Origin: a virus
Taxonomy: Duplodnaviria > Heunggongvirae > Uroviricota > Caudoviricetes
Virus record (IMG/VR): IMGVR_UViG_3300044984_001938
DNA length: 64,000 bases
Reading direction: 5' to 3' (one strand)
Part shown: in pieces, positions 1-64,000 of the stretch
How positions within the stretch are numbered: position 1 is the first letter of the stretch
How the letters are laid out: every line of letters starts with the position of its first letter
Position numbers and translations under genes: made by a program
Notes under the pieces: model-generated
What the model saw: the letters and a program-made list of their open reading frames with translations, nothing else
Told to the model about the DNA's origin: nothing
Database searches by the model: none

Positions 1-412
1 ATGGGCGTACTACATTGTTTCTTTTTGCTGGGATAACTTTTGCCTGGCCATGCATTGATGACCAAAGATATGTTTCTACGCAGTCATCTAAGTGATGACC
101 GGTAATAATTGGACCCAATGAATCACCAAAGCTGTCCAAGAAGTCATAGCGTTCGTTGCGCCAGTGTTCTTCTGTACTAAGTACTTTAGGTTTATCATTC
201 TTAATCAGGCCAACCATAAGTGGAAGATTTCGTTCAGTGCAGAATTTAGCAACAAATTCAAATGCCCGTTCACTATTCTCTGTTCCATGATGGAAGAAAG
301 CGCAAGTTACTTTATGTTTACGGGAAAGGAAATCTGTAATAGCAACAGAGTCAACCCCGCCGCTTAGTGCGACAACAACTTCTTTTGGCAACGGAAAGAG
401 TAGTTTAAGCAT
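1..412 (-). CDS. tilS: tRNA(Ile)-lysidine synthase-like PP-loop ATPase; runs off the window at position 1
   Basis: Missing from the ORF track (no stop in window). Manual translation from ATG at 412: MLKLLFPLPKEVVVALSGGVDSVAITDFL...GHHLDDCVETYLW...NVVRP, i.e. PP-loop SGGxDS, TilS-type HHLDDxxET and RP motifs; extended -10 (TGCTATAAT) just upstream. Confidence 0.85.
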   Translation of the reverse strand, partial: MLKLLFPLPKEVVVALSGGVDSVAITDFLSRKHKVTCAFFHHGTENSERAFEFVAKFCTERNLPLMVGLIKNDKPKVLSTEEHWRNERYDFLDSFGDSLGPIITGHHLDDCVETYLWSSMHGQAKVIPAKRNNVVRP

Positions 413-438
413 CTATGCATTATAGCATAGAAATGATT

Positions 439-1023
439 TTATTGAAAGATTTCCGGGTGATCTTTGCCAAATACTTTCATATATTTTCCGGCACTCATAT
501 CAGCTAGCATTTCAATTGGACTACCTGGGTAACTATCACCTGGTTTAATCATATCCAATTCACCTTGACGGACATGAGTAAGTTCATGCAGGACCGTACG
601 CATAATATCAACCATATTACGATTAGCAACATATACCCAAACATTATTATCATTTGTACTATGGCGACCAGTATGATGACCTTCTTGTGCTTCTTCAGTA
701 TCGTAGCTGAATTCAATTTCGGGTACTGATTGTAGATTAAGTTTTTGTGCTGCAAATTGAATGAATTTCTGCATTATTGGGTTATCTGCTAAAAAGTCTG
801 GTTCGTCATTTTCTTCATCTAGCTTGCCCTTAACCCAGTTATCCGGTGATCGTTTGAATTTCCGCACAAATAGGTCATGTAGTGCTTTGCTAGTAATACT
901 ATGTCTACTAGCAACTTGACGCATTAATTTGTCAATCGTTGTGTAGTCATGTTTTTGCAATGACGGCAAGCGTTTTGCCAATTCATTTGTAGCGGATTCA
1001 ATAATAATGTGTTCAGTGAGCAT
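439..1023 (-). CDS. Zincin-like metallopeptidase domain protein with probable capsid-targeting N-terminus
   Basis: HExxH motif (VLHELTHVRQ) plus downstream E (SPIEMLAD); N-terminus MLTEHIIIE; GATAAATA box directly upstream. Confidence 0.55.
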   Translation of the reverse strand: MLTEHIIIESATNELAKRLPSLQKHDYTTIDKLMRQVASRHSITSKALHDLFVRKFKRSPDNWVKGKLDEENDEPDFLADNPIMQKFIQFAAQKLNLQSVPEIEFSYDTEEAQEGHHTGRHSTNDNNVWVYVANRNMVDIMRTVLHELTHVRQGELDMIKPGDSYPGSPIEMLADMSAGKYMKVFGKDHPEIFQ

Positions 1024-1040
1024 TATGTATTTATCAAAAG

Positions 1041-1119
1041 GTGCTCACTTTAACGAACTAAATGGGTAGCGATTCCTATTCGTTGGCCAGCAGCCGGCCA
1101 CACGGCCCTAAGGGTGTTC
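1041..1119 (-). ncRNA. Candidate small structured RNA element
   Basis: GC-rich intergenic stretch with three stems: ACAC/GUGU, GGCCG/UGGCC, AACGAA/UUCGUU. Confidence 0.4.
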
Positions 1120-1572
1120 TTACCAAGAACTTTCTTTAAGTTCTAGTGTATATTTATCAAATCGTTTTAATCTGGCCAAGAATTCATTAGATTCTTCTGT
1201 TGATATTCCAGTAAGTTGTAATATAATTCTGTCACTATTTCCTGCGTTTGCACTAGCATAAGAAGTATTATGCCAATCAATTCCATACACTTCCCCTGCT
1301 TTCCAGTTGGTATGATTAACATCATCAAAGCAATAAAAATGCCCTGGTACCCAATCTGTTAAATGAATACAGATTCTTTTAACAGTGAAAGGTTGATCCA
1401 AATTATAATGTTCTAAATTATCTTTAATAAAAGTAGAGACTTGATTTGGCTTTTGTCTATCTAAATTAATATTGCAATTTCTAAGTTTGATTAGATTGCT
1501 TAGTTGTTGAAGTAAAGTATCATTGATATTACTCCAATCACCGATAAATGTACCTAATTTTGTGATGTTCAT
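1120..1572 (-). CDS. Cupin / aspartyl-asparaginyl beta-hydroxylase-like protein (possibly degenerate)
   Basis: C-terminal pattern RICIHLTDWVPGHF..WKAGEVY..W..ASANAG..RIILQLTG resembles phage double-stranded beta-helix oxygenases; metal-binding His residues not obvious. Confidence 0.4.
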   Translation of the reverse strand: MNITKLGTFIGDWSNINDTLLQQLSNLIKLRNCNINLDRQKPNQVSTFIKDNLEHYNLDQPFTVKRICIHLTDWVPGHFYCFDDVNHTNWKAGEVYGIDWHNTSYASANAGNSDRIILQLTGISTEESNEFLARLKRFDKYTLELKESSW

Positions 1573-1612
1573 ACTGATATTTAGTGTGAACTATTAATGT
1601 TAATATTAAACC

Positions 1613-2053
1613 TTAATTACACCAACTAGTTTTAGCTTCACCATAGTATTCTCGGGCAAAACCTTGACTAATTAACATTTGTCTAAGACTTTGTCCATTT
1701 AATATTACATCACCCAACACACGCCCGCCATACTTGTCCCAATCCATGAGAACAATTTGTCTTTTAGTTGCTACTTCAATTGCATGTTTAGTGAAGGCAG
1801 TTGCTGCTTGACCTCGTTGCTCCTCACTAGGACATTTTGCCCTGAAACCTTTTTCCGGTGTATCAACACCAAACACACGAATACTTAATTCTTTCTTTAA
1901 TGGATCAGGTAAGAACGGTGCGTGAAAGGCTACCGTATCACCATCAATAACCCTAGTTATTACAGCATCATATGTTACACCTTCTTTTTGTTTTTGTGCT
2001 AATACAACACTAGATAGTATTGTCAATGCTAATAATATTATTATTTTTTTCAT
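1613..2053 (-). CDS. Thermonuclease (SNase-like) with signal peptide
   Basis: VIDGDT, IRVFGVDTPE, DKYGGRVLG motifs; N-terminal MKKIIILLALTILSSVVLA signal peptide. Confidence 0.9.
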   Translation of the reverse strand: MKKIIILLALTILSSVVLAQKQKEGVTYDAVITRVIDGDTVAFHAPFLPDPLKKELSIRVFGVDTPEKGFRAKCPSEEQRGQAATAFTKHAIEVATKRQIVLMDWDKYGGRVLGDVILNGQSLRQMLISQGFAREYYGEAKTSWCN

Positions 2054-3426
2054 GTTGATTTAATGCGTTTCTTGTAATCTATAAAGTTTGCGTGTCTATC
2101 TTCTAATCCTGATAGTGAAGAATTAATTTTCTTAGTAACTGCGGCAGTATCATCAAAGTTATTTATCCCCGGTTTAACTCTTGTGTTCCAATACCACAGT
2201 GCTACCTTTAACGCTATGTCAGGCCTTGCTGCAAGTTCAGGTTGTTTGAGTAAGTTTATCTTCAAGGCGTCACCTGCCATACGATAGTTGTCACGACCGG
2301 TCAATTGAATATATCCTCTGCCGTGATATCTAGCACCATCTCCCACTTGTTTATTACCAAGTATCTTAGCAGTTCTGGGTGAATGTTTAACATCGTATTT
2401 TTTAGCAAAATAATCTTTTACCTTTGGTTGTGGCTTTTCTTGTAACCTACTAAAATTCCAAGTTTCATGTTTCGTCTGAGCTAAAAATTGTGCTAATTCT
2501 GATCCCTTCATTCCTTCTTTTTTTGCAGTTTGATATAAAACATTTTCTGCTTGTGTATCTACTGTGGGAGATGCTGCTTTAACTACGGGTGTTGCTGCTT
2601 TAACTTGTACTTCAGGAGCAGCATCGGGTTGAGTTATTTTAGATATTTTAGCTGTTCTAACTGGTTCTACCGGAGAATTATATTGATTAGCAGCACCTAA
2701 TGCTCCCAATGCCATAGCACCACCAGCGACCCAGTTCTTCCAATCTTCTTCTAAATCATCTAGTTCAACTAATTGTCTATATGGCTCATCACCGGTCCAT
2801 CTTGAACCCTGATCCATTGCTTCGCCGACTGCTGGATCCCACTTCATGCTCTTACTACCCTTGTGTATAGGAGCGAAGCCTTGCCCCTTGTAGAACTTTG
2901 TTAGTTTACTTTGACTTACTTGACCGTGTTGCCAAGGGAACAATGTTAGTGCAATTCCATCTGCTTGTGCCATGGCTTGCAATTCTTTCATTGCGCGTGA
3001 GCCGACCCCTTGACGTAGTGGATATGCTTGAAACCATTTTACTTCTACTGCACCTCGTTTGCTGAAACTTGGGGTTAGTTCAAACATTGCAAGCTGCTGA
3101 GTGTCACCTTCGCCCCACATCATTACATGATTATTTTTAAAGATAGTTGGATACTTTTGATAGACCTTTTCAATCCAAGCCTTTGCGGCATCGTTGTTGC
3201 TTATTTTGATTGGTTCATCTTCCTTCATTAATTTACTAATGCGAGGCTTGAATAACTGTACTTCACCTTTGTTAGTTTTTAGTACAGGTTGATTGTGCTT
3301 GTCTTTAGTAAAGCCTTTAATCTCTGCTGGACTATTCTTAAATTTACCCTTGAGGATTTTATCACCAACTGATAACTTGGGCGGTTGATATGAGGCAGTC
3401 TCATTAATAAATTCAATTGCTCTCAT
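2050..3426 (-). CDS. Multi-domain virion cargo protein: GNAT-like domain plus C-terminal GH19 chitinase/lysozyme
   Basis: RQGVGSRAM and LTKFYKGQGF (GNAT motifs A/B); HET...E and YHGRGYIQLTGRDNY (GH19); N-terminus MRAIEFINE. Confidence 0.75.
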   Translation of the reverse strand: MRAIEFINETASYQPPKLSVGDKILKGKFKNSPAEIKGFTKDKHNQPVLKTNKGEVQLFKPRISKLMKEDEPIKISNNDAAKAWIEKVYQKYPTIFKNNHVMMWGEGDTQQLAMFELTPSFSKRGAVEVKWFQAYPLRQGVGSRAMKELQAMAQADGIALTLFPWQHGQVSQSKLTKFYKGQGFAPIHKGSKSMKWDPAVGEAMDQGSRWTGDEPYRQLVELDDLEEDWKNWVAGGAMALGALGAANQYNSPVEPVRTAKISKITQPDAAPEVQVKAATPVVKAASPTVDTQAENVLYQTAKKEGMKGSELAQFLAQTKHETWNFSRLQEKPQPKVKDYFAKKYDVKHSPRTAKILGNKQVGDGARYHGRGYIQLTGRDNYRMAGDALKINLLKQPELAARPDIALKVALWYWNTRVKPGINNFDDTAAVTKKINSSLSGLEDRHANFIDYKKRIKST

Positions 3427-3866
3427 TACTCACGGGCTTTTTTAAGTGTAGCACGAATCATCCATGCTTTCTTGGCATATAAGTCTTGTAGTTCAGCTAG
3501 ATAATTGGCAATTCCCTGTGCTTTTTCTTCTGTTGCAATGTCAAATAATTCAGTTACTAACTTAATCATTTTTTCACAATCAACTAGTAGTTCTTCAAGC
3601 ATTAATTCAGCACGAGGAATTTTATGTTGTTCTTCAATGATACTCAATTCAAGCATTCTGCCTAAGCTGCCTGGAGAATAACTGCCTAAAGTTCTGATAT
3701 ATTCGGCAATAGTATCAATAGTTCCATAGATTTCATCATACATTTTATTTAAAAATTTATGATATTGCGGGAAATTGCTTCCTTCGATATTCCAGTGAAA
3801 TCCGTGAGTTTTTGTATACAGTACAAATGTACTGCCCAATAGTGTTTTTAAGTTATCTGATAACAT
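3426..3866 (-). CDS. dps: Dps / ferritin-like DNA-binding protein
   Basis: HGFHWNIEG..F..YH and D.IAEYIRTLG Dps signatures; 146 aa. Confidence 0.9.
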   Translation of the reverse strand: MLSDNLKTLLGSTFVLYTKTHGFHWNIEGSNFPQYHKFLNKMYDEIYGTIDTIAEYIRTLGSYSPGSLGRMLELSIIEEQHKIPRAELMLEELLVDCEKMIKLVTELFDIATEEKAQGIANYLAELQDLYAKKAWMIRATLKKARE

Positions 3867-3868
3867 TA

Positions 3869-5020
3869 TTATCCTTTAGTTTTCTTTGTGTTGACATTGA
3901 TGGCTTTACCACTACGCTCTGGATTGGGATCTTCTCTGCGTTTTCTTGCTGCTGCACTTGCACGACCCTTTTTACCTAAACTGTGTGCTTTACTTTGAGG
4001 CAAACATTTTGGTTTACCTTCTCCCGGCTCTCTTGCACATGGACCCTTGATATTACCTTTGGTATCCATGCGAACCCACTTTTCTTTATTAAACCAATCA
4101 TGTAAACTTTCATCCGTTTGATTTATGCCTTCTAGTATAGAACTTTCATTCTTACTACTATTACCCCAATTACTTGCACCTTTTTTACGACATTTGACTA
4201 ATGCACCGCTAGCATAGGCACTTGGCCATACTTTATAACGGCTTTTTACTTTATAGTAGCAAGCATCTTTCTTTTCATTCATTATCATTTCACTGAACAT
4301 TGGTCCATTACAGTGTGGGCAACTATGTTGTTCCTCCGCCACACCTTGTTCTTTTTGACCTTGCTGTTGCGCCCATTGAGCAATTTTTCCAAAGAGTGTA
4401 TCAGGAACACCGAGGTCTGTAGCAGCCTTTGGATCGCTAATATCAACTACGTTAATAGTTCTATCAGCAAGTGGACCGCTTGATTGAATAGGGCCACCTG
4501 ATGCAATCGTTGCGGCACCTGTGTATTTTTTTTCTGGATCATTTAGTCTTTGATCTAATCCCAATTGTTTAGCAACATTAGGAGCCACTGGTTTTATGTC
4601 AATAAATGATGCTGAGTTACTTGCAGTAGATAAATTTTGGTTGCGGCGCCAACTGGCTGCAACGTATGTGCCATTGGCTAATCTAACATAAGTGGTCACT
4701 GGAGCAAAGATATCTAATTCATTTAACTTGTCCTCCGACACACCTTGTTCGGTTGTTAGTGTACCAGTGCGTCTTTGTCCGGAACCTTTGAACATATCAT
4801 TTGTTTCTTCATATGTTCCTGGATAAGGTATACCAACTGATTCTTTCTTAACATCATTTGCAAATTGTTTATTAGTTGCTTTTACAATGCCACTAAAACG
4901 CTTGTTGCCACGAGCAAAATCTTTTTCTTTATCTGCTTTACTGGCATCGGCTGCGGCAGCAGTTTTGTATTGTGCTAACTTTTCGTTAGATAGTTCTGTT
5001 AAAAAATCTGATGGTTTCAT
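3869..5020 (-). CDS. Modular internal-head polyprotein (small basic modules separated by EQGV[AS]E sites)
   Basis: N-terminus MKPSDFLTE; EQGVSE and EQGVAE linkers; KKDACYYKVKSRYKVWPSAYASGALVKCRKKG and LHDWFNKEKWV..KPKCLP small modules. Confidence 0.6.
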   Translation of the reverse strand: MKPSDFLTELSNEKLAQYKTAAAADASKADKEKDFARGNKRFSGIVKATNKQFANDVKKESVGIPYPGTYEETNDMFKGSGQRRTGTLTTEQGVSEDKLNELDIFAPVTTYVRLANGTYVAASWRRNQNLSTASNSASFIDIKPVAPNVAKQLGLDQRLNDPEKKYTGAATIASGGPIQSSGPLADRTINVVDISDPKAATDLGVPDTLFGKIAQWAQQQGQKEQGVAEEQHSCPHCNGPMFSEMIMNEKKDACYYKVKSRYKVWPSAYASGALVKCRKKGASNWGNSSKNESSILEGINQTDESLHDWFNKEKWVRMDTKGNIKGPCAREPGEGKPKCLPQSKAHSLGKKGRASAAARKRREDPNPERSGKAINVNTKKTKG

Positions 5021-6936
5021 ATTATTTCTTATTCTTGTTATCTAACATGCCGCGTTTGTTAGCAGTTGCCCAAGCAATGTTCTTAGCGACTTTCTTTGAC
5101 TTGCCTGCCTTTTCTTCACTCTTTTCAATATGACTAACCATACGATCTACTTTGGCACCTTCACTAACTTTTTTCTTAGCAGCATCCCATGCAGCATCAG
5201 TCTTTACATTGTATTCTTTACCACCGGCGCCAATATCAGCAATTTCGTCCTTGTCGAAATTTGGATATCTGGACCAGCGGGTGGAAGGTGTGTATCCTTT
5301 ACGGCATAATTTCATCTCTGCGTTAGCTTGTTTGTCTGACATATAGGGACTTGGAGAGCTGCCTTCCGCCACATCTTTCTCTGGTTCTGTTGGTTTGGGT
5401 TTCTTTCTGGGACTATCTAACCAAGGATACTTGGAGCCTTCCGCTACATCTTGTGTTGCATACTTGGCGTACACCTTGCTATTTTCACCATAGCCATGTC
5501 TCCTAGCCATTTGTTGTAATTGCGCTTGGGTCTTGCCTTTGAAGTATTCTTTCTTTTCAGCATCGGTCATCAGGCGAATTTTTTCTTTGACACGAATTAC
5601 TGATGCTGGCATAGCACCTTCTGCTATATTTTTATCTTGTAACCGTTTTTCTGCACGATTCAATCCAACACTTCTCATTGAAAATTTATGACCTGCTTTA
5701 TTTGCAGATTTTGGGTCATTGTCTCTTATACCTTTACCAATAGTGGTAAATTGTTTATCTTGATCTTTCTCCGCTTTGTCATAGTAAGAAGTAACAGTGT
5801 CTCTATTCAATTCATCTAACTGGCCTTCTGACACACCTTGCTCCGGAGGTATAAAGTCTTCCAAATCCATACTAGAAAATCCTATAAAATCGTTTTGACT
5901 TCCGTGTGCCGCATTTTGTTTAATTTCTTGTACATACCGATCGGCACCTTCTGACAGATCACCGGCATCAAGTCCATCAATTGGATACATTACATATTGT
6001 TTATCTCCACGATGAAACGACACTGCATAGGAGTTACTGTCGGCCACGGCATAAATTTCAATAATGTATTTTCCGTCGTCGCTTTCAAAGTCTTCCTGAA
6101 AGAAAAATCTATCTCCCTGACCGTCTTTACGCTCAGGTGGTGCTAACTCGTTCAATCCTTTCGAGCCTTTCGCCACACCTTGCTCATTAAATCTTGTATC
6201 ATGTTTCATTGCAAGTGCATCATTTGTCCGCGGATCGTCAATGAACTTTAATTCGTAATCAGGATGCTTCATTATCTGTTGATTGATATCATATGCTTTA
6301 GTGTGATGCTGCTGAGCCTTTTCTTTGTTACCTCTCTTTAGATATGTTCTTGACAAGTAAGTGTGATGTTGATATTTTGATTTCAAATCATCTAATGATT
6401 CATTAAAGCCTTCCGCCACACCTTGCTCTGTATGACTTAAAATATTATTTTTAGGAACACGATATTTTGCCACAGTCTTTTCGGTGTTTCTTGGGCTTGG
6501 ATCAACTGATTTAACAATAAGATGCCCGTCTTTCCAACCAACTATGGTGCCTTCAATTTCAGGATAATGATTGCTGTGATACCAAGTAATCTTATCACCG
6601 GGATCGTAACCTTCCGCCACATCTTTCTCTGGTTCTGGTTTCTTTCTGGGACTATCTAACCAAGGATACTTGGAGCCTTCTGACACACCTTTCTCTGGTT
6701 CTGTTGGTTTGGGGTTGGGGTTCTTTCTGGGATTATCTAACCAAGGATACTTGGAGCCTTCCTCCACATCTTTTGGTGTTACTCTATCGATACCTTTTTC
6801 TCTCCGTGAAATCATGCGTTGAGCAATGTCTTTATATTCACCTTTTTTAGCATCTGGGGTAAGTCCTTTAACTTGTGCTTTTGCTTTTTCTAAATAACTT
6901 GCTTTAGTAGCATCACTAACCTCCGCGACACCTTGC
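4332..6936 (-). repeat. Dispersed ~20-nt in-frame repeat, minus-strand consensus GAGCAAGGTGTGGCGGAAGG
   Basis: Plus-strand copies start near 4333, 4732, 5362, 5437, 5824, 6166, 6409, 6610, 6676, 6757 and 6920 (e.g. ccttccgccacaccttgctc at 6409-6428). Confidence 0.85.
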
Positions 6937-7391
6937 ATCTCTTGGCTGCTGATTAGATAATCCATAACACTAACCATCATGCTTTTTGCTGCGCCAATCT
7001 TCTCTGATACCCACTCTGGGAATTCAGATTGAACAGATAATCTCTCGTCTAAATCACTGGCAGCACGGGCGATAGTGTGTAAACTGTTCTTTAATGTGTG
7101 GCCTTCATGTTCACCTTGATCTAAATCATGTTTAACAAATCCGGTTCTTTTTAATCTGCCTTGTCCAGGAACAACAATTAAGTCTTGTTCTGAAAGATCA
7201 TCTTCAGTGACTTTGCTTTCTACAATGCTATTAGCGTAAGGACCTTTCTTTTTAGATTTGCCCTTTATTAATTGTTGTACTGGTTTTAGTCCACGAACAT
7301 TAGTATTTTCGCGGGTTTGAGTCATCATAGGCTGTGCTACGGTGGCAACCGATCCTGCTGTTGTATTTTCTACTATTTGATTAAATCTCAT
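5022..7391 (-). CDS. Cassette-type polyprotein, about 13 modules joined by (EQG/EKD/EKG)V[AS]E-G linkers
   Basis: N-terminus MRFNQIVE; at least 11 recurrences of the V/I-x-E linker; three copies of the GSKYPWLDxPRK module. Confidence 0.65.
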   Translation of the reverse strand: MRFNQIVENTTAGSVATVAQPMMTQTRENTNVRGLKPVQQLIKGKSKKKGPYANSIVESKVTEDDLSEQDLIVVPGQGRLKRTGFVKHDLDQGEHEGHTLKNSLHTIARAASDLDERLSVQSEFPEWVSEKIGAAKSMMVSVMDYLISSQEMQGVAEVSDATKASYLEKAKAQVKGLTPDAKKGEYKDIAQRMISRREKGIDRVTPKDVEEGSKYPWLDNPRKNPNPKPTEPEKGVSEGSKYPWLDSPRKKPEPEKDVAEGYDPGDKITWYHSNHYPEIEGTIVGWKDGHLIVKSVDPSPRNTEKTVAKYRVPKNNILSHTEQGVAEGFNESLDDLKSKYQHHTYLSRTYLKRGNKEKAQQHHTKAYDINQQIMKHPDYELKFIDDPRTNDALAMKHDTRFNEQGVAKGSKGLNELAPPERKDGQGDRFFFQEDFESDDGKYIIEIYAVADSNSYAVSFHRGDKQYVMYPIDGLDAGDLSEGADRYVQEIKQNAAHGSQNDFIGFSSMDLEDFIPPEQGVSEGQLDELNRDTVTSYYDKAEKDQDKQFTTIGKGIRDNDPKSANKAGHKFSMRSVGLNRAEKRLQDKNIAEGAMPASVIRVKEKIRLMTDAEKKEYFKGKTQAQLQQMARRHGYGENSKVYAKYATQDVAEGSKYPWLDSPRKKPKPTEPEKDVAEGSSPSPYMSDKQANAEMKLCRKGYTPSTRWSRYPNFDKDEIADIGAGGKEYNVKTDAAWDAAKKKVSEGAKVDRMVSHIEKSEEKAGKSKKVAKNIAWATANKRGMLDNKNKK

Positions 7392-7443
7392 GCTGGTTTC
7401 CCAAAGTTATAGAGTATTTATCAAAATACCATAATATGGAAAC

Positions 7444-8769
7444 TTAAGAGATTTTTCCGTTTGTAGGGGCAGTTTTTGGTACACCGCTTCTTTTTATTTT
7501 ACCTAACCCTAGTCTCGTAGAGTTGTCCTGAATGCTATACGGATTCACATCCACGGTTAGTGCGGTCTTAAATCGTGGATCATTTTTTTCTGACTCGGAA
7601 GGAATGTAACCACTTGCTTCACTTATTCCACCACGATATTGATTGTCTTTACGCCCACCGTATGGATTTATTGCTGAAGTCTTTTCACTGGCAAATTGCA
7701 TAGTGTAATTTTCACCGACATTATATGTAGGATCAACTTTCTGTCTAGGCATACCTTTAGGTTGTTTTGGATCAACTGGATCAATATCTGTTGTTGTTAA
7801 TCCAGTCTTTTTTAGTGCATCAATATACTTATGTTCTTCATCTTCACTTCCAAACGCCAGTATGGTACTAGGTGGTCCTTTACCAAAATCATGCTTTCCT
7901 AATCCTTTAAGATTGCTAATATGTTGACCTAACTTATACCAATCATATACATCACTAACATCTACTTTAACAGTACCTGCGGGCATCGTTGGTTTAAACT
8001 CTGGTCCAGGAGGAGGACCATTTGGATCATAATCTTCGTCTGTGACATTACGATACATAGTTTCAAACGATAACTTCTCACTATGTAACTTGTTTCTTAA
8101 ATCATACAACTTTGTAATATATCCCTGGCTACGCAACATCTTAAATGCTAAATTCTCAGGTGAAAATTCACCCCCTTTATCTAACCCTGCTTGTCTATAT
8201 CTTTTGATTGTATCTAATATATGTTTTACTCTGCTGTACTTTCTTGATTTGAGGGCAATCTCCATTACAGCTAATAACTTTTCATACTTACTTTTAGTGG
8301 CAGTTTGGTCAAAATCACTTCTACGCTTAGTGGGTATTCTTATCCACTGGTCATTAATTATACTATATTCACCTAAACTTACTACAGGTTCTCTACTGTC
8401 TTGTACATACAATTCTACTGGAATTTTATGAATTGTTATATCATGGGAATCATTGTAAATTGTTTTCTTTGCATTGAATAACTCTTTATATACTTCATCT
8501 ATAGGCAAATTGCCCATGTCTACTAATATATGCAAATCTAAATCACTGTGCTTTGTGTAACTAAATGCAGCATTACTGCCTGATATGGTGATGTCTTTTA
8601 CATCTAAATCATGTACCCCTAATTCCGATAAAAAGTCTTGTGCTATCTTTATAAGTTGTTCTCTAACTTCTGACCGTAGTTTAGTACCGTTCCATAACTT
8701 TGGATTAAGTTTGTCGTGGAATGTAACTGCATCACTTAGTTTAAAACTGTTTAATTCTTTTAGGTTCAT
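7444..8769 (-). CDS. Pol beta-superfamily nucleotidyltransferase with C-terminal small modules
   Basis: ISGSNAAFSYTKHSDLDLHILVD (GS..DxD) and third acidic strand VELYVQD. Confidence 0.75.
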   Translation of the reverse strand: MNLKELNSFKLSDAVTFHDKLNPKLWNGTKLRSEVREQLIKIAQDFLSELGVHDLDVKDITISGSNAAFSYTKHSDLDLHILVDMGNLPIDEVYKELFNAKKTIYNDSHDITIHKIPVELYVQDSREPVVSLGEYSIINDQWIRIPTKRRSDFDQTATKSKYEKLLAVMEIALKSRKYSRVKHILDTIKRYRQAGLDKGGEFSPENLAFKMLRSQGYITKLYDLRNKLHSEKLSFETMYRNVTDEDYDPNGPPPGPEFKPTMPAGTVKVDVSDVYDWYKLGQHISNLKGLGKHDFGKGPPSTILAFGSEDEEHKYIDALKKTGLTTTDIDPVDPKQPKGMPRQKVDPTYNVGENYTMQFASEKTSAINPYGGRKDNQYRGGISEASGYIPSESEKNDPRFKTALTVDVNPYSIQDNSTRLGLGKIKRSGVPKTAPTNGKIS

Positions 8770-8781
8770 TAGTTATTTATC

Positions 8782-8803
8782 AAAAAAAAGCCCCTTTCGG
8801 GGC
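8782..8803 (-). terminator. Rho-independent terminator
   Basis: GCCCC-GAAA-GGGGC followed by U8 on the minus strand. Confidence 0.85.
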
Positions 8804-8807
8804 CTTC

Positions 8808-9737
8808 TTATGCTGCTTTAATTGATTTGACTTCGTTGCCGTCTTTGTCAACTAGTTTCAATCCCAGACTTTGTTGTCTTTCCATGAACATTGGTCCAAC
8901 TGTGTTAATTAGATGTTCTTGATTTTCCTGACAGAACACATAACTACCTGAATGACGCAATAGAACACGCTTATCCACCCAAATCTTACCACCGATATCC
9001 CGCCAGTTTTCACAGAAAGTCCAATCTTCGCTATAGTAACGATTCTGACGCACCGCAGTGTCAAAATATGTTTTCAAGTGTTGATCATACTTTGGATCTA
9101 ATCCAATGTCATTCTTGTATTGCTTGACTGCTGGATGAGATTTCAATTTCTCAAATACATGTTTCTTCATTAGTAAGAAGCCAGTGCCTGCTTTAGATAC
9201 TTCTTGTAATCCGTCTGTTCCTTCTTCAGCACCGTCAAATCCGTTAACTACCCACTTGATAGGCATAGTCTTCATGGGATACAATCCACCGATAACATCT
9301 ACATCCCGATTTAACAATACCAACAAATGCCATGGTTCCCAACCAATGTCAGCATCAACAAAGAATAAGTGTGTTGCGTCAGGCATGTCTAAGAACTTAG
9401 CAGTTAGTGTATTACGGGCACGACTGATTAGTGATTCGTTGACCATTGTTTCCAATGTCCAGTCAATGTTTAATTGACGGGCGGTGTTAGCCCACTTGAT
9501 GAAACTCATAAATGTTGATTCAGTCAACATACCTCCATAGCAAGGCATAGAAATATGCACTTTGGTTGTACGCAGAAAGTCTACATTAACTTGTACTTGT
9601 CCTGCAGCGGGTGCTTCAGCAGGAGCATCTGCTGCTTTTTCTGCTTGTTCCTCTGCTGCTTGTGCAGCAATTTCTTGTACCATTTCTACTGGTACTGATT
9701 TTTCTTCTGCTGCTTCTTTGGGTTTTCTTGTTGCCAT
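8808..9737 (-). CDS. GT-A fold (family 2-like) glycosyltransferase
   Basis: VHISMPCYGG, ESLISRARN, LFFVDADIGW (DxD), GTGFLL, SEDWTFC motifs; Ala/Glu-rich N-terminal extension. Confidence 0.75.
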   Translation of the reverse strand: MATRKPKEAAEEKSVPVEMVQEIAAQAAEEQAEKAADAPAEAPAAGQVQVNVDFLRTTKVHISMPCYGGMLTESTFMSFIKWANTARQLNIDWTLETMVNESLISRARNTLTAKFLDMPDATHLFFVDADIGWEPWHLLVLLNRDVDVIGGLYPMKTMPIKWVVNGFDGAEEGTDGLQEVSKAGTGFLLMKKHVFEKLKSHPAVKQYKNDIGLDPKYDQHLKTYFDTAVRQNRYYSEDWTFCENWRDIGGKIWVDKRVLLRHSGSYVFCQENQEHLINTVGPMFMERQQSLGLKLVDKDGNEVKSIKAA

Positions 9738-9793
9738 AAGGTCCTCTTAAATGATGTAATTATTTACATCAGGCAGAGGGGTACGAAATATTT

Positions 9794-12700
9794 TTATTTT
9801 TCGTCTAGATAATCAAATTTAGGAGCTTGCGGACGACCATAATCTTGTTCACGTTTTTTCATCCGTTCTTGATCTCTTGCTGCTCTTAGTTTGGCAATAG
9901 GTGCACCTTTGATTAAGGCGTTTGCCATATGAGCCATCACCTCTTCTTCTTCTATAGGTTCAATGGTAGCACCCATCTCATCTAGATGTTGTTTTGCTTC
10001 TAACAATTGATTGTATATTTTAACTTTCTGAATAGGAGTAGCATACTCAAGCATTGGCTTAATCTTTTTAATATACTCTTTAATAGCTTGCGGTTGATTG
10101 TTTGAATATTTTGCAGTAGTATCCATTAAATGCTTTATCCACGCTACTCCTAGCTTTTGTGAATCAAATGCCTGCATCCAAACGTTTAATTTGTCTTGTT
10201 CACTTGCATTAGGATTTTTTAAGATATCACGCAATTGAGTAAAACTTATTCCAGTTCCACCTTTTTCAGGATCACGCTCTGTACCAATTGTTTGAAATTC
10301 AACTTGATTTTGTGTCCCACCATACTTGGCTAATGCAACTGGATCTTTCATGCGCTTTTCTAAACTATTTAACCACGACTCTGTACTGTCTTTTCTATCC
10401 GCACCTACTACAACTATAATTTTATTGTATTTACTATTAGCCGGAAGAACAAGTTCTTTTTCAATCTTCTTCATTGCAGTTCCGCCTGCATCCCAAACTT
10501 GAATGTTGTTTGCATATTGTGGATACAACTTCTGCAATGTTTTAACTTTGTCTGCTGGTGGAATAGGATCATCTGGACCAACAACTGGACTTACATATAT
10601 GAATGGTACTCCACCCACTTGTTTTGCTATAGCAATTGTTTCATCAATTAACTGTTCATGTCCTTTATGACCCACAAATGAACCATAAGTGATTACTGCG
10701 GTGGTTGTGCGATTTCCACCTTCAGTTGGCTTCTTGTTCATGGCTTGTTTGTCAGCCATCTTTTGCTGCATGTCAGGACTTGTTACTTTAGCAAGAGTAC
10801 CGCTTGGCATATTAATAACAAGACCTTCAATCATATCACCAAGTTGATCTTTCCCTGGTATAGGACTGTTAATAATCACCTTGCTTAATGCTTGTCTTGC
10901 AGCAGATAATATTGCTTTTGCTTTTTGTTTGTCAGGTGAATCCCCTCTCTGAGACACCGCATTCAATAATGCTGCTGAGTTCTTTACGATAGGATTAACA
11001 ATTTTACTAACATCAATGCCTTTATGGCTCAATGTATTATTAATCATTTTGATATCAGGGGTGCTATCTTTAATTAATGCTTCTTTAATCTCATCAGCAT
11101 CAGGACTTTGTTCACCCGTACTGTATTGCTTAACAGTAATTGGAACAAGAGTCATTACCTTACCTAATTTCTTAGGATCATATGGGATGTTAACAAACTT
11201 AAAACCACCACTATCTTGTTGTGCCATTGGATTGAATAACATTTCAGCATTGACAATTGTATCAGGTGGAATATCTTTCATAAATTTAGCATTAACAATT
11301 ATACTTAATACTTTATCATAATTTTGTGTTCTTGTCAGTTGCTCATCAGATTGACCTTGACTTCTTCCATACTTCTCAAAATCACCAATGTTGGCTTTAG
11401 TCATGGGAGTTTCAACTCTACTAGTCATAAAGAATGGTTCACCATTTTGTGTTCTGCCAAATCTTATGCCAGCACCATCTACTTTCAAGTTAATAGGAAC
11501 ATTTGCAAAATTGCCACCATCTTGTGCTATCTCTTTACAAAAATTGATAAAATCTGCATCCTTCATCTCAGTAGATGAACCAGGATTGTATATATGTTGA
11601 ATACCCTTACGCTTATAGCTAGGAACTGCTTCGGCTAATGTATTCTTTGCCATTGATTTTACAACATCGGCATCAGCTCCTGCTTTTTCTTCAGCACCAG
11701 CTGATGTATATTTGAATGATTTACGGTATGCAGCAAGTAGTTGGTCTAATTCAGCGGACTTAGATAGTTTTAATGTGTCTAGTAAGGTGTTGATCGCTAC
11801 CATTTTCTCTGCAATATCTTTATCAGGGTTATTTTTGTACATACCCTGTGCACCTGGCCCTATTGTCTTTTGCAAGAACCCCTGCATTACTTGTTCTTTT
11901 TCTTCAGGACTCATCAAAGAATTCATTACTTGTAATAAGCCAGTGAATGACCAGAATTGTTTTTGCAATGCTTTTGCTTGTTTAGGATTTAATCGTTGGT
12001 CTAAAATCGTTGAAAAGATTTGTCCAATGTCTTGATTATATCCTGATGTAGGTGCTTCCCGCATTACAGGTAAACCTTTACTAACTAACGGTTTTCCATT
12101 ATCATCTAATACCGGTTCATACTTTGCTCGTAGTCCGCCACCTTCTTTGCTAGATACTGCAAAAGAATACATGTTATCTGTGGTAGGAACATCTTGTTCT
12201 TGTCTTAATTTACCTCTACCAACCAATTTTCGTAATATGAAGTCTTTGCGAGTTAGTGCTGTAAATGCTTGTATCAACCATTTATGGAATACACCTTTAA
12301 CTCCTGCTTGCAAATCCTCCCATGCGCTACTATGACTAAATCTAGCCCAATCAGTTGGATTGTCTTTTTCAAATTCTACAAATTCAAAATCAATCTGTAC
12401 TTTAACAGGTGGGTCTTGCAATTCAAACAATCCAGAGAATTGTTCATTGCCTCTTTGAAATCCTAAAAATGTCGCAGCACCTATTTGTTTGTTAGTGTAT
12501 GCTGTCAAGAATTGTTGTAAGTTAGGTTCTTTTGTTTTGTCAACCATGGTGTCAATATCACCAACAGTTGGTTTCTTTTCTGTAAATACCTCATCAGAGA
12601 TACCCTTAACATTAAAGAAATGCAATGAACTTCCACTTAAGAACTTACCACTTGTTAAGAGTTCATTACTCCATAATCCTTGCTTATACATTTTAAAATA

Positions 12701-12859
12701 AGCAGAATTAATTGCGTAAAGTAGTTCATTTAATTTAGGAACCATGTAACTACGCTTAGTTACCTTTAAATCTAAATGCTGTGCTTCTTTTCCGTTAATA
12801 GATAGATTGCCACCTTCGTCTAGGTGTGTACGACCTTCAAGTAGGGCACTGATTTTCAT
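9794..12859 (-). CDS. Large multi-domain protein: pol beta-like NTase + RNA-ligase-like + HxGH cytidylyltransferase-like domains
   Basis: LSGSS...GDID..VQIDF; LKVDG...AEMLF...EGLVI..AKV; GHKGH...VVGADR...ISFTQLR; N-terminus MKISALLE. Confidence 0.65.
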   Translation of the reverse strand: MKISALLEGRTHLDEGGNLSINGKEAQHLDLKVTKRSYMVPKLNELLYAINSAYFKMYKQGLWSNELLTSGKFLSGSSLHFFNVKGISDEVFTEKKPTVGDIDTMVDKTKEPNLQQFLTAYTNKQIGAATFLGFQRGNEQFSGLFELQDPPVKVQIDFEFVEFEKDNPTDWARFSHSSAWEDLQAGVKGVFHKWLIQAFTALTRKDFILRKLVGRGKLRQEQDVPTTDNMYSFAVSSKEGGGLRAKYEPVLDDNGKPLVSKGLPVMREAPTSGYNQDIGQIFSTILDQRLNPKQAKALQKQFWSFTGLLQVMNSLMSPEEKEQVMQGFLQKTIGPGAQGMYKNNPDKDIAEKMVAINTLLDTLKLSKSAELDQLLAAYRKSFKYTSAGAEEKAGADADVVKSMAKNTLAEAVPSYKRKGIQHIYNPGSSTEMKDADFINFCKEIAQDGGNFANVPINLKVDGAGIRFGRTQNGEPFFMTSRVETPMTKANIGDFEKYGRSQGQSDEQLTRTQNYDKVLSIIVNAKFMKDIPPDTIVNAEMLFNPMAQQDSGGFKFVNIPYDPKKLGKVMTLVPITVKQYSTGEQSPDADEIKEALIKDSTPDIKMINNTLSHKGIDVSKIVNPIVKNSAALLNAVSQRGDSPDKQKAKAILSAARQALSKVIINSPIPGKDQLGDMIEGLVINMPSGTLAKVTSPDMQQKMADKQAMNKKPTEGGNRTTTAVITYGSFVGHKGHEQLIDETIAIAKQVGGVPFIYVSPVVGPDDPIPPADKVKTLQKLYPQYANNIQVWDAGGTAMKKIEKELVLPANSKYNKIIVVVGADRKDSTESWLNSLEKRMKDPVALAKYGGTQNQVEFQTIGTERDPEKGGTGISFTQLRDILKNPNASEQDKLNVWMQAFDSQKLGVAWIKHLMDTTAKYSNNQPQAIKEYIKKIKPMLEYATPIQKVKIYNQLLEAKQHLDEMGATIEPIEEEEVMAHMANALIKGAPIAKLRAARDQERMKKREQDYGRPQAPKFDYLDEK

Positions 12860-13389
12860 TATTTACCCGGTGGGTTATATGTTTGTTCGTATTCTACTTT
12901 AGCAATACGATAGTAGTTATCACCGTCTTTGACTAGGTAATCCCCTGGCTTTAATACCATTTGCTCACCCCATGACGCAGTAAATGTGATTGGTTGTTGA
13001 CCAGTATACAATGCTACCATTCTAGGACCCTGTTCGGGCACAACAACTTCACCTAGTTTACCTTGATATAATTTAGGAAATTTTGCTGACTTAACAACAT
13101 AATTTTCTCTGCTTGGGCCAGACATAATTATATCATTTGGTTCAGCAACATTTTGTGTTTCTTTACCATCACTAGTAATAGTAACAACTGGCATTTGTTG
13201 TGTTGCTACAGTATATGTCATTGCTGGCATCTTACCTGGCATACCACCATCTACATATTTGTATTGTTTTGGTTGCTTATGTGTAGGTAAGAATTCCATA
13301 CCTGCTGCTATTTGTTGTATGTCAGCAGGGCCACCTTCTTGTGCCTCATTTATCATATCAATATATTTTCTAAAAAGTGCTGTACTCAT
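12859..13389 (-). CDS. PGDYG-like protein
   Basis: WGEQMVLKPGDYLVKDG motif; N-terminus MSTALFRKYIDMINE. Confidence 0.55.
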   Translation of the reverse strand: MSTALFRKYIDMINEAQEGGPADIQQIAAGMEFLPTHKQPKQYKYVDGGMPGKMPAMTYTVATQQMPVVTITSDGKETQNVAEPNDIIMSGPSRENYVVKSAKFPKLYQGKLGEVVVPEQGPRMVALYTGQQPITFTASWGEQMVLKPGDYLVKDGDNYYRIAKVEYEQTYNPPGK

Positions 13390-13399
13390 TTTATTTCCT

Positions 13400-13759
13400 T
13401 TAATAACTTAGTTTAATGTACCCAACAATACCTTGTTGGAAGTCTGCTACTTTTGCTCTCATGTAAACAAAGTTACCAGTAACATTAGTATATACATTGG
13501 CGTTTGGATTAGCACTTCCATCATACTCATATACATCAAACCATTGATTGTCAACTGTCGCTGGATTTGCTAGTGTAGCTTGAATAACGATATTACCAAT
13601 AATATTAGATACATTAAAGTTAACTGTTTGTAAATCTCTATTACCCAAGTAATACGCAGCAGCAGGTTGAGCATTCCCTACAACTGTGTAGGGTGCCCCG
13701 TTACCTGGATTTTGATAGGTAGTTTGCGGTAATAGAATAAGTGTGGTAGATTGACTCAT
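13400..13759 (-). CDS. Hypothetical beta-rich, probably structural protein
   Basis: 119-aa ORF, translationally coupled to its neighbour, Asn/Thr/Val-rich. Confidence 0.55.
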   Translation of the reverse strand: MSQSTTLILLPQTTYQNPGNGAPYTVVGNAQPAAAYYLGNRDLQTVNFNVSNIIGNIVIQATLANPATVDNQWFDVYEYDGSANPNANVYTNVTGNFVYMRAKVADFQQGIVGYIKLSY

Positions 13760-13926
13760 TATGCTTTTACCACTTCAACTACTACGCCTCTGCCTACAAG
13801 TTCCTGGGCAACTTGCTCCAATGCTTGCTGAACGTCAGCCCCAACGATATCAGCATTATCTGATTCGCCATCCTTAACAATTTTACTAAAGGTTATTACA
13901 ACCGATTCTGTTACGATTTTTGCCAT
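13759..13926 (-). CDS. Small hypothetical protein (55 aa), not in ORF track
   Basis: MAKIVTESVVITFSKIVKDGESDNADIVGADVQQALEQVAQELVGRGVVVEVVKA*; TAATG overlap with next gene; GATAAATA box upstream (13948-13955). Confidence 0.7.
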   Translation of the reverse strand: MAKIVTESVVITFSKIVKDGESDNADIVGADVQQALEQVAQELVGRGVVVEVVKA

Positions 13927-13958
13927 GAAAAATACCCCATTATAGAGTATTTATCATT

Positions 13959-14684
13959 TTAGATAGGTATTATACACTTCTCTAATTTATATCGTTTTCC
14001 AAGCATGTCACCATACATTAGCATCAAATAGCTTAGTGTACTTTCATTATCGTAATCAATAGAATGACTACTATGGGTGTAATTATATCTCCACTTGAAG
14101 GGATTAAATAAGGAATACTCTTTTAACCAAGAGATTAACGATTTACTAGCAACTAAGTCTTGGTTTTTCTTAAGTGTAACAGCTAAATCGTTGATAAAGT
14201 TTTTATCCTTAATATGAGCAGATTTTAGATAAATTCTGTACTTATGCTTTGGCTCATTAACATAGTATTTTATACCTGAAAATTCCTCCACCTGTGCTTC
14301 AGTGATTTTAATATCATTACAAACTTCTTTCAATGTTAGTAACAACTCTAAATCATTACTAAAGATTGCGGCACTATCCTGCTCAATTCTACTGGTCATC
14401 TCACCCGTCTTTTTGCGAGTTTTGTGAGTATTACGCCAATCAACAAATGCACAAAGTCTTTGTAAATTTGGCATAATCTCGGATTTCCTATTGGCGTGAA
14501 TACGTCTATATCCGATTGCATTCACTCTATTCACCAATTCTTCTGGAGTTTTAATATAATAAGTAAAATTCAACCCCGGGATATTTAGTTTAGCACGATA
14601 TCTATATTTGTTATAAAACTTACTATCCCGATATTCATAATAATCAATATCGGGAATGTCTTTAATTGATCTTATCAAGCCCAT
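13959..14684 (-). CDS. Hypothetical protein with two similar halves
   Basis: 241-aa ORF; (K)Y(R/K)YR and AIF/SIDY..ND/NE..L elements recur in both halves. Confidence 0.55.
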   Translation of the reverse strand: MGLIRSIKDIPDIDYYEYRDSKFYNKYRYRAKLNIPGLNFTYYIKTPEELVNRVNAIGYRRIHANRKSEIMPNLQRLCAFVDWRNTHKTRKKTGEMTSRIEQDSAAIFSNDLELLLTLKEVCNDIKITEAQVEEFSGIKYYVNEPKHKYRIYLKSAHIKDKNFINDLAVTLKKNQDLVASKSLISWLKEYSLFNPFKWRYNYTHSSHSIDYDNESTLSYLMLMYGDMLGKRYKLEKCIIPI

Positions 14685-14692
14685 TATGTTCC

Positions 14693-16954
14693 TTAGTTAA
14701 CAATAATTAATCCATTGTCATCAACCATTGCTGTTAGTTTGTGTGTTACTACAAAATCAATTGCTCCGGCTGACATTACAACATTGATTGTTGCAGATTT
14801 AATGCGCTCAAACAAGACTTTCTTACTTAGAGGTACCCGAATCAATTCATCAATCTTACGACTTAATGGTCGTGCGCCCATTTTCTTATCATATCCTTGC
14901 TCTGCTAAGTATTCTACCACTGGCTCACTTAGATTCATTACAATTTCATGTTTGTCTAACAAACTCTTTTTCAAGTCATCGGTAAACTTGATAACAATCT
15001 TCTTAATAGCAAGTGTATCCAACTTGTTAAACTTGCAAATCAAATCAACACGATTACGGAACTCAGGCTTGAAGAATTCTTTCAATGCTTTGTCATCTTC
15101 ACCGGTCTTTTCTTGTGTGCCAAATCCAATGTTGTTGCGTTCGCTATCACTAGAACCCAAGTTACTAGTCATAATGATAATACTGTTTTTACAGTTAACT
15201 TGCTTGCCATTACTACCGGTAAGATGCCCTTCATCTAACATCTGTAGAAAGATATTAAAGATTTCTGGATGTGCTTTTTCAACCTCATCAAATAGCATAA
15301 TACTATGTGGGTTCTTGCTCAAGTCATTAATCAATCTACCACCCGACACTTGACTATCACCGAATCCAACATAGCCCGGAGGAGGTCCAATCAAACTTGA
15401 AACACTATGCTTCTCTGAATACTCACTCATGTCATACTTAAGTAGCGGCATATCCAAGTTCTTGCTAAGTAGTTTGGCAAATTCTGTTTTACCAGTTCCA
15501 GTAGGGCCTAAGAATAAGAAACTACCTGTTGGTTTACTATCATTACCAATACCAGCAAAGTTAACATAAATTCGTTCAAGTACTTTTTGTACAGTTTCAT
15601 CTTGACCATATAGTTTGTCCTTGATATTTGATTCTAAATTATGAATCAAATCAAAGTTGTCACCCTTCATCTTGTCAGCAGGGACTCCGGTGAATCGTTC
15701 AACTTGATCAAATACAAGGTCTTTGGTAATGATTGCCCCTTTGTTCTCTGCTACTCGTTGTTTAGCGCAAGCAGCATCAAGTAAATCAATAGATTTGTCT
15801 GGGTTCTTTCGGTCATGAATATACCGATCAGCACTTTCAACTGCTGCTTTGATTGCCTCATCTGTAATTTCAACATTGTGAAAATCATTAAGTCTAGCAC
15901 TTAATCCATTCAATATACGAATAGTTGTGTCGTGATTAGGTTCATCAACTGACACACGATAGAATCTACGCATCAATGCACGGTCCTTTTCAAAACTTTC
16001 GTAGTATTCTTCCCAAGTTGTGCTAGCAATAACTTTAAGAGTACCTTTAGTAATTGCGGGTTTAATCATGTTACTGAAGTCCACTGAACCAGTAGATGAA
16101 CCCCCTGAACCCTGCATAGTATGTGCCTCGTCAATGAAAAGGATAGTCTTTTTCTTTGTGTTTAACGCATCCAGTACTGCTTTGACTTTTTCTTCAAAGT
16201 CCCCGCGATATTTACTTCCTGCAAGCAATGAGCCAATCTCCAAGCTATATATTTGATGATCATGCAAGAATTCAGGTACTTCTTTGTTGATCATCATCTG
16301 TGCTAGACCTTCGGCGATTGCTGTTTTACCAACCCCAGGGTCACCTACCATCAATACATTACTCTTGAATCGTTTAGCAAGTACATTAATGATATCGTCA
16401 AGTTCTTTGCCGCGACCAATCATTGGTTCAAGTTTACCTTGTGCCGCTAATTGTGTTAAGTTGATGGTATATTCTTCTAGAATTTCGTCGGCTTGATTCT
16501 CGGTGAGATTACCCACTTCGTTGTGCTTATAATTTTTCTGCCAATGTGCTACAAATTCATTTTTGTTGATTCCGTATTTCAACAAGAAATAATGAGCATG
16601 ACTATTCCCTTCTGCCGCAATGCTAAGATACAAGTCAATAGTTGTTACTTGCCTACGACCGGTGAATAACACTTGTGTTACAGAACGATTCATAACTCGT
16701 TCTAAACTATTTGTTTTACGAGGTACTACTTCATCCTCTTTGCTTACAATGGCATGTAAACTGTCTAAGTATGCCTTAATCTCTTGATCCATTGTTTCAA
16801 TATCTGCACCAAAACTATGCAAGCATTTTTTGAATGCACTGTGATTTATCAAACCAAGAAGTAAATGTTCTACGGTTACATATTGATGTTTTCTTTCTTT
16901 AGCATGATGAATCGCTTGTTCAATAATGCTATCAATTTCGGGTGAATGGTTCAT
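14693..16954 (-). CDS. clpA: ClpA-type AAA+ chaperone / protease ATP-binding subunit
   Basis: Clp N-domain (HQYVTVEHLLLGL), Walker A GDPGVGKT and GPTGTGKT, Walker B IDEAH and FDEVEKAHP, IGF loop (NNIGFG); no ClpB middle coiled coil. Confidence 0.9.
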   Translation of the reverse strand: MNHSPEIDSIIEQAIHHAKERKHQYVTVEHLLLGLINHSAFKKCLHSFGADIETMDQEIKAYLDSLHAIVSKEDEVVPRKTNSLERVMNRSVTQVLFTGRRQVTTIDLYLSIAAEGNSHAHYFLLKYGINKNEFVAHWQKNYKHNEVGNLTENQADEILEEYTINLTQLAAQGKLEPMIGRGKELDDIINVLAKRFKSNVLMVGDPGVGKTAIAEGLAQMMINKEVPEFLHDHQIYSLEIGSLLAGSKYRGDFEEKVKAVLDALNTKKKTILFIDEAHTMQGSGGSSTGSVDFSNMIKPAITKGTLKVIASTTWEEYYESFEKDRALMRRFYRVSVDEPNHDTTIRILNGLSARLNDFHNVEITDEAIKAAVESADRYIHDRKNPDKSIDLLDAACAKQRVAENKGAIITKDLVFDQVERFTGVPADKMKGDNFDLIHNLESNIKDKLYGQDETVQKVLERIYVNFAGIGNDSKPTGSFLFLGPTGTGKTEFAKLLSKNLDMPLLKYDMSEYSEKHSVSSLIGPPPGYVGFGDSQVSGGRLINDLSKNPHSIMLFDEVEKAHPEIFNIFLQMLDEGHLTGSNGKQVNCKNSIIIMTSNLGSSDSERNNIGFGTQEKTGEDDKALKEFFKPEFRNRVDLICKFNKLDTLAIKKIVIKFTDDLKKSLLDKHEIVMNLSEPVVEYLAEQGYDKKMGARPLSRKIDELIRVPLSKKVLFERIKSATINVVMSAGAIDFVVTHKLTAMVDDNGLIIVN

Positions 16955-17766
16955 GCTTGATTCCTTTGTTGTTTATAAGCCGTAATGCTATTGATAACTT
17001 GTTCTCCTATTATATCAGGGATGAATGCTTTTAACAATATAATTTGGTCACCGTAGCTAGTAGCATTTAGTATAGGCATGCCTTGTCCCGCTAATTTTAA
17101 TTGAATATAGGGTTGAGTTTTAGGTTTAATTGTTACATCCAGCGTTTTTCCTGATAGAGTAACAAATTCAAAACTTGTGCCAATAATCAAATCTAACACG
17201 GAAATTGGATGGTTGCAAATTAAATCATTACCTTGTCTATCATATTTGAGATGGGGTTCAACCCGAAAATCTACTATTAAACTAGCACCATCTATGACTT
17301 TATCTATACGCATTTGATTATCATTTTGAATCCCTTTAGGAATCTGAATGGTTATGGCATGTACATTCGTGGGTGTTTGTAGTTTTAATATTTGTTCACC
17401 GCCGTTATATGCTTGTTCTAATGATATATTTATTGTTGTTCTAAATAATTGTTGTTGAGGTTGTTGTTGTCTACGTTGTTGACTGAATATGTCAAAAGGA
17501 TTATTTTGACCAAACATTTGACCAAATATATGTTCAAACCCTGGGGGTATTCCACCTTGCTGCGGAAATCCTTGTGGCATGGGATTATCATATTGCTGGC
17601 GTTTATTTGCATCACTTAATGTTTCATACGCAGCTTGTGTTTCCTGAAATTTGACTTTATCCCCTCCCTTATCGGGATGATGCTGACTAGCCAATCTTCG
17701 CCAGGCCCCTTTGATATCCTCTTGTGAGGCGGTTTTAGTAACACCTAAAATTTCATAATAATCCAT
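16951..17766 (-). CDS. dnaJ: DnaJ/CbpA-like co-chaperone (no zinc finger)
   Basis: MDYYEILGV...HHPDKGG J-domain with HPD; DnaJ C-terminal domain. Confidence 0.9.
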   Translation of the reverse strand: MDYYEILGVTKTASQEDIKGAWRRLASQHHPDKGGDKVKFQETQAAYETLSDANKRQQYDNPMPQGFPQQGGIPPGFEHIFGQMFGQNNPFDIFSQQRRQQQPQQQLFRTTINISLEQAYNGGEQILKLQTPTNVHAITIQIPKGIQNDNQMRIDKVIDGASLIVDFRVEPHLKYDRQGNDLICNHPISVLDLIIGTSFEFVTLSGKTLDVTIKPKTQPYIQLKLAGQGMPILNATSYGDQIILLKAFIPDIIGEQVINSITAYKQQRNQA

Positions 17767-17772
17767 CTTATT

Positions 17773-17801
17773 ATTGTAGCAAAATAATCTGCTATTGTCA
17801 A
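17773..17801 (-). promoter_or_regulatory. Sigma70-type promoter for dnaJ-clpA
   Basis: TTGACA-17 nt-TACAAT on the minus strand. Confidence 0.75.
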
Positions 17802-17807
17802 TAGTAG

Positions 17808-18431
17808 TTAGGCTTTATTTTCTAGTTTTTCTTTAGTTCTGCCGTATGCGGCCACACCCAATACAGCACCCATAGCGATATGGTAAAGACCAGCACCTTG
17901 CAGTGTTAGAGGTTGCCATTGCATAGTGACGCTACCTTTGCTCATTGCTTGTAATAAACTCCATAATATAGGGAATATAACAAAGTCACATGTACAAGTA
18001 AGCATATAAACAAATGCCATTAGTGGTCGCCATTTTTTATTTATGAAATCGTCGTTGGTGTTCTTAATTAAGATACTGGCATCTTGGGCAGCATTTACTC
18101 CGGCACCTGTTAATACGGGTTGATTACCCAGACTTACATTCATGTTACTTGATCCGATTGATCCCATGTTGCTTGTTGATGCTGGCGAACCGTTGCCCAC
18201 GGCTGCTGGTGCACCAAACGAACCGGGTAACCCGAATCCTCCTGACGAAGGTGTGCTAAATGCTGAAGTACTGCTTGCTGATAAGGTTGTGTTTGGTGTT
18301 GTTGTGCCATAACTACTTTCTTGTGGAAATTGAGGTATAGTTGGATCTGCTGCTAGTTGAGTATGCTGGTCATCACTTTTTGCTATTGGGGTATCAGTTG
18401 TTGCTTTCTTTGCTAATATTGTTGTTGCCAT
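17808..18431 (-). CDS. Holin-like membrane protein (3TM, gene-transfer-release type) with Ser/Gly-rich N-terminus
   Basis: KWRPLMAFVY..DFVIFPILW...LQGAGLYHIAMGAVLGVAAYGRTKEK hydrophobic segments. Confidence 0.6.
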   Translation of the reverse strand: MATTILAKKATTDTPIAKSDDQHTQLAADPTIPQFPQESSYGTTTPNTTLSASSTSAFSTPSSGGFGLPGSFGAPAAVGNGSPASTSNMGSIGSSNMNVSLGNQPVLTGAGVNAAQDASILIKNTNDDFINKKWRPLMAFVYMLTCTCDFVIFPILWSLLQAMSKGSVTMQWQPLTLQGAGLYHIAMGAVLGVAAYGRTKEKLENKA

Positions 18432-18432
18432 T

Positions 18433-18978
18433 TTATAAACCTGCCATTGATATAAATGCTTTTAATTCACTATCCGGTTCACCGTGTAAATTTACTGTGT
18501 CTAATCCTGCACGATGACGCATTTCATTTAATTCTTTTTCATCTTCGTTTTCTTCACGATATTCATGTGGGCTGATAGGTATCAATTCTTTCAATATTTC
18601 TGTATCTGCCGAGTAATCTTTTTCATCAATAGTCACCTCCCATTCATCCACTGTCATTCCTGTAAGTGTTTCTAAATCATCAAGCAATTCTACAACTCGT
18701 TCCGGTATTTTTGTTCTGCGTTTCATTTCAACAAATACTAAATATCTACCAGGGCTTAATTCACCATCACTCAAGCTGGCATCAAGTATCCAGTCATATC
18801 CTCGCTCAAACCAATCAACTAAATCATTACCTGCTGCTTCGCTCTTGACAATAAATGCAAGTGTAACAATATCACTATCCTTGCCCATCTTGGCAGAATA
18901 TTCATCAATGGATACATTTGGTTCAATTTGATGTTCCATATCCATATAATCTAAACCTTCATTAATGATTCTTGTCAT
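18433..18978 (-). CDS. Hypothetical acidic protein
   Basis: 181-aa ORF, N-terminus MTRIINE. Confidence 0.55.
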   Translation of the reverse strand: MTRIINEGLDYMDMEHQIEPNVSIDEYSAKMGKDSDIVTLAFIVKSEAAGNDLVDWFERGYDWILDASLSDGELSPGRYLVFVEMKRRTKIPERVVELLDDLETLTGMTVDEWEVTIDEKDYSADTEILKELIPISPHEYREENEDEKELNEMRHRAGLDTVNLHGEPDSELKAFISMAGL

Positions 18979-18986
18979 ATTACACC

Positions 18987-19598
18987 TTACATTGGAGGGG
19001 CACCAGGAGCTGCCGGAGGTGGCATGCCGCCCATTCCCATATCAACTGGTTGTTGCGGATTTTCTTCCTCGCCCTCACCATTGTCTTTATCTAAATCTTC
19101 ATCGTATGAATCATCTAGTTCTTCCAGATCAATTGTTTGTCCTGCCAAGTCAATAGAACCTTCTTTAATATCGTCCAGCAAGTCTTTGGGAATCTCTATG
19201 AAAACAAACCAAACTTGTTTAGGTGCCATCTTTGGATATCTTGTCCCTGCAACATAATCTTCGTAATCTTTGACTTCTACTGGAACTTCAATTTTGCTTT
19301 TAGCAAATTTAACTTTACATCCAATTGCTACTAATCGTCTGGCACCTTTTGGATTGGGCATTAGTTTGTATGGCCACATGAATATGCAACTAACTGTATA
19401 GCGTTTTATGTCAGGACCTTGAACTAATTCACCTAGTTCCCAGTTACGGTAGGCGTATAGGTCAGATTCGTCTAGTACTCGTTCAAAGTCCAATAAGGTA
19501 TTCATTGAACCATCACTAGTAAATATACCTTTTACGGTGTCTATGATGCTGACATAATCAACACCATTAAAAAAATTGTCTGCGGCTTCGTGCTTCAT
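18987..19598 (-). CDS. Hypothetical protein with acidic/Pro-rich tail
   Basis: 203-aa ORF; GATAAATA box at 19604-19611. Confidence 0.6.
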   Translation of the reverse strand: MKHEAADNFFNGVDYVSIIDTVKGIFTSDGSMNTLLDFERVLDESDLYAYRNWELGELVQGPDIKRYTVSCIFMWPYKLMPNPKGARRLVAIGCKVKFAKSKIEVPVEVKDYEDYVAGTRYPKMAPKQVWFVFIEIPKDLLDDIKEGSIDLAGQTIDLEELDDSYDEDLDKDNGEGEEENPQQPVDMGMGGMPPPAAPGAPPM

Positions 19599-19776
19599 TA
19601 ATATATTTATCTTTTATTGATTAATAGCACTAATAAGAAATTACAATAGTTGAACCCTTAGCCTTATATTTAGTCTAGAAATTTGTGTTAAAAGTCTACT
19701 ACATTAGTCTATTTAACCAGTTGTAAATAACTATGAGTATTATGAGAACTCACGCTCTTATAAAGGAGAATTTACA

Positions 19777-20565
19777 TTGAGCAAACGGAAAACTAGTGCT
19801 TTACGCACAACGCAAGAAGATTCACGCTATTTAACTAGCAAAAAACAAACAAATCAAACTTTTTATATGAAAGAATCCAAAACAATAGATTTCTCACAAG
19901 CACAAAGAACTACTAGGGTTAATAAAAGACCCGTGCAGTTGATCCCCAAATCGCTAAATCAAGAAAATTATATTATCGCATTACTAGATGAAAACACAGA
20001 TATTGTTGTCGTCTCTGGCCCTGCCGGTACTGGAAAAACATATCTTGCAATCTTGGCAGCAGTTAAAGCACTTCGTGCCGGCGAATGTAAACGAATCGTT
20101 CTTACCAGGCCTGCGGTAGCCGTGGAGGATGAGGATCATGGATTCTTGCCCGGTGATTTGAATGAGAAACTGGCCCCTTGGGTAAGACCAATGGTGGATA
20201 TTCTGCATGAGTATTACACGGTGAAGGAGCTTGCGGAGATGATAGCTGAACAAGTCATTGAATTCTCTCCGTTGGGCTTTATGCGTGGCCGCACATTCAA
20301 GGACTCTATCATCATTCTGGATGAGGGCCAAAACAGTCGTCCAGGCCAGTTAAAAATGTTAATGACCCGGATAGGGTCAGGAAGTAAAATTATCCTGACG
20401 GGTGATACCGAGCAGACAGACCAGCGAAAAGAAAACAATGGTCTTCTCGATTTAGTCACAAGACTTGGTCAGCACCCTGTCTCCGGTATTGTGTCATGTA
20501 AATTTGAAGTAAAAGATGTACAGCGACACCGGATAATTGAGCAAGTACTCAAACTGTATAGTTAA
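19777..20565 (+). CDS. phoH: PhoH-like ATPase
   Basis: GPAGTGKT, LTRPAV, GFLPG, PLGFMRGRTF, LDEGQN, TGDTEQTD; TTG start with AAGGAG RBS. Confidence 0.92.
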   Translation: MSKRKTSALRTTQEDSRYLTSKKQTNQTFYMKESKTIDFSQAQRTTRVNKRPVQLIPKSLNQENYIIALLDENTDIVVVSGPAGTGKTYLAILAAVKALRAGECKRIVLTRPAVAVEDEDHGFLPGDLNEKLAPWVRPMVDILHEYYTVKELAEMIAEQVIEFSPLGFMRGRTFKDSIIILDEGQNSRPGQLKMLMTRIGSGSKIILTGDTEQTDQRKENNGLLDLVTRLGQHPVSGIVSCKFEVKDVQRHRIIEQVLKLYS

Positions 20566-20590
20566 AAAAGAGGGCTTAAGCCCTCTTTTT
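20564..20590. terminator. Bidirectional terminator between convergent genes
   Basis: A6-GAGGGC-TTAA-GCCCTC-T5. Confidence 0.85.
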
Positions 20591-20858
20591 ATTTCTTCTT
20601 AACTTCGCTTTCAGTATTATTCTTTTCTAATTGATCAACTAATGCCGGGTAAATACGCTTATAGTATTCATTTAGTTTATTCCAGTCTGTATCCACAGTC
20701 TTTCCTTCAACTACGCATTTTTCAACTTTCTTCTTACCAAAATCCATAATGACATTACATGTTTGAATGTCTGCTGGTCGCAAGCGTTTGCTAATAGACA
20801 CCTGTTCGTCAATTTGGCCATTAGGTTTCCTCAAGAATTGGATAAGTAAATATTTCAT
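20589..20858 (-). CDS. Hypothetical protein
   Basis: 89-aa ORF coupled to the clamp loader gene. Confidence 0.55.
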   Translation of the reverse strand: MKYLLIQFLRKPNGQIDEQVSISKRLRPADIQTCNVIMDFGKKKVEKCVVEGKTVDTDWNKLNEYYKRIYPALVDQLEKNNTESEVKKK

Positions 20859-21781
20859 GCCGTCAACTCCACAATTGAGGCCGCTATTGCTATTTCAGGA
20901 ATCCCTACTAAGGGCAATGTTGCCAAACCATTGCGAATGATAATGATACTTGCATCACGCTTTTCTTGTGTCTTTCCCCACAAATCTAAGTTAGAGTAAG
21001 CCCAAGTATAAATTTCTTCAACTCGGGTCGGGTACAATGCAGTGTACTGCATAAGTTGCTGACGACCCTCAAGAATCTTGCCAGCTTTGAACAATGTAGT
21101 TGCTTCTATTAGAAGCTCATGTTCGCTATTACCCTGTGATTGCGGAGGCAATAGTTTACCGGTGCTTGAATTAACTTGTAGTTGATTCAAACATTTACGC
21201 AAGTCTGGGTATGCTACACGAACATAACTGTCCAATGTATCTAAATCAAACTCAATACCTTCTGTCAATAAAACAGTTGCTGCCCTTGCTGTATATTCTG
21301 TACGATCGGGTTTAGCAATATGAAACTTATGGCAACGACTTTCACGCAATGCTGGAATGATTTTGTGTTCATAGTTACAAGTAAGAATAAATCTCACTGT
21401 ATCAGCATATGCTTCCATATCGTTACGCAATGCTGCTTGAAACTCTGGGCTAGTGTAATCGGCCTCATCAAGTAGGATTACCTTAAACTTACCGAATGGC
21501 ATGGTTTGTGCAAATCCATTAATCTTATCACGCACGATTGCTACGCCATTTTCACGACTAGCATTGATTTCCATTACATCATAATCTTCCACACCAAGTT
21601 CATGGATCAATACTTTAGCAAGAGTAGTCTTACCAGTACCCGGGTCGCCGCTTAACAATAGATGCGGAATGCTACCATTAGCTATCCAACCTTCTACCTG
21701 TTGTTTTTGTCGTTCATCCACAAAAACATAATCTTTAACAGATTTGGGACGATAACGCTCAACCCAAAGTTGATTTTTCAT
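20855..21781 (-). CDS. Sliding-clamp loader AAA+ subunit (T4 gp44 / RFC-like)
   Basis: LWVERYRPK, GDPGTGKTT, INASRENG, ILLDEADY, FILTCNY, PDLRKCLNQLQ. Confidence 0.92.
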   Translation of the reverse strand: MKNQLWVERYRPKSVKDYVFVDERQKQQVEGWIANGSIPHLLLSGDPGTGKTTLAKVLIHELGVEDYDVMEINASRENGVAIVRDKINGFAQTMPFGKFKVILLDEADYTSPEFQAALRNDMEAYADTVRFILTCNYEHKIIPALRESRCHKFHIAKPDRTEYTARAATVLLTEGIEFDLDTLDSYVRVAYPDLRKCLNQLQVNSSTGKLLPPQSQGNSEHELLIEATTLFKAGKILEGRQQLMQYTALYPTRVEEIYTWAYSNLDLWGKTQEKRDASIIIIRNGLATLPLVGIPEIAIAASIVELTA

Positions 21782-22062
21782 TTTCTAAGCATCTCAAGTG
21801 TTATGATGTGGGCGATACTTTGACCCAAGTCTTGTTCACTGGGAATGATATGTAATGTGGAATCGCGTTCTTCGGTTCTGTCATTATACGAAACATATTC
21901 CATTACATATCCTCCGTTAGCAGAGTAGATAGTAAAGTTCATTCCATTTCGGTCAAATCTACGCCTTCTAACTGAGCCGACCGTCGATTCTTCCACTCTA
22001 GAAGCATTTTCCCAATCTTCACTGGCCCAGTTGTGAATCTTTTTCTTAAACCATTTTATCAT
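21778..22062 (-). CDS. Hypothetical protein
   Basis: 94-aa ORF with overlapping stop/start on both sides. Confidence 0.55.
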   Translation of the reverse strand: MIKWFKKKIHNWASEDWENASRVEESTVGSVRRRRFDRNGMNFTIYSANGGYVMEYVSYNDRTEERDSTLHIIPSEQDLGQSIAHIITLEMLRK

Positions 22063-22451
22063 TAGTACACCATTTCGCTTAATGTTGAATCCGATACTTC
22101 TTCATCTGACATCATTAGTATATCATCAGCGTCAACTCTACGCAATGTTTTCTTACCCGTTTCATCTTCTATCTCAATTCCACGAGTCCAGCGTCCATGA
22201 CTGACACAAACCCATTTACCTTCAACAATGTCAGTATCTTTGTTTTCTGAACCCACAGCATATATCTTTCCCCAGCGAGGCCTGATACCTGCACTTTTCA
22301 TATCATCATTGGGCAATAGAATACCGCCATGTGTAATGCGTTGGTCAAAACTCATATCACATACGATAATATGTGCGCCAATTGGGTTGAACTGGCTTTT
22401 ATTGAATTTATGTGGAGCAAATGCTAATTTTTTTGGTTCGGTGTGTGTCAT
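22062..22451 (-). CDS. GroES-like co-chaperonin (start reassigned to 22451)
   Basis: FNPIGAHIIV, ITHGGILLP mobile loop, WGKIYAVG, GKWVCVSHGRWT, DDILMM; upstream in-frame extension overlaps the preceding gene. Confidence 0.75.
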   Translation of the reverse strand: MTHTEPKKLAFAPHKFNKSQFNPIGAHIIVCDMSFDQRITHGGILLPNDDMKSAGIRPRWGKIYAVGSENKDTDIVEGKWVCVSHGRWTRGIEIEDETGKKTLRRVDADDILMMSDEEVSDSTLSEMVY

Positions 22452-22452
22452 G

Positions 22453-22824
22453 TTATTTCTTCTTTGTTGCTTTCTTGATTTCTTCTTCTTTGATTTTTTC
22501 AATCGCCAAATCATCTTCAATTGATTCATCTAACTCAAATTCTTCTGGGTGGAGTTCAGCAACGGCTATTTTTGCTGGTGTGGGAACATCCGGTTGTATT
22601 CTACTTTGTGGCTTGCTTGCGTTTGCTGAACGATTTCCCACTGTTTTAGCATAAGCATTGTTTACTTTAGCAGTTGCGGGTTGAATTATTCTACCCATTG
22701 AATCAATGGTGTCACCTCGTGCGTTAAGATTTTTGACATTCCCCACGGCTCTGACTTTTTCATTTTTTGCTACAATAGCTGACATGTCAACGGTTTTACC
22801 CATTGCGGATCTGTATGTGGCCAT
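22453..22824 (-). CDS. Hypothetical protein
   Basis: 123-aa ORF with AAGGAG RBS. Confidence 0.55.
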   Translation of the reverse strand: MATYRSAMGKTVDMSAIVAKNEKVRAVGNVKNLNARGDTIDSMGRIIQPATAKVNNAYAKTVGNRSANASKPQSRIQPDVPTPAKIAVAELHPEEFELDESIEDDLAIEKIKEEEIKKATKKK

Positions 22825-22897
22825 TTTATCTCCTTTTAGTTAGTAATATTTAATCTTCTGCTAGTATGCCTTAATTTTTACTCAGTATTCCAATTAC

Positions 22898-23407
22898 TCA
22901 CCTTAGAAATTCATCAATTGATAATTGGTAAAAAAGACTGTTAATTCTGTGAATCCCTATCAAAAACAACACAAAACTAGCCACACTACTACCTCTGCCC
23001 ACTCCCCAAACTATGTTATTACTACGCATAGTATCAACAAGATATTTTAAGTATTGTAGTAATGAAAACATATTCCTATCATGGAATTTTAATAGTTCAT
23101 CACCTGCTCGTTGCAGTTCTTCTTCGGTTTTGCATTGAGCTAATACCCATTTAGCAATATCCATTTCATAATATTCTTTGGGCATTTGCCATTGTGATTG
23201 ATTTTGACTATCAAATTCTTTTACTGATAAATTAGATTTAACATACTCTATTAGAACGGGTAAGTTTTCATTTGAAAGAAATATGGTACCCAGAGTTATC
23301 TTTTCATCTACCAAACAATCTTTTATAGTGCGGGTAGAATCACGCATATACAAATCACACAGGTCATTTTCTGTGAGGATTATTTGATCGTATATGTCGG
23401 TTCTCAT
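22898..23407 (-). CDS. Stand-alone fragment of a DnaE-type DNA polymerase III alpha subunit
   Basis: WGVGRGSSVASFVLFLIGIHRIN matches the DnaE GxGRGS motif; only 169 aa. Confidence 0.7.
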   Translation of the reverse strand: MRTDIYDQIILTENDLCDLYMRDSTRTIKDCLVDEKITLGTIFLSNENLPVLIEYVKSNLSVKEFDSQNQSQWQMPKEYYEMDIAKWVLAQCKTEEELQRAGDELLKFHDRNMFSLLQYLKYLVDTMRSNNIVWGVGRGSSVASFVLFLIGIHRINSLFYQLSIDEFLR

Positions 23408-23445
23408 CTATGTATTTTAACATAGACCAATAGATAAATCAACAC

Positions 23446-24048
23446 TTATGGTTGTTTATGGTAGTCATTGTTGAAAATAATTTCAGTAGAGGTATGTTCT
23501 TTTTGTTCCCAATCCAAACTAACTCCGGCCCAATCATTATGATGTTTTATCAATCTAACTATTTTATCTTTTTTATTAGATTTGGATAAATCAGATATAG
23601 AAGTGGAAGCACATTCCCACCAGCCCTTGTTACCAAAAGGGTGATTAGCTACAGTTTCTACATCATAAATAAATTTAACATCATCACTTAATCCAGAAAT
23701 AAGTGATATATCAGTTATATGTAATTTACCTTCTGTTATGGCGTTTAGTTTCAACAATAGCAGAATGGTTATGATCTGATCATACGGCTCGTCCGGAAGA
23801 GTACAAACTTTGATATCAGCTTGTAGATACTTCTCAATCGCTTTTTTTTCTGAATCTTGCACAAAAATACTATTGCCCAAACAGTTATGTAAGAAGTAAT
23901 GTATCCGGTCCATTGCTATATTTTGTTCTTTAATAGATGCTGTATCAACTTCCATGCTCAATGAAAGTTCATATATGTTCATTAAGAACTCCCCTTCAAA
24001 ATAAACAGCAGCTTGGAATGCAAATTCACGTTCAATTCTTGTTGCCAA
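23446..24048 (-). CDS. Hypothetical protein
   Basis: 200-aa ORF. Confidence 0.55.
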   Translation of the reverse strand: MATRIEREFAFQAAVYFEGEFLMNIYELSLSMEVDTASIKEQNIAMDRIHYFLHNCLGNSIFVQDSEKKAIEKYLQADIKVCTLPDEPYDQIITILLLLKLNAITEGKLHITDISLISGLSDDVKFIYDVETVANHPFGNKGWWECASTSISDLSKSNKKDKIVRLIKHHNDWAGVSLDWEQKEHTSTEIIFNNDYHKQP

Positions 24049-24289
24049 TTTCGCCCTCTTTCTGAATAGAAACTTGATTATGCAGGTTTTGTTTTTTCAT
24101 TACCTCATCAAGTTTTTTATTTGCTTCGTTGCGATAACTTTCAACCACCATTTCAAGTTGATTGATTAGTGGTCTATTACCCATTCGGTGAGCAAAAGTA
24201 AGTTTATTCATCAGCCCGGTTAGGGTAGCTTGAATTTCCTCTAGTGTCTTTTCAGACAGTGTTTTTCTATCTAAGAATGGATGTTCCAT
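24032..24289 (-). CDS. Hypothetical helical protein
   Basis: 85-aa ORF; TAAATA box immediately upstream. Confidence 0.55.
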   Translation of the reverse strand: MEHPFLDRKTLSEKTLEEIQATLTGLMNKLTFAHRMGNRPLINQLEMVVESYRNEANKKLDEVMKKQNLHNQVSIQKEGEIGNKN

Positions 24290-24300
24290 TCAAATATTTA

Positions 24301-25572
24301 TTACCACGGCGACAGTACAATTTTTTTCCAAATATCATTACCAACATAATAAGTAGCACTAGTTGCTACTATATTTGAAGTTAATGCAACTACTGTTCCC
24401 GCCACACCGTTTGTCCTAGATTGACTTACTGTGATATTTGGGCTAGCAACAGTTTTGATATAATATACTGTATTAGAAATCAATCCACCCATATTAGCAG
24501 TAAAGATAATTGGTGAGTTTACTGCACTAGTTATACTTGACAAATTACCCGACAGTGTAATCACATTGCCACTCGAAAATGTGTTTGTTACACTAGTTGC
24601 ACACGCAGTAGAATTATATGTGTCAGTTGCTATATAAACGTATGATGTTGGGTTAGCAAGCATTGAAGTACCAGATGCATTTGCTCCAATAGCAATATTA
24701 GCACCACCAATAGATGATGACACTGTAAATGTAGTGCTTGACACTACATTTCTTACATAATATGTTGTGCCCACCACTATATTACCTGCAAGTGAAGTAC
24801 CGGTGAATACGATTGGCAAATCAGTATAAAGTTGTGTAGTGTTCCCGGAAGTCGTAAGATACGGGTCTGTATTAGCCCCAGTGATAGTTAATTGATTAAC
24901 CGAAGAACCAACTGCAATATCTCCGTTTACGTCACCTTGAAATCCAGTAGGAGGAACAAGACGTTGTTGAATTTGTGTAGACTGAATTGGTCTATTAGTT
25001 GCGGAAATAGACAATGTAGTACCACAATCAACTGTACTTATTAAATAATTAAGTTGAGTTACCCCATATGGAACAGTGACCGATGTATTTCCATTTATAT
25101 TTGAATAATTTTCAAGTGTAGTTGCTCCCAATGTTACATTTGACGGGAAAGTAATAGTAGAAAGGGTATTAGATATTGATAGATTTAATTGAACATTACT
25201 TTGCGTGCCGGCTGGTGCCCAACTACCAAAATTGATTGTAGTATTTGCTGCTATTGTTCCATACTGAACATCTGCTAATGAAGTATTTACTAGAACAGTA
25301 CCTGATAATGCGTTGCCTAAATTATAAGTGGTTGCTCTGAAACTGCGTGTACTTGCGTTGCTGATAAGCGTGTTGGCCATATCATTGTTAATAGTAGTAC
25401 CTATTAAAGCCTGCTTAACTACTACTTTATTTTGCAGGTCAGTTATTTCTGTTCCGGCAGCATTAAGATTGGTTACAATAGATGCAAAATTATCTCTGAA
25501 TCCTTGACTGTTGTTGTTAACACCCGGGACAGGATAATTTACATTAATTGGATTTGTGTTGATTGTACTCAT
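24301..25572 (-). CDS. Structural (tail/baseplate-associated) protein
   Basis: N-terminal YPVPGVNNNSQGFRDNF motif; Asn/Thr/Ser-rich beta repeats. Confidence 0.6.
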   Translation of the reverse strand: MSTINTNPINVNYPVPGVNNNSQGFRDNFASIVTNLNAAGTEITDLQNKVVVKQALIGTTINNDMANTLISNASTRSFRATTYNLGNALSGTVLVNTSLADVQYGTIAANTTINFGSWAPAGTQSNVQLNLSISNTLSTITFPSNVTLGATTLENYSNINGNTSVTVPYGVTQLNYLISTVDCGTTLSISATNRPIQSTQIQQRLVPPTGFQGDVNGDIAVGSSVNQLTITGANTDPYLTTSGNTTQLYTDLPIVFTGTSLAGNIVVGTTYYVRNVVSSTTFTVSSSIGGANIAIGANASGTSMLANPTSYVYIATDTYNSTACATSVTNTFSSGNVITLSGNLSSITSAVNSPIIFTANMGGLISNTVYYIKTVASPNITVSQSRTNGVAGTVVALTSNIVATSATYYVGNDIWKKIVLSPW

Positions 25573-25594
25573 TGTTTTATTCCGTTATATATAT

Positions 25595-28072
25595 TTAGTA
25601 TTGAGTTTCATCTGGTAAAATAGTTGCACGAGGGAACAATACAAAGAAATCTTGACTATTGATTGGGTTTGGTACTGGAGTAGCACTAGGTAAACTAGAC
25701 CATGCAGGTGGATTAAAATCATTTTCCCAATTATAAGTAGTACTCTTATCTACTGTAAATCTATCTATATTGAAATTAATCTGATTAAGAGTATATGGCC
25801 AGTTAGTTTCTATATTCGTTTTAATAGTTTCAGCTTGGCCTGGTTTTGTATAGCATATTACCCATGCTTGAGTATAGCCCAAAGTACTACCATTTGTTTG
25901 TTGACTAGTCATCCATACTGGCAATAGTGTGCTGTTTAATACTTGTCCCAGGATATCAGCTACTCTATTACGCATGTTAAATAAACTGTTAGGGTATAGC
26001 GTTCTAGCATATCCGGAAGTCAAACTAGTAAAGTATTGTTGATTTAACAATTCAACATAGCTAGTGAATATATCGGTTACACTTGTGTACCAAGGTCCCA
26101 AATGTAAATCAATTGGAGTTGGCCAATATATACTACTAGGAACACTAACCCCTTGGGGATTTATCAAATTATCAATTACTTCACTGTATACTACTTCATA
26201 AATTATATTATTATTGTTATCTCTTGCAATAGCAGTTTTTAGCTCACCTAAAGTGATATTTCTCCAGTAATGATTTTGTGTGACTGATGCTATATATTCT
26301 TGTAGACCACTTGCATATATACCATATGCATGGTCGTATATGACATTGGTTGCTTTTCCAAAATTAACATCATCTGATCTGTATAATAATTCAGTAGGTA
26401 TTAGTGCTTCACTGTCTAACAATGTTCGTAGTATATTTCTATCGTTAATGCTAGGGGCCGCTTGAATATATAATATATCAGTAGGTTGCCCATATTCTTG
26501 ATATACATTTACGGTAAATGTTTTGCTAGATTCTACAATAGCAAAGTTTGACGAGTATGCTTGAATTGTAAATGTAAAAGCAGTTTGTTCACCAACATTT
26601 AAAAAAGTATTTGTTGGTTGACTAGCTACAATACCTGTTATTTCACCGCTGGGTAATAATGTTAAATTCGGAGGTAAACTACCTGAAGTTAATCTATACT
26701 CTAATGGGGTGTCCGAAACTGCAAGGACTTTTAATATGCTAAGAGTGTCGTTATATATTGTACCTAAATCTTGTAGTGTGACCCAAGATATTGTACCAGT
26801 GATATCCAAACTTAGATTGAATGCAAAATTAAACACCGGAGACACTATTCCAGTATTACCTGCTCTTACTACTTGTGCAGTAAAACTATAGTTATTAATA
26901 CCCGGTGATGACAAAATAGGAGTTCCTGTTATCCAACCTGTGGTAGAATCATGTGCTATTCCCTGCGGCAATCCAGAAACATAATAATTAATATCGTTGC
27001 CATCAAACTCATATCCAATTAATTTGAAAGCAAAGTAGTTATCACTTAAAAATGTACCTAATTGAGCATTCGTTGAAGTTGCTATCGGTGGCAATAAATA
27101 ATAACCATAATACGGATCACTATCATTTACTGTAATTGTCAATGGTCTAGTATTTAATAAAGTGGGCTGTCTTGTGTTAGGTGGGTTTCCAGGACCACCT
27201 TGACTTACAGGGGTGTTTTGATTTAAAACTGTAATTGAATAAGAAGCAGTTGCGTTACCCAAAGCACTTACTAGTGCCAATACAAAATTGTAAGTTCTAA
27301 TTATAGGTTGACCGGTAGAAATTGCAGGTAATGTAATATTCATCCCTCCTGCATCTTCACTCAATACAAAAGTACTTCCATTTTGGGTGGTAGATATAGT
27401 AAATGCAGTGTTAGTCGTATCAATAGTTTTTATATAATATGTTTGTCCTGCGATTATTCCACCTATAGGATCGGTAAATGTCACCGGTCTTCCAATAGTT
27501 ATACCTATAATTGATAAACAATAAATCAACGATGTAGATGATGTATTTAAACTAAATGCGGTTACTAAGGGTAATGTAACTATTGTTGTTGGTGGTTGTG
27601 GATAGCCCTGTATCAACCCTGATGTAGAAATTTCAAGACCCGGAGGCAATAGCCCCTGTTGTAACTCTATTAATACTATATTGTTTGGAACAGGATTAGA
27701 ATATTCTATTTGTATCTGTGTCCAAACACTATCTTGGGTAGTTAATATTACCCCACTTGGTGTAGTAATCTGTGGTGTAACAGCACCAGTAATCAACATA
27801 CTAAATGTTCTATCACGGATATTATTTAAATTATCTGTTGCTCTTACAGTGAATATAGTTAGTGTGTCAGATGTTACTATTGCAGGAATCCCGGATAATA
27901 CACCGGTATTAGTGTTTAGTACTATTGCGTTAGGTAATGATCCTGCTAAAACTTGATAGCTTACACTAGTAGCGGGGGCAACTGGTGTTGCCAATAATAC
28001 ATATGAAGTTGCATATCCATATGGATAACTTCCTATAGAGCCAGCAGGGGTATTCCAAATAGGCTGTGACAT
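25595..28072 (-). CDS. Baseplate-associated protein with putative Ig-like repeats
   Basis: Repeated GSLP.G/LPPG...GxIxGxP...FTI.A patterns. Confidence 0.6.
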   Translation of the reverse strand: MSQPIWNTPAGSIGSYPYGYATSYVLLATPVAPATSVSYQVLAGSLPNAIVLNTNTGVLSGIPAIVTSDTLTIFTVRATDNLNNIRDRTFSMLITGAVTPQITTPSGVILTTQDSVWTQIQIEYSNPVPNNIVLIELQQGLLPPGLEISTSGLIQGYPQPPTTIVTLPLVTAFSLNTSSTSLIYCLSIIGITIGRPVTFTDPIGGIIAGQTYYIKTIDTTNTAFTISTTQNGSTFVLSEDAGGMNITLPAISTGQPIIRTYNFVLALVSALGNATASYSITVLNQNTPVSQGGPGNPPNTRQPTLLNTRPLTITVNDSDPYYGYYLLPPIATSTNAQLGTFLSDNYFAFKLIGYEFDGNDINYYVSGLPQGIAHDSTTGWITGTPILSSPGINNYSFTAQVVRAGNTGIVSPVFNFAFNLSLDITGTISWVTLQDLGTIYNDTLSILKVLAVSDTPLEYRLTSGSLPPNLTLLPSGEITGIVASQPTNTFLNVGEQTAFTFTIQAYSSNFAIVESSKTFTVNVYQEYGQPTDILYIQAAPSINDRNILRTLLDSEALIPTELLYRSDDVNFGKATNVIYDHAYGIYASGLQEYIASVTQNHYWRNITLGELKTAIARDNNNNIIYEVVYSEVIDNLINPQGVSVPSSIYWPTPIDLHLGPWYTSVTDIFTSYVELLNQQYFTSLTSGYARTLYPNSLFNMRNRVADILGQVLNSTLLPVWMTSQQTNGSTLGYTQAWVICYTKPGQAETIKTNIETNWPYTLNQINFNIDRFTVDKSTTYNWENDFNPPAWSSLPSATPVPNPINSQDFFVLFPRATILPDETQY

Positions 28073-28073
28073 A

Positions 28074-28694
28074 TTATGCTGTTAAGTAATGCATCGCTAA
28101 TTCAAAGTGATGTTTTCTATCTGCTAACCCAATAGTACCACCGTTGATACGTTTAGTTAATGTAACAAAATCTCCACTATCACAATATTGATTTAATTTG
28201 TTATTTTCCCAGAACCATCCTGCACTTGCTACTGCACCGTTTGGTGTCTCTAAGTAAGCAACAGTATCTTCTAAACTCATACCCAAATCGTTGGCAAATT
28301 TAGTATAATTATCACGACCAGTTAATTGAATAAGTCCACGCCCGCGGAATTTATATCCATCACCGCTTGATTCATCCCCGTTTTTCATTCGGTTAGCATA
28401 AACACGATTAGCAATCTTTTCTGGCTTTTTTGCATATTGATTTGCCATGTCATCATTGGTAAAATATTTACCAAATGTACTGCGTAGTCCATTAGAACTA
28501 TAATTTAGATTTTCTTTAATGAAGTTATAACCACCGGATTCGTGTGCAGTTTGTGCTAGAAAGCCAGCCAATCTTGCTGGATTCACATTCATTTCATAGT
28601 ATTCAGCCACGGTGTTAAGTGGTTCAATATATCCCTCAAGAATACTTGATTTTGTGTGCGGACATATCTGCGTTAATAAATCTAAAGTTACCAT
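28074..28694 (-). CDS. GH19 chitinase-like endolysin (start reassigned to 28694)
   Basis: FLAQTAHESGG..ENLNY, GDGYKFRGRGLIQLTGRDNY, INGGTIGLADR. Confidence 0.9.
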   Translation of the reverse strand: MVTLDLLTQICPHTKSSILEGYIEPLNTVAEYYEMNVNPARLAGFLAQTAHESGGYNFIKENLNYSSNGLRSTFGKYFTNDDMANQYAKKPEKIANRVYANRMKNGDESSGDGYKFRGRGLIQLTGRDNYTKFANDLGMSLEDTVAYLETPNGAVASAGWFWENNKLNQYCDSGDFVTLTKRINGGTIGLADRKHHFELAMHYLTA

Positions 28695-28823
28695 TTTTTT
28701 TCCTAATATGCGTATGCCTACCAGAATCTGCTTATGTCGCCGTAACCGACTACACAAGACTGTGGGGTGCTGCCCTCTGCTAGAAGGCCGAAAACCCCAC
28801 GGTTTTTGATTTCAGGTAATTTT

Positions 28824-28979
28824 TTACTCCGCGGGTACAGATGCGTCCTTGGCTTGCTCTTGGATCCCCTGAATCAATACAACAACGTCTTGGTAGGGGC
28901 GTGTGGCCAGATACTGCAAGATGCCGTTGATCAAGTTTAAAGATAGTTCAATTTTTTTGTCGTTCATTTTAATTTCCAT
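28824..28979 (-). CDS. Small tail-fibre-adjacent protein (51 aa), not in ORF track
   Basis: MEIKMNDKKIELSLNLINGILQYLATRPYQDVVVLIQGIQEQAKDASVPAE*. Confidence 0.65.
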   Translation of the reverse strand: MEIKMNDKKIELSLNLINGILQYLATRPYQDVVVLIQGIQEQAKDASVPAE

Positions 28980-29070
28980 TTATGTTTTGTTACCTAAGAT
29001 ACGCCGGATGCGACCCCAGGAATTTTACAATGTTGTCACATATATTTATGCCGCCGCAAATTACACATAA

Positions 29071-34263
<5,193 letters not shown>

Positions 34264-34301
34264 TTATAATGTATTTATCGTTTTTTAAGAAACAACAACC
34301 C

Positions 34302-34334
34302 AAAAAAATACCCGACATAAAGCCGAGTATTTTA
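34302..34334 (-). terminator. Probable terminator
   Basis: AAAATAC..CG hairpin followed by U-tract on the minus strand. Confidence 0.55.
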
Positions 34335-34347
34335 AGTTACGATTCTT

Positions 34348-37296
34348 TTATAGACCGCTTAATTTCATGTAGTCTTTTAACAACTCAGTGGATTCTTTCA
34401 TAGGATTACCTAAGCCATCAGCACCCATGCGATTCTTTTGCCCTGAGATTACTGGGATAGTTGTTTGACCGGTAGATTTTTGTTTATTCAATCCACCACT
34501 TATAACATTCATCATAAATCCAATGTCAGCTTCAAATGTATCATCTGCACTGTTAGCGTATGATTCTTCTATTGAACTAGTATCCTTTTTTACATCAGAC
34601 AAGTGGGCATCAATGCCAGCTGTACTTTTAAGTCCCCATTTCTGAGCAGCTTTTTGTGCTGCTTGATAACTACTACTTGCTTTAACTTCGCACTTACCTT
34701 TTTTAGCATGTACACAAATAAAAGGTCTTTCTTCTGATTCTTCTACTTTAGTTGATTCTTCTGAAAGCATTGCTATTTTTCTGAAAAGATTAGTGAAACT
34801 TGATTCTGACATTGTTTCGCATTTGCAAGGATTGCAATCACATTTTTTGCAATTGTTATCTTCATCTAATGCGTCTGTGCCGGCTTCTTCACCTGTTTCA
34901 TCTTCAGCTTCGTTAGTTGGGCTTGAATATACTTCACCTTCTTCTTCGTCTGCACCTGCATCTGCCGTTGCCAATGCACTATTAGCTGCTGCATTCCCTG
35001 CAACATCAGCATTGGTATTATCAGCACCGGAATCTGGGGCATTTGCTTCAGATACATCATCAGTCATTTGATCTTCTGATTCATCTTCGCCCATAACTGG
35101 TTGTTCATCGGATTCACATTGATGATTCTCTTCCATCATGTCGCCACATGACTCGCATGTTTCTGCCTCATGCCCATGATCTTCTTCACTGGAACCTTCT
35201 TCATCTTCATAGTCACCGTCATCTGTCATTTCTCCGCCGCCAGTGCCTGACAATTTCTTCATCAATGACATCATACCGTCATGGTCATCAACTACGCTGA
35301 TACCACCGTGAGCACCTGCTGAGCCTTGTGGTGCATTGAAACCTTGTTCTTCACCTCCAAATAAGCCTAAACCTGCTGATTTAATTATAGATAACAATTG
35401 GTCAGCTTCACCATCTTGTGCTGATACTGACACTGAATCAGGTGATCCTTGTTGACCTTTACTGATTGAAACTGTCATTCCTTCAGATACATTTTCTTCA
35501 CTTTTCACATTGGCTTTGAATTCAGCCTTAGTTTTACCGTATTTCTTTTTGAATTCTGCGTCAGTTAACTCTTTAAAATCCAATGATAGTTCATTCATTC
35601 TACCTTCATTAACATTTTCAAGTAAAGAATTTAATTGCTTATCTAATGATTCAAAAGCAAATTCATCTAAAACATTGTTATCACGCATTGTTTGTCCAAA
35701 TGCTTTGAAAGTGTTACCGGGCGTTGTAATTGCTTGTTGCTTCATGTAAGAAGTCTTATCCATCTCATCTACTTCACCCATGCCTTGCTCGTTAAATATA
35801 TCTCGGGCGAATGATACTATCCGATCATACATTTCTTCAAACAACATAGGATCAAATACTCCACCGTTTGATTCTACATATTTTTTAACTGCGGCCATTA
35901 CTCTTGGTTTTCTACTTGGACTCATATAGCGGCGATTATTATCAATCATGTCTTGGATAATATCCATATAATCATCTTCACCAAACATATCTATATCACC
36001 TTTACCCATGCCTTCATCCATTACATCATGTGCGCCATAACTAGCCATTGTGCCAACTTCAGGTCCTTGACCCATTTCACCAATTGCAGTGAGACCTAGT
36101 ATTGGCATTTGACCATAGCACTCATCTAAGCCTTCTTTGAACCCGTCGTGATAGTGTCTTGCTTCTTCCATATCATCGTTTGTGCAATTGTATGGCATTT
36201 TTCTTAGTGCATGGCTTTTACCTTGAAGTCTTGCAGCTTGTAAATTATGTTCCATGCCTTCTTTAACTTTCTTTTTATCTTTGACAGCTTTCTTCATTGG
36301 CTCTTTCTTATTACCGTCTTTATCTATATCTAGAAAGTCTGGTTTGGCAGATTTCTTAGCAAAAGGATTAACACCTTTCTTAGGTGCGTTCCCTTTCTTC
36401 TCATCCTTTTCTATATCTTTGGTAACTTTTTTTCCAATCTTTTCAGCCTTGTCATCTTTCTTGACAAAAGGATTTACACCTTTCTTGCCTTCTAATACAC
36501 CGCGATTAGCAGTGCTTAGTGGACTTGATTGTGCAAAGTACTGTGGAGCTTCAGCCTCATGCATCTTGCTTAATGTCGTAGCAAGTTGTGCTTGCTTTTC
36601 TGTCTTAGCAGGATAATCTTCTTTGTGTGCTAAGACTTTTGCTCTGAATTGAGTAGGAGTCATACCGTGAGATTTTGCTTTTGTGGTGAAGGCGCCCGGA
36701 TGCTTAATAGCACCCTTGATCCAATTTTCACCATCTTCAGCCATTTGTTGATCAGGCATTAAAGTCAGTTCACCTTTACCAATAGATTGTTTAATCTGTT
36801 GTGCTAATTGAGCGTTGTCAACTGTACCTAGTGTCTTATCACCTTGTGCAATAACTTGTGTGTTCTTTTGTGGTTGACCTGCCATTTGTTGCTGTTGTCC
36901 GGGCTGTAGTGTTTGTCCGGGCTGCTTAGGCATTTGTGAAGCCGGTTTGATTTCAATTTGATCAGCTTCATTCAATGCTTGGGTTAATTGATCAAAGTAT
37001 TCTTTCAAACTATGCTTAGTAGTTTTACTTTTATCCCACTTGGGCAACTTAACATCTTTACCTGTTACACCAAATGCTGACCAATCAGGCTTGCTACCTG
37101 CAGGGGCTGCTTTTGGAGGACGACCTTTGCCACGCTTCACGGCAGGAGGTGCTTGCTTAACTGGGTTACCGTCAGCATCTTCATCGTCTTTACGACCGTA
37201 ACCACCTGGGTCAGCAGTGTGAACTTCACCTGTATCAGTAGTAGTTGTGGCTTCTGATAAATTGTCAAACGATTTTAATATATCTCTGAAATCCAT
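34348..37296 (-). CDS. Large acidic internal-head / prohead-core-like protein
   Basis: N-terminus MDFRDILKSFDNLSE; many L/V/M-x-E sites; alternating basic and very acidic low-complexity blocks. Confidence 0.55.
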   Translation of the reverse strand: MDFRDILKSFDNLSEATTTTDTGEVHTADPGGYGRKDDEDADGNPVKQAPPAVKRGKGRPPKAAPAGSKPDWSAFGVTGKDVKLPKWDKSKTTKHSLKEYFDQLTQALNEADQIEIKPASQMPKQPGQTLQPGQQQQMAGQPQKNTQVIAQGDKTLGTVDNAQLAQQIKQSIGKGELTLMPDQQMAEDGENWIKGAIKHPGAFTTKAKSHGMTPTQFRAKVLAHKEDYPAKTEKQAQLATTLSKMHEAEAPQYFAQSSPLSTANRGVLEGKKGVNPFVKKDDKAEKIGKKVTKDIEKDEKKGNAPKKGVNPFAKKSAKPDFLDIDKDGNKKEPMKKAVKDKKKVKEGMEHNLQAARLQGKSHALRKMPYNCTNDDMEEARHYHDGFKEGLDECYGQMPILGLTAIGEMGQGPEVGTMASYGAHDVMDEGMGKGDIDMFGEDDYMDIIQDMIDNNRRYMSPSRKPRVMAAVKKYVESNGGVFDPMLFEEMYDRIVSFARDIFNEQGMGEVDEMDKTSYMKQQAITTPGNTFKAFGQTMRDNNVLDEFAFESLDKQLNSLLENVNEGRMNELSLDFKELTDAEFKKKYGKTKAEFKANVKSEENVSEGMTVSISKGQQGSPDSVSVSAQDGEADQLLSIIKSAGLGLFGGEEQGFNAPQGSAGAHGGISVVDDHDGMMSLMKKLSGTGGGEMTDDGDYEDEEGSSEEDHGHEAETCESCGDMMEENHQCESDEQPVMGEDESEDQMTDDVSEANAPDSGADNTNADVAGNAAANSALATADAGADEEEGEVYSSPTNEAEDETGEEAGTDALDEDNNCKKCDCNPCKCETMSESSFTNLFRKIAMLSEESTKVEESEERPFICVHAKKGKCEVKASSSYQAAQKAAQKWGLKSTAGIDAHLSDVKKDTSSIEESYANSADDTFEADIGFMMNVISGGLNKQKSTGQTTIPVISGQKNRMGADGLGNPMKESTELLKDYMKLSGL

Positions 37297-37306
37297 TTTA
37301 TTTTCC

Positions 37307-37936
37307 TTAACGGTTATATGCTGCGCCAGTCTTTGGCTTTGGTGGCATCTTTATAGTACTCATTGGGCTCTTGTCCCCCATCTTCTTATCATCTAAATAT
37401 GGCTTGAACGGGTCAAACGCATCTTTTGTTCTTGTCCCTGCATATGGAATATCAATCTTAGACTCTTTAGCTTGATCTTTGATTGATTGTAAATATGAAT
37501 CCCCGTACGCCTTGCTTGCTGCTTTGGCATCAGGCTGCTCACCCATTTCTTCTTTATCAAGCAATGGGCTATGACTCATTTCATTTTGATATCCCGCCTG
37601 TTCACTATCAATACTATCATCAAAAGCAGTTGATATCATACGCACCATGTTAACATTGTATCCGCATAACTGAGCAAGTTGTTGCACCATTGGTTCTGTA
37701 GCTGGGTATCTAAACTCAACTTTAATCAATGTAACACTTTCGTTCTCTAAGTTAGGAAAACCATATGGTGATTTCTGTATTGGAGTACTTTTTGGTTCAC
37801 CAATTTCCACTGGGTCAAACTTTTTTAGATTGTACTTAAACATGTCTATAAAGTTTTTGTCAATGGTGCCGGCAATTTTGATAGTATACTTGTAAGTATG
37901 TATACTTTCAACAATGAAATGTTTAAGGCTTCGCAT
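37307..37936 (-). CDS. Hypothetical head-associated protein (start reassigned to 37936)
   Basis: MRSLKHFIVE N-terminus; GATAAATA box at 37957-37964 lies inside the longer ORF call. Confidence 0.6.
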   Translation of the reverse strand: MRSLKHFIVESIHTYKYTIKIAGTIDKNFIDMFKYNLKKFDPVEIGEPKSTPIQKSPYGFPNLENESVTLIKVEFRYPATEPMVQQLAQLCGYNVNMVRMISTAFDDSIDSEQAGYQNEMSHSPLLDKEEMGEQPDAKAASKAYGDSYLQSIKDQAKESKIDIPYAGTRTKDAFDPFKPYLDDKKMGDKSPMSTIKMPPKPKTGAAYNR

Positions 37937-37967
37937 GTTTTTATTCCTGTATATATTATTTATCTTT

Positions 37968-38444
37968 TTAAGTGGATTTTGCTGCCAACATCTTAAGCAA
38001 CTCGTTTCTATCAAGTTCTCTACCTTCTCCTATTGGGGTAGCTTCAATTTCCTTGTCCCTACTTGATTCTTTTTGATCCAATTGTGCTTTTTTCAACTGT
38101 AAATCAATCATCTTTAACTTCTTATTTAGTTTAGCAGTTTTTGCAGTAATAGCATGACCAAGCATAGTTCCAGCAACATTAAATATCTCACTGGCATATC
38201 TGCTATCCACTTGCATCCCAAGATCAATTAAGTCTTTGTAGCTGCTTGTAGCCATCTCAGCTAATGCATCCATCTCATCATCTGCGGCTTCTAATCCACG
38301 GACTTGAGGTAATGCTTGTTCTATTTTTGATAGACTATCTAATGCTTCAGTGGTTATTTCCTGTGCATTTTCTGGTGTTGGTTTCGCCAAGGTGTCTATT
38401 TCATCTTGCGGCAGTTCAAAAAGTTCTTCTAGTCGTTTCGTCAT
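37968..38444 (-). CDS. Putative terminase small subunit
   Basis: Helical 158-aa protein next to the head-completion nuclease; C-terminal DRNELLKML; assignment from size and position. Confidence 0.4.
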   Translation of the reverse strand: MTKRLEELFELPQDEIDTLAKPTPENAQEITTEALDSLSKIEQALPQVRGLEAADDEMDALAEMATSSYKDLIDLGMQVDSRYASEIFNVAGTMLGHAITAKTAKLNKKLKMIDLQLKKAQLDQKESSRDKEIEATPIGEGRELDRNELLKMLAAKST

Positions 38445-38485
38445 AGAAAGTATTTAGTTACTTTCGTGACCCATTTCTAAAAAGG

Positions 38486-38935
38486 TCATCTTCTTTTTTT
38501 TACACTACTAGTAGTATTTGCAAAAATTGAATCTTCACTAATGACCCTAAAAACATAACCGTGCTGTTTGCAATATGCAGTAGCGGATAGGAATTTAGCT
38601 TGGTTAACTATTGCATGTAATTTATCATGTCTGGTTTTTGCTTCAGTCAATGATGTTTGACTTTTTGGTTTTACTTCAACTATTTCTGCCTTAATTTGAT
38701 GTGATTTATTTTCATAAACCACAAAAAAATCAGGAATATATTGATGTATTTTTCCATCTAATGGGCTACGATACGGTATTGAAATTGATTCACTTGCCCA
38801 ATGTGTAATATGTTTATTTTCATCTAAAAACATCATAACCCGCATTTCCCAAGACGATCTGTATTTGGGTTTATGTTTACCTACATACTTTTGTGGATTT
38901 CGGCAAGTATAAGTACCCTGAGCATAATTAGCCAT
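38486..38935 (-). CDS. Head completion nuclease (T4 gp4-like, TnsA-type PD-(D/E)XK)
   Basis: NPQKYVG..YRSSWE, WASESISIPY, YIPDF, VEVKP. Confidence 0.85.
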   Translation of the reverse strand: MANYAQGTYTCRNPQKYVGKHKPKYRSSWEMRVMMFLDENKHITHWASESISIPYRSPLDGKIHQYIPDFFVVYENKSHQIKAEIVEVKPKSQTSLTEAKTRHDKLHAIVNQAKFLSATAYCKQHGYVFRVISEDSIFANTTSSVKKRR

Positions 38936-38937
38936 AC

Positions 38938-39297
38938 TTATTGCACTATGTTTCGTGCCACTGGTTGATTTGATTTTGGTATGATAGCTATGCCATATAA
39001 TGAAGTTTTGCTTTTAAAACTATTTAGATAGTAAGCAAGAATTTGATTCATTTCCATTTTCTTTGTACCTTTGATTTGGTCAATTAATTGTAATACAGGT
39101 ATCTGTGTTTCTTGTGCTATTCTAAATAACACCGCAGTAAAATTAGCTGCAATATTTTTAGAGGCACAAACAGATACAAAATATGAATATACGATATCAT
39201 ATTCTACAGCATTAACAACTGAATTGAACGCATAAAAAGAATCAAAAATTCTAACTGTTTGATCTAAGTTTGTACGATTATCTATAATTTGTGACAT
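38938..39297 (-). CDS. Hypothetical protein
   Basis: 119-aa ORF in the tail operon. Confidence 0.55.
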   Translation of the reverse strand: MSQIIDNRTNLDQTVRIFDSFYAFNSVVNAVEYDIVYSYFVSVCASKNIAANFTAVLFRIAQETQIPVLQLIDQIKGTKKMEMNQILAYYLNSFKSKTSLYGIAIIPKSNQPVARNIVQ

Positions 39298-39306
39298 TTT
39301 TTTACT

Positions 39307-40512
39307 TTATTGTGGTCCACTCTGACCGGATGTTTGTGAACCCGCGGAAGGATTACCGCCTATCTGTGGAGGTGCAGATAGTGCTCCTGATAATTTTGCT
39401 CCAGCAGTTCCAATTCTACTTTGAATAGCACCAAATATAGGAGTTGCTACATTGACATTTCTATTTGGGGTTTGTCCTACTGAATTATTTATACCATTGA
39501 CAACTTCTGATTTTGCAATATTCACTATGTTTGTATTTTTAAATGTATTATATGCCGTGCCATTCGCCGTGTTAGTTTCTTGTACTATATTTCTATTAGT
39601 TTTCAATGTGCCGCCAGCACCGTCAACTAATCCACCTTGACCTAATATCTTTGAATTTGCATCGGGTCTTGCTATAGGGCTTAATCTTCTATCATAAAAA
39701 GCTTCCTCACCAAATCCAGTGACGATATTATCGGGGCTCTTACCATCTATTGCACCTTCATTATAAACTACAGTTTCGTAATCCAATGTCATTTGATGTT
39801 CCATTGTTCCGTTGCCTTGAGCATAATCATATGTATCATGGCTAAAAGCTGTTATTACAGGATTGATCAATGTATAAGCTACAAAATTATGTTGGTTGAA
39901 ACCAAACACTGTTATATTTTTAAAGAAAGGTATTTTTTGACCAGTTGGATCGCTAGTACTACCTTGATAACCCCAACTTGCATTCCCAGTAATAGAAGGT
40001 TGATATTGTGTTCTGCTATTGTATGTGGCATCAGTTTCACCTGCGAACCCTCCGCCTCCTGTTAATTGTGATATTGGGGTATCTCCTCTTGCTCCGTTAA
40101 ACACAACTTGTGGTTTTGTTCCATCGGCGTAGTAGTAATTGTAATAACCCTTCCACATTTTTCTAATTGAATTTCCATTATCATCATGGAACGTAATATT
40201 AACTGGATCGTATTTGATTTTTGTTTGTATCAATCTTTTACGATTATATTGATTCAATGTTGCTACGTCTAAATTAAAGCCAGGGAGTTTTACTGTTTTA
40301 ACTAATAGGCCGTAACTAGCCAAATTGAAGTCGCTTGGCAATCCAGTTGGATTAAGTTGAAAGTAAACATGAAATAGAAACTTAAATTTAGGAGCATTTT
40401 CATATGCATTGGGTCTAAATGTTTTACTAGCGTGAGTGTAATCACGAAGGAAAACACTGCCGGAAAATGCTCCGGCAGTGTCTGTTTGTAAGTTTTGATA
40501 AAATCCAGACAT
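39307..40512 (-). CDS. Tail-tube-fold / baseplate tube initiator protein
   Basis: LVKTVKLPGF, QYNRKR..KIKYDPVNITFHDD, TLINPVI, TLDYE motifs typical of tube-family paralogues. Confidence 0.7.
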   Translation of the reverse strand: MSGFYQNLQTDTAGAFSGSVFLRDYTHASKTFRPNAYENAPKFKFLFHVYFQLNPTGLPSDFNLASYGLLVKTVKLPGFNLDVATLNQYNRKRLIQTKIKYDPVNITFHDDNGNSIRKMWKGYYNYYYADGTKPQVVFNGARGDTPISQLTGGGGFAGETDATYNSRTQYQPSITGNASWGYQGSTSDPTGQKIPFFKNITVFGFNQHNFVAYTLINPVITAFSHDTYDYAQGNGTMEHQMTLDYETVVYNEGAIDGKSPDNIVTGFGEEAFYDRRLSPIARPDANSKILGQGGLVDGAGGTLKTNRNIVQETNTANGTAYNTFKNTNIVNIAKSEVVNGINNSVGQTPNRNVNVATPIFGAIQSRIGTAGAKLSGALSAPPQIGGNPSAGSQTSGQSGPQ

Positions 40513-40539
40513 GCTAGATTTATTTAGTTACGATTCTTT

Positions 40540-41172
40540 TTAGAAAGAACCACCGATACCGGTAGTAATTGAACCAAATGTCCTTGGTACTTGTGTACCG
40601 ACCCCTGTACCGAGAGGTGATTGAATTGCGTTATCAAAACGTAAGGTCAATGAAATTGTCACTGCATCGTTTGTAACATAATTTAATGTATTATAGTTTG
40701 CGGTTTGAACAAAGCAACCATAACATTCCCAAGTTTCTAATACTACCGGAGTACTTGCACCATTGCCACCGTCTAGTATTTCAATGTTTGTTTGAAACTT
40801 GTAGTCTTGACCAGATACCGCACTTGCTTGTTCAACAAAATCCATTTGCTTCTGTAATTGCTGACCAACTAATCTTGACACACTGTTTGAAGCATCATCA
40901 CGAATGTTGATAGCTAATGTTTGCCATGCAGCCTTTCCAGCCAAATACATTGTTGAGTTATAAATATTTATTGGAATTTCTGTGAACTGTACGTTGGGAC
41001 GAGAGCAATCAATAACTTGCTTTGTTAACTCTACCGTACTGGTGTCTGCTCCAAAATTCAAAAAATTAACTCTGAATCTGAACTGTAGTTTGGGCATTAG
41101 TAAGCCCTGATTGCCGCCGGCATTATCAGAGGCGACTGTCATGTTGAACAATGATTGTGAGGCTGTTGCCAT
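40540..41172 (-). CDS. Tail tube protein (T4 gp19-like)
   Basis: LMPKLQFRFRV, YLAGK..W, INIRDD, WECYGCF, LTLRFDNA; immediately downstream of the sheath. Confidence 0.8.
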   Translation of the reverse strand: MATASQSLFNMTVASDNAGGNQGLLMPKLQFRFRVNFLNFGADTSTVELTKQVIDCSRPNVQFTEIPINIYNSTMYLAGKAAWQTLAINIRDDASNSVSRLVGQQLQKQMDFVEQASAVSGQDYKFQTNIEILDGGNGASTPVVLETWECYGCFVQTANYNTLNYVTNDAVTISLTLRFDNAIQSPLGTGVGTQVPRTFGSITTGIGGSF

Positions 41173-41214
41173 TTTATATTTCTCCTATTAATCTTATTTA
41201 TCTTAACTAAACTG

Positions 41215-41233
41215 ATAACCCCCGAAGGGGTTA
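41215..41233 (-). terminator. Hairpin/terminator after the sheath gene
   Basis: AUAACCCC-UUCG-GGGGUUAU. Confidence 0.7.
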
Positions 41234-41243
41234 TTTTAGTTTA

Positions 41244-44200
41244 CTATATTCCTGCTATCTCACCTGTGTTTAATACACGAACCGGGATGTAGATAAATTC
41301 AGCTGCCTTGACTGGTTCAATTGCAACGTCTACCCAAAGTTCATTTCTATCTATTCTTGCTGGTGTGTTGTTACTTTCATCACATATTACAAGATAATCA
41401 TAAATTCCGCGTTTAGCAACTAAATCTACCATCAATGTTTGAATAACCCCTTGAATTTGTTGTCTTGTTAGTGCATCGTTAGGTTCAAATACGAATGGAC
41501 GTGCTGCTAATGTTAATTGTCTACGAACATACGCAATTAGTCGTGCAACGTTAGTTCTGTCTAAAGCACTAGAACTATTGAAACTTGTCTTGTTGCCATA
41601 ATTCAACAATCCAATGCCAGTAAAGAATACTAATGGATTGATAAAGTTAATATACAACACATCACGAATACCAATACGTGTCTTAGTAGTTATAAATTCA
41701 CCAGTTGCACTATCAATATAACCGATGTTTGTTGCATTGTCAATATTACCTCTACGTGTACCTGCTGCTGCTAACCAAGGATAAGCAACTGTATCATTTC
41801 TGATAAATGTACGCAACATCATATGACTTGCGGGAACTGCAACTAGATTACCACTTAGATCACTTGTGATACCACTTGGATAGAACAAACCTAAATATGT
41901 ATTACGTGTTACACATCCTGCTTCACCTGTGCTTGTAGCACCTGCCGCGTTAGTTGCCCATGCTTGAATTGATGTAGCATCTGATGGCAATCTCATTGGA
42001 GTATCACCTAAGATATAACCTGTATCACCACGATCAGCATTCAACACAACCATATTAGGTTGTAATTCTGGATAACCAGGAGTAGCCATCAAGTTGAAGA
42101 AATTATCTTCATCACGAATGTCATTGTTAGTATCCATTGCTGAACGCAATGATATTACAACCATATTACGTTGCGCCTGACGACCCATATAAGGAGCACC
42201 ATTTGATTGCAATCCACTTTCACTTAACCACGTTGCTGTTTCTACTGGCAAAGTTTGATCAGGGAAATTAATGCCGTTGAAGTAATTTGCTTGGTATGAT
42301 TTAACATTGTAACCTGAACGGCGTGTGTTAAATAATAGCATACCTGTTGGGTATAATGCTGCATCAGGTACATCTAAGTCTACATAGTCGCTGGCCAATA
42401 AGCTAACGATACTTGGAATAGGATCATCAACTACATTTGTGTTGTCGTTGGTTGCCCAACGTGCATCAGCAAACACTACACCCTTGCTGCTTGTTTGATC
42501 AGCGTTGTCTAACAATACCCACATGTCTGTCATGCTTGTTGTATCAAATTCCCAACGACTGATTATTGGATACAGTTCTAAATCACTGGTATCAATCCAT
42601 AGATCACCGTATACTAACGCTGTAGTATCACTTTGAGTTGTTGGTGCAGTTGCAGCAATTATAGGACCAGCTGGATCTGTTGTGTTACTTCCAGTTGGGG
42701 TCGGGAAACCAGTACTGTCATAATTTATATTTTTATAACCATTCCATTGTCCGCCGGATTGAACCATAATGTCTACTTGGTCAATGACACTCCAGAACCA
42801 ATTTGTACCTTGTGCAGGAGCTGCTACCGGAGCACCTTCATTTGCTGTAAACACTAGTGGAATCCAGTTACTAACTTGAATAGAAGTTTTTAGTGAAGAT
42901 ACACCGCTGTAATAAGTTACTGCGGTAACTACACCTGAACTCACTGATACAACTTTTAATAATAAATCATTGGCCGGTGTAGCTCCTCCCAATAATGCTC
43001 CACTAACTGTTATAGTATTACCTACAGCATAACCAGTTCCGCCAGACGCTACACCTGTTCCTATTATACCATAAAGGAAGCCACTTTGAATATTTGCATT
43101 CACTGTCAATCCTGAGCCAGCACCACCTGTAGTAGCTATGCCATTAAAATCTACACTAGCACCTGAAAGTGGGCCATCGTATTGAACAAAAGGAGTAATT
43201 TGAGCATCAAAGCCAGCTTGTGTTAGTATGGTGGCAGAACGCCCTTGATTAGCTCCTGCTGTTGATATACGATCATTCATTACAATTTCGCCACCTTGAG
43301 TATGTACTAATTGCACAGCATCGTCAGTAGTTAACAATGCAGTTGTATAAGGAATAGCAGCAGCTAACCAGTTAGTTACAAATTGCAACGGAGTACAATT
43401 ATTAGGAATAGTAACAGTATATTGACTTGACAAGCTAGTACTATTTGGTATACTGGTTTGAACTGTAATAGTTGCTGTTGACAACGTATACGGCAAAGCT
43501 ATTGTGAAAGCTGTCTCACTGCCGGTTGCCACTGTTGGCCCTGTTGCTGCTCTTTCCCATAAATATATAGGAAAGGTGCTGTTTTTAAAAGGATAGCTCC
43601 AATCGTATTGTGCGTAGACAGTACCTACCGGAATCGCTTGTCCGCCAGTGGCGTCAATAGTAGCATCTGCTGACCAGTTATTGGTAGCTAATGTTACAGA
43701 TTTTGCTACAAAAGAACCAGTAACTGCATTATATTCAGAAACAACCGGGGTTAAACCAAGACCTGCATTGCTAGCCTTAATCCATACTGAACCAGTTGGA
43801 TGAGGATATGTTTGACTACTTGACCATAACGGCATTTCTGCTGAAGTACCATATACAACTTGAGGTTGATAGTAATTTTGTGCAGTTAACCCTACATCAG
43901 CTAACACTGTGCCTGTGCCAGTAATTCCAAGATATTGATTACCAGTAGTTGAAGGTTGAGTAGATAATAAGACTAATTTACCTGATACTACCTCCGCAGT
44001 AATATAGCTATATCCCAATGAATTGATAGCATTTGCAACACCTTGAACAGTGTTAAAAGGGGATGCAGGCACCGCAACAGTAGTAGACCACACCCCACTT
44101 AAACTAATAATTAAAGTGTCAGTGGCAGTTAATGTAGGGTTAGAATTTGTACCTTGAACAGTTGGCCATTGACCTCGCCATGTTCTGGACCCTAATGTTG

Positions 44201-44828
44201 TCCAAACATTACTAGAAGTTTTGTAATAATATTGTTGATATGCTGAATCAGCTTCAACCGTAGCATTAATTGCATAATCACCAATATTACCTAAACTAGC
44301 AATAGGTTCACCATTGGTTAAATATGCCTGGTCTGTTATAACGATTGGAGTTTTTGCTGTAAATTGTCCGGTTGTTGCATTGAACTGGAAGATACCCCAT
44401 GTAGAAGTAGTTGTATCTAACCAATATGCACCATTTGCCGGTGCACCTGAAGGACGACCAACTGAACCTACTAGACTTGCTAGATCAATATCAGCACGTA
44501 ATGTATATACCCGATTGGTTGTGCCTAATGCGGAATAAGCCGCTAATAACCCGTATTCGTTTAATTCGTAACCTTGGATAGGTGTTCCTGCTGTTGTTGT
44601 ATAAAAGAACGGTACACCATAAAAATCTACCAAATCTTTTTGACTTGTAATTTGATATAATTTACCTCCATTTGCCGCTGTAGTACCGGCTGCGACACCT
44701 GTACCAGAAGGGTTTGCTTTATTCTGTGCTGTTGCGAAAACTACCAACGGCACGGTGGCGCCTGGTGCAGGTAGATATTGACTTTGGTCAATGATAGTGA
44801 CTTCGACGCCCGGTGAGGTTAATGACAT
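41244..44828 (-). CDS. Contractile tail sheath protein (T4 gp18-like) with large insertion
   Basis: MSLTSPGVEVTIIDQS; C-terminal WLAAAGTRRG, INPL, DRTNVARL, FVFEPND, VICDESNNTPARIDRNEL..IEPVKAAEFIY. Confidence 0.95.
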   Translation of the reverse strand: MSLTSPGVEVTIIDQSQYLPAPGATVPLVVFATAQNKANPSGTGVAAGTTAANGGKLYQITSQKDLVDFYGVPFFYTTTAGTPIQGYELNEYGLLAAYSALGTTNRVYTLRADIDLASLVGSVGRPSGAPANGAYWLDTTTSTWGIFQFNATTGQFTAKTPIVITDQAYLTNGEPIASLGNIGDYAINATVEADSAYQQYYYKTSSNVWTTLGSRTWRGQWPTVQGTNSNPTLTATDTLIISLSGVWSTTVAVPASPFNTVQGVANAINSLGYSYITAEVVSGKLVLLSTQPSTTGNQYLGITGTGTVLADVGLTAQNYYQPQVVYGTSAEMPLWSSSQTYPHPTGSVWIKASNAGLGLTPVVSEYNAVTGSFVAKSVTLATNNWSADATIDATGGQAIPVGTVYAQYDWSYPFKNSTFPIYLWERAATGPTVATGSETAFTIALPYTLSTATITVQTSIPNSTSLSSQYTVTIPNNCTPLQFVTNWLAAAIPYTTALLTTDDAVQLVHTQGGEIVMNDRISTAGANQGRSATILTQAGFDAQITPFVQYDGPLSGASVDFNGIATTGGAGSGLTVNANIQSGFLYGIIGTGVASGGTGYAVGNTITVSGALLGGATPANDLLLKVVSVSSGVVTAVTYYSGVSSLKTSIQVSNWIPLVFTANEGAPVAAPAQGTNWFWSVIDQVDIMVQSGGQWNGYKNINYDSTGFPTPTGSNTTDPAGPIIAATAPTTQSDTTALVYGDLWIDTSDLELYPIISRWEFDTTSMTDMWVLLDNADQTSSKGVVFADARWATNDNTNVVDDPIPSIVSLLASDYVDLDVPDAALYPTGMLLFNTRRSGYNVKSYQANYFNGINFPDQTLPVETATWLSESGLQSNGAPYMGRQAQRNMVVISLRSAMDTNNDIRDEDNFFNLMATPGYPELQPNMVVLNADRGDTGYILGDTPMRLPSDATSIQAWATNAAGATSTGEAGCVTRNTYLGLFYPSGITSDLSGNLVAVPASHMMLRTFIRNDTVAYPWLAAAGTRRGNIDNATNIGYIDSATGEFITTKTRIGIRDVLYINFINPLVFFTGIGLLNYGNKTSFNSSSALDRTNVARLIAYVRRQLTLAARPFVFEPNDALTRQQIQGVIQTLMVDLVAKRGIYDYLVICDESNNTPARIDRNELWVDVAIEPVKAAEFIYIPVRVLNTGEIAGI

Positions 44829-44923
44829 TTTATTTTTCCTTTAGTAAAATTCTGAGGTTTACAACCTAATTGCATACTATTATTTAGCAAAAAATTTAAA
44901 AAATAACAAATTGCTTGCATTTT

Positions 44924-44931
44924 TATAAATA
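44924..44931 (+). promoter_or_regulatory. T4-type late promoter
   Basis: Exact TATAAATA about 30 nt upstream of the 44963 ATG. Confidence 0.65.
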
Positions 44932-44962
44932 AGCATATCTTCAAAGGTATTTAGGAAATTAC

Positions 44963-45907
44963 ATGAATATAAAAAGTACTGTTATCTATTGGATACATCT
45001 ACCGGAACACACTAATGCAGCTACCGACGGATATGTTGGAGTCTCTAAAGATTATGCCCGTAGGTTAAAAGGACATTTGAATGACATTAATAACAAGAAA
45101 CATAAAAATCCACATCTAATACATGCAGTTAGGAAATATGGATGGGACAATCTAATCAAAGATGTTATCTTATGCGGTGAAGAATCTTATTGCTATGAAA
45201 TGGAAGAAATACTAAGACCAAAAAAAGCAACTGGATGGAACATTGCTCCCGGTGGACATAGAGGACCAGGTTGGACAAAAGGCAGACCTAAAAGTAAAGA
45301 ATCCATCCAAAAACAAAAAGCGTCAATTGCACCTTTCAATGAAGCAAAACGACTTGAAAGAAACAAAAAAAGAGAAGAAAGATTGCATCAACGAGAACTA
45401 AACCGGCTATCCAAAATTCGTCAACTGGAAGAAAAAAATAAGGTCAAAGAAATTAAAAAATTAGAAAATGAAGAAAAAATAAAAAGGCGGGTCGGCGAGC
45501 GTGATAGAAGAAAACAAAAAGCAATAGACAACGGCACATACGGTTCAAAACCCAATTACAATAATCGGCCATTCTGCAATAAATGTAACAAGAATCACGC
45601 AGCAGTGAACTATAAACGTGCCGGTGTTACACATTACAGAAGCATATGTGATGAATGTAGTAGGAAGAAGCAGAAGCAAAAACCACAAAAAGCCAATTGG
45701 ACTAAGAGTGGTTATAAGAAAAAAGCCACATGTGATTTATGTGGCTTTAAGAGTTTATTCGTTACACAAATAACAGTATTTCATGTTGATGGGCACTTGG
45801 ATCACAATGAACAAACTAATCTACGCAGCATTTGCTTAAACTGCATAGAAGTTGTGAAAAAGAAAGAGATTACTTGGAGACGGGGAGACCTTGAGATTGA
45901 CTATTGA
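44963..45907 (+). CDS. GIY-YIG-like homing endonuclease fused to a C-terminal Zn-finger/HNH-like domain
   Basis: VIYWI..DGYVGVS..RRLKGH and GWNIAPGG at the N-terminus; CxxC pairs and FHVDG..N..NLRSICLNC at the C-terminus. Confidence 0.65.
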   Translation: MNIKSTVIYWIHLPEHTNAATDGYVGVSKDYARRLKGHLNDINNKKHKNPHLIHAVRKYGWDNLIKDVILCGEESYCYEMEEILRPKKATGWNIAPGGHRGPGWTKGRPKSKESIQKQKASIAPFNEAKRLERNKKREERLHQRELNRLSKIRQLEEKNKVKEIKKLENEEKIKRRVGERDRRKQKAIDNGTYGSKPNYNNRPFCNKCNKNHAAVNYKRAGVTHYRSICDECSRKKQKQKPQKANWTKSGYKKKATCDLCGFKSLFVTQITVFHVDGHLDHNEQTNLRSICLNCIEVVKKKEITWRRGDLEIDY

Positions 45908-46532
45908 TAATAGTATGAATCTTGGTATGTAACTCATCAATTGTTCCATTATTTTCAACAACATAATCATATTTTAATCCTATGCTGCTGTACTCACTAG
46001 CATGAATTTTTAGTTTGTCTAACTTCATTTTACTTAGTGCCCAATATGAATTACCATCTGGTCCTCTATTATATGCAATTGCAGCATCATACCATTCAGG
46101 ATTTGGTCCACGCTGTACTCTAATAGCTATTCCACCTGCATTTTTAATAGCAGCAACTTCATTGTCAAACCTACAGTCTGTGATTACAACATCTTCTTTA
46201 GAGTTTAAGAGTTTGTGTTCTACACTTGCTACCCAGATGGCATTATGAAAATGGTTACGACATACATCTGTTCCCCAATACTGTAGAATCCATCTTGGAG
46301 TAATGTTCATACCTAGACGATTACTCCACCATTCATCTTTTTTCTCCCTCCATGCTCTGCTGGCTTTTGTTGTGCCTTCTAGATACTCACGATTCCATCC
46401 AAAAACTGCTGCTACTGCATCTTTAAGACTAGCAGCAAAGCTGACTCGTTTGAAACCATGCTGTGTGGTGAGATAATCTGCAATGGTGTCTTTGCCAGAT
46501 CCTATCAATCCGGTGATCCCCAAAATAATCAT
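45870..46532 (-). CDS. Deoxynucleoside monophosphate kinase (T4 gp1-like)
   Basis: GITGLIGSGKDT, FAASLKD, TPRWILQYWGT, VITDCRFDNE, HASE. Confidence 0.9.
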   Translation of the reverse strand: MIILGITGLIGSGKDTIADYLTTQHGFKRVSFAASLKDAVAAVFGWNREYLEGTTKASRAWREKKDEWWSNRLGMNITPRWILQYWGTDVCRNHFHNAIWVASVEHKLLNSKEDVVITDCRFDNEVAAIKNAGGIAIRVQRGPNPEWYDAAIAYNRGPDGNSYWALSKMKLDKLKIHASEYSSIGLKYDYVVENNGTIDELHTKIHTIINSQSQGLPVSK

Positions 46533-46599
46533 ATGTGAAATGCTCCTATATTACTTATTATATTACAGGAGTATGAAAAAGAAAACTGTTTAGGTTATC

Positions 46600-47397
46600 C
46601 TAACCTTGGACCCACGTTAAGGGAAAAGAAAAATCCACATACTTCTTCAAATCTTCAATGAGTAATTCCATTGCTGCTTTACCTTCTGCTTTCATAGCAG
46701 TACCGTTCAATGATGTGCCACCACCCGGACCAGCAATAGTTCCAAATTTTTCACGGGCTTCTCCGATCATAAGTTTAAGATTAGCTAAAACAAAGTCACC
46801 GATCCATACTCCAGCACCCGGGTCTTGCAGTAATATTTCTTCTGTCTTTTGTACATCGGCCCATATCAATACATGTTCCCCTGATCCTTTTGGATCTCGC
46901 ACAATACGCAATACTTTGGACACTGGATTAAATGTATATGTTACATAACCACCAAACATTCTTGCTGCTAATTTAACATACCCTGCATAGAAATCATATG
47001 TTGCCATACCACCGGCATAGTTATAGTTAAGTAAGTATGTATTCAAAATAGCACTGGAGAAAGGATCAAAACTACTACTTGACGGGCCTGTTTCTAAACC
47101 AATTGATCTACGGAAAATACTTCTAACATTGATAAACTCTGCGGGAAGAGTATATGTATCTACATTTTTCTCAATAGTCATCAATATGTACGATTCCTCA
47201 GTGGCTGCTTGTGCCCTTTGACGATATATCTTTATGGCATAGGTGTATGCTGCTTCATAATGCTGCGGGTCTAATTCAAGGTCAATCATACCATCACCTA
47301 AACGATATCTTAAATTAGTGAATAATAACTCTTTTAATTCATCTAGGTTTAATCCAGTTGGTGTAGAAAGAACTGATGCTGTTGGATATGTTGACAT
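46600..47397 (-). CDS. Neck / head-tail adaptor protein (T4 gp13-like)
   Basis: RLGDGMIDLEL, IGEAREKF..IAGPGGGTSLNG..MKAEG. Confidence 0.8.
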   Translation of the reverse strand: MSTYPTASVLSTPTGLNLDELKELLFTNLRYRLGDGMIDLELDPQHYEAAYTYAIKIYRQRAQAATEESYILMTIEKNVDTYTLPAEFINVRSIFRRSIGLETGPSSSSFDPFSSAILNTYLLNYNYAGGMATYDFYAGYVKLAARMFGGYVTYTFNPVSKVLRIVRDPKGSGEHVLIWADVQKTEEILLQDPGAGVWIGDFVLANLKLMIGEAREKFGTIAGPGGGTSLNGTAMKAEGKAAMELLIEDLKKYVDFSFPLTWVQG

Positions 47398-47459
47398 ATA
47401 TGTTACCTAATAAGTGTATTTATCTGGGTATTACTGATTTGTTTATTCTATTTCTAGGC

Positions 47460-47865
47460 AAAGGCGAGTAGATATAAAATACCTACTCGCCAAAAAGGTG
47501 TCTATTCCTGAGGCCCTTACGGGAGTGCGATGATGAATTCAAAAATTACAGTGGAGGATTGTCTATGTCTCACTAACCCGTAAAGGGATTTTGCCGTATT
47601 CGCTGTGTGTTAAATCTTCAATTCATCAGGTAGATTTAACCAGCCCGCGCCCTCTATCGCTATCACTATGACGCGGCAATGCTTATAGTAGATTACTCTA
47701 TCTCAACCAGTAAGGTACAGGAAACGTGAACTGCTAGTGAGCAGGCGTTTAGGCATCCCGAAGGGTAGTCCTGTAAATTGGATGTTGGCATTCATCTTAA
47801 CTACCGTCACCGCATGGATTGTGGACGGATTAATGGCACACTTCAAGGCGGCGCTGCCTATAAGC
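47460..47865 (-). ncRNA. Candidate large structured non-coding RNA (~400 nt)
   Basis: Only long intergenic gap in the window, GC-enriched, multiple stems, C(UUCG)G and C(GUAA)G loops, 9-bp loop-distal pairing, ends in a 9-bp hairpin. Confidence 0.6.
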
Positions 47866-47874
47866 CAATAATGA

Positions 47875-47896
47875 AAGTAGGGCTACTGCCCTACTT
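47875..47896 (-). terminator. Hairpin/terminator after mazG
   Basis: AAGTAGGGC-AGTA-GCCCTACTT followed by T-rich tract. Confidence 0.65.
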
Positions 47897-47897
47897 A

Positions 47898-48338
47898 TTA
47901 AATATCATTAGCTTTACGATTCTCGCTATACAATGCGTCAAACTTTCCACCGGGGTAGCGTGACTCTAGTTTGCGTACATTCTCTGCAATTACTTCATTA
48001 GGATCAAGTTTCAATGCACGACATGCATTTATCCAGTACCACATAATGTCACCGAGTTCACGTTTCATATGGAAGACATTTTCATCAGTGAGGGGTTTAC
48101 CCTGAAAAATGATCTTCTTGGGCACTTCAATAAATTCACCACTTTCTGCGGCTAATCCCAAACATGCAGTAAGTAGCAACGGGATGTTAACATCAGGACC
48201 GTGCTTCATCTCACCGTCAACTAATTCGTAATTAGCATCAAGCCGATCACATGTATCCATAAATGTAGTCAAGTCATTGCTTGCTTTGCTTGTTACAGCT
48301 TCTACGAAATCTTTGTATTTGTTTAAATCTATATTCAT
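47898..48338 (-). CDS. mazG: MazG-like NTP pyrophosphohydrolase
   Basis: LGLAAESGEF, ELGDIMWY, NVRKLESRYP; TAATG coupling gives start at 48338. Confidence 0.85.
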   Translation of the reverse strand: MNIDLNKYKDFVEAVTSKASNDLTTFMDTCDRLDANYELVDGEMKHGPDVNIPLLLTACLGLAAESGEFIEVPKKIIFQGKPLTDENVFHMKRELGDIMWYWINACRALKLDPNEVIAENVRKLESRYPGGKFDALYSENRKANDI

Positions 48339-49504
48339 TACCATGCTTTCAAAATTATCATTGACTCATTAAACCTGCCATTCGGCGTAGAGGCTACTGC
48401 TTTAATATCTGTGAAATATTTTCGTGCAGCCGGCTTGCTCCCCATAACTTCTTTAAGTTGTTCCCCTGGTTTGCGTAGTGTTTTGACTTCGCTCTTTGCT
48501 GAATCAAATCCTAGCAGTGTACTACCCTTAACAGTAAACACCTTGCTATACTCATCAGCAATGTAGTGATGAAGGCGCCGCTTTGCAGTATCATAGGCCC
48601 ACGCTTCACTTGCACCATGCAACTTTGTAGGGTGAATGCTAATCAAGTCTAGCTTTGCAGCCGCATCCTTGAACACCTTCAAGTATTTCAATTTAGCAAC
48701 AATCTTTTCAACAGGTACAGCCTTCTTCTTGCGAGGAGCCTTGCTTGCTTTCTTAATGCTAATGTAGCTGTTCAAGTCACTGAGAACCCCATCAATGAAT
48801 TTGAGAATGTTACGAATCTGAACCTTACCTAGAAACCTGTAACCCTCTTTAAGATACTCGTCACCGTCAGAAAGTTTCTGAAATTCAGCTTGTTTGCGTT
48901 TCCAGATTTCAACAATGATTGGGATATGCTGTGGCATAACATTATATTTTGCCACGATATCAACTGTCTTTTCTGTTGCTTTACCTTTAGTAACAAAATC
49001 GTCAATCATCCCTTCCATTTCACCTGCTGCTTCTCCCGCCTTTTCTTTTAGAATTTCCTGAATATTGGGGCGTGTTGCTACTACAGTTTCCTTAGCAATA
49101 CTAGTTTGACTAGTTTTCACTTCTGTTTCGGTTAGTGTCTTGATCAGTCGTTTGATGTCATTTTGCAAGGCAAGTTCTTCATGCTCAGTCAATTCTAGCC
49201 CGCGCATTGTCATTCGTGCTATCCAGCACAATGTCAGAATGAATTCACTTTCATGCACTTTCCTAAGCAATTTGGCTTCATCAGGGCGTTTATTGTAATC
49301 TAGATATTGTGCCATCAAATCCCTAGCATCTTTTTTGCTATAGAATCGGGTGTACCAAGTAAAGCTGCGGGCAAGAGCCGAGAATCGTGCTTCGGTATTA
49401 GGTTGAAGTGGGAAGAAAGGTTCTTCACCCATATATTTTGTATCAGCATCACGTGGGTTGAGTGCTTTTACAAAATGCTCATCCGTATGTTTGCGTGTAG
49501 CCAT
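48338..49504 (-). CDS. Hypothetical early protein (388 aa)
   Basis: Long ORF directly behind a perfect sigma70 promoter. Confidence 0.65.
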   Translation of the reverse strand: MATRKHTDEHFVKALNPRDADTKYMGEEPFFPLQPNTEARFSALARSFTWYTRFYSKKDARDLMAQYLDYNKRPDEAKLLRKVHESEFILTLCWIARMTMRGLELTEHEELALQNDIKRLIKTLTETEVKTSQTSIAKETVVATRPNIQEILKEKAGEAAGEMEGMIDDFVTKGKATEKTVDIVAKYNVMPQHIPIIVEIWKRKQAEFQKLSDGDEYLKEGYRFLGKVQIRNILKFIDGVLSDLNSYISIKKASKAPRKKKAVPVEKIVAKLKYLKVFKDAAAKLDLISIHPTKLHGASEAWAYDTAKRRLHHYIADEYSKVFTVKGSTLLGFDSAKSEVKTLRKPGEQLKEVMGSKPAARKYFTDIKAVASTPNGRFNESMIILKAW

Positions 49505-49531
49505 GTTGATTCCTATCTTTGTCTAAAGTAG

Positions 49532-49560
49532 ATTATAACAGTGATTGCACTTAATGTCAA
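49532..49560 (-). promoter_or_regulatory. Sigma70 early promoter
   Basis: TTGACA-17-TATAAT. Confidence 0.9.
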
Positions 49561-49568
49561 AACTTATT

Positions 49569-49841
49569 TTACCGCCCTGCACTAATCACCATACGGGTTT
49601 CTTTGTCATCCTCGTCAGAGAACTCAGGTTCCTTGGAAATACATTGTTCCACATCCTGCAAGATACGCCGTAGTTCGCCAATGTTGATTCCTAACATCTG
49701 AATCATCATTTCTTTTACACCTTTAGGGTAAGGATTTACTGATGGATTCTGGTATGTGTCCAACAGCAATTCCTTGCCCATGATTGTGTTACGCAGATTA
49801 GATGCTACGGTTTGGAAACAGTTCATCATATTGTCCTTCAA
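49569..49841 (-). CDS. Small early hypothetical protein
   Basis: 90 aa; ATGA overlap with the upstream ORF. Confidence 0.6.
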   Translation of the reverse strand: MKDNMMNCFQTVASNLRNTIMGKELLLDTYQNPSVNPYPKGVKEMMIQMLGINIGELRRILQDVEQCISKEPEFSDEDDKETRMVISAGR

Positions 49842-50044
49842 GCCACAGTAGCAAAATCTTCCGGAGTTTCTACCACTTCAACTACTTGAGATTTGAAACG
49901 CTCCAATGCATCATAATATTCAGCAGAGAAATTGGTATTTTTGCCAGCAACTTCCAGTTGATACTGATAGTTGCCAGTACGCCACAGAACTACCCGCTCA
50001 CGGTTCTTGTTGTAACCATCTGCGATATACTGAATTTGATTCAT
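49838..50044 (-). CDS. Small early hypothetical protein
   Basis: 68 aa; AAGGA RBS; own promoter. Confidence 0.65.
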   Translation of the reverse strand: MNQIQYIADGYNKNRERVVLWRTGNYQYQLEVAGKNTNFSAEYYDALERFKSQVVEVVETPEDFATVA

Positions 50045-50077
50045 TGCGTTGTCCTTTAATTAACTGTCTAAGTATGT

Positions 50078-50106
50078 ATTATACACCCAAAACTATTTAA
50101 TGTCAA
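50078..50106 (-). promoter_or_regulatory. Sigma70 early promoter
   Basis: TTGACA-17-TATAAT. Confidence 0.9.
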
Positions 50107-50117
50107 CCTGCTTAATC

Positions 50118-50267
50118 TTAGTAATCTTCGGGATGACCTTGATCAGGACCGCGATAGTGCGGGTTGGGTACCCATGAATCGTAGTCTGTCAGTAGCCATT
50201 GCTGATCCGGGCGTTCCTCGCCCACGATCCAAGCCCATTCGCGGATTGCTTGTTGAATATAAGACAT
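50118..50267 (-). CDS. Small early protein (49 aa), not in ORF track
   Basis: MSYIQQAIREWAWIVGEERPDQQWLLTDYDSWVPNPHYRGPDQGHPEDY*; fills the gap between two promoters. Confidence 0.7.
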   Translation of the reverse strand: MSYIQQAIREWAWIVGEERPDQQWLLTDYDSWVPNPHYRGPDQGHPEDY

Positions 50268-50297
50268 TTTTGTTCCGTTTTGCGAGTTGATAAGAGT

Positions 50298-50326
50298 ATT
50301 ATATACCCAAAATCATTTAATGTCAA
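50298..50326 (-). promoter_or_regulatory. Sigma70 early promoter
   Basis: TTGACA-17-TATAAT. Confidence 0.9.
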
Positions 50327-50580
50327 CCTAATTCGTAGATACAAATGCTAGGATCCAGTTTTTTCAACTGAGTTGCTGCGGCCATCAATTGTTTGAATCG
50401 TGCGTTAACTTGGGTGCGGCTCAGTTCGCCATCGCAGGACAAGTTCTCTGGGCTCAAGTCAGCATCAAGGCTGTTGGCAATGCCCTGCCGACCCTTAGCA
50501 GTTTCAAACTCATATTCTTTGCCTTTGAACAATCGGTTCCATTTGTTCTTTTGGTCAATGTATGCTTGTAATGCTGACAT
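50323..50580 (-). CDS. Small early hypothetical protein
   Basis: 85 aa; GGAG RBS; contains LSPENLSCDGE motif. Confidence 0.7.
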   Translation of the reverse strand: MSALQAYIDQKNKWNRLFKGKEYEFETAKGRQGIANSLDADLSPENLSCDGELSRTQVNARFKQLMAAATQLKKLDPSICIYELG

Positions 50581-50613
50581 AATTTACTCCGTTTGTTTAC
50601 TGTCTAAGATTCT

Positions 50614-50642
50614 ATTATAGCACCAAAACCATTTAATGTCAA
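50614..50642 (-). promoter_or_regulatory. Sigma70 early promoter
   Basis: TTGACA-17-TATAAT; part of a 47-bp exact repeat also at 50903-50949. Confidence 0.9.
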
Positions 50643-50660
50643 ATTTAGAGTATACTACTT

Positions 50661-50888
50661 TTAGTTTACCTTTTCGGTAACTGTCTTGTTGAAACGCAAA
50701 TAACATACATCATGCGATTTACTAAATGCGGTCCCGGATCCGGTCATTGATCGGCTGTTTTCTACAAGAGTAGCACGACCCTCACTGACCATCTTGAGTG
50801 CTAGCTTATTCCACTTAGCACCTTCAACTGTGCGGCAACGCCCATTAGCATCCATCATGTCTACTAGATCAAAAGTAAAACTACGCAT
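50661..50888 (-). CDS. Small early hypothetical protein
   Basis: 75 aa; AGGA RBS; own promoter. Confidence 0.65.
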   Translation of the reverse strand: MRSFTFDLVDMMDANGRCRTVEGAKWNKLALKMVSEGRATLVENSRSMTGSGTAFSKSHDVCYLRFNKTVTEKVN

Positions 50889-50920
50889 TTTGTTTCCTAT
50901 TCTTTACTGTCTAAGATTCT

Positions 50921-50949
50921 ATTATAGCACCAAAACCATTTAATGTCAA
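50921..50949 (-). promoter_or_regulatory. Sigma70 early promoter
   Basis: TTGACA-17-TATAAT. Confidence 0.9.
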
Positions 50950-51008
50950 GTTTTGGTAATACCCCGTCATCTATATTTACGATAAATAAGTAATAAAGTG
51001 AATTAATT

Positions 51009-52733
51009 ATGCCTAGATTAAGCCTTTGGCGCCCCAATAAAACGAACGACTACAACTTTTTTGATAGAACGATATCAGAACAGTTCACCGCAGGTGCCAC
51101 GGATTTGTATGTTCATAAATACCTAGGCCCTACCAATCAGGGCACTTCAACTGATTATACACAACCAAACTATGATGTATTAAGCCCCACTAACATTCAA
51201 GACTTGTTATTTCTAGAGAATCGTGACAGAACATACGACCCAAATGTTTACCGTGTGCGTGGTCACTATAATGTACAGAATTTAGACTTTGATTTGAGTC
51301 AGTTTGGATTATTCTTAAACAATGATATCATATTCATTACGGTTCATTATAATGATATGATTGATTTAGTTGGTAGAAAATTGATGGTAGGCGATGTGAT
51401 TGAGTTACCGCACTTGCTTGATTATAATCCGTTAAAAGAAACTATACCAACCGCATTGAAGCGATTCATGCAGGTTACCGATGCAAACTATGCAAGTGAA
51501 GGTTTCAGCCCAACTTGGTTCCCTCATATATGGCGTATAAAGTGTGAACCACTAGTTGATAGTGAAGAATTTAGTCAGATATTAACTGCTCCGATAGACC
51601 AAGATACTTACTTGGGTATTTGGGATATTGCCAGTCCGTACCCTGCAGGATATGTTATTACTTACGGTGACAAAAATTATACGGCATTGATTGATGTTCC
51701 TGCAGGGATTACCCCACCTAATACTACATATTGGCAACTGGATACAGCAGATAATCTCAAAGATATTCTTGCTACTTACAATACCAACATTGCAATCAAT
51801 AATGCTGCACTTCAAGAAGCTGCCAGGCTTGTTCCAAAATCAGGCTACAATAGTAATAATTTGTATATTGTACCTACATACGGGGAATATTCAAGTAACG
51901 GTGTATTATCCAGAGCAATTAACAATCCTGCTCCGCCTATCAATGTAAACACAAATGGCGGAGTACCTAATCCTGCTTATACAGGTACAGTGATGATGGT
52001 GAGTAGTAGCCTATATAAAAATGCAAGTCCAGTAATCAGAATACCTAAGGCAGCAATAAAAAGTATTTGGGATATGACTGCTGACATGGGGTATGATAAA
52101 TTAGAGGTATTCAATACCACTCATTTAGAAACATTCACACTAGCACCAGAAAGAACAGATACAAATTCAGGTAGAGTTAGTGGTGAAATAGTACTAACTG
52201 TTACTAGTAGCGGACCAAGCACGGGGCCATATGGCACCGCGGATAATACATACGCCACTGCTGATGCTAACCCTGAACTTCCGGGATTTACCGGAACAAT
52301 TAGTCAACAAATGGATTGGAGAGCAGATTGTGATCCTGCATTTCAATTTATTTCTCGTAGTAGTCCACGTAGTTTTGGTTATAGTGCCGGTTATATGACA
52401 GGTGATGGGACCGCTCCTAATGGAGTCTCAGATGGTGCTTCTATTTCCGGTGCTGGCATCAGTTTCCCAACAAGTCCCCAAGTAGGTGATTATTTCTTAC
52501 GAATTGATTACTTCCCACAACTATTATATCGTTGGGACGGTAGAGTATGGGTTAGAATATCATCTAATATAAGAACAGATACGGGATTCACTGCACAAGA
52601 TCAATCGTTGTTATCAGGTTTCATCAATGATACCGCACAGACAAAACTTACTGACGGTACATATGTTCCGCAACGCCAAGCATTGTCTACTGCCCTAGCA
52701 TTACAACCAGATCCAATTCCCCCACAACCTTAA
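51009..52733 (+). CDS. Neck protein (T4 gp14-like) with inserted carbohydrate-binding-like module
   Basis: QDLLFLENRDR, DLSQFGLFL, GDVIELPH, PHIWRIKC; WDIASPYPAGYVITY...YW resembles a CBM5/12-type repeat; GATAAATA at 50981. Confidence 0.65.
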   Translation: MPRLSLWRPNKTNDYNFFDRTISEQFTAGATDLYVHKYLGPTNQGTSTDYTQPNYDVLSPTNIQDLLFLENRDRTYDPNVYRVRGHYNVQNLDFDLSQFGLFLNNDIIFITVHYNDMIDLVGRKLMVGDVIELPHLLDYNPLKETIPTALKRFMQVTDANYASEGFSPTWFPHIWRIKCEPLVDSEEFSQILTAPIDQDTYLGIWDIASPYPAGYVITYGDKNYTALIDVPAGITPPNTTYWQLDTADNLKDILATYNTNIAINNAALQEAARLVPKSGYNSNNLYIVPTYGEYSSNGVLSRAINNPAPPINVNTNGGVPNPAYTGTVMMVSSSLYKNASPVIRIPKAAIKSIWDMTADMGYDKLEVFNTTHLETFTLAPERTDTNSGRVSGEIVLTVTSSGPSTGPYGTADNTYATADANPELPGFTGTISQQMDWRADCDPAFQFISRSSPRSFGYSAGYMTGDGTAPNGVSDGASISGAGISFPTSPQVGDYFLRIDYFPQLLYRWDGRVWVRISSNIRTDTGFTAQDQSLLSGFINDTAQTKLTDGTYVPQRQALSTALALQPDPIPPQP

Positions 52734-52742
52734 GGTATTTAC

Positions 52743-54119
52743 ATGGCCGCCTTCTTCTATGATTCGCAGATACGCAGATTTTTAATCCAGTTTGGAAAAA
52801 TATTTTCAAACTGGGAAGTTACTAAAGGTAAAGACCCTGCAGGTAATGATATTATTGTGCGTGTACCAATCATGTATGGTGATAGTAGTAGACAAGCCGC
52901 AACTATTATTGCTAATAATAGCGCAAGTAACTTGCCTAGCGCACCGTTAATTACATATTATATAAGTGGTCTGGAGTACAATCAAAAATGGACTCAGGAT
53001 CCTACGTTCGTAGACAAGATTAATGTTCGTCAACGAGCATATAATCAAGAAACACAACAATATGAAACTGTACAAGGACAAGCATTTACGGTTGAAAGAT
53101 TAATGCCAGTTCCGTATACATTAAGAATCACAGTTGATTTTTGGACAACCAACTATAATCAAAAATTACAATTAGTTGAACAAATAGGAACGATATTTAA
53201 TCCTGCATTAGAAATTCAAAGTACTGATAACTTTCTAGACTGGACAAGTCTTAGTGCCGTGTTTCAAGATGGATTGACATTTAGCAGTCGTATTATTCCA
53301 GTTGGTACTGGAAATCCCATTGATGTTTTGAGTTGGAAATTCTATATGCCAATATGGATCACTACTGCAAGTAAAGTCAAGAAGATGGGAGTTGTTGAGA
53401 AAATTATAGCAAGTATTTTTTCAGGTAATGCATTACAAGATATGCAAAATGATGACATGTTATTGGGCACCAGACAAAAGATAACACCATATGGTTATAA
53501 GATTTTGTTATTAGGAAATACCTTACAGATATTACCACAGGCTATTGCATTTGATCCTTCTAATGATAATCTAAATCTACCGGATAATCCTGATACAGAT
53601 ATATACTGGTCCAGTGTATTGAATGTATACGGAACTATTAAACCGGGCATAAGTCAAATTTGGCTGCAAAATCCATATATGACTACTGAAATTGTAGGTA
53701 CTATTGTACCCAATCCAAACGATGATAGGGTATTGATCTACAACATTGACCCTGATACATTGCCGCAAAATACATTAACTCCAGTTGATGGTGTTATAAA
53801 TCCTCAAATGACAGGCCCTAATGCAGGATTACCCGGACCAATTAATGGTCGTAGATATTTACTAGTAGAAAATATTGGTGCACCGGGTGATAGTACAGTT
53901 TCTTGGGGCACGGTGATTGCTTTTGCTAATGATATCATTGAATACAGCACAGGTACTGGTGAATGGGTTGTCAGCTTTGATAGCACGGTAGCAACACCAA
54001 CTACATTAGAATATGTAACCAACTTAACAACTAATGTCCAATATCGTTTTATAGATGATATTTGGCAGAAAAGTTTTGAGGGTTGGTACGATCAGGGAAA
54101 TTATTCAGTGGTCATCTAA
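52743..54119 (+). CDS. Tail sheath stabiliser / tail terminator (T4 gp15-like)
   Basis: FFYDSQIRRFLIQF..IFS, VPIMYG, PVPY, QKLQLVEQI..FNP. Confidence 0.75.
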   Translation: MAAFFYDSQIRRFLIQFGKIFSNWEVTKGKDPAGNDIIVRVPIMYGDSSRQAATIIANNSASNLPSAPLITYYISGLEYNQKWTQDPTFVDKINVRQRAYNQETQQYETVQGQAFTVERLMPVPYTLRITVDFWTTNYNQKLQLVEQIGTIFNPALEIQSTDNFLDWTSLSAVFQDGLTFSSRIIPVGTGNPIDVLSWKFYMPIWITTASKVKKMGVVEKIIASIFSGNALQDMQNDDMLLGTRQKITPYGYKILLLGNTLQILPQAIAFDPSNDNLNLPDNPDTDIYWSSVLNVYGTIKPGISQIWLQNPYMTTEIVGTIVPNPNDDRVLIYNIDPDTLPQNTLTPVDGVINPQMTGPNAGLPGPINGRRYLLVENIGAPGDSTVSWGTVIAFANDIIEYSTGTGEWVVSFDSTVATPTTLEYVTNLTTNVQYRFIDDIWQKSFEGWYDQGNYSVVI

Positions 54120-54138
54120 TACTGTGAAAAATCATAGT

Positions 54139-54555
54139 ATGAGCAACCAGGCAGCGGGAGTTTTCTTTTATAGCAATAAAACAGATCGCTACCTATATCT
54201 GTTGCGTACTGATAATAAGAACCCGGGAAACTGGGGAATACCCGGCGGAAAGATAGAAGATGATGAAACTCTATTTGAAGGGATCGCAAGAGAATGTCAA
54301 GAGGAACTAGGATCTTTTCCATATAATGCAAAATTAGTTCCACTTCAAAAATTTATCAACCATGCATTCACCTATCATACATTTTTCTGTGAAGTAGACG
54401 ATGAGTTTGTACCAAAACTAAATGACGAACATTGTGGTTATGCATGGGTGGGTGATAATCAATATCCTAAACCGTTGCATCCGGGATTATTTAACACAGT
54501 ACATTTTGATGTGGTTCAATCTAAATTAAAGTCACTTACAAAAAAAGAGACCTAA
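54139..54555 (+). CDS. Nudix hydrolase (start reassigned to 54139)
   Basis: Nudix box GGKIEDDETLFEGIARECQEELG; LNDEH..YAW. Confidence 0.9.
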   Translation: MSNQAAGVFFYSNKTDRYLYLLRTDNKNPGNWGIPGGKIEDDETLFEGIARECQEELGSFPYNAKLVPLQKFINHAFTYHTFFCEVDDEFVPKLNDEHCGYAWVGDNQYPKPLHPGLFNTVHFDVVQSKLKSLTKKET

Positions 54556-54567
54556 GTCTCTTTTTTT
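54541..54567. terminator. Bidirectional terminator between convergent genes
   Basis: A6-GAGAC-CTAA-GTCTC-T7. Confidence 0.85.
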
Positions 54568-54865
54568 ATTTTAATAGTGCTGCCACTGTAGGTAACCCCA
54601 TAGAGCCGATTACTACACCGGCCCCCATTAGCATCCATCGCCATTTTTCAAGTGCAGAAATTTTACTAGCTAATTCATTGTGTTCTTTGACATCCTGTTC
54701 GCGCATAGATTTCAGCATTTTTCTAGTTTCTTCTGCATTAGCTTCAATTGCATCATGTAATGCCCTCAGATTCAGTTTAAGTTCCCCAATTTTATCCTCA
54801 AGGTTCTTAACTTGGTACTGAAGTACTGCAATTTCAGTTTCCGGTTGCATTTTAGAGGGCACCAT
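54566..54865 (-). CDS. Coiled-coil protein with C-terminal transmembrane helix (XhlA/holin-like)
   Basis: Heptad-like N-terminal part, then KWRWMLMGAGVVIGSMGL. Confidence 0.55.
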   Translation of the reverse strand: MVPSKMQPETEIAVLQYQVKNLEDKIGELKLNLRALHDAIEANAEETRKMLKSMREQDVKEHNELASKISALEKWRWMLMGAGVVIGSMGLPTVAALLK

Positions 54866-54867
54866 GA

Positions 54868-56133
54868 TTATGCGCTAGCAATAGAAACTATTTCGTAAGG
54901 CTGAGCACCAACTGAGTTGGCTGCTGCTGCGGTGTTGAATGTAGCAAATATCGGAGTAGCATTTTGAAATACAATATTACCGGTGGCAACTGGACCAGAA
55001 GTAGCAGTAAACAACTCGCCAACGTGATCACTTAAACTTTGAACCGTTTGAGTAGCACTATTAGCATATGTAGCAAGAATCCGCATTGTATTAGGAGTCA
55101 ATGCGGTATTTGCAAGATTTGCAGTAAAGCACTGTGATGTTAATCCAGTAACTGTGCCTGTAACTAAATATTTTTGCTTACCCTTTTGACGAACAATGAA
55201 ACCTGCTTCATCATTTGCATAGACAAATGCGGCGCCTGTTGAGGCAACTGCGGCGTTTGCAACTAGTTCAACTACATCTTGTTGTGCATCAGGTGTGCCC
55301 GTAGCATTAGACAAATCAACTTCTGCTCCAGCCAATGTTTCTGAAACAGTAAGTGCAGTTGCGTTAGCAATTGCTTTAACAAAATAAACTTGACCAGATA
55401 CTAGACCACCCAAGTTAGCAGTAAATCTTACTGTACCATTAGCAAACAATGTCTGAGCATTACCGGTAGTACGAATGATGTTACCGGTGTTGTTTGTGTT
55501 AGCAACAGCAATTGCTGTGAAGCCACCAACGGTGTTAGCAAAACCTATCGTAGTATAATTTGTACTACCGTTGATGTTTGCGCTAGCAACTTGAATAGCA
55601 GAACCTACACTTAATGTGTTTGCCAAATCAGTACCAATACCAGTTACATAAGCGGTATTAGTTGCAGAGTACAATGTACCTGTACCATTAACACCAATAG
55701 CAACTTGTGCAAGTACTTGCTTACCGATAATAGCTGTATTACCACCTACTACGCTATATGTATTAGCATTTGTTGCGGGAAAACCAGTTCCACCAACTGG
55801 GTTATTGAAATATGCATCAACGACATTAAAAGATGCTTTAACCGTGCCTCCTGATGAATTAGTTAATGTAGCCATCACACGAGGTTGAACACTTAATTGT
55901 GTAGTTGAAACGCTGAATGTAGTGTTTGATAAAATAGTATCAACATAATATATTGTGTTGGCTACTAAACCACTAATGCTTGATGCAGGTACAAATGACA
56001 TACCGTTAGCTACACCTACTGTAGGGGTTGTAGTTAGATTTCCACCTGAAATTGTAACGATACTGCCTGTTGTTGCTGTATTTGTGATTGTTAAGACTGC
56101 TTGAGCCTTTGCGATTTTTAGAGGGCGTCCCAT
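54868..56133 (-). CDS. Structural protein (Ala/Thr/Asn-rich beta repeats)
   Basis: MGRPLK N-terminus; GFIVRQKGKQKYLV motif; strong AGGAG RBS. Confidence 0.65.
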   Translation of the reverse strand: MGRPLKIAKAQAVLTITNTATTGSIVTISGGNLTTTPTVGVANGMSFVPASSISGLVANTIYYVDTILSNTTFSVSTTQLSVQPRVMATLTNSSGGTVKASFNVVDAYFNNPVGGTGFPATNANTYSVVGGNTAIIGKQVLAQVAIGVNGTGTLYSATNTAYVTGIGTDLANTLSVGSAIQVASANINGSTNYTTIGFANTVGGFTAIAVANTNNTGNIIRTTGNAQTLFANGTVRFTANLGGLVSGQVYFVKAIANATALTVSETLAGAEVDLSNATGTPDAQQDVVELVANAAVASTGAAFVYANDEAGFIVRQKGKQKYLVTGTVTGLTSQCFTANLANTALTPNTMRILATYANSATQTVQSLSDHVGELFTATSGPVATGNIVFQNATPIFATFNTAAAANSVGAQPYEIVSIASA

Positions 56134-56239
56134 TTTGATTTCTCCTATTATGGGTTGCGGGTTCTAGCCGCCGTTAATGAGAACATTACGAAGCACCTTA
56201 TTATGCTATATCAATATATTTATCTTAAGGAGCTAAAAA

Positions 56240-56803
56240 TCAATAGTTGGGAAGTCCGGATGGGTTATTTCCAACTGGATTAACACCAGAGGTGCCGCTG
56301 TTTGGATGCGGCATACCCAATTCTGTAATAGAGAATATAGTGTTAGCTCCTGCTACGGTTAAGAAAGAAACAATGTTACCCTGCCCTACAATAATACTAT
56401 TATTTACAGTGTTTGCCGGAATGACTTCACTATTTGCAGTTGCCACTGTATAAGGCACACCGTAAGGATTATATCTTGCTGTAGTAGCTGATATTGCTAC
56501 AGCAGCATTTGCTGTTAGTGTTAAACTAGTGTTATTGGCAATTGATTTAACAATGCCAACTGTGTTTCCAGTAGTATTGCCAATCCAATAACCGATTCCT
56601 AATTCTGTTAAAAATAATGTTCCTGAGCCGGTTACTGTATTACTATTAGTAGCACATGTTACAGTTCCACTTAGTGCTACATTAGGGTAACTAGTAGTGT
56701 ATTGAATAGCTGCATTAGAAGTGGCTATTCTTACTTTATCGGTTGCAATGTTTGCCGAAGCTGCTGGTGTTGCAATGTTTGCTGTATATGCGTATGTTGT
56801 CAT
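56240..56803 (-). CDS. Structural protein
   Basis: Thr/Asn-rich; GTVTCATNSNTVTGSGTLF fibre-like repeat. Confidence 0.6.
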   Translation of the reverse strand: MTTYAYTANIATPAASANIATDKVRIATSNAAIQYTTSYPNVALSGTVTCATNSNTVTGSGTLFLTELGIGYWIGNTTGNTVGIVKSIANNTSLTLTANAAVAISATTARYNPYGVPYTVATANSEVIPANTVNNSIIVGQGNIVSFLTVAGANTIFSITELGMPHPNSGTSGVNPVGNNPSGLPNY

Positions 56804-56895
56804 TTTTATTCCTATATCTTATTTATTGTTAAAGTCTGCCAACTGCAACTTCAATAATGCTTTCGCCACGGTGATAAACGATATTTCGTTGGCAA

Positions 56896-57180
56896 TCACT
56901 TGGGGTACCTCAATTTAACGTCTAGGCACGCAGCGATGTAAGCCTGCACCTGAGCCGCGTCACCCTTAACGATCCCATCGAGGTAGTCCGTGGCGTCGGG
57001 GTAGGCTGCACGGCGGAGTTCTTGGTACGTGGCAACCGGCGGTGGATCGGCGGGCTCTGGTGTGTTTCCCTCTGCTACCCACGCAAGGTATCGCTGGTAG
57101 TCGGAGTTTGCGGGGTCTGTCGGAATGTAAGCCCTGTCAGAGAGCCGGATGACGGCAGTTGTGTTGGTTAGTTTGTACAT
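56896..57180 (-). CDS. Tail fibre assembly chaperone-like protein
   Basis: [27 protein letters not shown] and RRAAYP..VKLRYPK motifs; GC-rich like the adjoining fibre tip. Confidence 0.7.
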
Positions 57181-57189
57181 GATAGCCTT

Positions 57190-60100
57190 TTAAAATTCTG
57201 CGGAAGCGGTGAGTTGCCCGACAAGAGATGATGATGCTGCGCAAACGGTACACAGGGTCAATACGCCGGATGACCCCGACGCTGTCATAGACACCGCCCT
57301 AGCAGTGGCGCCACCGTCCATCCATGTGCCGACAGCCCCACTTACTGGGTTGTAGTAGACCACCGTCGGGGTAGTACGCATGGTCACTGGGAACGAACCA
57401 GTTATTACCGCTAGCCCACCGGCTGTCGCAATCCCCCCTATAGATCCGGCACTGCCACCCACCGCGCCAGGGGTCAGAGATTGATCGTAGGTTTTGTAGA
57501 AGTACCGCTGGCACAGCGACAGCTCCAGCCCGTAAGACCGTTGCTCAAACTTAGTGTTCACGGAACCAATCTCAATTTGTACCTGCGCTATGCCGACCGA
57601 TATCCCGGCCCCTACCGCGCCGAACGTCAACGAAGGCTGCAGGCCGAACTGCTGCGCCGGTATGGTGTACTGGTACGTTATTTTTCTCCACCCAGTTTCG
57701 GCCTCAGATACGTTAGACCCGAGGTTGATGTACGAGGTGTAGTTGTCAGTGGCAGTTGGGTACACAAGGTCCATGGTGACCGTGCGCGAATCACTGGAGT
57801 AGACCCACGCCGATACCGTCACAATCTGTCCGCTCATGTCGTACATATTTAACGACTCAATGCGCTGTGCGAGGGAAATCACGGTGTTCCCCGCAGACCC
57901 GTTGTAGAGTAGCGAGTACAGAGACTGTGCATTTGGGACATTGGTGGACTGCGTTGCTACGGCAGGCACAGTTCCGGTGGTAACTAGGAACCATCGGTCT
58001 GCTAAAAATGATCCGTTTGCGGGGTTGGTTATAAACGTTCCACGCCCCCACACCATCATGTTCCCGTTGATGATCCGATTGCGTAGGCCAGCAAGCTGTC
58101 CGCTGTTGATAGCCTTGAGGTCTCTGATGCCAGTAGCGTAGGTATCAGAAAACGTGAGGCTGTCCACTGTTACATTACCGTTGAAATCGTGAGTAGTTGC
58201 TATATAGGTGATCACATTGGCTGCGCTATCAGCTAATGCATAGTCTTGAACTAATATTCTAGGCCCCGCTGTAGGATAACCTAACATTACTGCATTTACA
58301 TTACCTGTATACAATGGTTCCAGACCTGTTGTCAGCCTGAGAATATCTGTATAAGTTCCTGACACAAATGCCAATCCGGCTGCTTTGCTGCCGTAACTAG
58401 TACCAAGCGCCATTGATATATTACTATTTCCTATATTAGTAAAAGTTGATGAACCCAACGAAAGTACTTTTAAGCCATCATTCATTGAAGTTATCGTATT
58501 AGTACCGTCATAGTCAGCAAACATATTAGCAGCAAGGCCTGCCGCATTAGCATACCTACCTAACATTCTACCAGATAAGATTGATCCATCTGTAGCATAT
58601 TGAACAGGTGTTCCAGTATTGATATTTACATTACCATTACCATTATTGTTATTGATATTTACATTACCGTTGAAAGAGTGAGTATTTGCTATATAGGTAA
58701 TCACATTGGGCGCACTATCAAGTAATGCATAGTCTTGAACTAATATTCTAGGGCCCACTGTAGGGTAACCCAACATTACTGCATTTACATTACCTAGATA
58801 CAATGGTGTGCCATTTATTGCTATTGCAAGAACATCATCTGCAGTTCCTGACACAAATGCCAATCCGGCTGCTTTACTGCCATAATTAGTACCAAGCGCC
58901 ATTGATATATTACTATTTCCTATACCAGAATCAAGTTGTCGACCCAATTGGCCCGCCCTTAATGCATCAGTAGATGTTATAGAATTGGTTCCGTTATAAT
59001 CAGCAAAATAAGAATTAATATTACCCGTACGATTAGCATACCTACCTAATAGCCTACCAGATATGATTGATCCATCTGTATTATATTGTACCGGTGTTCC
59101 AGTATTGATATTTACATTACCAGTAACACTTGAACTTGTTAATGTGCCGGTACTTGTAATATTTGGTTGTGCCGCAGTTGTTACTGTTCCTGCTGTAGTT
59201 GCATTACCGATGAATGTTGTTGCTGAAACATTACCTGCTGTTATATTACCAGTAACACTTAAACTTGTCAATGTACCAACACTTGTTATATTACCTTGTG
59301 CCGCAGTTGTTACTGTACCTGCTGTAGTTGCAGCACCAGTTAAGGCACCGGTGAATGTTGTTGCTGCAACATTACCTGCTGTTATATTACCGGAAACACT
59401 TAAACCTGTCAATGTACCAACACTTGTGATATTACCTTGTGCCGCAGTTGTTACTGTACCTGCTGTAGTTGCATTACCTGTTAATGCACCGGTGAATGTT
59501 GTTGCTGCAACATTACCTGCTGTTATATTACCGGAAACAGATGCGGTACCGGTAACACTTAATGTATGAGTTGGGGCAATATTGGCAATACCCACGTTGC
59601 CGCCGGATAGGATGGTCATCCGTGTGGTGTTCGTACTATTGCGGAAATGGATTTCGTTGGGGGCGGTAGCGTGAGCCTCACCGAATGCAATTATCGCACC
59701 GCCAAGTCCGACACTTGATCCACCTGAAATACCCAAGTAGCCATCTGCGCCGTTTTGTACAACTCCTTGACTTATGCCAAGTATTAGTTTGCCAGCCAAG
59801 TAATTATCCGCAGTCCCCGACATGTACAGGTTGTACCTGCCAGTGGCAGCGGCGATAATCCCGTGGAACCCGTAGTTATTAGTGGCACCAGTAAGCGTAG
59901 AATCCGCAAGGAAACCTGTTTGGTAGGTAACCGCAGACCCGGCACCCATGGTACTTATGCCGCCTGCTATGTAGTGATAGAGGCTCGGTATCGTAAATGC
60001 CGCTGCAACAGTGGATGGGTATGAGTAATATCCGATGTAGTTGTTGATGACATCACTTTGAATTTGCCCGTTATTCTGAACTCCGATTGAAGTCACGCTT

Positions 60101-61923
60101 CCGGTAACATTTTTCCCTACAGTCAACGACCGGCCAGCACTCGGCGCAACCCCGATACCAAGGTTCTGACTTGCATCAAGGGTCATTGCTGGTGAGCTAC
60201 TCGTTTTCCACACATGGTATGAAGCATCGGTGGACTTGTACACATACCCACTTTGTGCTGCGTTGGTAGACACCTCTTGTACATAGCCGGCGTTATTTAC
60301 TTCCCAGCGAATTTGTGATGTGCTTGTTCCTCCGTTAACGCTTAATTTAGCAGTACTAGATGAAGTGCCTATTCCCACGTTACCGCTAGTAGTACTAAGG
60401 AATGCGCTACCAGTAACCGTTAAAGTTGTCAATGAACCGGTACTTGTAATATTTGGTTGTGCCGCAGTTGTTACCGTACCTGCTGTAGTTGCACTACCTG
60501 ATATAGTAGCAACAAGTTGTCCAGATATAGAAACAGAGGTTGTATTGGCACTAATTGTTTGTGCGCCTATATAGATCGTACTATTAGCCAAATACAAATC
60601 ATTAAATCTATTTGTATTATTACCCAAATTATATGTTATGTTTGCATTAGGTGTAATATTACCCGCAACAACAAGACCAGTTAATATTCCAACACTTGTG
60701 ATATTACCCTGTGCCGCAGTTGTTACTGTACCTGTTAAGTATGTCGCACTTAATAAATTACCACCTGTAATATTGCCTAAACTCGTCAATACAATTGTTC
60801 CATTGCCAAATACTGCATTAGCAGTTACATTACCAACTGTTAATCCAGTTAATATTCCAACACTTGTGATATTACCCTGTGCCGCAGTTGTTACTGTACC
60901 GGCAGTTGTTGCACTGCCTGCAGTTGCTACTGATAAATTAGCTACTGGTGTTGTACTTGTTACGGTTAACGGTGCCGTACCGGTTGCAATATTGGAAATT
61001 AATACAGGAGCAGTAATTAGTGATGTTGCATTTATGTTTTGAGTACTAATATTACCTGAAAAAACTGTTAAGGTTGCGGTAGATTTATCAAATGTAAATC
61101 CTGCAACACCGTTTGAGGTGCCTTGGTCATTAAATTGTACTGATCTATTTGAACCACCTGCGACGGCGCCGCCGCTACCGCTACCTAGTACTGCTGTTGC
61201 AGTACCTGTATTCGCTGTATACGACAATAATCCAGCACCATTGGCTGTGGTTGATAAACCAGTATCAGTGTACAATACTACATTACCTGAACCAACTACA
61301 CTACTATTAGCACTAAAATTTGCATCAACTTTAACATAAAATGTTTGACTATTGATATTTGCACTTGCGCTACTATTAGAAATATTTGCGCCAGATATAG
61401 TAATTGATTGGCTGTTGATATATGGAGTAGTGTTTGCAACTGTCATTGTAACAATATTACCAGTTACATTATTAGTCAATCCTATTATAGTAGTTCTTAA
61501 AGAATTCTTAGGTGTCCAGGATAAATTACCTAAGCCGTCTGTTTCTAGCACATACCCAATGGCTCCGCCTGTCATTGAAATGTTTGATACACTTCCTAAT
61601 TGTAGTTTAGTTCCGCCAAATTGACTAGCATTACCTGAATAATTTTCCCAAGTATCAGTACTTGACACATAAGTTAATATTTGTCCATTTTGAGCAGCAG
61701 AAATATTAAAGTTTCCTCCGTCTGAGCCGGTAATCTGACTGAAATTTATATTTGAATAAGAAGTTAGTACTTCAATATTTTCATCTGCATAAACATTTCC
61801 AGTTTTGCCTATGAAAAGACGATTTGTGTCGGTTGCCCAACCAAATTCGCCGTTATCTAGCTGAGGTAGATCAACTAGATTTCCTGCTCGTTGTGTTATC
61901 TTTGAGATTTGTACTATGGCCAT
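57190..61923 (-). CDS. Long tail fibre / receptor-binding protein with Mtd-N-like anchor
   Basis: QISKITQRAG..LPQLDNGEFGWATDTNRLFIG; repeated TTAAQ(G/P)NITS(V/T)G.LT; internal ~150-aa duplication; tip shared with 29071..34248. Confidence 0.85.
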   Translation of the reverse strand: MAIVQISKITQRAGNLVDLPQLDNGEFGWATDTNRLFIGKTGNVYADENIEVLTSYSNINFSQITGSDGGNFNISAAQNGQILTYVSSTDTWENYSGNASQFGGTKLQLGSVSNISMTGGAIGYVLETDGLGNLSWTPKNSLRTTIIGLTNNVTGNIVTMTVANTTPYINSQSITISGANISNSSASANINSQTFYVKVDANFSANSSVVGSGNVVLYTDTGLSTTANGAGLLSYTANTGTATAVLGSGSGGAVAGGSNRSVQFNDQGTSNGVAGFTFDKSTATLTVFSGNISTQNINATSLITAPVLISNIATGTAPLTVTSTTPVANLSVATAGSATTAGTVTTAAQGNITSVGILTGLTVGNVTANAVFGNGTIVLTSLGNITGGNLLSATYLTGTVTTAAQGNITSVGILTGLVVAGNITPNANITYNLGNNTNRFNDLYLANSTIYIGAQTISANTTSVSISGQLVATISGSATTAGTVTTAAQPNITSTGSLTTLTVTGSAFLSTTSGNVGIGTSSSTAKLSVNGGTSTSQIRWEVNNAGYVQEVSTNAAQSGYVYKSTDASYHVWKTSSSPAMTLDASQNLGIGVAPSAGRSLTVGKNVTGSVTSIGVQNNGQIQSDVINNYIGYYSYPSTVAAAFTIPSLYHYIAGGISTMGAGSAVTYQTGFLADSTLTGATNNYGFHGIIAAATGRYNLYMSGTADNYLAGKLILGISQGVVQNGADGYLGISGGSSVGLGGAIIAFGEAHATAPNEIHFRNSTNTTRMTILSGGNVGIANIAPTHTLSVTGTASVSGNITAGNVAATTFTGALTGNATTAGTVTTAAQGNITSVGTLTGLSVSGNITAGNVAATTFTGALTGAATTAGTVTTAAQGNITSVGTLTSLSVTGNITAGNVSATTFIGNATTAGTVTTAAQPNITSTGTLTSSSVTGNVNINTGTPVQYNTDGSIISGRLLGRYANRTGNINSYFADYNGTNSITSTDALRAGQLGRQLDSGIGNSNISMALGTNYGSKAAGLAFVSGTADDVLAIAINGTPLYLGNVNAVMLGYPTVGPRILVQDYALLDSAPNVITYIANTHSFNGNVNINNNNGNGNVNINTGTPVQYATDGSILSGRMLGRYANAAGLAANMFADYDGTNTITSMNDGLKVLSLGSSTFTNIGNSNISMALGTSYGSKAAGLAFVSGTYTDILRLTTGLEPLYTGNVNAVMLGYPTAGPRILVQDYALADSAANVITYIATTHDFNGNVTVDSLTFSDTYATGIRDLKAINSGQLAGLRNRIINGNMMVWGRGTFITNPANGSFLADRWFLVTTGTVPAVATQSTNVPNAQSLYSLLYNGSAGNTVISLAQRIESLNMYDMSGQIVTVSAWVYSSDSRTVTMDLVYPTATDNYTSYINLGSNVSEAETGWRKITYQYTIPAQQFGLQPSLTFGAVGAGISVGIAQVQIEIGSVNTKFEQRSYGLELSLCQRYFYKTYDQSLTPGAVGGSAGSIGGIATAGGLAVITGSFPVTMRTTPTVVYYNPVSGAVGTWMDGGATARAVSMTASGSSGVLTLCTVCAASSSLVGQLTASAEF

Positions 61924-61974
61924 AAGTGTAATTCTTCACGTTTACACTTATTTATCATAATAATTACTTAATCG

Positions 61975-62189
61975 CTAAAGGAATTTTGTGTAGTATTGTT
62001 CTACTCGTTTGAACCACACGTCACTATACTTGTCAAATTCATTACCTTCAATGATGAATTCCTGATAAACATTGTCTTTGGTACACATAAAGATAACACC
62101 TTTGCGTATTTTAGTACCATGAACTTCATGTAGTATTGTTCTACCCGCTTAAACCACATGTCACTATATTTGTCAAATTCATTACCTTC
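61975..62189 (-). pseudogene. Orphan duplicated 3' ends of the exonuclease gene
   Basis: 62130->61975 reads HEVHGTKIRKGVIFMCTKDNVYQEFIIEGNEFDKYSDVWFKRVEQYYTKFL*; 62189->62129 reads EGNEFDKYSDMWFKRVEQY; compare the C-terminus of 62940..63626. Confidence 0.85.
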
Positions 62190-62869
62190 TACTTGGTTGT
62201 TTTAGAAGACCAGTAATCTCGTTTTTTATTTCGGCGTAATTCTTTTAATTCTGCTGCTTTTTCAGGACCGTAGATTTCTTCATATGTCATTCCCTTTTTG
62301 CCTGAAGGTATACCTTTATTATGAGAAGGACCTAATTTTTTTCCTTTGTTCCATCCTTCTTGGACTCCTGTTTTACCTTTATTCCAGGGAATTCTGCCCT
62401 TAGGCGGGCCCATATTTATTTTTTGTTCAGGTGTTAATGTTTTGCCCTTATTCCATGCCTCTTGTAACCCAGTTAAACCTTTGTTCCATGCTACAATTTT
62501 CCCCTCATTGATACCTTTTATTCTTGCTTGAGACATGCTTTGTTTTCTTTCGTCAGAATACGGTCCGTATACTGCACCAGACGTTCCCTCGCCACCGTCT
62601 GTTAGATTACGGAGTATGCCTGTTCCTAAATCTTTTCTCCCATACCAAGCTATCATTCGTCGTTCAATTGCGAATGCACCTATCTCAGTGAGATTACTCT
62701 CTAATATTATTATTTTTTCAGGATCCTTAGGCACAGCGATATTTTTGTGAGGGGTCCACGCTCTACCTAATTTACCCTTTCCTATGTAATAAGGAGTATT
62801 GCCATACTTACGGATATATGCGTAAACATAGAATCCGCAAGGCGGATAGAGTTTTGAATAAATATTCAT
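62189..62869 (-). CDS. Free-standing GIY-YIG-like homing endonuclease with NUMOD3-like repeats
   Basis: FYVYAYIR..PYYIGKG..RAW, AFAIERRMIAWYG, LRNLTDGGEG; repeated (A/P/G)WNKGK; start at 62869 after an AAGGAG RBS. Confidence 0.8.
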   Translation of the reverse strand: MNIYSKLYPPCGFYVYAYIRKYGNTPYYIGKGKLGRAWTPHKNIAVPKDPEKIIILESNLTEIGAFAIERRMIAWYGRKDLGTGILRNLTDGGEGTSGAVYGPYSDERKQSMSQARIKGINEGKIVAWNKGLTGLQEAWNKGKTLTPEQKINMGPPKGRIPWNKGKTGVQEGWNKGKKLGPSHNKGIPSGKKGMTYEEIYGPEKAAELKELRRNKKRDYWSSKTTK

Positions 62870-62939
62870 GCTGATTGCTCCTTGTAGCATTAGAGTGAGT
62901 GGGGATTGCAGTCCCGCGACTCACACTTATTTATCAAAA

Positions 62940-63626
62940 TTACACAAATTTATTATAGTATTCCTCTGCTCTGTACCACATTTTAGTTACATACTGGTCC
63001 CATTCAGCCCCTTCAATTATGAATTCTTGATACACGTTGTCTTTGGTACACATAAAGATAACACCTTTGCGTATTTTAGTACCATGAACTTCATTATGTG
63101 CGGTTCCATAAAATACTAGTTGTAAAAAGTAATCATCAATCCACTCTCGTTTTTTTAGCTTATTTGTTTGCTTGAAGTCCATAATTGCATCTGATCCACT
63201 ATGAACTCCACACAAGTCAGTAGTACCTGCATATATCTTAGGATAGTGAAGTGGAACTTCTGTTCCCCAGTATTCATTACAGTTTATCAGTCCCTGCTCA
63301 ATAATTTGCTTTGCCATACTATGGCTTTGTATGCTGTATGGATTTGATCCAGATGCAGTAACTATGCCAGTCTTAATATAATCCTCTAAGAATTTATGCA
63401 TTCTTGTTCCGCGACTTGCAGCTTCAGTGGTAATTTCTTGTGCTTTTTGAACTCCAACGGACCTTCGCCAATTTTGTAATGCTTGTTTACTTTCTTCTGA
63501 TTTGGTTGCTTCTAGTATTGTAGTAACACTTGGCAGCTTCTCGCCATCTGGTGTGGCATATCGGCGACCTTCAGAGGTATCAGTTCTTTTAATTGGTTCG
63601 TATTTATATTTGTTTGGATTATACAT
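62940..63626 (-). CDS. PD-(D/E)XK exonuclease (RecB/Cas4/MGME1-like)
   Basis: LPSVTTIL, RGTRMH..LE, EVPL..YAGTTDL, IMDFKQT, YFLQL. Confidence 0.85.
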   Translation of the reverse strand: MYNPNKYKYEPIKRTDTSEGRRYATPDGEKLPSVTTILEATKSEESKQALQNWRRSVGVQKAQEITTEAASRGTRMHKFLEDYIKTGIVTASGSNPYSIQSHSMAKQIIEQGLINCNEYWGTEVPLHYPKIYAGTTDLCGVHSGSDAIMDFKQTNKLKKREWIDDYFLQLVFYGTAHNEVHGTKIRKGVIFMCTKDNVYQEFIIEGAEWDQYVTKMWYRAEEYYNKFV

Positions 63627-63675
63627 AATTATAGTCAATTATAGTCAATTATATTCCAAGTATCAACTGATTTGG

Positions 63676-63996
63676 TTAGATCCTAAAACTTTCTCCACAT
63701 CCGCATTTATCACGAACATTTGGATTTAAAAATTCAAACCCTTCATTAAGTCCATTGCGGACATAATCTATTGTCATCCCTTGAAGATAGGCACAACTTT
63801 TTGGATCAACATATAAAGCGCACCCGTCACAATCAATTTTCAAATCTTCATTGAGTGGGATATCAACATATTCTAGTACATAGGCCAAACCAGAACAGCC
63901 TGTCGTTTTGACACCTATTCTGATTCCTAATCCCTTACCCCTTTTAGCAAGAGTTTGTTTTACTTTGTTGGTTGCTTTATCGGTAACAGTTATCAT
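63676..63996 (-). CDS. iscA: IscA/HesB-family Fe-S cluster assembly accessory protein
   Basis: GVKTTGCSGLAY, LQGMTIDY, NPNVRDKCGCGESF. Confidence 0.95.
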   Translation of the reverse strand: MITVTDKATNKVKQTLAKRGKGLGIRIGVKTTGCSGLAYVLEYVDIPLNEDLKIDCDGCALYVDPKSCAYLQGMTIDYVRNGLNEGFEFLNPNVRDKCGCGESFRI

Positions 63997-64000
63997 TGTG

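Follow-up and report, generated by a model that had tools for sequence, protein, structure and literature searches.

A 20-nt coding joint for module exchange in candidate capsid-cargo polyproteins of a T4-type jumbo phage

Introduction

Why should two neighbouring phage genes carry the same short coding element again and again, between segments that are mostly unrelated to each other? The question is raised by a 64,000-nucleotide stretch of DNA (called the window throughout) from an uncultured, lake-water, giant (jumbo) phage of the T4 type. An initial annotation proposed that the element is at once a recombination joint and a prohead-protease signal that releases the intervening modules inside the capsid. 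As a whole this interpretation is partly supported: exchange at the element is directly visible among relatives, while gp21-type prohead-protease cleavage and delivery from the capsid are plausible on the basis of the sequences. We put the probability of the complete chain, from cargo polyproteins with a DNA joint through capsid loading and gp21-type cutting to delivery, at roughly 0.55.

The two carrier genes

In ORF A, ten variable modules lie between a conserved N-terminal domain (aa 1-157) and a conserved C-terminal tail (aa 745-789). Relatives have only the N-terminal domain plus one or two modules at the end in common with ORF A and differ in the middle. ORF B, which matches phrog_727 at 2.5e-39, has two variable modules between a conserved N-terminal module (aa 1-60) and a C-terminal DUF5872 with a basic tail; this C-terminal module is similar to gp114 of cyanophage Syn9 and to proteins that carry the annotation “T4-like structural protein”. 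DUF5872 is the only domain match of the two proteins themselves. T4-type virion genes are present in the window and in relatives, and a tblastn search with ORF A across 50,697 phage records yielded no cultured phage with a homologue.

The modules, 12 in ORF A and 4 in ORF B, measure 22-157 aa between joints (Table 1). They had been described as mostly unrelated to one another, and this holds: only three Pro/Lys-rich SKYPWLD peptides are related (67-88 % identity), no other pair being detected at E<0.01. In an AlphaFold model the joints fall in low-confidence, unstructured parts, which is a weak structural basis for calling them linkers since the model as a whole is of low confidence (mean pLDDT 45.8).

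Table 1. Features of the locus, with the positions at which homology to relatives (L numbers) or to metagenome contigs starts or stops
Feature	Position	Strand	Remarks	Homology boundaries
HExxH protein, 194 aa	439..1023	minus	start MLTEHIIIE; zinc-site signature VLHELTHV	
GH19 lysozyme-type protein	2050..3426	minus	capsid-targeting-like start MRAIEFINE	
ORF B	3869..5020	minus	383 aa	
ORF B joint, EQGVAEE	4331..4351	minus	precedes DUF5872 module	begins at 4324-4348 in five relatives
ORF B joint, EQGVSED	4730..4750	minus	strict peptide	98 % identical stretch of L017 begins exactly at 4750
ORF B decayed joint, NDVKKES	4838..4858	minus	KKVEEG or KKVTE at the same place in relatives	stops at 4842-4845
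ORF B N-terminus, MKPSDFLTE	4994..5020	minus	capsid-targeting-like by sequence likeness	
ORF A	5022..7391	minus	789 aa	
Joint 11, KKKVSEG	5157..5177	minus	degenerate; precedes conserved C-terminal tail of ORF A	stops at 5151-5171 in six relatives
Joint 10, EKDVAEG	5361..5381	minus	consensus 20-mer and strict peptide	
SKYPWLD module, 22-27 aa, Pro/Lys-rich, 3 copies	5364..6758 (6678-6758, 6612-6677, 5364-5438)	minus	every copy flanked by two joints	
Joint 9, TQDVAEG	5436..5456	minus	strict peptide	
Joint 8, DKNIAEG	5616..5636	minus	degenerate; looser peptide pattern	L017 spans 5638-5361; metagenome joint 5613-to-5155
Joint 7, EQGVSEG	5823..5843	minus	consensus 20-mer and strict peptide	L020 spans 5846-5640
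Joint 6, EQGVAKG	6165..6185	minus	P1 Glu to Lys; consensus 20-mer and strict peptide	
Joint 5, EQGVAEG	6408..6428	minus	perfect consensus; consensus 20-mer and strict peptide	L017 spans 6430-6167, from joint to joint
Joint 4, EKDVAEG	6609..6629	minus	consensus 20-mer and strict peptide	deletion joint 6408-to-6610 in a lake metagenome contig, 12 nt common
Joint 3, EKGVSEG	6675..6695	minus	consensus 20-mer and strict peptide	
Joint 2, PKDVEEG	6756..6776	minus	degenerate; looser peptide pattern	
Joint 1, MQGVAEV	6918..6938	minus	closes conserved N-terminal domain of ORF A	DNA homology to L001, L003, L004, L005, L009 and L021 stops at 6933-6934
ORF A N-terminus, MRFNQIVE	7368..7391	minus	capsid-targeting-like by sequence likeness	
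GATAAATA, T4-late-promoter-like box	7415..7422	minus	31 nt upstream of ORF A	
Carrier protein, phrog_36119	7444..8769	minus	different in-frame inserts in relatives, bounded by V-x-E joints	

A short element conserved at the nucleotide level

The element is 20 nt long, (A/G)AG CAA GGT GTG GCG GAA GGC, and encodes the peptide (E/K)QGVAEG. The at least 11 copies noticed at first have become 14 joints in ORF A and ORF B, ten of them clear and four degenerate (PKDVEEG, DKNIAEG, KKKVSEG and a decayed copy at residue 60 of ORF B). With up to three mismatches allowed, the consensus 20-mer is matched seven times in the window, always on the minus strand and inside 4332-6695, and not once in 100 dinucleotide shuffles. 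In a six-frame scan of the window, the strict peptide x[QK][GD]V[AS][EK]x occurs ten times, exclusively in ORF A and ORF B; a looser pattern gives 12 copies in these two proteins (1172 aa) versus one in all remaining ORFs of the window. Within the 64-kb window the element is thus confined to the two genes. The interval 4332-7391 originally assigned to it does cover the joints (6938 down to 4331), but the element is specific to the genes and not to the region.

Elsewhere, the exact 17-mer core is found in at least 119 IMG/VR viral contigs, in an identical reading frame in 160 of 161 copies. The suggested conservation of synonymous sites proves real and strong. Among 82 copies that were collected by protein homology and not by motif, the Val codon is GTG in 76 % (background 11.5 %), the Ala codon GCG in 90 % (background 5 %) and the last Gly codon GGC in 74 % (background 19 %). 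The bias is still seen in 46 copies (clusters) with unrelated flanks, and the conserved block is a sharp 20 nt, with no information in the flanks. A coding linker that is conserved in its nucleotides across divergent phages is by itself an unusual evolutionary signal. Local gene conversion does not account for it, since copies within a genome are barely more alike than copies from different genomes (0.754 vs 0.733, P=0.037).

Could the conservation serve translation or the RNA instead? Ribosomes might pause at the rare GTG-GCG-GGC codons or at a Shine-Dalgarno-like AAGGTG, letting the modules fold in turn, with recombination as a side effect. All four non-default codons (xAG, GTG, GCG, GGC) are indeed rare G/C-ending codons in an AT-rich genome, and a single consensus across all phages, not homogenised per genome, fits direct selection. 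However, the strand forms no stable structure (a joint with its flanks folds at -0.7 kcal/mol, z = +1.06), pausing would not require an exact 20-mer that includes the common codons CAA, GGT and GAA, and the breakpoints described below show recombinational use of the element in any case. We consider this explanation improbable.

Modules are exchanged at the joints

When ORF A and ORF B are compared with their relatives, the homology ends at the joints. Interior BLASTP ends lie no more than 6 aa from a joint in 35 of 57 distinct cases, versus 9.1 ± 2.8 expected, and none of 20000 random placements reached 35. At the DNA level, the breakpoints are 6933, 6430/6167, 5846/5640, 5638/5361, 5157, 4843, 4750 and 4348. 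Conserved coding motifs frame the variable segments of both ORFs and exchanges map to these motifs; module order differs among close relatives. The clearest case is L017, whose flanks are 98-99.8 % identical to the window, yet whose modules are permuted and whose ORF A is fused to ORF B. The L017-type arrangement recurs in Logan contigs from two lake metagenomes, with 71-199 nt on either side of the joint; several further metagenome “joints” with only 19-23 nt on one side were discounted, as they may be the repeat itself.

Exchange also reaches beyond the two genes. Joint-bounded cassettes of about 90 % nucleotide identity are found in different carrier genes, and cassettes are inserted in HExxH and NTase-like genes as well. 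In L050 and L081, cassettes amounting to 500-700 aa interrupt the HExxH gene, their insertion points being joints. The phrog_36119 carrier contains in L002 an insert with weak GNAT-family matches, among which only Acetyltransf_1 lies above its cut-off, and in L003 a dCMP/cytidine deaminase.

The relatives are all metagenome contigs and contig ends concentrate at the repeat (15 of 36 vs 3 expected), so that the module differences might be suspected to be assembly chimeras. Against this, the 20-nt repeat is shorter than the k-mers building the final contigs (31 for Logan), the L017-type order occurs independently in two IMG/VR contigs (L017, L020) and in contigs from two further runs, the alternative modules are mostly novel sequence and not window sequence rearranged, and every junction is in frame. 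Such an artefact is extremely improbable.

The constant frame, the conserved synonymous sites and the homology that ends on the element together mean that modules are gained, lost, permuted and moved across carrier genes with the frame intact. We are confident that the element is a DNA-level joint for module exchange, and the shuffling role first suggested for it is borne out both within one gene and across carriers. Exchange most likely proceeds by general or short-homology recombination with no dedicated recombinase.

In integrons, promoterless gene cassettes are recombined by the tyrosine recombinase IntI at attC sites, which form imperfect hairpins. The present array likewise has unrelated cassettes, a repeated boundary site and variable content and order, but its cassettes are protein-coding segments fused in frame and not promoterless genes. 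An integron-type mechanism is not supported, nor is the label “integron-like” of the initial annotation: a search for tyrosine recombinases (PF00589) was negative in all five related genomes, whose completeness reaches 86 % (control positive in 14/14), and the site has neither hairpin potential nor dyad symmetry.

A candidate prohead-protease site behind a candidate capsid-targeting signal

The gp21 rule is L/I-x-E (PMC9026906), and the best conserved positions of the joint match it. Glu occupies P1 in 71 of 73 copies (97 %), and P3 holds Val, Leu or Met in 76 of 79 (96 %), the remaining positions being 63-78 % conserved; each codon was scored on copies detected without it. Four related genomes with ORF A homologues encode a Peptidase_S77 (~1e-29) and a Gp23 (~1e-99) in the order of the T4 head module; Peptidase_S77 was not found in the assembled part of the 88-kb relative G005. 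Moreover, the gp22-like scaffold of relatives contains LVAEG, and LAE|S occupies the place where maturation of their gp23-like capsid protein is expected. The Glu-to-Lys copy reported at 6166 is real (GAA to AAA in joint 6); L017 and L020 keep Glu there, so that the change is specific to, or derived in, this phage.

The starts of ORF A and ORF B and of their neighbours (MRAIEFINE, MKISALLE, MLTEHIIIE) resemble the T4 capsid-targeting peptide, which has about 10 residues and ends in L/I/V-x-E. Starts of this kind are enriched in motif ORFs, with 37 of 101 versus 105 of 790 others (odds ratio 3.8, P=5e-8). The box GATAAATA is found not only before ORF A but also 24-33 nt upstream of tail-tube, tail-fibre-like and virion structural protein genes; among RNA runs, none was found to contain the locus.

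These features suggest the following scheme. In this T4-type jumbo phage, ORF A and ORF B may encode polyproteins that serve as cargo: a short peptide resembling a capsid-targeting sequence comes first, then a conserved carrier module, and behind it a row of small, unrelated modules. They would be made late and taken up into the prohead through their N-termini; a gp21-type prohead protease would cut after the Glu of V-A-E|G, and the freed small proteins would leave with the DNA at infection. A single targeting signal would in this manner load many small free proteins. Judged from the sequences, capsid targeting is probable, and gp21-type cleavage at the joints is somewhat more to be expected than not.

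The main competing view takes ORF A and ORF B as uncleaved “polyvalent” multidomain proteins, in which QGVAEG is a flexible linker fixed as an in-frame recombination joint and the fit to the protease rule is a coincidence. In its favour, the nucleotide conservation exceeds what the protein needs, and phage polyvalent proteins with 2-15 domains are known (PMC5512222). Conservation extends to P4 Gly, P2 Ala and P5 Q, none of which gp21 is known to recognise, and a DNA-level constraint alone would suffice for these positions. Nor is [LIV]-x-E depleted inside the modules (observed/expected 1.44 vs 1.24 in controls), which means either that many such sites are structurally protected or that cleavage is no strong constraint. 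However, conservation at P1 and P3 clearly exceeds that of the other positions, and V/I-x-E survives in PKDVEEG, DKNIAEG and KKKVSEG, where most nucleotides are lost. In addition, V-x-E bounds the cargo inserts of other carriers even without the 20-mer, and it is hard to see modules as short as 22-27 aa serving as domains of an uncut protein. The uncleaved alternative thus has a real, though minor, chance of being right.

Alternatively, the joints could be cut, in the capsid or after injection, by the HExxH metallopeptidase of the island and not by the prohead protease. This protein combines its zinc-site signature with a capsid-targeting-like start, its homologues lie about 10 kb or less from motif genes in 33 of 154 loci, and L050 and L081 each have a polyprotein with joints in which the HExxH domain forms the C-terminal module. 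Processing of polyvalent proteins by such peptidases (MPTase domain) is predicted by Iyer et al. (PMC5512222). On the other hand, the Pfam match is weak (WLM, E=0.0095, below cut-off), cuts after Glu with a hydrophobic P3 are documented for gp21-type serine proteases and not for zincins (PMC9026906), and most joint-bearing loci, though short, have no HExxH gene nearby. There is little likelihood that this enzyme, and not a gp21-type protease, acts on the joints.

Comparison with known systems

The closest parallel to the scheme favoured here is provided by the T4 internal proteins IPI, IPII, IPIII and Alt, which carry a capsid-targeting sequence and are processed by gp21 (PMC9026906, PMC3012670, PMC5694885). 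As in T4, a short N-terminal peptide ends in hydrophobic-x-Glu, relatives encode the gp21-type protease, scaffold and capsid protein, and a conserved targeting signal precedes a cargo set that is diverse and changes fast; the expected function is delivery with the DNA. In T4, however, each cargo has a separate gene and its own targeting peptide, and only ends are trimmed (the N-terminus of the IPs, both ends of Alt). ORF A and ORF B place many cargos behind one N-terminus, with up to 11 internal sites per protein, and the site is a fixed element of seven residues and 20 nt instead of L/I-x-E alone.

Inner-body or ejection proteins of phiKZ, 201phi2-1 and SPN3US are also cut by a prohead protease (PMC5694885, PMC9026906). 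These are giant phages too, with head proteins cut after Glu at short motifs, some of them multiply. Their motifs differ (S/A(/G)-x-E or A-x-E), the multiple cuts mostly remove long propeptides, and neither a conserved DNA joint nor cassette exchange is reported.

Polyvalent proteins, described by Iyer et al. 2017 (PMC5512222) from phages and conjugative elements, combine many unrelated domains in one polypeptide that is probably packaged in the capsid, with processing into units predicted. Zincin-like peptidase, ParB-like, GNAT, lysozyme and ART domains are among their characteristic effectors. ORF A and ORF B fall within their definition (2-15 unrelated domains in a portal-terminase phage), and the repertoire overlaps in part with the cassettes of relatives (ParB-like, GNAT, lysozyme, zincin-like peptidase). 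The word “linker” is absent from the text of that paper, and the passages considered here ascribe processing to the protein’s own metallopeptidase domain, whereas here it is the junction itself that is conserved and mobile and that fits a serine prohead protease.

Short conserved sequences framing variable segments, exchanged by recombination, are also known from T4-type phages. The gp38 adhesins of T-even phages have hypervariable segments between conserved glycine-rich motifs (PMC3157838), and PeSL cassettes, intergenic units of promoter and terminator, mobilise whole genes (PMC2839356, PMC4122927). In gp38 the motifs keep a fixed order and together build the structural core of one domain, which is not so for the joints of ORF A and ORF B. 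Unlike both, the present joint is coding and in frame, and links independent modules in any order.

The ingredients are therefore already known: the T4 capsid-targeting sequence with gp21 processing, polyvalent proteins, and gp38 motif-mediated shuffling. No description of this joint and cassette system was found in the literature searched, in agreement with the first impression that it was unfamiliar; we regard it as a variant of the T4 internal-protein scheme that is new by this literature.

Possible significance and cargo

If the favoured reading is true, the locus represents a new solution to packaging: a train of small proteins enters the prohead on one targeting signal and is uncoupled by the resident protease. 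The fixed in-frame joint would ease re-composing of the train, which would account for a quick turnover of injected proteins in the arms race with host defences. A bolder version is rather unlikely. It holds that the joint is actively kept up as a site of exchange, perhaps aided by a phage nuclease or annealing protein, through which a clade of lake and wetland jumbo phages shares an in-frame cargo pool, a population-level diversity generator for capsid-delivered counter-defence proteins, with one peptide acting as linker, protease site and recombination joint. In practical terms, the 20-mer could mark candidate injected effectors in metagenomes, most modules in the contigs that carry it having no known function, and the joint could offer a rule, taken from nature, for designs in which T4-type capsids receive several foreign proteins.

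As to what the cargo does, the cassettes of relatives contain ParB_N, GNAT, GH19, deaminase, SutA RNAP-binding, LysM and HExxH domains, which suggests that some modules may act on host defence or metabolism.

Two putative cargo genes built on a recurring joint

ORF A and ORF B, two putative cargo polyproteins, follow each other head to tail on the minus strand; a single base separates stop from start. The G+C-rich repeat of about 20 nt described in the initial annotation was recovered as seven matches with at most three mismatches, where none is expected by chance. The joint peptide has the consensus (E/K)QGVAEG. Its strict pattern, x[QK][GD]V[AS][EK]x, occurs ten times in the window, exclusively within ORFs A and B; with a looser pattern there are 12 copies in the two ORFs and one in the remainder. 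When degenerate copies are included, 14 joints delimit 12 modules in A and four in B. These modules are indeed mostly unrelated, mutual likeness being confined to three Pro/Lys-rich SKYPWLD modules of 22–27 aa. The copy reported to have exchanged Glu for Lys (joint 6165-6185) does carry Lys at the expected Glu position; since close relatives keep Glu at the equivalent position, the change is recent.

No family above cut-off was returned by Pfam and PHROG scans of ORF A or by Pfam scans of single modules. The single-sequence AlphaFold model of ORF A (mean pLDDT 45.8) is usable only as a coarse pattern of folded and unfolded parts. By its C-terminal module, B is similar to gp114 of cyanophage Syn9 and to cyanophage proteins labelled as T4-like structural proteins, a resemblance at the level of annotation only. 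Outside A and B the sole joint-like site, EENVSEG, lies in a 982-aa protein encoded among tail genes. Its counterparts in the related loci L032 and L033 (start MDFRDLIQ) match residues 91-184 of A, a conserved helical module in the N-terminal domain, with 41% identity.

Coordinates of the features discussed, in the window and in related loci (L numbers)
Feature	Source	Coordinates	Strand	Description
HExxH protein	window	439-1023	-	194 aa; zinc-peptidase signature, capsid-targeting-like start
Nuclease homologue	window	1613-2053	-	staphylococcal-nuclease homologue
ORF B	window	3869-5020	-	383 aa; putative cargo polyprotein
ORF A	window	5022-7391	-	789 aa; putative cargo polyprotein
phrog_36119 orthologue	window	7444-8769	-	unknown insert
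phrog_36119 orthologue	L002	3753-5948		insert region with weak GNAT-family matches
phrog_36119 orthologue	L003	4104-5948		insert: dCMP/cytidine deaminase
phrog_36119 orthologue	L001	3737-5083		unknown insert/domain
Tail-fibre-like gene	window	29071-34248		1725 aa
Protein with EENVSEG	window	34348-37296	-	982 aa; among tail genes
GIY-YIG-like ORF	window	44963-45907	+	homing endonuclease-like N-terminal sequence, by eye
GIY-YIG-like ORF	window	62189-62890	-	homing endonuclease-like N-terminal sequence, by eye
Split HExxH gene	L050	3346-5859		interrupted in frame by cassettes
Split HExxH gene	L081	1854-3947		interrupted in frame by cassettes
Small protein	L036	272-499		75 aa, start MKLFEMFNPAVEG
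Acidic protein	L036	606-1433		275 aa, very acidic
gp21 homologue	L036	1447-2079		candidate prohead protease

The joint is conserved as DNA

Codon usage was examined in 82 distinct copies of the joint, which came from the window plus 35 loci collected by protein similarity to ORF A and not by the motif. The Val codon is GTG in 76% of copies versus 11.5% elsewhere in the same genes, the Ala codon GCG in 90% versus 5%, and the last Gly codon GGC in 74% versus 19%. Collapsing all copies with either flank in common left 46 independent ones, in which the codon picture was unchanged. Information content rises sharply across exactly 20 nt, (A/G)AG CAA GGT GTG GCG GAA GGC, and is about zero on either side. 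The joint is thus conserved as DNA, and the earlier observation that conservation extends to its synonymous positions holds.

The exact 17-nt core is present in at least 119 IMG/VR contigs, some of them 300-374 kb long. Among the matches listed, it is read as CAA GGT GTG GCG GAA GG in 160 of 161 cases, and the open frames that hold it have a median length of 498 aa. Across 596 Gb of genome sequence from bacteria and archaea, the 20-mer was found only as five single hits, all in G+C-rich genomes and considered chance matches, and in a single phage-like contig within a metagenome-assembled genome (MAG). This contig (CAILDT010000116.1; 39% G+C), binned in a Bacteroidetes MAG, has an open frame of 510 aa in which GVAE joints occur four times; since its origin is most probably phage, the bin is a weak host hint at best.

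Modules are exchanged at the joint

Relatives of ORF A have in common the first ~153 residues and the final one or two modules, while their middles vary in length and content. DNA homology to eight relatives stops at 6933, 6430/6167, 5846/5640, 5638/5361, ~5157, ~4843, 4750 and ~4348, and all eight positions or pairs coincide with joints. Similarly, 35 of 57 distinct interior alignment ends fall within 6 residues of a joint, versus 9.1 +/- 2.8 by chance, a count reached in none of 20000 random placements. In the related locus L017, whose two flanks match the window with 99.8% and 98% identity, the window's modules occur in a different order, one is missing and A is fused to B; about 1.2 kb of extra modules is present, one of them with a ParB-like DGNHR motif (by eye). 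Two L017-type junctions were seen again in two other lake metagenomes, in contigs that cover 71-199 nt on either side and have 8-12 bases in common at the joint; junctions with less than 30 nt on one side (19-23 nt in the cases seen) were excluded as possible repeat placements.

Cassettes move from gene to gene as well. In a second polyprotein family (L046, start MRFTEFISE), one module matches a segment of two different carrier proteins (in L001 and L006) with ~90% DNA identity, from joint to joint. The phrog_36119 orthologue accommodates a variable in-frame insert at one point across relatives (see table); the deaminase inserted in L003 is a free-standing gene in L023. Taken together, the homology breaks, the permuted locus, the recurrent metagenome junctions and the passage of cassettes across carrier genes give good support to the proposal that the repeat acts as a recombination joint, to which we assign a probability of about 0.9.

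Of 36 whole contigs, 15 have an end no more than 350 nt from the repeat, versus 3 expected (P=7e-8; IMG/VR L049-L128, among the matches listed), which is the expected effect of strain-level branching at the repeat on assemblies. Since contig ends pile up at the 17-mer, assemblies systematically break up the joint loci, and counts probably underestimate the diversity of these loci.

The integron-like mechanism originally suggested did not hold up, as five related genomes are devoid of a tyrosine recombinase and the site has no hairpin. Recombination on short homology is known for T4-type phages, and exchange on a short G+C-rich homology would be the simplest reading. Two copies from one genome resemble each other hardly more than two from different genomes (the within-genome test for concerted evolution was only marginal), which argues that the consensus is held by direct selection or by pool-wide exchange, and not by local gene conversion.

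A putative protease site

The prohead protease of T4, gp21, cleaves after Glu at L/I-x-E (PMC9026906). In four related genomes with homologues of A, a Peptidase_S77 gene (~1e-29) stands beside a gp22-like scaffold and the Gp23 capsid protein (~1e-99) in the T4 order, a layout identical to that of phage PA5oct; this gene set was seen in relatives of the window phage only. The scaffold of the relatives contains LVAEG and their capsid protein LAE|S, ~40 residues ahead of the conserved VQPM block, the place where T4 gp23 is matured.

Each codon of the joint was then scored in copies detected by the other six. With the putative cut placed at V-A-E|G, P1 is Glu in 71/73 copies and P3 is Val, Leu or Met in 76/79, while the remaining positions are 63-78% conserved; for P4, P2 and P5, constraint on the DNA is the better explanation of this conservation. 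V/I-x-E is retained even where a copy has little of the DNA consensus left. On the other side, modules showed no internal depletion of [LIV]-x-E, which speaks against cleavage. A prediction, run without controls, of the complex between the gp21 homologue of the related genome G001 and a 34-residue joint stretch from the same phage scored 0.00 and counts neither for nor against it. Overall, gp21-type cleavage at the joints is plausible.

A second candidate protease for the joints is the HExxH protein of the same island. In L050 and L081 its gene is interrupted, without loss of frame, by different cassettes that total 500-700 aa and have the QGVAEG joint at their borders. In some phages the HExxH protein is itself a cassette of a polyprotein; this matches a prediction made for polyvalent proteins (PMC5512222). 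As for other substrates of the prohead protease, two proteins that relatives encode between the portal and protease genes (L036; see table) are candidate small core proteins cut by the prohead protease; their PA5oct counterparts have been detected in virions.

Probable capsid targeting and a late-promoter-like sequence

A, B and three neighbours start with M-(K/R)-x-x-x-hydrophobic-hydrophobic-x-E. These starts recall the T4 capsid-targeting sequence of 10 residues, where targeting depends on residues 4 and 7 and processing on residues 8 and 10 (PMC9026906). They are found in 37% of motif-bearing ORFs versus 13% of other ORFs in the same loci, and the two polyproteins are likely to be targeted to the capsid.

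The sequence GATAAATA lies 31 nt upstream of ORF A, as it does upstream of tail and structural genes; it is found 24-45 nt upstream of the ORFs starting at 7391, 34248, 41172, 47397, 51009 and 61923, among others. It recurs before structural genes and resembles the T4 late promoter TATAAATA, of which it looks to be the counterpart in this phage. A late-promoter search with the pattern WATAAATAC was uninformative.

Relation to known systems

The individual ingredients are already known. The internal proteins of T4 combine a conserved targeting peptide with diverse bodies (PMC3012670, PMC9026906), head proteins of phiKZ-like phages are cut at multiple sites (PMC5694885), polyvalent proteins have been described (PMC5512222), and exchange at conserved motifs occurs in gp38 and at PeSLs (PMC3157838, PMC2839356). 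In the literature searched, we found no description of the joint peptide or of such phage polyproteins, nor of their combination, i.e. many cargos behind one N-terminus, linked by one fixed 20-nt joint, always in frame, which is a likely protease site and also the place of cassette exchange. Such polyproteins should be of high interest to phage biologists.

The source phage

The window derives from a large uncultured myovirus of ~38% G+C, with genes for tail sheath, tail tube, head-tail adaptor, ClpA-like ATPase, GH19 lysin and a Dps-like protein. All public runs with the locus are lake-water metagenomes. A tblastn search of 50,697 phage records found no cultured relative of ORF A. The capsid protein of the relatives is closest (65% identity) to those of Vibrio phage 2.275.O, Pseudomonas phage PA5oct and Rak2-like phages, all jumbo members of the T4 superfamily. 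G+C is markedly raised at 28000-34000, a stretch spanning the tail-fibre-like gene, and at 56000-58000 (0.47-0.53 versus 0.35-0.40). One of the two GIY-YIG-like ORFs sits between tail genes on the opposite strand. Finally, the putative cargo-gene island includes the staphylococcal-nuclease homologue (Pfam SNase, 1.7e-10), the N-terminus of which is signal-peptide-like.

Follow-up and report, generated by a model that had tools for sequence, protein, structure and literature searches.

In phage T4 the prohead protease gp21, whose cleavage was originally noticed at a Glu-Ala bond, cuts L/I-X-E sites, and a CTS of 10 residues is enough for packaging (PMC9026906); the T4 protein Alt is trimmed at ITE-6 and LTE-619, with the loss of a 63-residue C-terminal propeptide (PMC5694885). 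RlaP extends the damaged 3′ ends of RNA by 1-2 NMP, after which they are ligated (bioRxiv 10.64898/2025.12.29.696909; PMC7824862), and the Naegleria RNA ligase (NgrRnl) seals duplex nicks whose 3′-OH strand is RNA (PMC4408790). The enzymes with which phages counter host defences include NMNATs of the HIGH type (PMC7824862). In the survey of polyvalent proteins, an association with RNA ligases was not reported (Iyer et al. 2017, PMC5512222). The locus analysed here joins a candidate capsid-targeting leader and cleavage-type sites to three nucleotidyltransferase domains in one frame; as far as the literature was searched, the family is undescribed.

The open reading frame, its relatives and its neighbours

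The window (the whole stretch of DNA analysed, 64 kb) comes from a giant T4-type phage. On its minus strand, from 12859 to 9794, lies a single ORF of 1021 amino acids with three nucleotidyltransferase domains, the catalytic motifs of which do not vary among more than 100 relatives. It and its neighbours are laid out as follows:

12859..13389, minus strand: 176-aa upstream gene with a leader of the same type, MSTALFRKYIDMINE, followed by A
12815..12859, minus strand: leader (residues 1-15), MKISALLEGRTHLDE, a propeptide of the capsid-targeting type that holds the L-x-E sites LLE-8 and LDE-15
11630..12814, minus strand: N domain, residues 16-410, Pol-beta-superfamily nucleotidyltransferase (phrog_19290), ending in TLAE-410 before A
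10745..11629, minus strand: middle domain (M), residues 411-705, RNA-ligase-type covalent nucleotidyltransferase
10100..10744, minus strand: C domain, residues 706-920, HIGH-superfamily nucleotidyltransferase (GHKGH, VGADR, GISFTQLR)
9977..10099, minus strand: linker, residues 921-961, ending in AKQHLDE-961
9797..9976, minus strand: C-terminal tail, residues 962-1021, with the conserved final motif DYLDEK
8808..9737, minus strand: 309-aa gene (phrog_1574), which in 13 related loci comes immediately after the target
7444..8769, minus strand: 441-aa gene (phrog_36119) with a weak Pol-beta NTase signal

A sequence-only reading of this stretch had named motifs of three nucleotidyl-transfer chemistries in one protein. 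Every one of these motifs is present, and since the catalytic positions of all three domains are invariant in alignments of 52-58 relatives (40-85% identity), they are not chance matches. That three different folds share the frame is borne out by motifs together with Foldseek and Z scores for the N and middle domains and hhalign for the C domain. The description as one protein holds for the single 1021-aa ORF, but the mature form is probably split, with a conserved site between N and middle-plus-C. Searched whole against Pfam, NCBIfam and PDB sequences, the protein gave no usable match, and no near-identical DNA was found in cultured phages.

Among 80 viral loci, all full-length ORFs have their domains arranged as N-M-C. 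Split forms retain both order and adjacency, whether as N followed by a joint M and C (L033), as N, M and C separately (L099) or as an N-like gene followed by M and C (L100). A previously unnoticed split operon, N-X-M-C, is present in Xanthomonas phage BUDD and Stenotrophomonas phage Mendera, where it has no leaders and adjoins primase/helicase genes; its X gene (333/314 aa) matched nothing. Some relatives carry HD (PF13328/PF01966) or P-loop kinase (PF13671) cassettes, which could heal ends. SpoT-type HD cassettes were also found in relatives.

The stop codon of the 176-aa gene overlaps the start of the ORF (TAATG). Downstream, the GT-A label that the 309-aa gene had been given is backed by one weak match (E 0.003) to the STIV A197 protein, a GT-A glycosyltransferase. 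The 441-aa gene had been called a second pol beta NTase; a weak signal is indeed there, in the form of sub-threshold matches only (NTP_transf_2, E 0.035). In two related loci the ORFs that match it best are 1181 and 2073 aa long, and because the target homologues of L069 and L083 have exactly these lengths, it is probably a C-terminal cassette there.

Our preferred reading, to which we give a probability of roughly 0.45, is that the ORF encodes a capsid-cargo precursor that would be cut and injected and whose enzymes would extend and seal broken ends, with RNA slightly favoured over DNA as the target. Because the precursor carries head-targeting and head-protease signals, it is probably cleaved inside the capsid and then enters the cell along with the DNA. 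The T4-type N-terminal leader would take it into the prohead core, where a gp21-type prohead protease would cut after Glu at exposed L/I/V-x-E sites, between E15 and G16, between E410 and A411 and at about E961. The products would be an N enzyme of the Pol-beta type (~395 residues), an M-C protein of ~550 residues combining the RNA-ligase-type and HIGH-type domains, and a short C-terminal peptide, at whose position relatives bear exchangeable effector cassettes. Ejected with the DNA, the enzymes would be active before any phage protein synthesis. Judging from folds and precedent, N would lengthen a damaged 3′-OH end by one or a few nucleotides and M would seal the 3′-OH/5′-phosphate break via lysyl-AMP at K459, by the logic of RlaP plus RNA ligase. 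The favoured substrate would be host or phage RNA, for example tRNA cut by defence nucleases; a pre-made repair enzyme would pay, because a phage with cut tRNAs cannot translate one. The HIGH domain always accompanies the ligase as an obligate partner; perhaps it produces or regenerates a cofactor or intermediate that is adenylylated.

The three domains and their proposed substrates

The N domain contains the motifs FLSGSS (73-78), VGDIDT (99-104) and QIDFEF (155-160), in which G76, S77, D101, D103, D157 and E159 are invariant among 53 sequences; hG[GS], the DxD pair and the third acidic residue of the Pol-beta superfamily are thus all in place, with a long spacing of 23 residues from GS to DxD. 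Its predicted structure (pLDDT 90.5) matches nearly exclusively Pol-beta-superfamily folds among the top hits, with middling scores. The best Z score is with TUT7 (Z 8.2, 100 aa, rmsd 2.8), followed by Trf4 (7.5), GLD-2 (7.4) and Pol beta (7.2 over 193 aa); the best Foldseek value (E 4e-3, probability 0.99) likewise reflects a likeness to Pol X at the level of fold. No Pfam family was matched by any of the 53 members, and the N-domain profile gave only noise against PDB sequences. Identity with RlaP (PF10127) was rejected: hhalign to T4 NrdC.11 gave a probability of 0.2%, none of the 53 members matched PF10127, and the model found nothing in five related phage records. A second candidate homologue, DUF6267, was suggested by an Atlas shape match (TM 0.48) that hhalign did not support. 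The N domain is therefore a new Pol-beta-fold family and not RlaP, an assignment made from motifs and predicted structure. A link of this family to 7-deazaguanine DNA is not supported; PF01702 (TGT/DpdA) was silent in ten phage records including CP220, although this model probably misses phage DpdA. The idea had been prompted in part by a QueE-like radical-SAM gene that adjoins the homologue in CP220, a deazaguanine phage.

The middle domain carries LKVDG (458-462), AEM (538-540), FVNIPYD (555-561), IEGLVI (677-682) and KVTS (691-694), so that K459 is assigned to motif I, E539 to III, FVNIPYD to IIIa, E678-G679 to IV and K691 to V. Invariant in 58 sequences are K459, D461, G462, E539, F555, V556, I558, Y560, E678, G679 and K691. 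Its AlphaFold model (pLDDT 93.6) confirms the expected fold, as all 26 Foldseek matches at E<=0.001 are RNA or DNA ligases. The nearest structures are Rnl5, Rnl2, Rnl1 and REL1 (Z 9.6-11.3), led by NgrRnl (Z 11.3, 188 residues, rmsd 3.3), with Rnl2 and Rnl1 at 9.7 and DNA ligases at about 8.3. A helical insert of ~100 residues lies between motifs IIIa and IV, and there is no OB domain. By motifs and predicted fold, the domain belongs to the superfamily of ATP-dependent RNA/DNA ligases and capping enzymes. Pfam RNA-ligase models did not match the protein, and the middle-domain profile gave only noise against PDB sequences. In five related records, PF09414 (Rnl2-type) gave no match although the gene is present, and nor did PF09511 (Rnl1), whose control was silent in every genome too.

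RNA repair stays the leading functional reading of the pair. Several observations were counted in its favour: among known structures, terminal uridylyl/adenylyl transferases come closest to the modelled core of N; the RNA-ligase Z scores of the middle-domain model exceed those for DNA ligases and no OB domain is seen; related phages already encode a separate gp30-like DNA ligase and showed no match to PF10127 or PF09414; RlaP provides a precedent for nucleotide addition to damaged RNA ahead of ligation; and the HD and P-loop kinase cassettes of some relatives could heal ends. Against it, the alignment of Pol X enzymes to the N-domain model covers twice the number of residues that RNA-specific enzymes cover, which points to DNA; most RNAs cut by nucleases would need their ends healed by a kinase or phosphatase, and the conserved core contains neither; and the HIGH domain is left without a role.

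Alternatively, the packaged enzymes could repair the injected phage DNA, N filling a gap or adding a ribonucleotide and the Rnl2/Rnl5-like ligase sealing the 3′-ribo nick, so that genomes nicked or cut on entry would be rescued; bacterial LigD works by such a logic, adding a ribonucleotide to a DNA 3′ end and then sealing the nick. Pol beta, TdT, Pol mu, Pol lambda and ASFV Pol X all align to N over 160-195 residues (palm plus thumb), with bacterial Pol X clusters as the next-nearest Atlas folds, and NgrRnl, the nearest ligase, acts on duplex nicks with an RNA 3′-OH strand. The genomic setting fits as well: the leaderless split operon of BUDD and Mendera lies beside primase/helicase genes, and therefore the core function is not tied to packaging and may be DNA-related; the gp32-UvsX-gp41 replication module houses DUF6267, which bears ligase-type motifs and has a CTP_transf_like gene as its neighbour; in about 27 relatives the gene immediately after the target is Dps-like; and cargo enters together with DNA. 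We nevertheless consider DNA repair rather unlikely, since the fold scores of the middle domain favour RNA ligases, OB, HhH and 8-kDa domains and a Ku-like end-bridging partner are all missing, none of the 53 N-domain members matches the Pol X Pfam domains (PF14792, PF14791), and the phages already have their gp30-like ligase.

The C domain contains GHKGH (730-734), VVGADR (817-822) and GISFTQLR (870-877); H731, G733, H734, D821 and R877 are invariant in 52 sequences, S872 and T874 nearly so. Its profile matches RibF (FMN adenylyltransferase) at the HxGH motif (E 1e-5), and FAD_syn is matched below the cut-off by 51 of the 52 members. The PF01467 model gave no direct match to the domain; hhalign to a PF01467-positive cyanophage cytidyltransferase gave a probability of 98% (E 8e-14), and by sequence comparison the domain is an enzyme of the HIGH type that shares its ancestry with phage ‘cytidyltransferases’.

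The constant company of this domain suggests a further possibility, which we regard as improbable: that the ligase-type domain and the HIGH-type one act together as an obligate two-step machine of an undescribed kind, the HIGH domain making or transferring a nucleotidyl donor or a 5′-adenylylated end that the ligase then uses, and that together with the Pol-beta family they make up an injected kit against nucleic-acid-cutting immunity at entry. Here the two share one reading frame, and all split forms examined have them in neighbouring genes. Phage ‘cytidyltransferase’ genes are also found directly after DUF6267, and this pair of marine T4-like phages is possibly a parallel case; aligned to the middle domain, DUF6267 shows only weak agreement at motif I (hhalign probability 6%). 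DUF6267 proteins have invariant KWDG...EGYVA...K motifs that suggest a ligase-type enzyme.

Leader, cleavage-type sites and tail

From the signals in the precursor we infer that the enzymes are delivered in the capsid. The leader comprises MKISALLE-8 and HLDE-15, placing L-x-E immediately before an invariant GGN, as in T4-type capsid-cargo leaders. The E15-G16 junction is kept in 108 of 118 relatives and the residue at P3 is hydrophobic in 106, and leaderless relatives and the homologues of cultured phages begin exactly with M-GGN. The second site is of the type h-x-E before A and lies in the disordered linker between N and middle; the E410-A411 pair is kept in 120 of 121 relatives, while the linker around it varies in length and has low pLDDT. 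No conserved cleavage-type site was found at the middle/C border. Just beyond the third L-x-E (about E961) homology between relatives breaks and variable cassettes are inserted, yet whatever cassettes precede it, most of the 121 relatives (about 80, from a tally of endings) finish with D-Y-[LIV]-x-E-K. Such an ending is unique to this ORF within the window and confined to target homologues in related loci; the 60-residue tail is possibly a C-terminal propeptide or docking peptide.

Of five related giant-phage records, three, among them the 93%-complete one, have a Peptidase_S77 (gp21-type) gene; the 64-kb window has none. Leader-type ORFs are enriched in the island 439-13389 (6/11 against 7/44 elsewhere, p 0.014), by a loose pattern that also fits those 7/44 (16%) unrelated ORFs. 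A 20-base in-frame joint of the neighbouring cargo genes is absent from the ORF. The earlier suggestion of delivery by the virion thus gains comparative support from the leader, the L/I/V-x-E sites at domain borders, the leaderless M-GGN homologues and the gp21-type protease of related phages.

It could be argued instead that the ORF is an ordinary cytoplasmic early or middle enzyme, never packaged, with a leader and L-x-E sites that are fortuitous or otherwise used and tails that are fused accessory domains; cultured-phage homologues are indeed leaderless and among replication genes, and 16% of other window ORFs fit the leader pattern. Several observations make this quite improbable. The leaderless forms begin exactly at GGN, the predicted mature end, and the Glu-Ala site is kept within a hypervariable disordered linker. 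The split genes of L100 bear T4-like leaders of their own (MLTFKTFLGE before D, MNSFKQYLQE before Q). Furthermore, modules of the neighbouring cargo genes recur in other loci inside long ORFs sized like target homologues, so that cassettes are common to both, and the gene lies within a late stretch, rich in structural genes, on the same strand.

Small-nucleotide chemistry, with N as a CD-NTase-like enzyme or alarmone synthase and C as an NMNAT/FMNAT restoring NAD/FAD against NAD-depleting or nucleotide-signalling defences, is the most doubtful of the alternatives: the counter-defence NMNATs, a C-domain profile closest to FMN adenylyltransferase, weaker N-domain fold matches to CD-NTases and OAS (Z 5.5-7.0) and the SpoT-type cassettes speak for it, but the intact five-motif ligase domain has no place in it, the CD-NTase matches fall below TUTase and Pol X, no Nampt/NadV partner was seen in the flanks examined, without a dedicated search, and nothing identifies a second substrate of the C domain. 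NAD restoration by an NMNAT, as proposed earlier, accordingly finds no specific support, as no C-domain sequence search singled out NMNAT and the best matches were RibF and generic CTP_transf_like; CD-NTase signalling, AMPylation and tRNA CCA addition are indicated by nothing.

Comparison with known systems

If the preferred reading is true, the known range of T4-style capsid cargo, which has hitherto comprised small inhibitors and an ADP-ribosyltransferase, would extend to a full nucleic-acid-mending enzyme set delivered before gene expression. Two enzyme families, one Pol-beta and one RNA-ligase-type, are missed by current Pfam models; they are plentiful among giant phages of fresh water, and cultured phages that are open to experiment have them as well (Xanthomonas BUDD, Stenotrophomonas Mendera, Campylobacter CP220, Vibrio phiKT1024). 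That ligase and HIGH-type nucleotidyltransferase are always paired raises a clear, testable biochemical question, and the variable tail offers a ready catalogue of candidate injected counter-defence modules.

Systems in which RlaP (PF10127) accompanies RNA ligases (T4 NrdC.11 with Rnl1/Rnl2; RtcB-RlaP-RtcA operons) likewise couple a Pol-beta nucleotidyltransferase to a ligase, with the same proposed logic of restoring lost 3′ nucleotides before sealing. Here, however, N is not PF10127, the ligase falls outside the Pfam RNA-ligase models, and the parts make up a single fusion that also includes a HIGH-type enzyme and bears capsid-targeting and cleavage signals. Rnl5 of Naegleria gruberi/Deinococcus and T4 Rnl2 are the best structural matches of the middle domain (Z 11.3 and 9.7) and share conserved motifs I, III, IIIa, IV and V; the middle domain differs in its ~10% sequence identity, its ~100-residue helical insert between IIIa and IV and its lack of both the Rnl5 N-terminal and the Rnl2 C-terminal domain. 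Phage ‘cytidyltransferases’ (PF01467; phrog_395/3041), such as that of Synechococcus phage S-H9-1, are homologous to the whole C domain, but stand alone with 160-205 residues whereas the C domain is fused.

As regards delivery, T4 Alt and IPI-IPIII (CTS plus gp21) also have a short N-terminal leader ending in L/I-x-E, enter with the DNA and belong to a diverse, fast-changing cargo set, as here; in Alt the enzyme lies between N- and C-terminal propeptides, as is proposed for this ORF. The cargo differs, being three nucleotidyltransferases rather than an ADP-ribosyltransferase or nuclease inhibitor, and the internal site would split the precursor into two enzymes by a processing that we infer. 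Polyvalent proteins (Iyer et al. 2017, PMC5512222) are similarly long and multidomain, predicted to be packaged and injected, and equipped with exchangeable effector domains; in the present family, by contrast, a fixed three-enzyme core precedes the variable part, and the T4-type protease sites suggest that the domains are separated after packaging.

The target protein, its setting and its relatives

The window belongs to a large myovirus, with tail sheath, tail tube, tail fibre and virion genes and with the minus strand predominating; no near-identical relative of it was found among 50,697 cultured phage records. Its G+C content is 47-53% at 28000-34000, within a 1725-aa tail-fibre gene, and about 37% elsewhere. 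The start of the target shares bases with the stop of the upstream ORF (TAATG).

Target and neighbouring genes (window coordinates)
9794..12859, minus strand: target ORF, 1021 aa, a single reading frame
14693-16954, minus strand: ClpB-like ATPase, conserved upstream (67 loci)
16951-17766, minus strand: J-domain protein, conserved upstream (55 loci)
8808-9737, minus strand: 309-aa neighbour, weak sequence match to STIV A197 (2c0n_A, E 0.003)
3426-3866, minus strand: Dps-like gene, 146 aa, immediate downstream neighbour of the target homologue in about 27 related loci

STIV A197 (2c0n_A) is taken here to be a GT-A glycosyltransferase; the N-terminus of the 309-aa neighbour is acidic and Ala/Glu-rich. 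In this window the target is separated from the Dps-like gene by four cargo genes. Modules of genes 439-1023, 3869-5020, 5022-7391 and 7444-8769 recur in other phages inside long ORFs sized like the target homologues. An in-frame joint, CCTTCCGCCACACCTTGCTC (minus strand ..QGVAE/G..), is repeated in genes 3869-5020 and 5022-7391 (window 4335-6946), and the GVAEG peptide also lies between cassettes in the tails of three relatives (P0031, P0036 and P0115).

A search of 5.8 billion proteins returned 437 relatives of the target, with a core of about 950 residues in common; for the 120 listed, lengths run from 892 to 1688 aa. Scanning viral contigs gave 203 relatives; 80 of these 203 loci were examined, and in their full-length ORFs the order of the N-terminal (N, residues 16-410), middle (M, 411-705) and C-terminal (C, 706-920) domains is invariable. 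All of the motifs that the sequence-only reading had picked out were found where it had placed them, and the catalytic positions of N, M and C are invariant in alignments of 52-58 diverse members.

Folds and linkage of the three domains

The middle domain had been read as a ligase/capping-type enzyme, and the AlphaFold model (pLDDT 93.6) bears this out: all 26 Foldseek matches at E<=0.001 are ligases, T4 Rnl1 being first. By VIA-align the closest structure is the Naegleria RNA ligase (Z 11.3 over 188 residues, rmsd 3.3), followed by T4 Rnl2 and Rnl1 (9.7), REL1 (9.6) and DNA ligases (around 8.3). K459, E539, E678-G679 and K691 correspond to motifs I, III, IV and V. An OB domain is absent, and motifs IIIa and IV are separated by a helical insert of about 100 residues.

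The Pol-beta assignment of N likewise held in a confident model (pLDDT 90.5), whose fold matches, with middling scores, almost all belong to the Pol-beta superfamily. The top Foldseek match is Pol beta (E 4e-3, probability 0.99); structural alignment gave Z 8.2 over 100 residues for TUT7, 7.5 for Trf4 and 7.4 for GLD-2, and 7.2 over 193 residues for Pol beta, 7.1 for TdT and 6.9 for Pol mu. The nearest named folds beyond its own family in the ESM Atlas are DUF6267 (TM 0.48) and bacterial Pol X (TM 0.38). None of 53 members of N matches any Pfam family; the sole match is phrog_19290, a family of unassigned function. Identity with RlaP, the PF10127 Pol-beta-type enzyme (T4 NrdC.11), was ruled out (hhalign probability 0.2%), and PF10127 matched neither the target protein nor five related phage records.

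The C domain carries HxGH and ISxTxxR-type motifs. Over the HxGH region it matches RibF (E 1e-5); it also matches phrog "cytidyltransferase" families (5e-16), and is homologous along its full length to a stand-alone, PF01467-positive cytidyltransferase of Synechococcus phage S-H9-1 (hhalign probability 98%, E 8e-14). PF01467 itself matched directly in 0 of 52 members, and FAD_syn gave a sub-threshold match in 51 of the 52. The suggestion that this domain might be an NMNAT found no backing, as no search result points specifically to that enzyme. Most intriguing, and still to be explained, is how constantly the HIGH-type domain is coupled to the ligase.

Natural splits retain both order and adjacency: N is separate from M+C in locus L033, all three are separate in L099, and L100 has N-like, M and C genes. 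Two cultured phages carry a four-gene form with an additional gene, X.

N-X-M-C operons of cultured phages
L097:2998-6347: Xanthomonas phage BUDD, four overlapping genes, beside primase/helicase
L098:2998-6115: Stenotrophomonas phage Mendera, four overlapping genes, beside primase/helicase

In these operons the M genes match the middle-domain profile (probability 97.7%, E 1.5e-12), the C genes are PF01467-positive and X is unannotated (314-333 aa); X and M are combined in phrog_12709 as one family of 552 positions. The same profile matched 297 proteins among 1.84 billion representatives, and among the 144 newly retrieved M proteins (P0122-P0265) some stand alone at about 300 aa, some are M-C or N-M fusions, and one is an M-DUF6267 tandem. 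The fixed order and the adjacency kept in splits indicate that N, M and C belong together.

DUF6267 (PF19782) accounts for more than 6000 clusters in marine T4-like phages. The motifs that are invariant in it look ligase-like (KWDG, QGD, F.P..I.Y, EGYVA, K.LV), and it is sited in the gp32-UvsX-gp41 replication module (L091:2287-4073 of S-H9-1; loci L095 and L096; A5). In cyanophage-type contigs a CTP_transf_like gene directly follows it, frequently overlapping; the C domain is homologous to these cyanophage cytidyltransferases adjoining DUF6267. DUF6267 may be a ligase that has gone unrecognised, with a HIGH-type enzyme as its partner; no mention of it was found in the literature searched.

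Putative packaging signals and the variable tail

Several features suggest that the target is a packaged, proteolysed capsid cargo. The T4 prohead protease gp21 cleaves after L/I-X-E, as first observed at a Glu-Ala bond, and the first 10 residues of the T4 cargo IPIII are enough for packaging (PMC9026906). The leader of the target (residues 1-15, MKISALLEGRTHLDE) terminates in L-x-E and is followed by an invariant GGN; the E/G junction is present in 108 of 118 relatives, with a hydrophobic P3 in 106. In the cultured Campylobacter phage CP220, gp100 has a leader and begins MKLSELMFILE/GGN, and leaderless homologues start precisely M-GGN (Vibrio phiKT1024, the N homologues of BUDD and Mendera, and several metagenomic forms). 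In nine relatives (P0091, P0093-P0095, P0097, P0099, P0101, P0106 and P0121) a 120-residue N-terminal module with HExxH (LAHELVHAKQ), which looks like a zincin-like peptidase cassette, precedes the same junction. The split M and C genes of L100 have leaders of their own (MLTFKTFLGE/D and MNSFKQYLQE/Q).

At the N-M border E410/A411, with hydrophobic P3, is kept in 120 of 121 relatives within a linker of variable length and sequence and low model confidence; cleavage at this Glu-Ala site is predicted to yield two enzyme products. The M-C border has no conserved cleavage-type site, consistent with the natural separation of N from M+C. Beyond the core, homology among relatives ends just past L-x-E (AKxxLxE), at about residue 961.

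Leader-type starts, a loose pattern, are seen for 6 of the 11 ORFs of island 439-13389 versus 7 of 44 elsewhere (p 0.014). A 982-aa protein of the tail/virion block (34348-37296, minus strand) also has an L-x-E-type leader (MDFRDILKSFDNLSE/A). Three of five related giant-phage records, including a 93%-complete one of 331 kb, encode a gp21-type protease (Peptidase_S77); no such gene was found within the 64-kb window.

Past residue 961, cassettes of 0 to about 800 residues are inserted in relatives. Precomputed Pfam annotation of longer relatives includes dCMP deaminase, Zeta toxin/AAA_33 kinase, Pol-beta NTase, ParB, HD/SpoT-type hydrolase, Amidoligase_2 and LysM-SLT, which presumably sit in these cassettes. 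The commonest recurring one is a SpoT-type HD domain (AHDTEQGQ.YG..PY..HP...LLHDVLEDT; P0003, P0044-P0049, P0064, P0085, P0091, P0093, P0097, P0100 and P0103), which may act as an alarmone hydrolase or as a phosphoesterase that heals RNA ends. One recurring unannotated cassette opens with a Tat-type signal (RRGFLRGAGAAA), and in P0004, P0007, P0008 and P0017 some C-terminal cassettes open with a twin-arginine signal-like stretch (SRRGFLRGAGAAAALGATALG) directly past an x-x-E site; this hints that a released module could reach the host periplasm after injection. Whatever cassettes precede it, the C-terminal end is D-Y-[LIV]-x-E-K in most of 121 relatives (around 80 by tally), and DYLDEK in the target (window 9797-9814). 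No other ORF in the window or related loci ends in this way; our guess is that the tail is a docking or tethering propeptide.

RNA or DNA as the target

Because of their folds, it is suggested that N would extend a 3' end, which M would then seal. That the packaged enzymes act on RNA, the packaging claim included, is given a probability of about 0.45. The ligase fold ranking and the missing OB domain favour RNA, the core of N most resembles terminal RNA nucleotidyltransferases, and in related phages a gp30-like DNA ligase is encoded separately. Furthermore, once its tRNAs are cut a phage is unable to translate a repair enzyme, so that one made beforehand would clearly be valuable. No RlaP or Rnl2-type match was found in the five related phage records; the Rnl1 model was uninformative, as its control matched no genome.

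Alternatively, the packaged enzymes could act on DNA, which is considered rather unlikely. Pol X enzymes align longest with N, ligases of the NgrRnl type seal nicks in duplexes that have a 3'-ribo strand (PMC4408790), the cultured-phage operon adjoins replication genes, the conserved downstream neighbour is a Dps-like gene, and cargo travels together with DNA.

As regards earlier work, a polyvalent-protein survey did not find an RNA-ligase association (PMC5512222), and nothing on this family was found in the literature on packaged RNA-ligase or nucleotidyltransferase cargo. For action on RNA, the closest parallel is RlaP with an RNA ligase, a pairing common in jumbo phages (PMC7824862). RlaP extends damaged RNA 3' ends by 1-2 NMP and is required for recovery of tRNA function after excessive damage (bioRxiv 10.64898/2025.12.29.696909); the same extend-then-seal logic, by now demonstrated in part for RlaP with RNA ligases, is proposed for N and M. 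T4 Alt, itself capsid cargo, is trimmed at ITE-6 and LTE-619 with the loss of 63 C-terminal residues (PMC5694885), and the target, its cleavage predicted from sequence, would have the same layout, with a 60-residue tail past LDE-961.

Follow-up and report, generated by a model that had tools for sequence, protein, structure and literature searches.

Comparative analysis points to a previously undescribed ~420-nt structured RNA family in uncultivated freshwater jumbo phages

The mazG-neck locus

The stretch of DNA analysed here, referred to below as the window, comprises 64,000 nt of a virus assigned to the Caudoviricetes (IMGVR_UViG_3300044984_001938). In this window a MazG-like pyrophosphatase gene (mazG) and a gene for a neck protein lie on the minus strand on either side of a gap of 500 bases (47398-47897), the longest stretch without an open reading frame (ORF) of at least 75 aa (Table 1). 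The initial annotation had described this gap as large, ORF-free and GC-enriched, a description borne out by a GC content of 0.445, compared to 0.395 for the whole window. The second-longest ORF-free gap (28758-29070, 313 nt) is filled by a 51-aa ORF followed by a terminator-like hairpin (28824-28979, minus strand) and folds no better than shuffled sequences; it is a small gene, and an RNA element was ruled out there. It is adjacent to a gene for a 1725-aa protein with long collagen-like Gly-X-Y runs (GATGATGATG...; 29071-34248, minus strand), presumably a fibre.

Both genes flanking the gap are complete: each matches its own PHROG profile end to end, and relatives that lack the insert described below have identical gene ends. 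The neck protein is ~35% identical to its counterparts in Rak2/121Q/K64-1-like jumbo phages. Other neighbours named by PHROG are a dNMP kinase and a tail sheath; between these two, on the opposite strand, lies a 314-aa ORF (44963-45907, plus strand) with weak matches to PHROG homing endonucleases of the GIY-YIG type, probably a mobile endonuclease. ARAGORN found no tRNA genes in the window. The DNA sequencing runs that contain this stretch are lake-water metagenomes.

A comparison of the window with loci L004-L080 indicated that the mazG-neck junction is an insertion hotspot. Depending on the phage, it holds nothing (a spacing of 46-55 nt), a small Cys-rich (Zn-ribbon) ORF overlapping the mazG stop codon (232-304 nt), a 232-aa ORF (L008/L009), a 312-aa repeat protein (L049) or a 1.7-kb insert (L062).

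Table 1. Features of the mazG-neck locus and elements of the predicted RNA, in window positions (model index i corresponds to window position 47873-i).
Feature	Position	Strand	Evidence and remarks
MazG-like pyrophosphatase gene	47898..48344	-	PHROG 229, E = 9e-45; upstream neighbour; 148 aa
Terminator-like hairpin + U-run	47875..47896	-	after mazG stop codon, directly before RNA; covarying equivalents in relatives
Whole ncRNA, ~420 nt	47449..47872	-	nhmmer and covariance-model homology, full length, ~140 contigs
PK1 5' strand, UUGGC	47864..47868	-	91.5% paired; 4/5 pairs changed on both sides (GC to AU, UA to CG)
Hairpin A, GGCA(G)CGC/GUGUGCC	47835..47858	-	loop consensus ACCU(C/U)(G/A)AA; 68.5% paired (MAFFT register), 3 pairs compensated; moderate support
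Hairpin B, CCGU(C)CAC/GUGACGG	47804..47828	-	CCGUC/GACGG changes to CCCAC/GUGGG
Hairpin C, GAUG/CAUC	47796-47781	-	loop carries PK1 3' strand
PK1 3' strand, GCCAA	47785..47789	-	in hairpin C loop
Helix Px, UACAGGA/UCCUGUA	47775-47769 with 47722-47716 (47716..47775)	-	5/7 pairs compensated
CUGC/GCAG	47744-47731	-	flanked by AAACG/CGUUU
Optional hairpin UAGA-GUAA-UCUA (GNRA loop)	47689..47700	-	15/44 sequences; 100% paired; 3/4 pairs compensated
Hairpin F, CCGCGUC/GGCGCGG	47645..47676	-	99.7% paired; 6/7 pairs compensated
PK3, GCGAUAGA (hairpin F loop) with UCUA-C-UCGC	47660-47653 with 47472-47464	-	GCGAUAGA invariant; bulged C
Helix Py, GCUG/CAGC	47644-47641 with 47605-47602 (47602..47644)	-	100% paired; encloses hairpin G
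Hairpin G, 9 bp	47640-47609	-	all pairs compensated
PK2 5' strand, UGAUGAAU	47621..47628	-	hairpin G loop; 99.7-100% paired, 7/7 pairs compensated
Helix Pz, CAAAA/UUUUG	47593-47589 with 47544-47540 (47540..47593)	-	closes three-way junction
PK2 3' strand, AUUCAUCA	47531..47538	-	as for PK2 5' strand; 85 nt downstream of hairpin G loop
Optional hairpin CCC-GUAA-GGG	47514..47523	-	absent from many relatives
Terminal hairpin, 13 bp in the window	47463..47491	-	invariant 3' arm UCUACUCGC (47472-47464)
Late-promoter-like motif GATAAATA of neck gene	47417..47424	-	downstream of RNA; kept in RNA-less relatives
Neck / head-tail adaptor Ad2 gene	46600..47397	-	PHROG 211, E = 1e-21; downstream neighbour; 265 aa

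Homologues and extent of the RNA

A blastn search of the gap against 50,697 phage records gave no match. A search of IMG/VR with the neck protein yielded 80 loci, most of them with the short 46-55 nt spacing, and only L002/L003 and L022/24/28 among them carry the insert of the window; compensatory changes became visible on aligning the four insert types. A conserved 19-mer from these inserts retrieved 63 viral loci, an unrelated motif from another part of the RNA 19 more true homologues, and a degenerate version of the 19-mer 52 further metagenome matches. In all, homologues were found in ~140 viral and metagenome contigs of uncultivated phages, the contigs measuring up to 387 kb, and the 60 distinct sequences of full length share 56-89% identity with the window. 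Several matches were set aside: those of the exact 19-mer in bacterial MAGs (L174-L176) and in L142 are due to chance, the alignment being limited to the 19-mer itself; those of the second pattern in L143, L147, L151, L158, L163, L166, L168 and L169 fall in a coding region of an unrelated phage; and that in L154 is another chance match.

Conservation sets in just past the terminator-like hairpin of mazG and ends at a GCCUA(A)GAAU tail. Against the covariance model R1 the window RNA scores 170.4 bits (E = 5e-44) with all helices present, and the PK2 loop pairing, the GCGAUAGA loop and the GAGACAUAGACAAUCCUCC hairpin loop are all found within the match. The comparative evidence shows that 47449-47872 (minus strand) harbors the gene of a predicted ~420-nt noncoding RNA of a previously undescribed family, which is conserved across a large clade of ~360-kb freshwater jumbo phages, all uncultivated.

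In ~90% of the copies the RNA lies directly upstream of the neck gene, following mazG or a small ORF after mazG, and on the strand of these genes. The initial annotation had looked to the same intergenic position in related phages for homologues; most carriers conform to this, yet the phages closest in neck protein proved to be without the RNA. A divergent group of RNAs occupies other intergenic regions, with mazG and neck absent nearby, and PHROG scans of the genes beside these copies returned only families of unknown function.

Secondary structure and covariation

Folding of the single window sequence gave a modest z-score of -2.7 relative to shuffled sequences, and the plus strand folds about equally well, so that one sequence proves little. 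The comparative evidence for the predicted fold is decisive. In the 44-sequence alignment a model of 88 pairs in 18 helices is 92.2% paired, as opposed to 35-44% when the pairing partners are slid; 59 of the 88 pairs have changed on both sides, and none of 500 shuffles reaches the observed covariation score. Over the different alignments the helices are 92-95% paired against 35-47% for slid partners, with 93.6% for the 3' domain in the 60 sequences and 95.3% for the metagenome set in a covariance-model (CM)-based alignment. RNAalifold recovered the nested helices independently from the 44 sequences (53 pairs, 34 of them with compensatory changes).

The stems listed in the initial annotation are all present at their minus-strand positions, and a covariation scan over all column pairs recovered them as well. 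The same scan added the long-range helix Px, an AAACG/CGUUU helix around CUGC/GCAG, the GCUG/CAGC helix, the three-way junction closed by CAAAA/UUUUG and two pseudoknots; Px, PK1, PK3 and three junction helices had escaped the first reading. The covarying pairs show a predicted fold of two domains tied together by three pseudoknots. The 5' domain consists of three hairpins (A-C) and the 7-bp helix Px, which encloses two more: the optional UUCG hairpin (47765-47757; loop 47762-47759) and hairpin E (47749-47723). Helices 6-8 of the model, in the Px region, are 100%, 97.7% and 95.8% paired. The 3' domain is made up of hairpin F, a helix carrying hairpin G and the three-way junction, in which Pz encloses hairpin H (47587-47577) and an AGUG..CACU hairpin (47574-47550), 88-100% paired and with most pairs compensated. 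Throughout the molecule the junctions and loops are invariant while the stems vary. The peripheral hairpins are optional, many relatives being without the UUCG and GUAA hairpins. A closing helix between the 5' end and the 3' tail (UAGG/CCUA) was rejected: divergent members give A.C mismatches, with the 3' side fixed.

The loop of the AGUG..CACU hairpin (47571-47553) carries GAGACAUAGACAAUCCUCC, which is near-invariant even in the loci retrieved with the unrelated search pattern. Within this loop, C5 and A10 of the near-invariant GAGACAUAGAC are jointly replaced by U and U in six sequences from several lineages (alignment A3); the covariation is not of the Watson-Crick type and may reflect a tertiary contact. 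In the same loop, the A of GUGAGA varies to C or U, uncompensated.

Among the accepted helices 81 G.U pairs stand against 20 A.C combinations, and the GNRA and UUCG loops are confined to the minus strand, as had been noted at the outset for the canonical tetraloops; the RNA is therefore read on the minus strand, like the flanking genes. Together with the 88-pair model, this upholds the original proposal of a large structured phage RNA encoded on that strand. No ORF is shared by the homologues in strand, frame or place (the longest ORFs have a median of 49 aa), and their indels are not multiples of three.

As regards known families, a cmscan of the whole 64-kb window with Rfam 15 gave no match at the gathering score, 47300-48000 had none at E<=10, and 12 homologue loci matched no family at E<=1. 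The covariance models of GOLLD, ROOL, OLE, HEARO and raiA match neither the window nor the homologue loci, tmRNA was found neither by ARAGORN nor by Rfam, and RNase P gave no Rfam match, in agreement with the failure of the first reading to place the RNA with GOLLD, ROOL, tmRNA or RNase P. A literature search found no description of this RNA.

Pseudoknots and the 3' end

PK2 is the loop pairing proposed in the initial annotation. The segments 47628-47621 and 47538-47531 are complementary, and compensatory changes preserve the pairing in all relatives tested. In the CM-based alignment of the metagenome set PK2 is 100% paired with 7/7 pairs compensated, and this pairing was not fitted, since PK2 had been left out of the model. 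In L181, L182 and L089 it is fully recoded.

PK3 is 100% paired in 44/44 sequences, with one compensated pair (C:G to U:A in 6 sequences of 2-3 lineages). Its 3' strand is the invariant 3' arm of the terminal hairpin, so PK3 and this hairpin are mutually exclusive. The final hairpin had been reported in the first reading as one of 9 bp; it is present, but with 13 bp. At 59.9% paired in the MAFFT register it appeared unsupported, a verdict withdrawn as a register problem once sequences were folded one by one: the hairpin forms in 42/43 representatives, always with the arm AUCUACUCGCC, the 5' arm varying in sequence and register. The L131/L181/L182 lineage has a 3' arm free of any hairpin and retains the PK3 complementarity. 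In the active fold, the 3' tail would be docked in the GCGAUAGA loop through PK3, and the terminal hairpin may represent an alternative or a 3'-end-forming structure.

Distribution and evolution

The R1 model detected no copy in five large contigs of RNA-less close relatives (up to 303 kb, 86% complete), so that the RNA is dispensable; it detected a single copy apiece in four carriers, one of which is a complete 364-kb genome. Two paralogues, L181 and L182, share a 277-kb genome that has terminal repeats; they lie ~30 kb and 251 kb into it, and the latter copy is upstream of the neck homologue. They have kept the architecture, and their PK2 sequences, CGUGGUGG/CCGCCACG and CCACAAUGU/ACAUUGUGG, are mutually unrelated and each internally complementary.

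On a quick tree of 111 neck proteins, the sampling of which is biased by the way the loci were collected, RNA presence/absence changes three times, compared to a mean of 36 for shuffled labels. The basal clades carry the RNA, one large derived clade is without it, and the window together with L002, as well as the L127 group, carries it again. Window and L002 are nested among RNA-less relatives as sister to the RNA-less L004 (support 92/99). Judged from this tree, the RNA is ancestral, and was lost once and regained twice, once in the lineage of the window.

For certain phages the identity to the window is 87-91% in the RNA, as against 68-71% in the neck gene and 74-79% in mazG, and the homology with these phages begins ~25 nt inside the 3' end of mazG and ends before the neck promoter. 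We therefore read this as re-acquisition of a cassette by recombination at the same site. The few changes on the tree and an RNA identity exceeding that of the neck gene argue that the RNA is under selection. It may be described as an accessory but selected module, which would be inherited vertically and was presumably lost once and later regained by same-site recombination.

Transcriptional context

The motif GATAAATA, located between the RNA and the neck start codon, occurs 15 times in the window where 4.6 copies are expected, a three-fold enrichment; 14 of the 15 copies are on the minus strand, and at least ten long ORFs are preceded by a copy at a distance of 4-37 nt. The motif resembles the late promoter of T4, TATAAATA, and is probably the late promoter of the window phage. 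RNA-less relatives keep just this motif in their ~50-nt spacer, which places the RNA upstream of the probable neck late promoter, on the mazG side.

No promoter for the RNA was found. In several contexts the RNA begins right at the stop codon of the ORF before it, and it is always on the strand of its neighbours. A terminator-like hairpin separates mazG from the RNA in many genomes, which weighs against simple read-through.

Transcription was checked in sequencing runs by way of Logan contigs. One metatranscriptome (X18, fish gut) contains a 226-nt contig over 47502-47724, along with neck and mazG contigs at similar depth; X18 is the only true RNA library with related contigs and could contain DNA, so that transcription, ends and strand are not established by it. 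Two runs listed as 'RNA-Seq' are probably DNA.

Possible functions

On balance we lean towards a folded RNA that stands on its own and is produced together with the mazG operon. Such an RNA would be transcribed as the distal part of the early/middle mazG operon, as suggested by its abutting upstream stop codons on the strand of its neighbours, and would not be a leader of the neck mRNA, since GATAAATA intervenes before the neck ATG and a ~50-nt spacer is all that RNA-less relatives keep. That it acts on its own is suggested by the divergent copies with neither gene nearby and by the two copies in the 277-kb genome. It would be compactly folded, either as a ribozyme-like core or as a scaffold for a phage or host factor. 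Invariant junctions and loops on variable stems, three pseudoknots and optional GNRA-capped peripheral hairpins are typical features of a catalytic or scaffold core, although no conserved protein partner was seen among the neighbouring genes, which weighs against this reading. The near-constant place beside the neck gene would also fit a local role in cis.

Such a role could be that of a cis-acting regulatory RNA which senses a signal and switches its 3' end between hairpin and PK3, thereby governing whether the early transcript entering the late gene neck terminates or reads through, or how stable it is. We consider this unlikely, while giving it some weight. The position directly upstream of neck speaks for it, as does the way in which two conserved, mutually exclusive pairings compete for the invariant 3' arm, an architecture like that of a regulatory switch. 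A third complementary segment, AUCGC (47531-47527), could also pair with the GCGAU loop. On the other hand, the terminal hairpin is followed by AUUGCC or UUUGCC and not by a U-run, neck possesses a promoter-like motif of its own downstream of the RNA and manages with a 50-nt spacer in relatives, copies are found away from any neck gene, and one genome contains two. Moreover, PK3 complementarity persists in the L131/L181/L182 lineage with its unsequestered arm, and we know of no precedent for a sensor of ~380 nt.

Large RNAs with a comparable density of tertiary pairings have historically turned out to be ribozymes, cores of ribonucleoproteins or, recently, self-assembling RNA cages; to our knowledge, very few large RNA classes with this density supported by covariation are known, and almost none from jumbo phages. 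Covariation is blind to the difference between intra- and intermolecular pairing. In ROOL and GOLLD, covarying loop-to-junction pairings proved to be intermolecular bridges of RNA cages (10.1101/2024.12.08.627333). By analogy, the RNA described here might assemble with itself into a homo-oligomeric particle in which PK2 and/or PK3 form the bridges, which we regard as doubtful. If this were the case, the unrelated PK2 sequences of L181 and L182 would be orthogonal addresses keeping two assemblies apart, and the family would add a third, independent class to the natural assemblies made of RNA alone, one that infecting jumbo phages produce.

It is less probable still that the RNA is a ribozyme processing itself or its transcript, whether self-cleaving, self-splicing or a degenerate intergenic relative of group I introns. 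A multi-pseudoknot core with invariant junction nucleotides would suit a ribozyme, GGACUACC is similar to the R element of group I introns and (A)CAAUCC to their Q element (a lead only), and the RNA sits in an insertion hotspot with the GIY-YIG-like endonuclease gene 1.5 kb away. Against this, neither Intron_gpI (RF00028) nor any ribozyme family gave a match at E<=10 in the window or 12 homologues, intact flanking genes leave no exons to join, a P4-P6-like domain is absent at the expected place and the order of the helices is not that of a group I intron. As a P3 of the group I kind, GGUAG/CUACC or GGUA/UACC was tried and rejected, since it overlaps hairpin B and never covaries.

Finally, the ORF-poor, GC-richer region, with a plus-strand ORF of 44 aa (47737-47871) encoding a hydrophobic stretch, could be taken for a DNA-level element (replication origin, pac or recombination site) or a small protein gene, a reading that is very improbable and largely refuted by the covariation, ORF and strand results, because compensatory changes keep pairs, G.U included, in a strand-specific manner, neither this nor any other ORF is conserved, and indels do not come in threes.

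The ~140 natural variants are sufficient for structure determination and for the design of mutate-and-rescue experiments, while the loss in one clade followed by re-acquisition at the same site amounts to a natural presence/absence experiment among similar phages. Together with the recoded paralogues, they make the function of the RNA directly testable and suggest that phages carrying it gain a selectable benefit during infection.

Comparison with known RNAs

The pRNA of phi29 is likewise a phage noncoding RNA with pairing loops (intermolecular in pRNA), and it serves the head-tail connector, while the present RNA lies beside a neck gene. There is no similarity between the two, and pRNA is 174 nt long and essential, whereas the present RNA is missing from close relatives. 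With the group I introns of T4-like phages it shares a phage-borne nature, a size in the range of ~250-450 nt, a pseudoknotted core, GNRA peripheral hairpins and short R/Q-like motifs; it differs in being intergenic and without splice-site context, canonical P4-P6 or Rfam match, and in a helix order unlike P3-P9.

OLE, raiA and HEARO, large orphan RNAs of bacteria, are of a similar size class and of similar complexity supported by covariation. They are found in Bacillota or IS elements and not in jumbo phages, none of them gives an Rfam match here, and the present RNA has no adjacent gene of the OapA/IscB type.

ROOL (RF03087) and GOLLD (RF01998) are large ornate RNAs of phages and prophages, GOLLD being, like the present RNA, known from lake metagenomes. 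All three are several hundred nucleotides long, phage-borne and multi-pseudoknotted, with conserved loops on variable stems and no associated protein. The present RNA matches neither of the other two in sequence or structure, is smaller (~420 nt), does not lie beside tRNA genes and occupies a fixed mazG-neck locus. The nearest known counterparts of this RNA are these two orphan large phage RNAs, ROOL and GOLLD.
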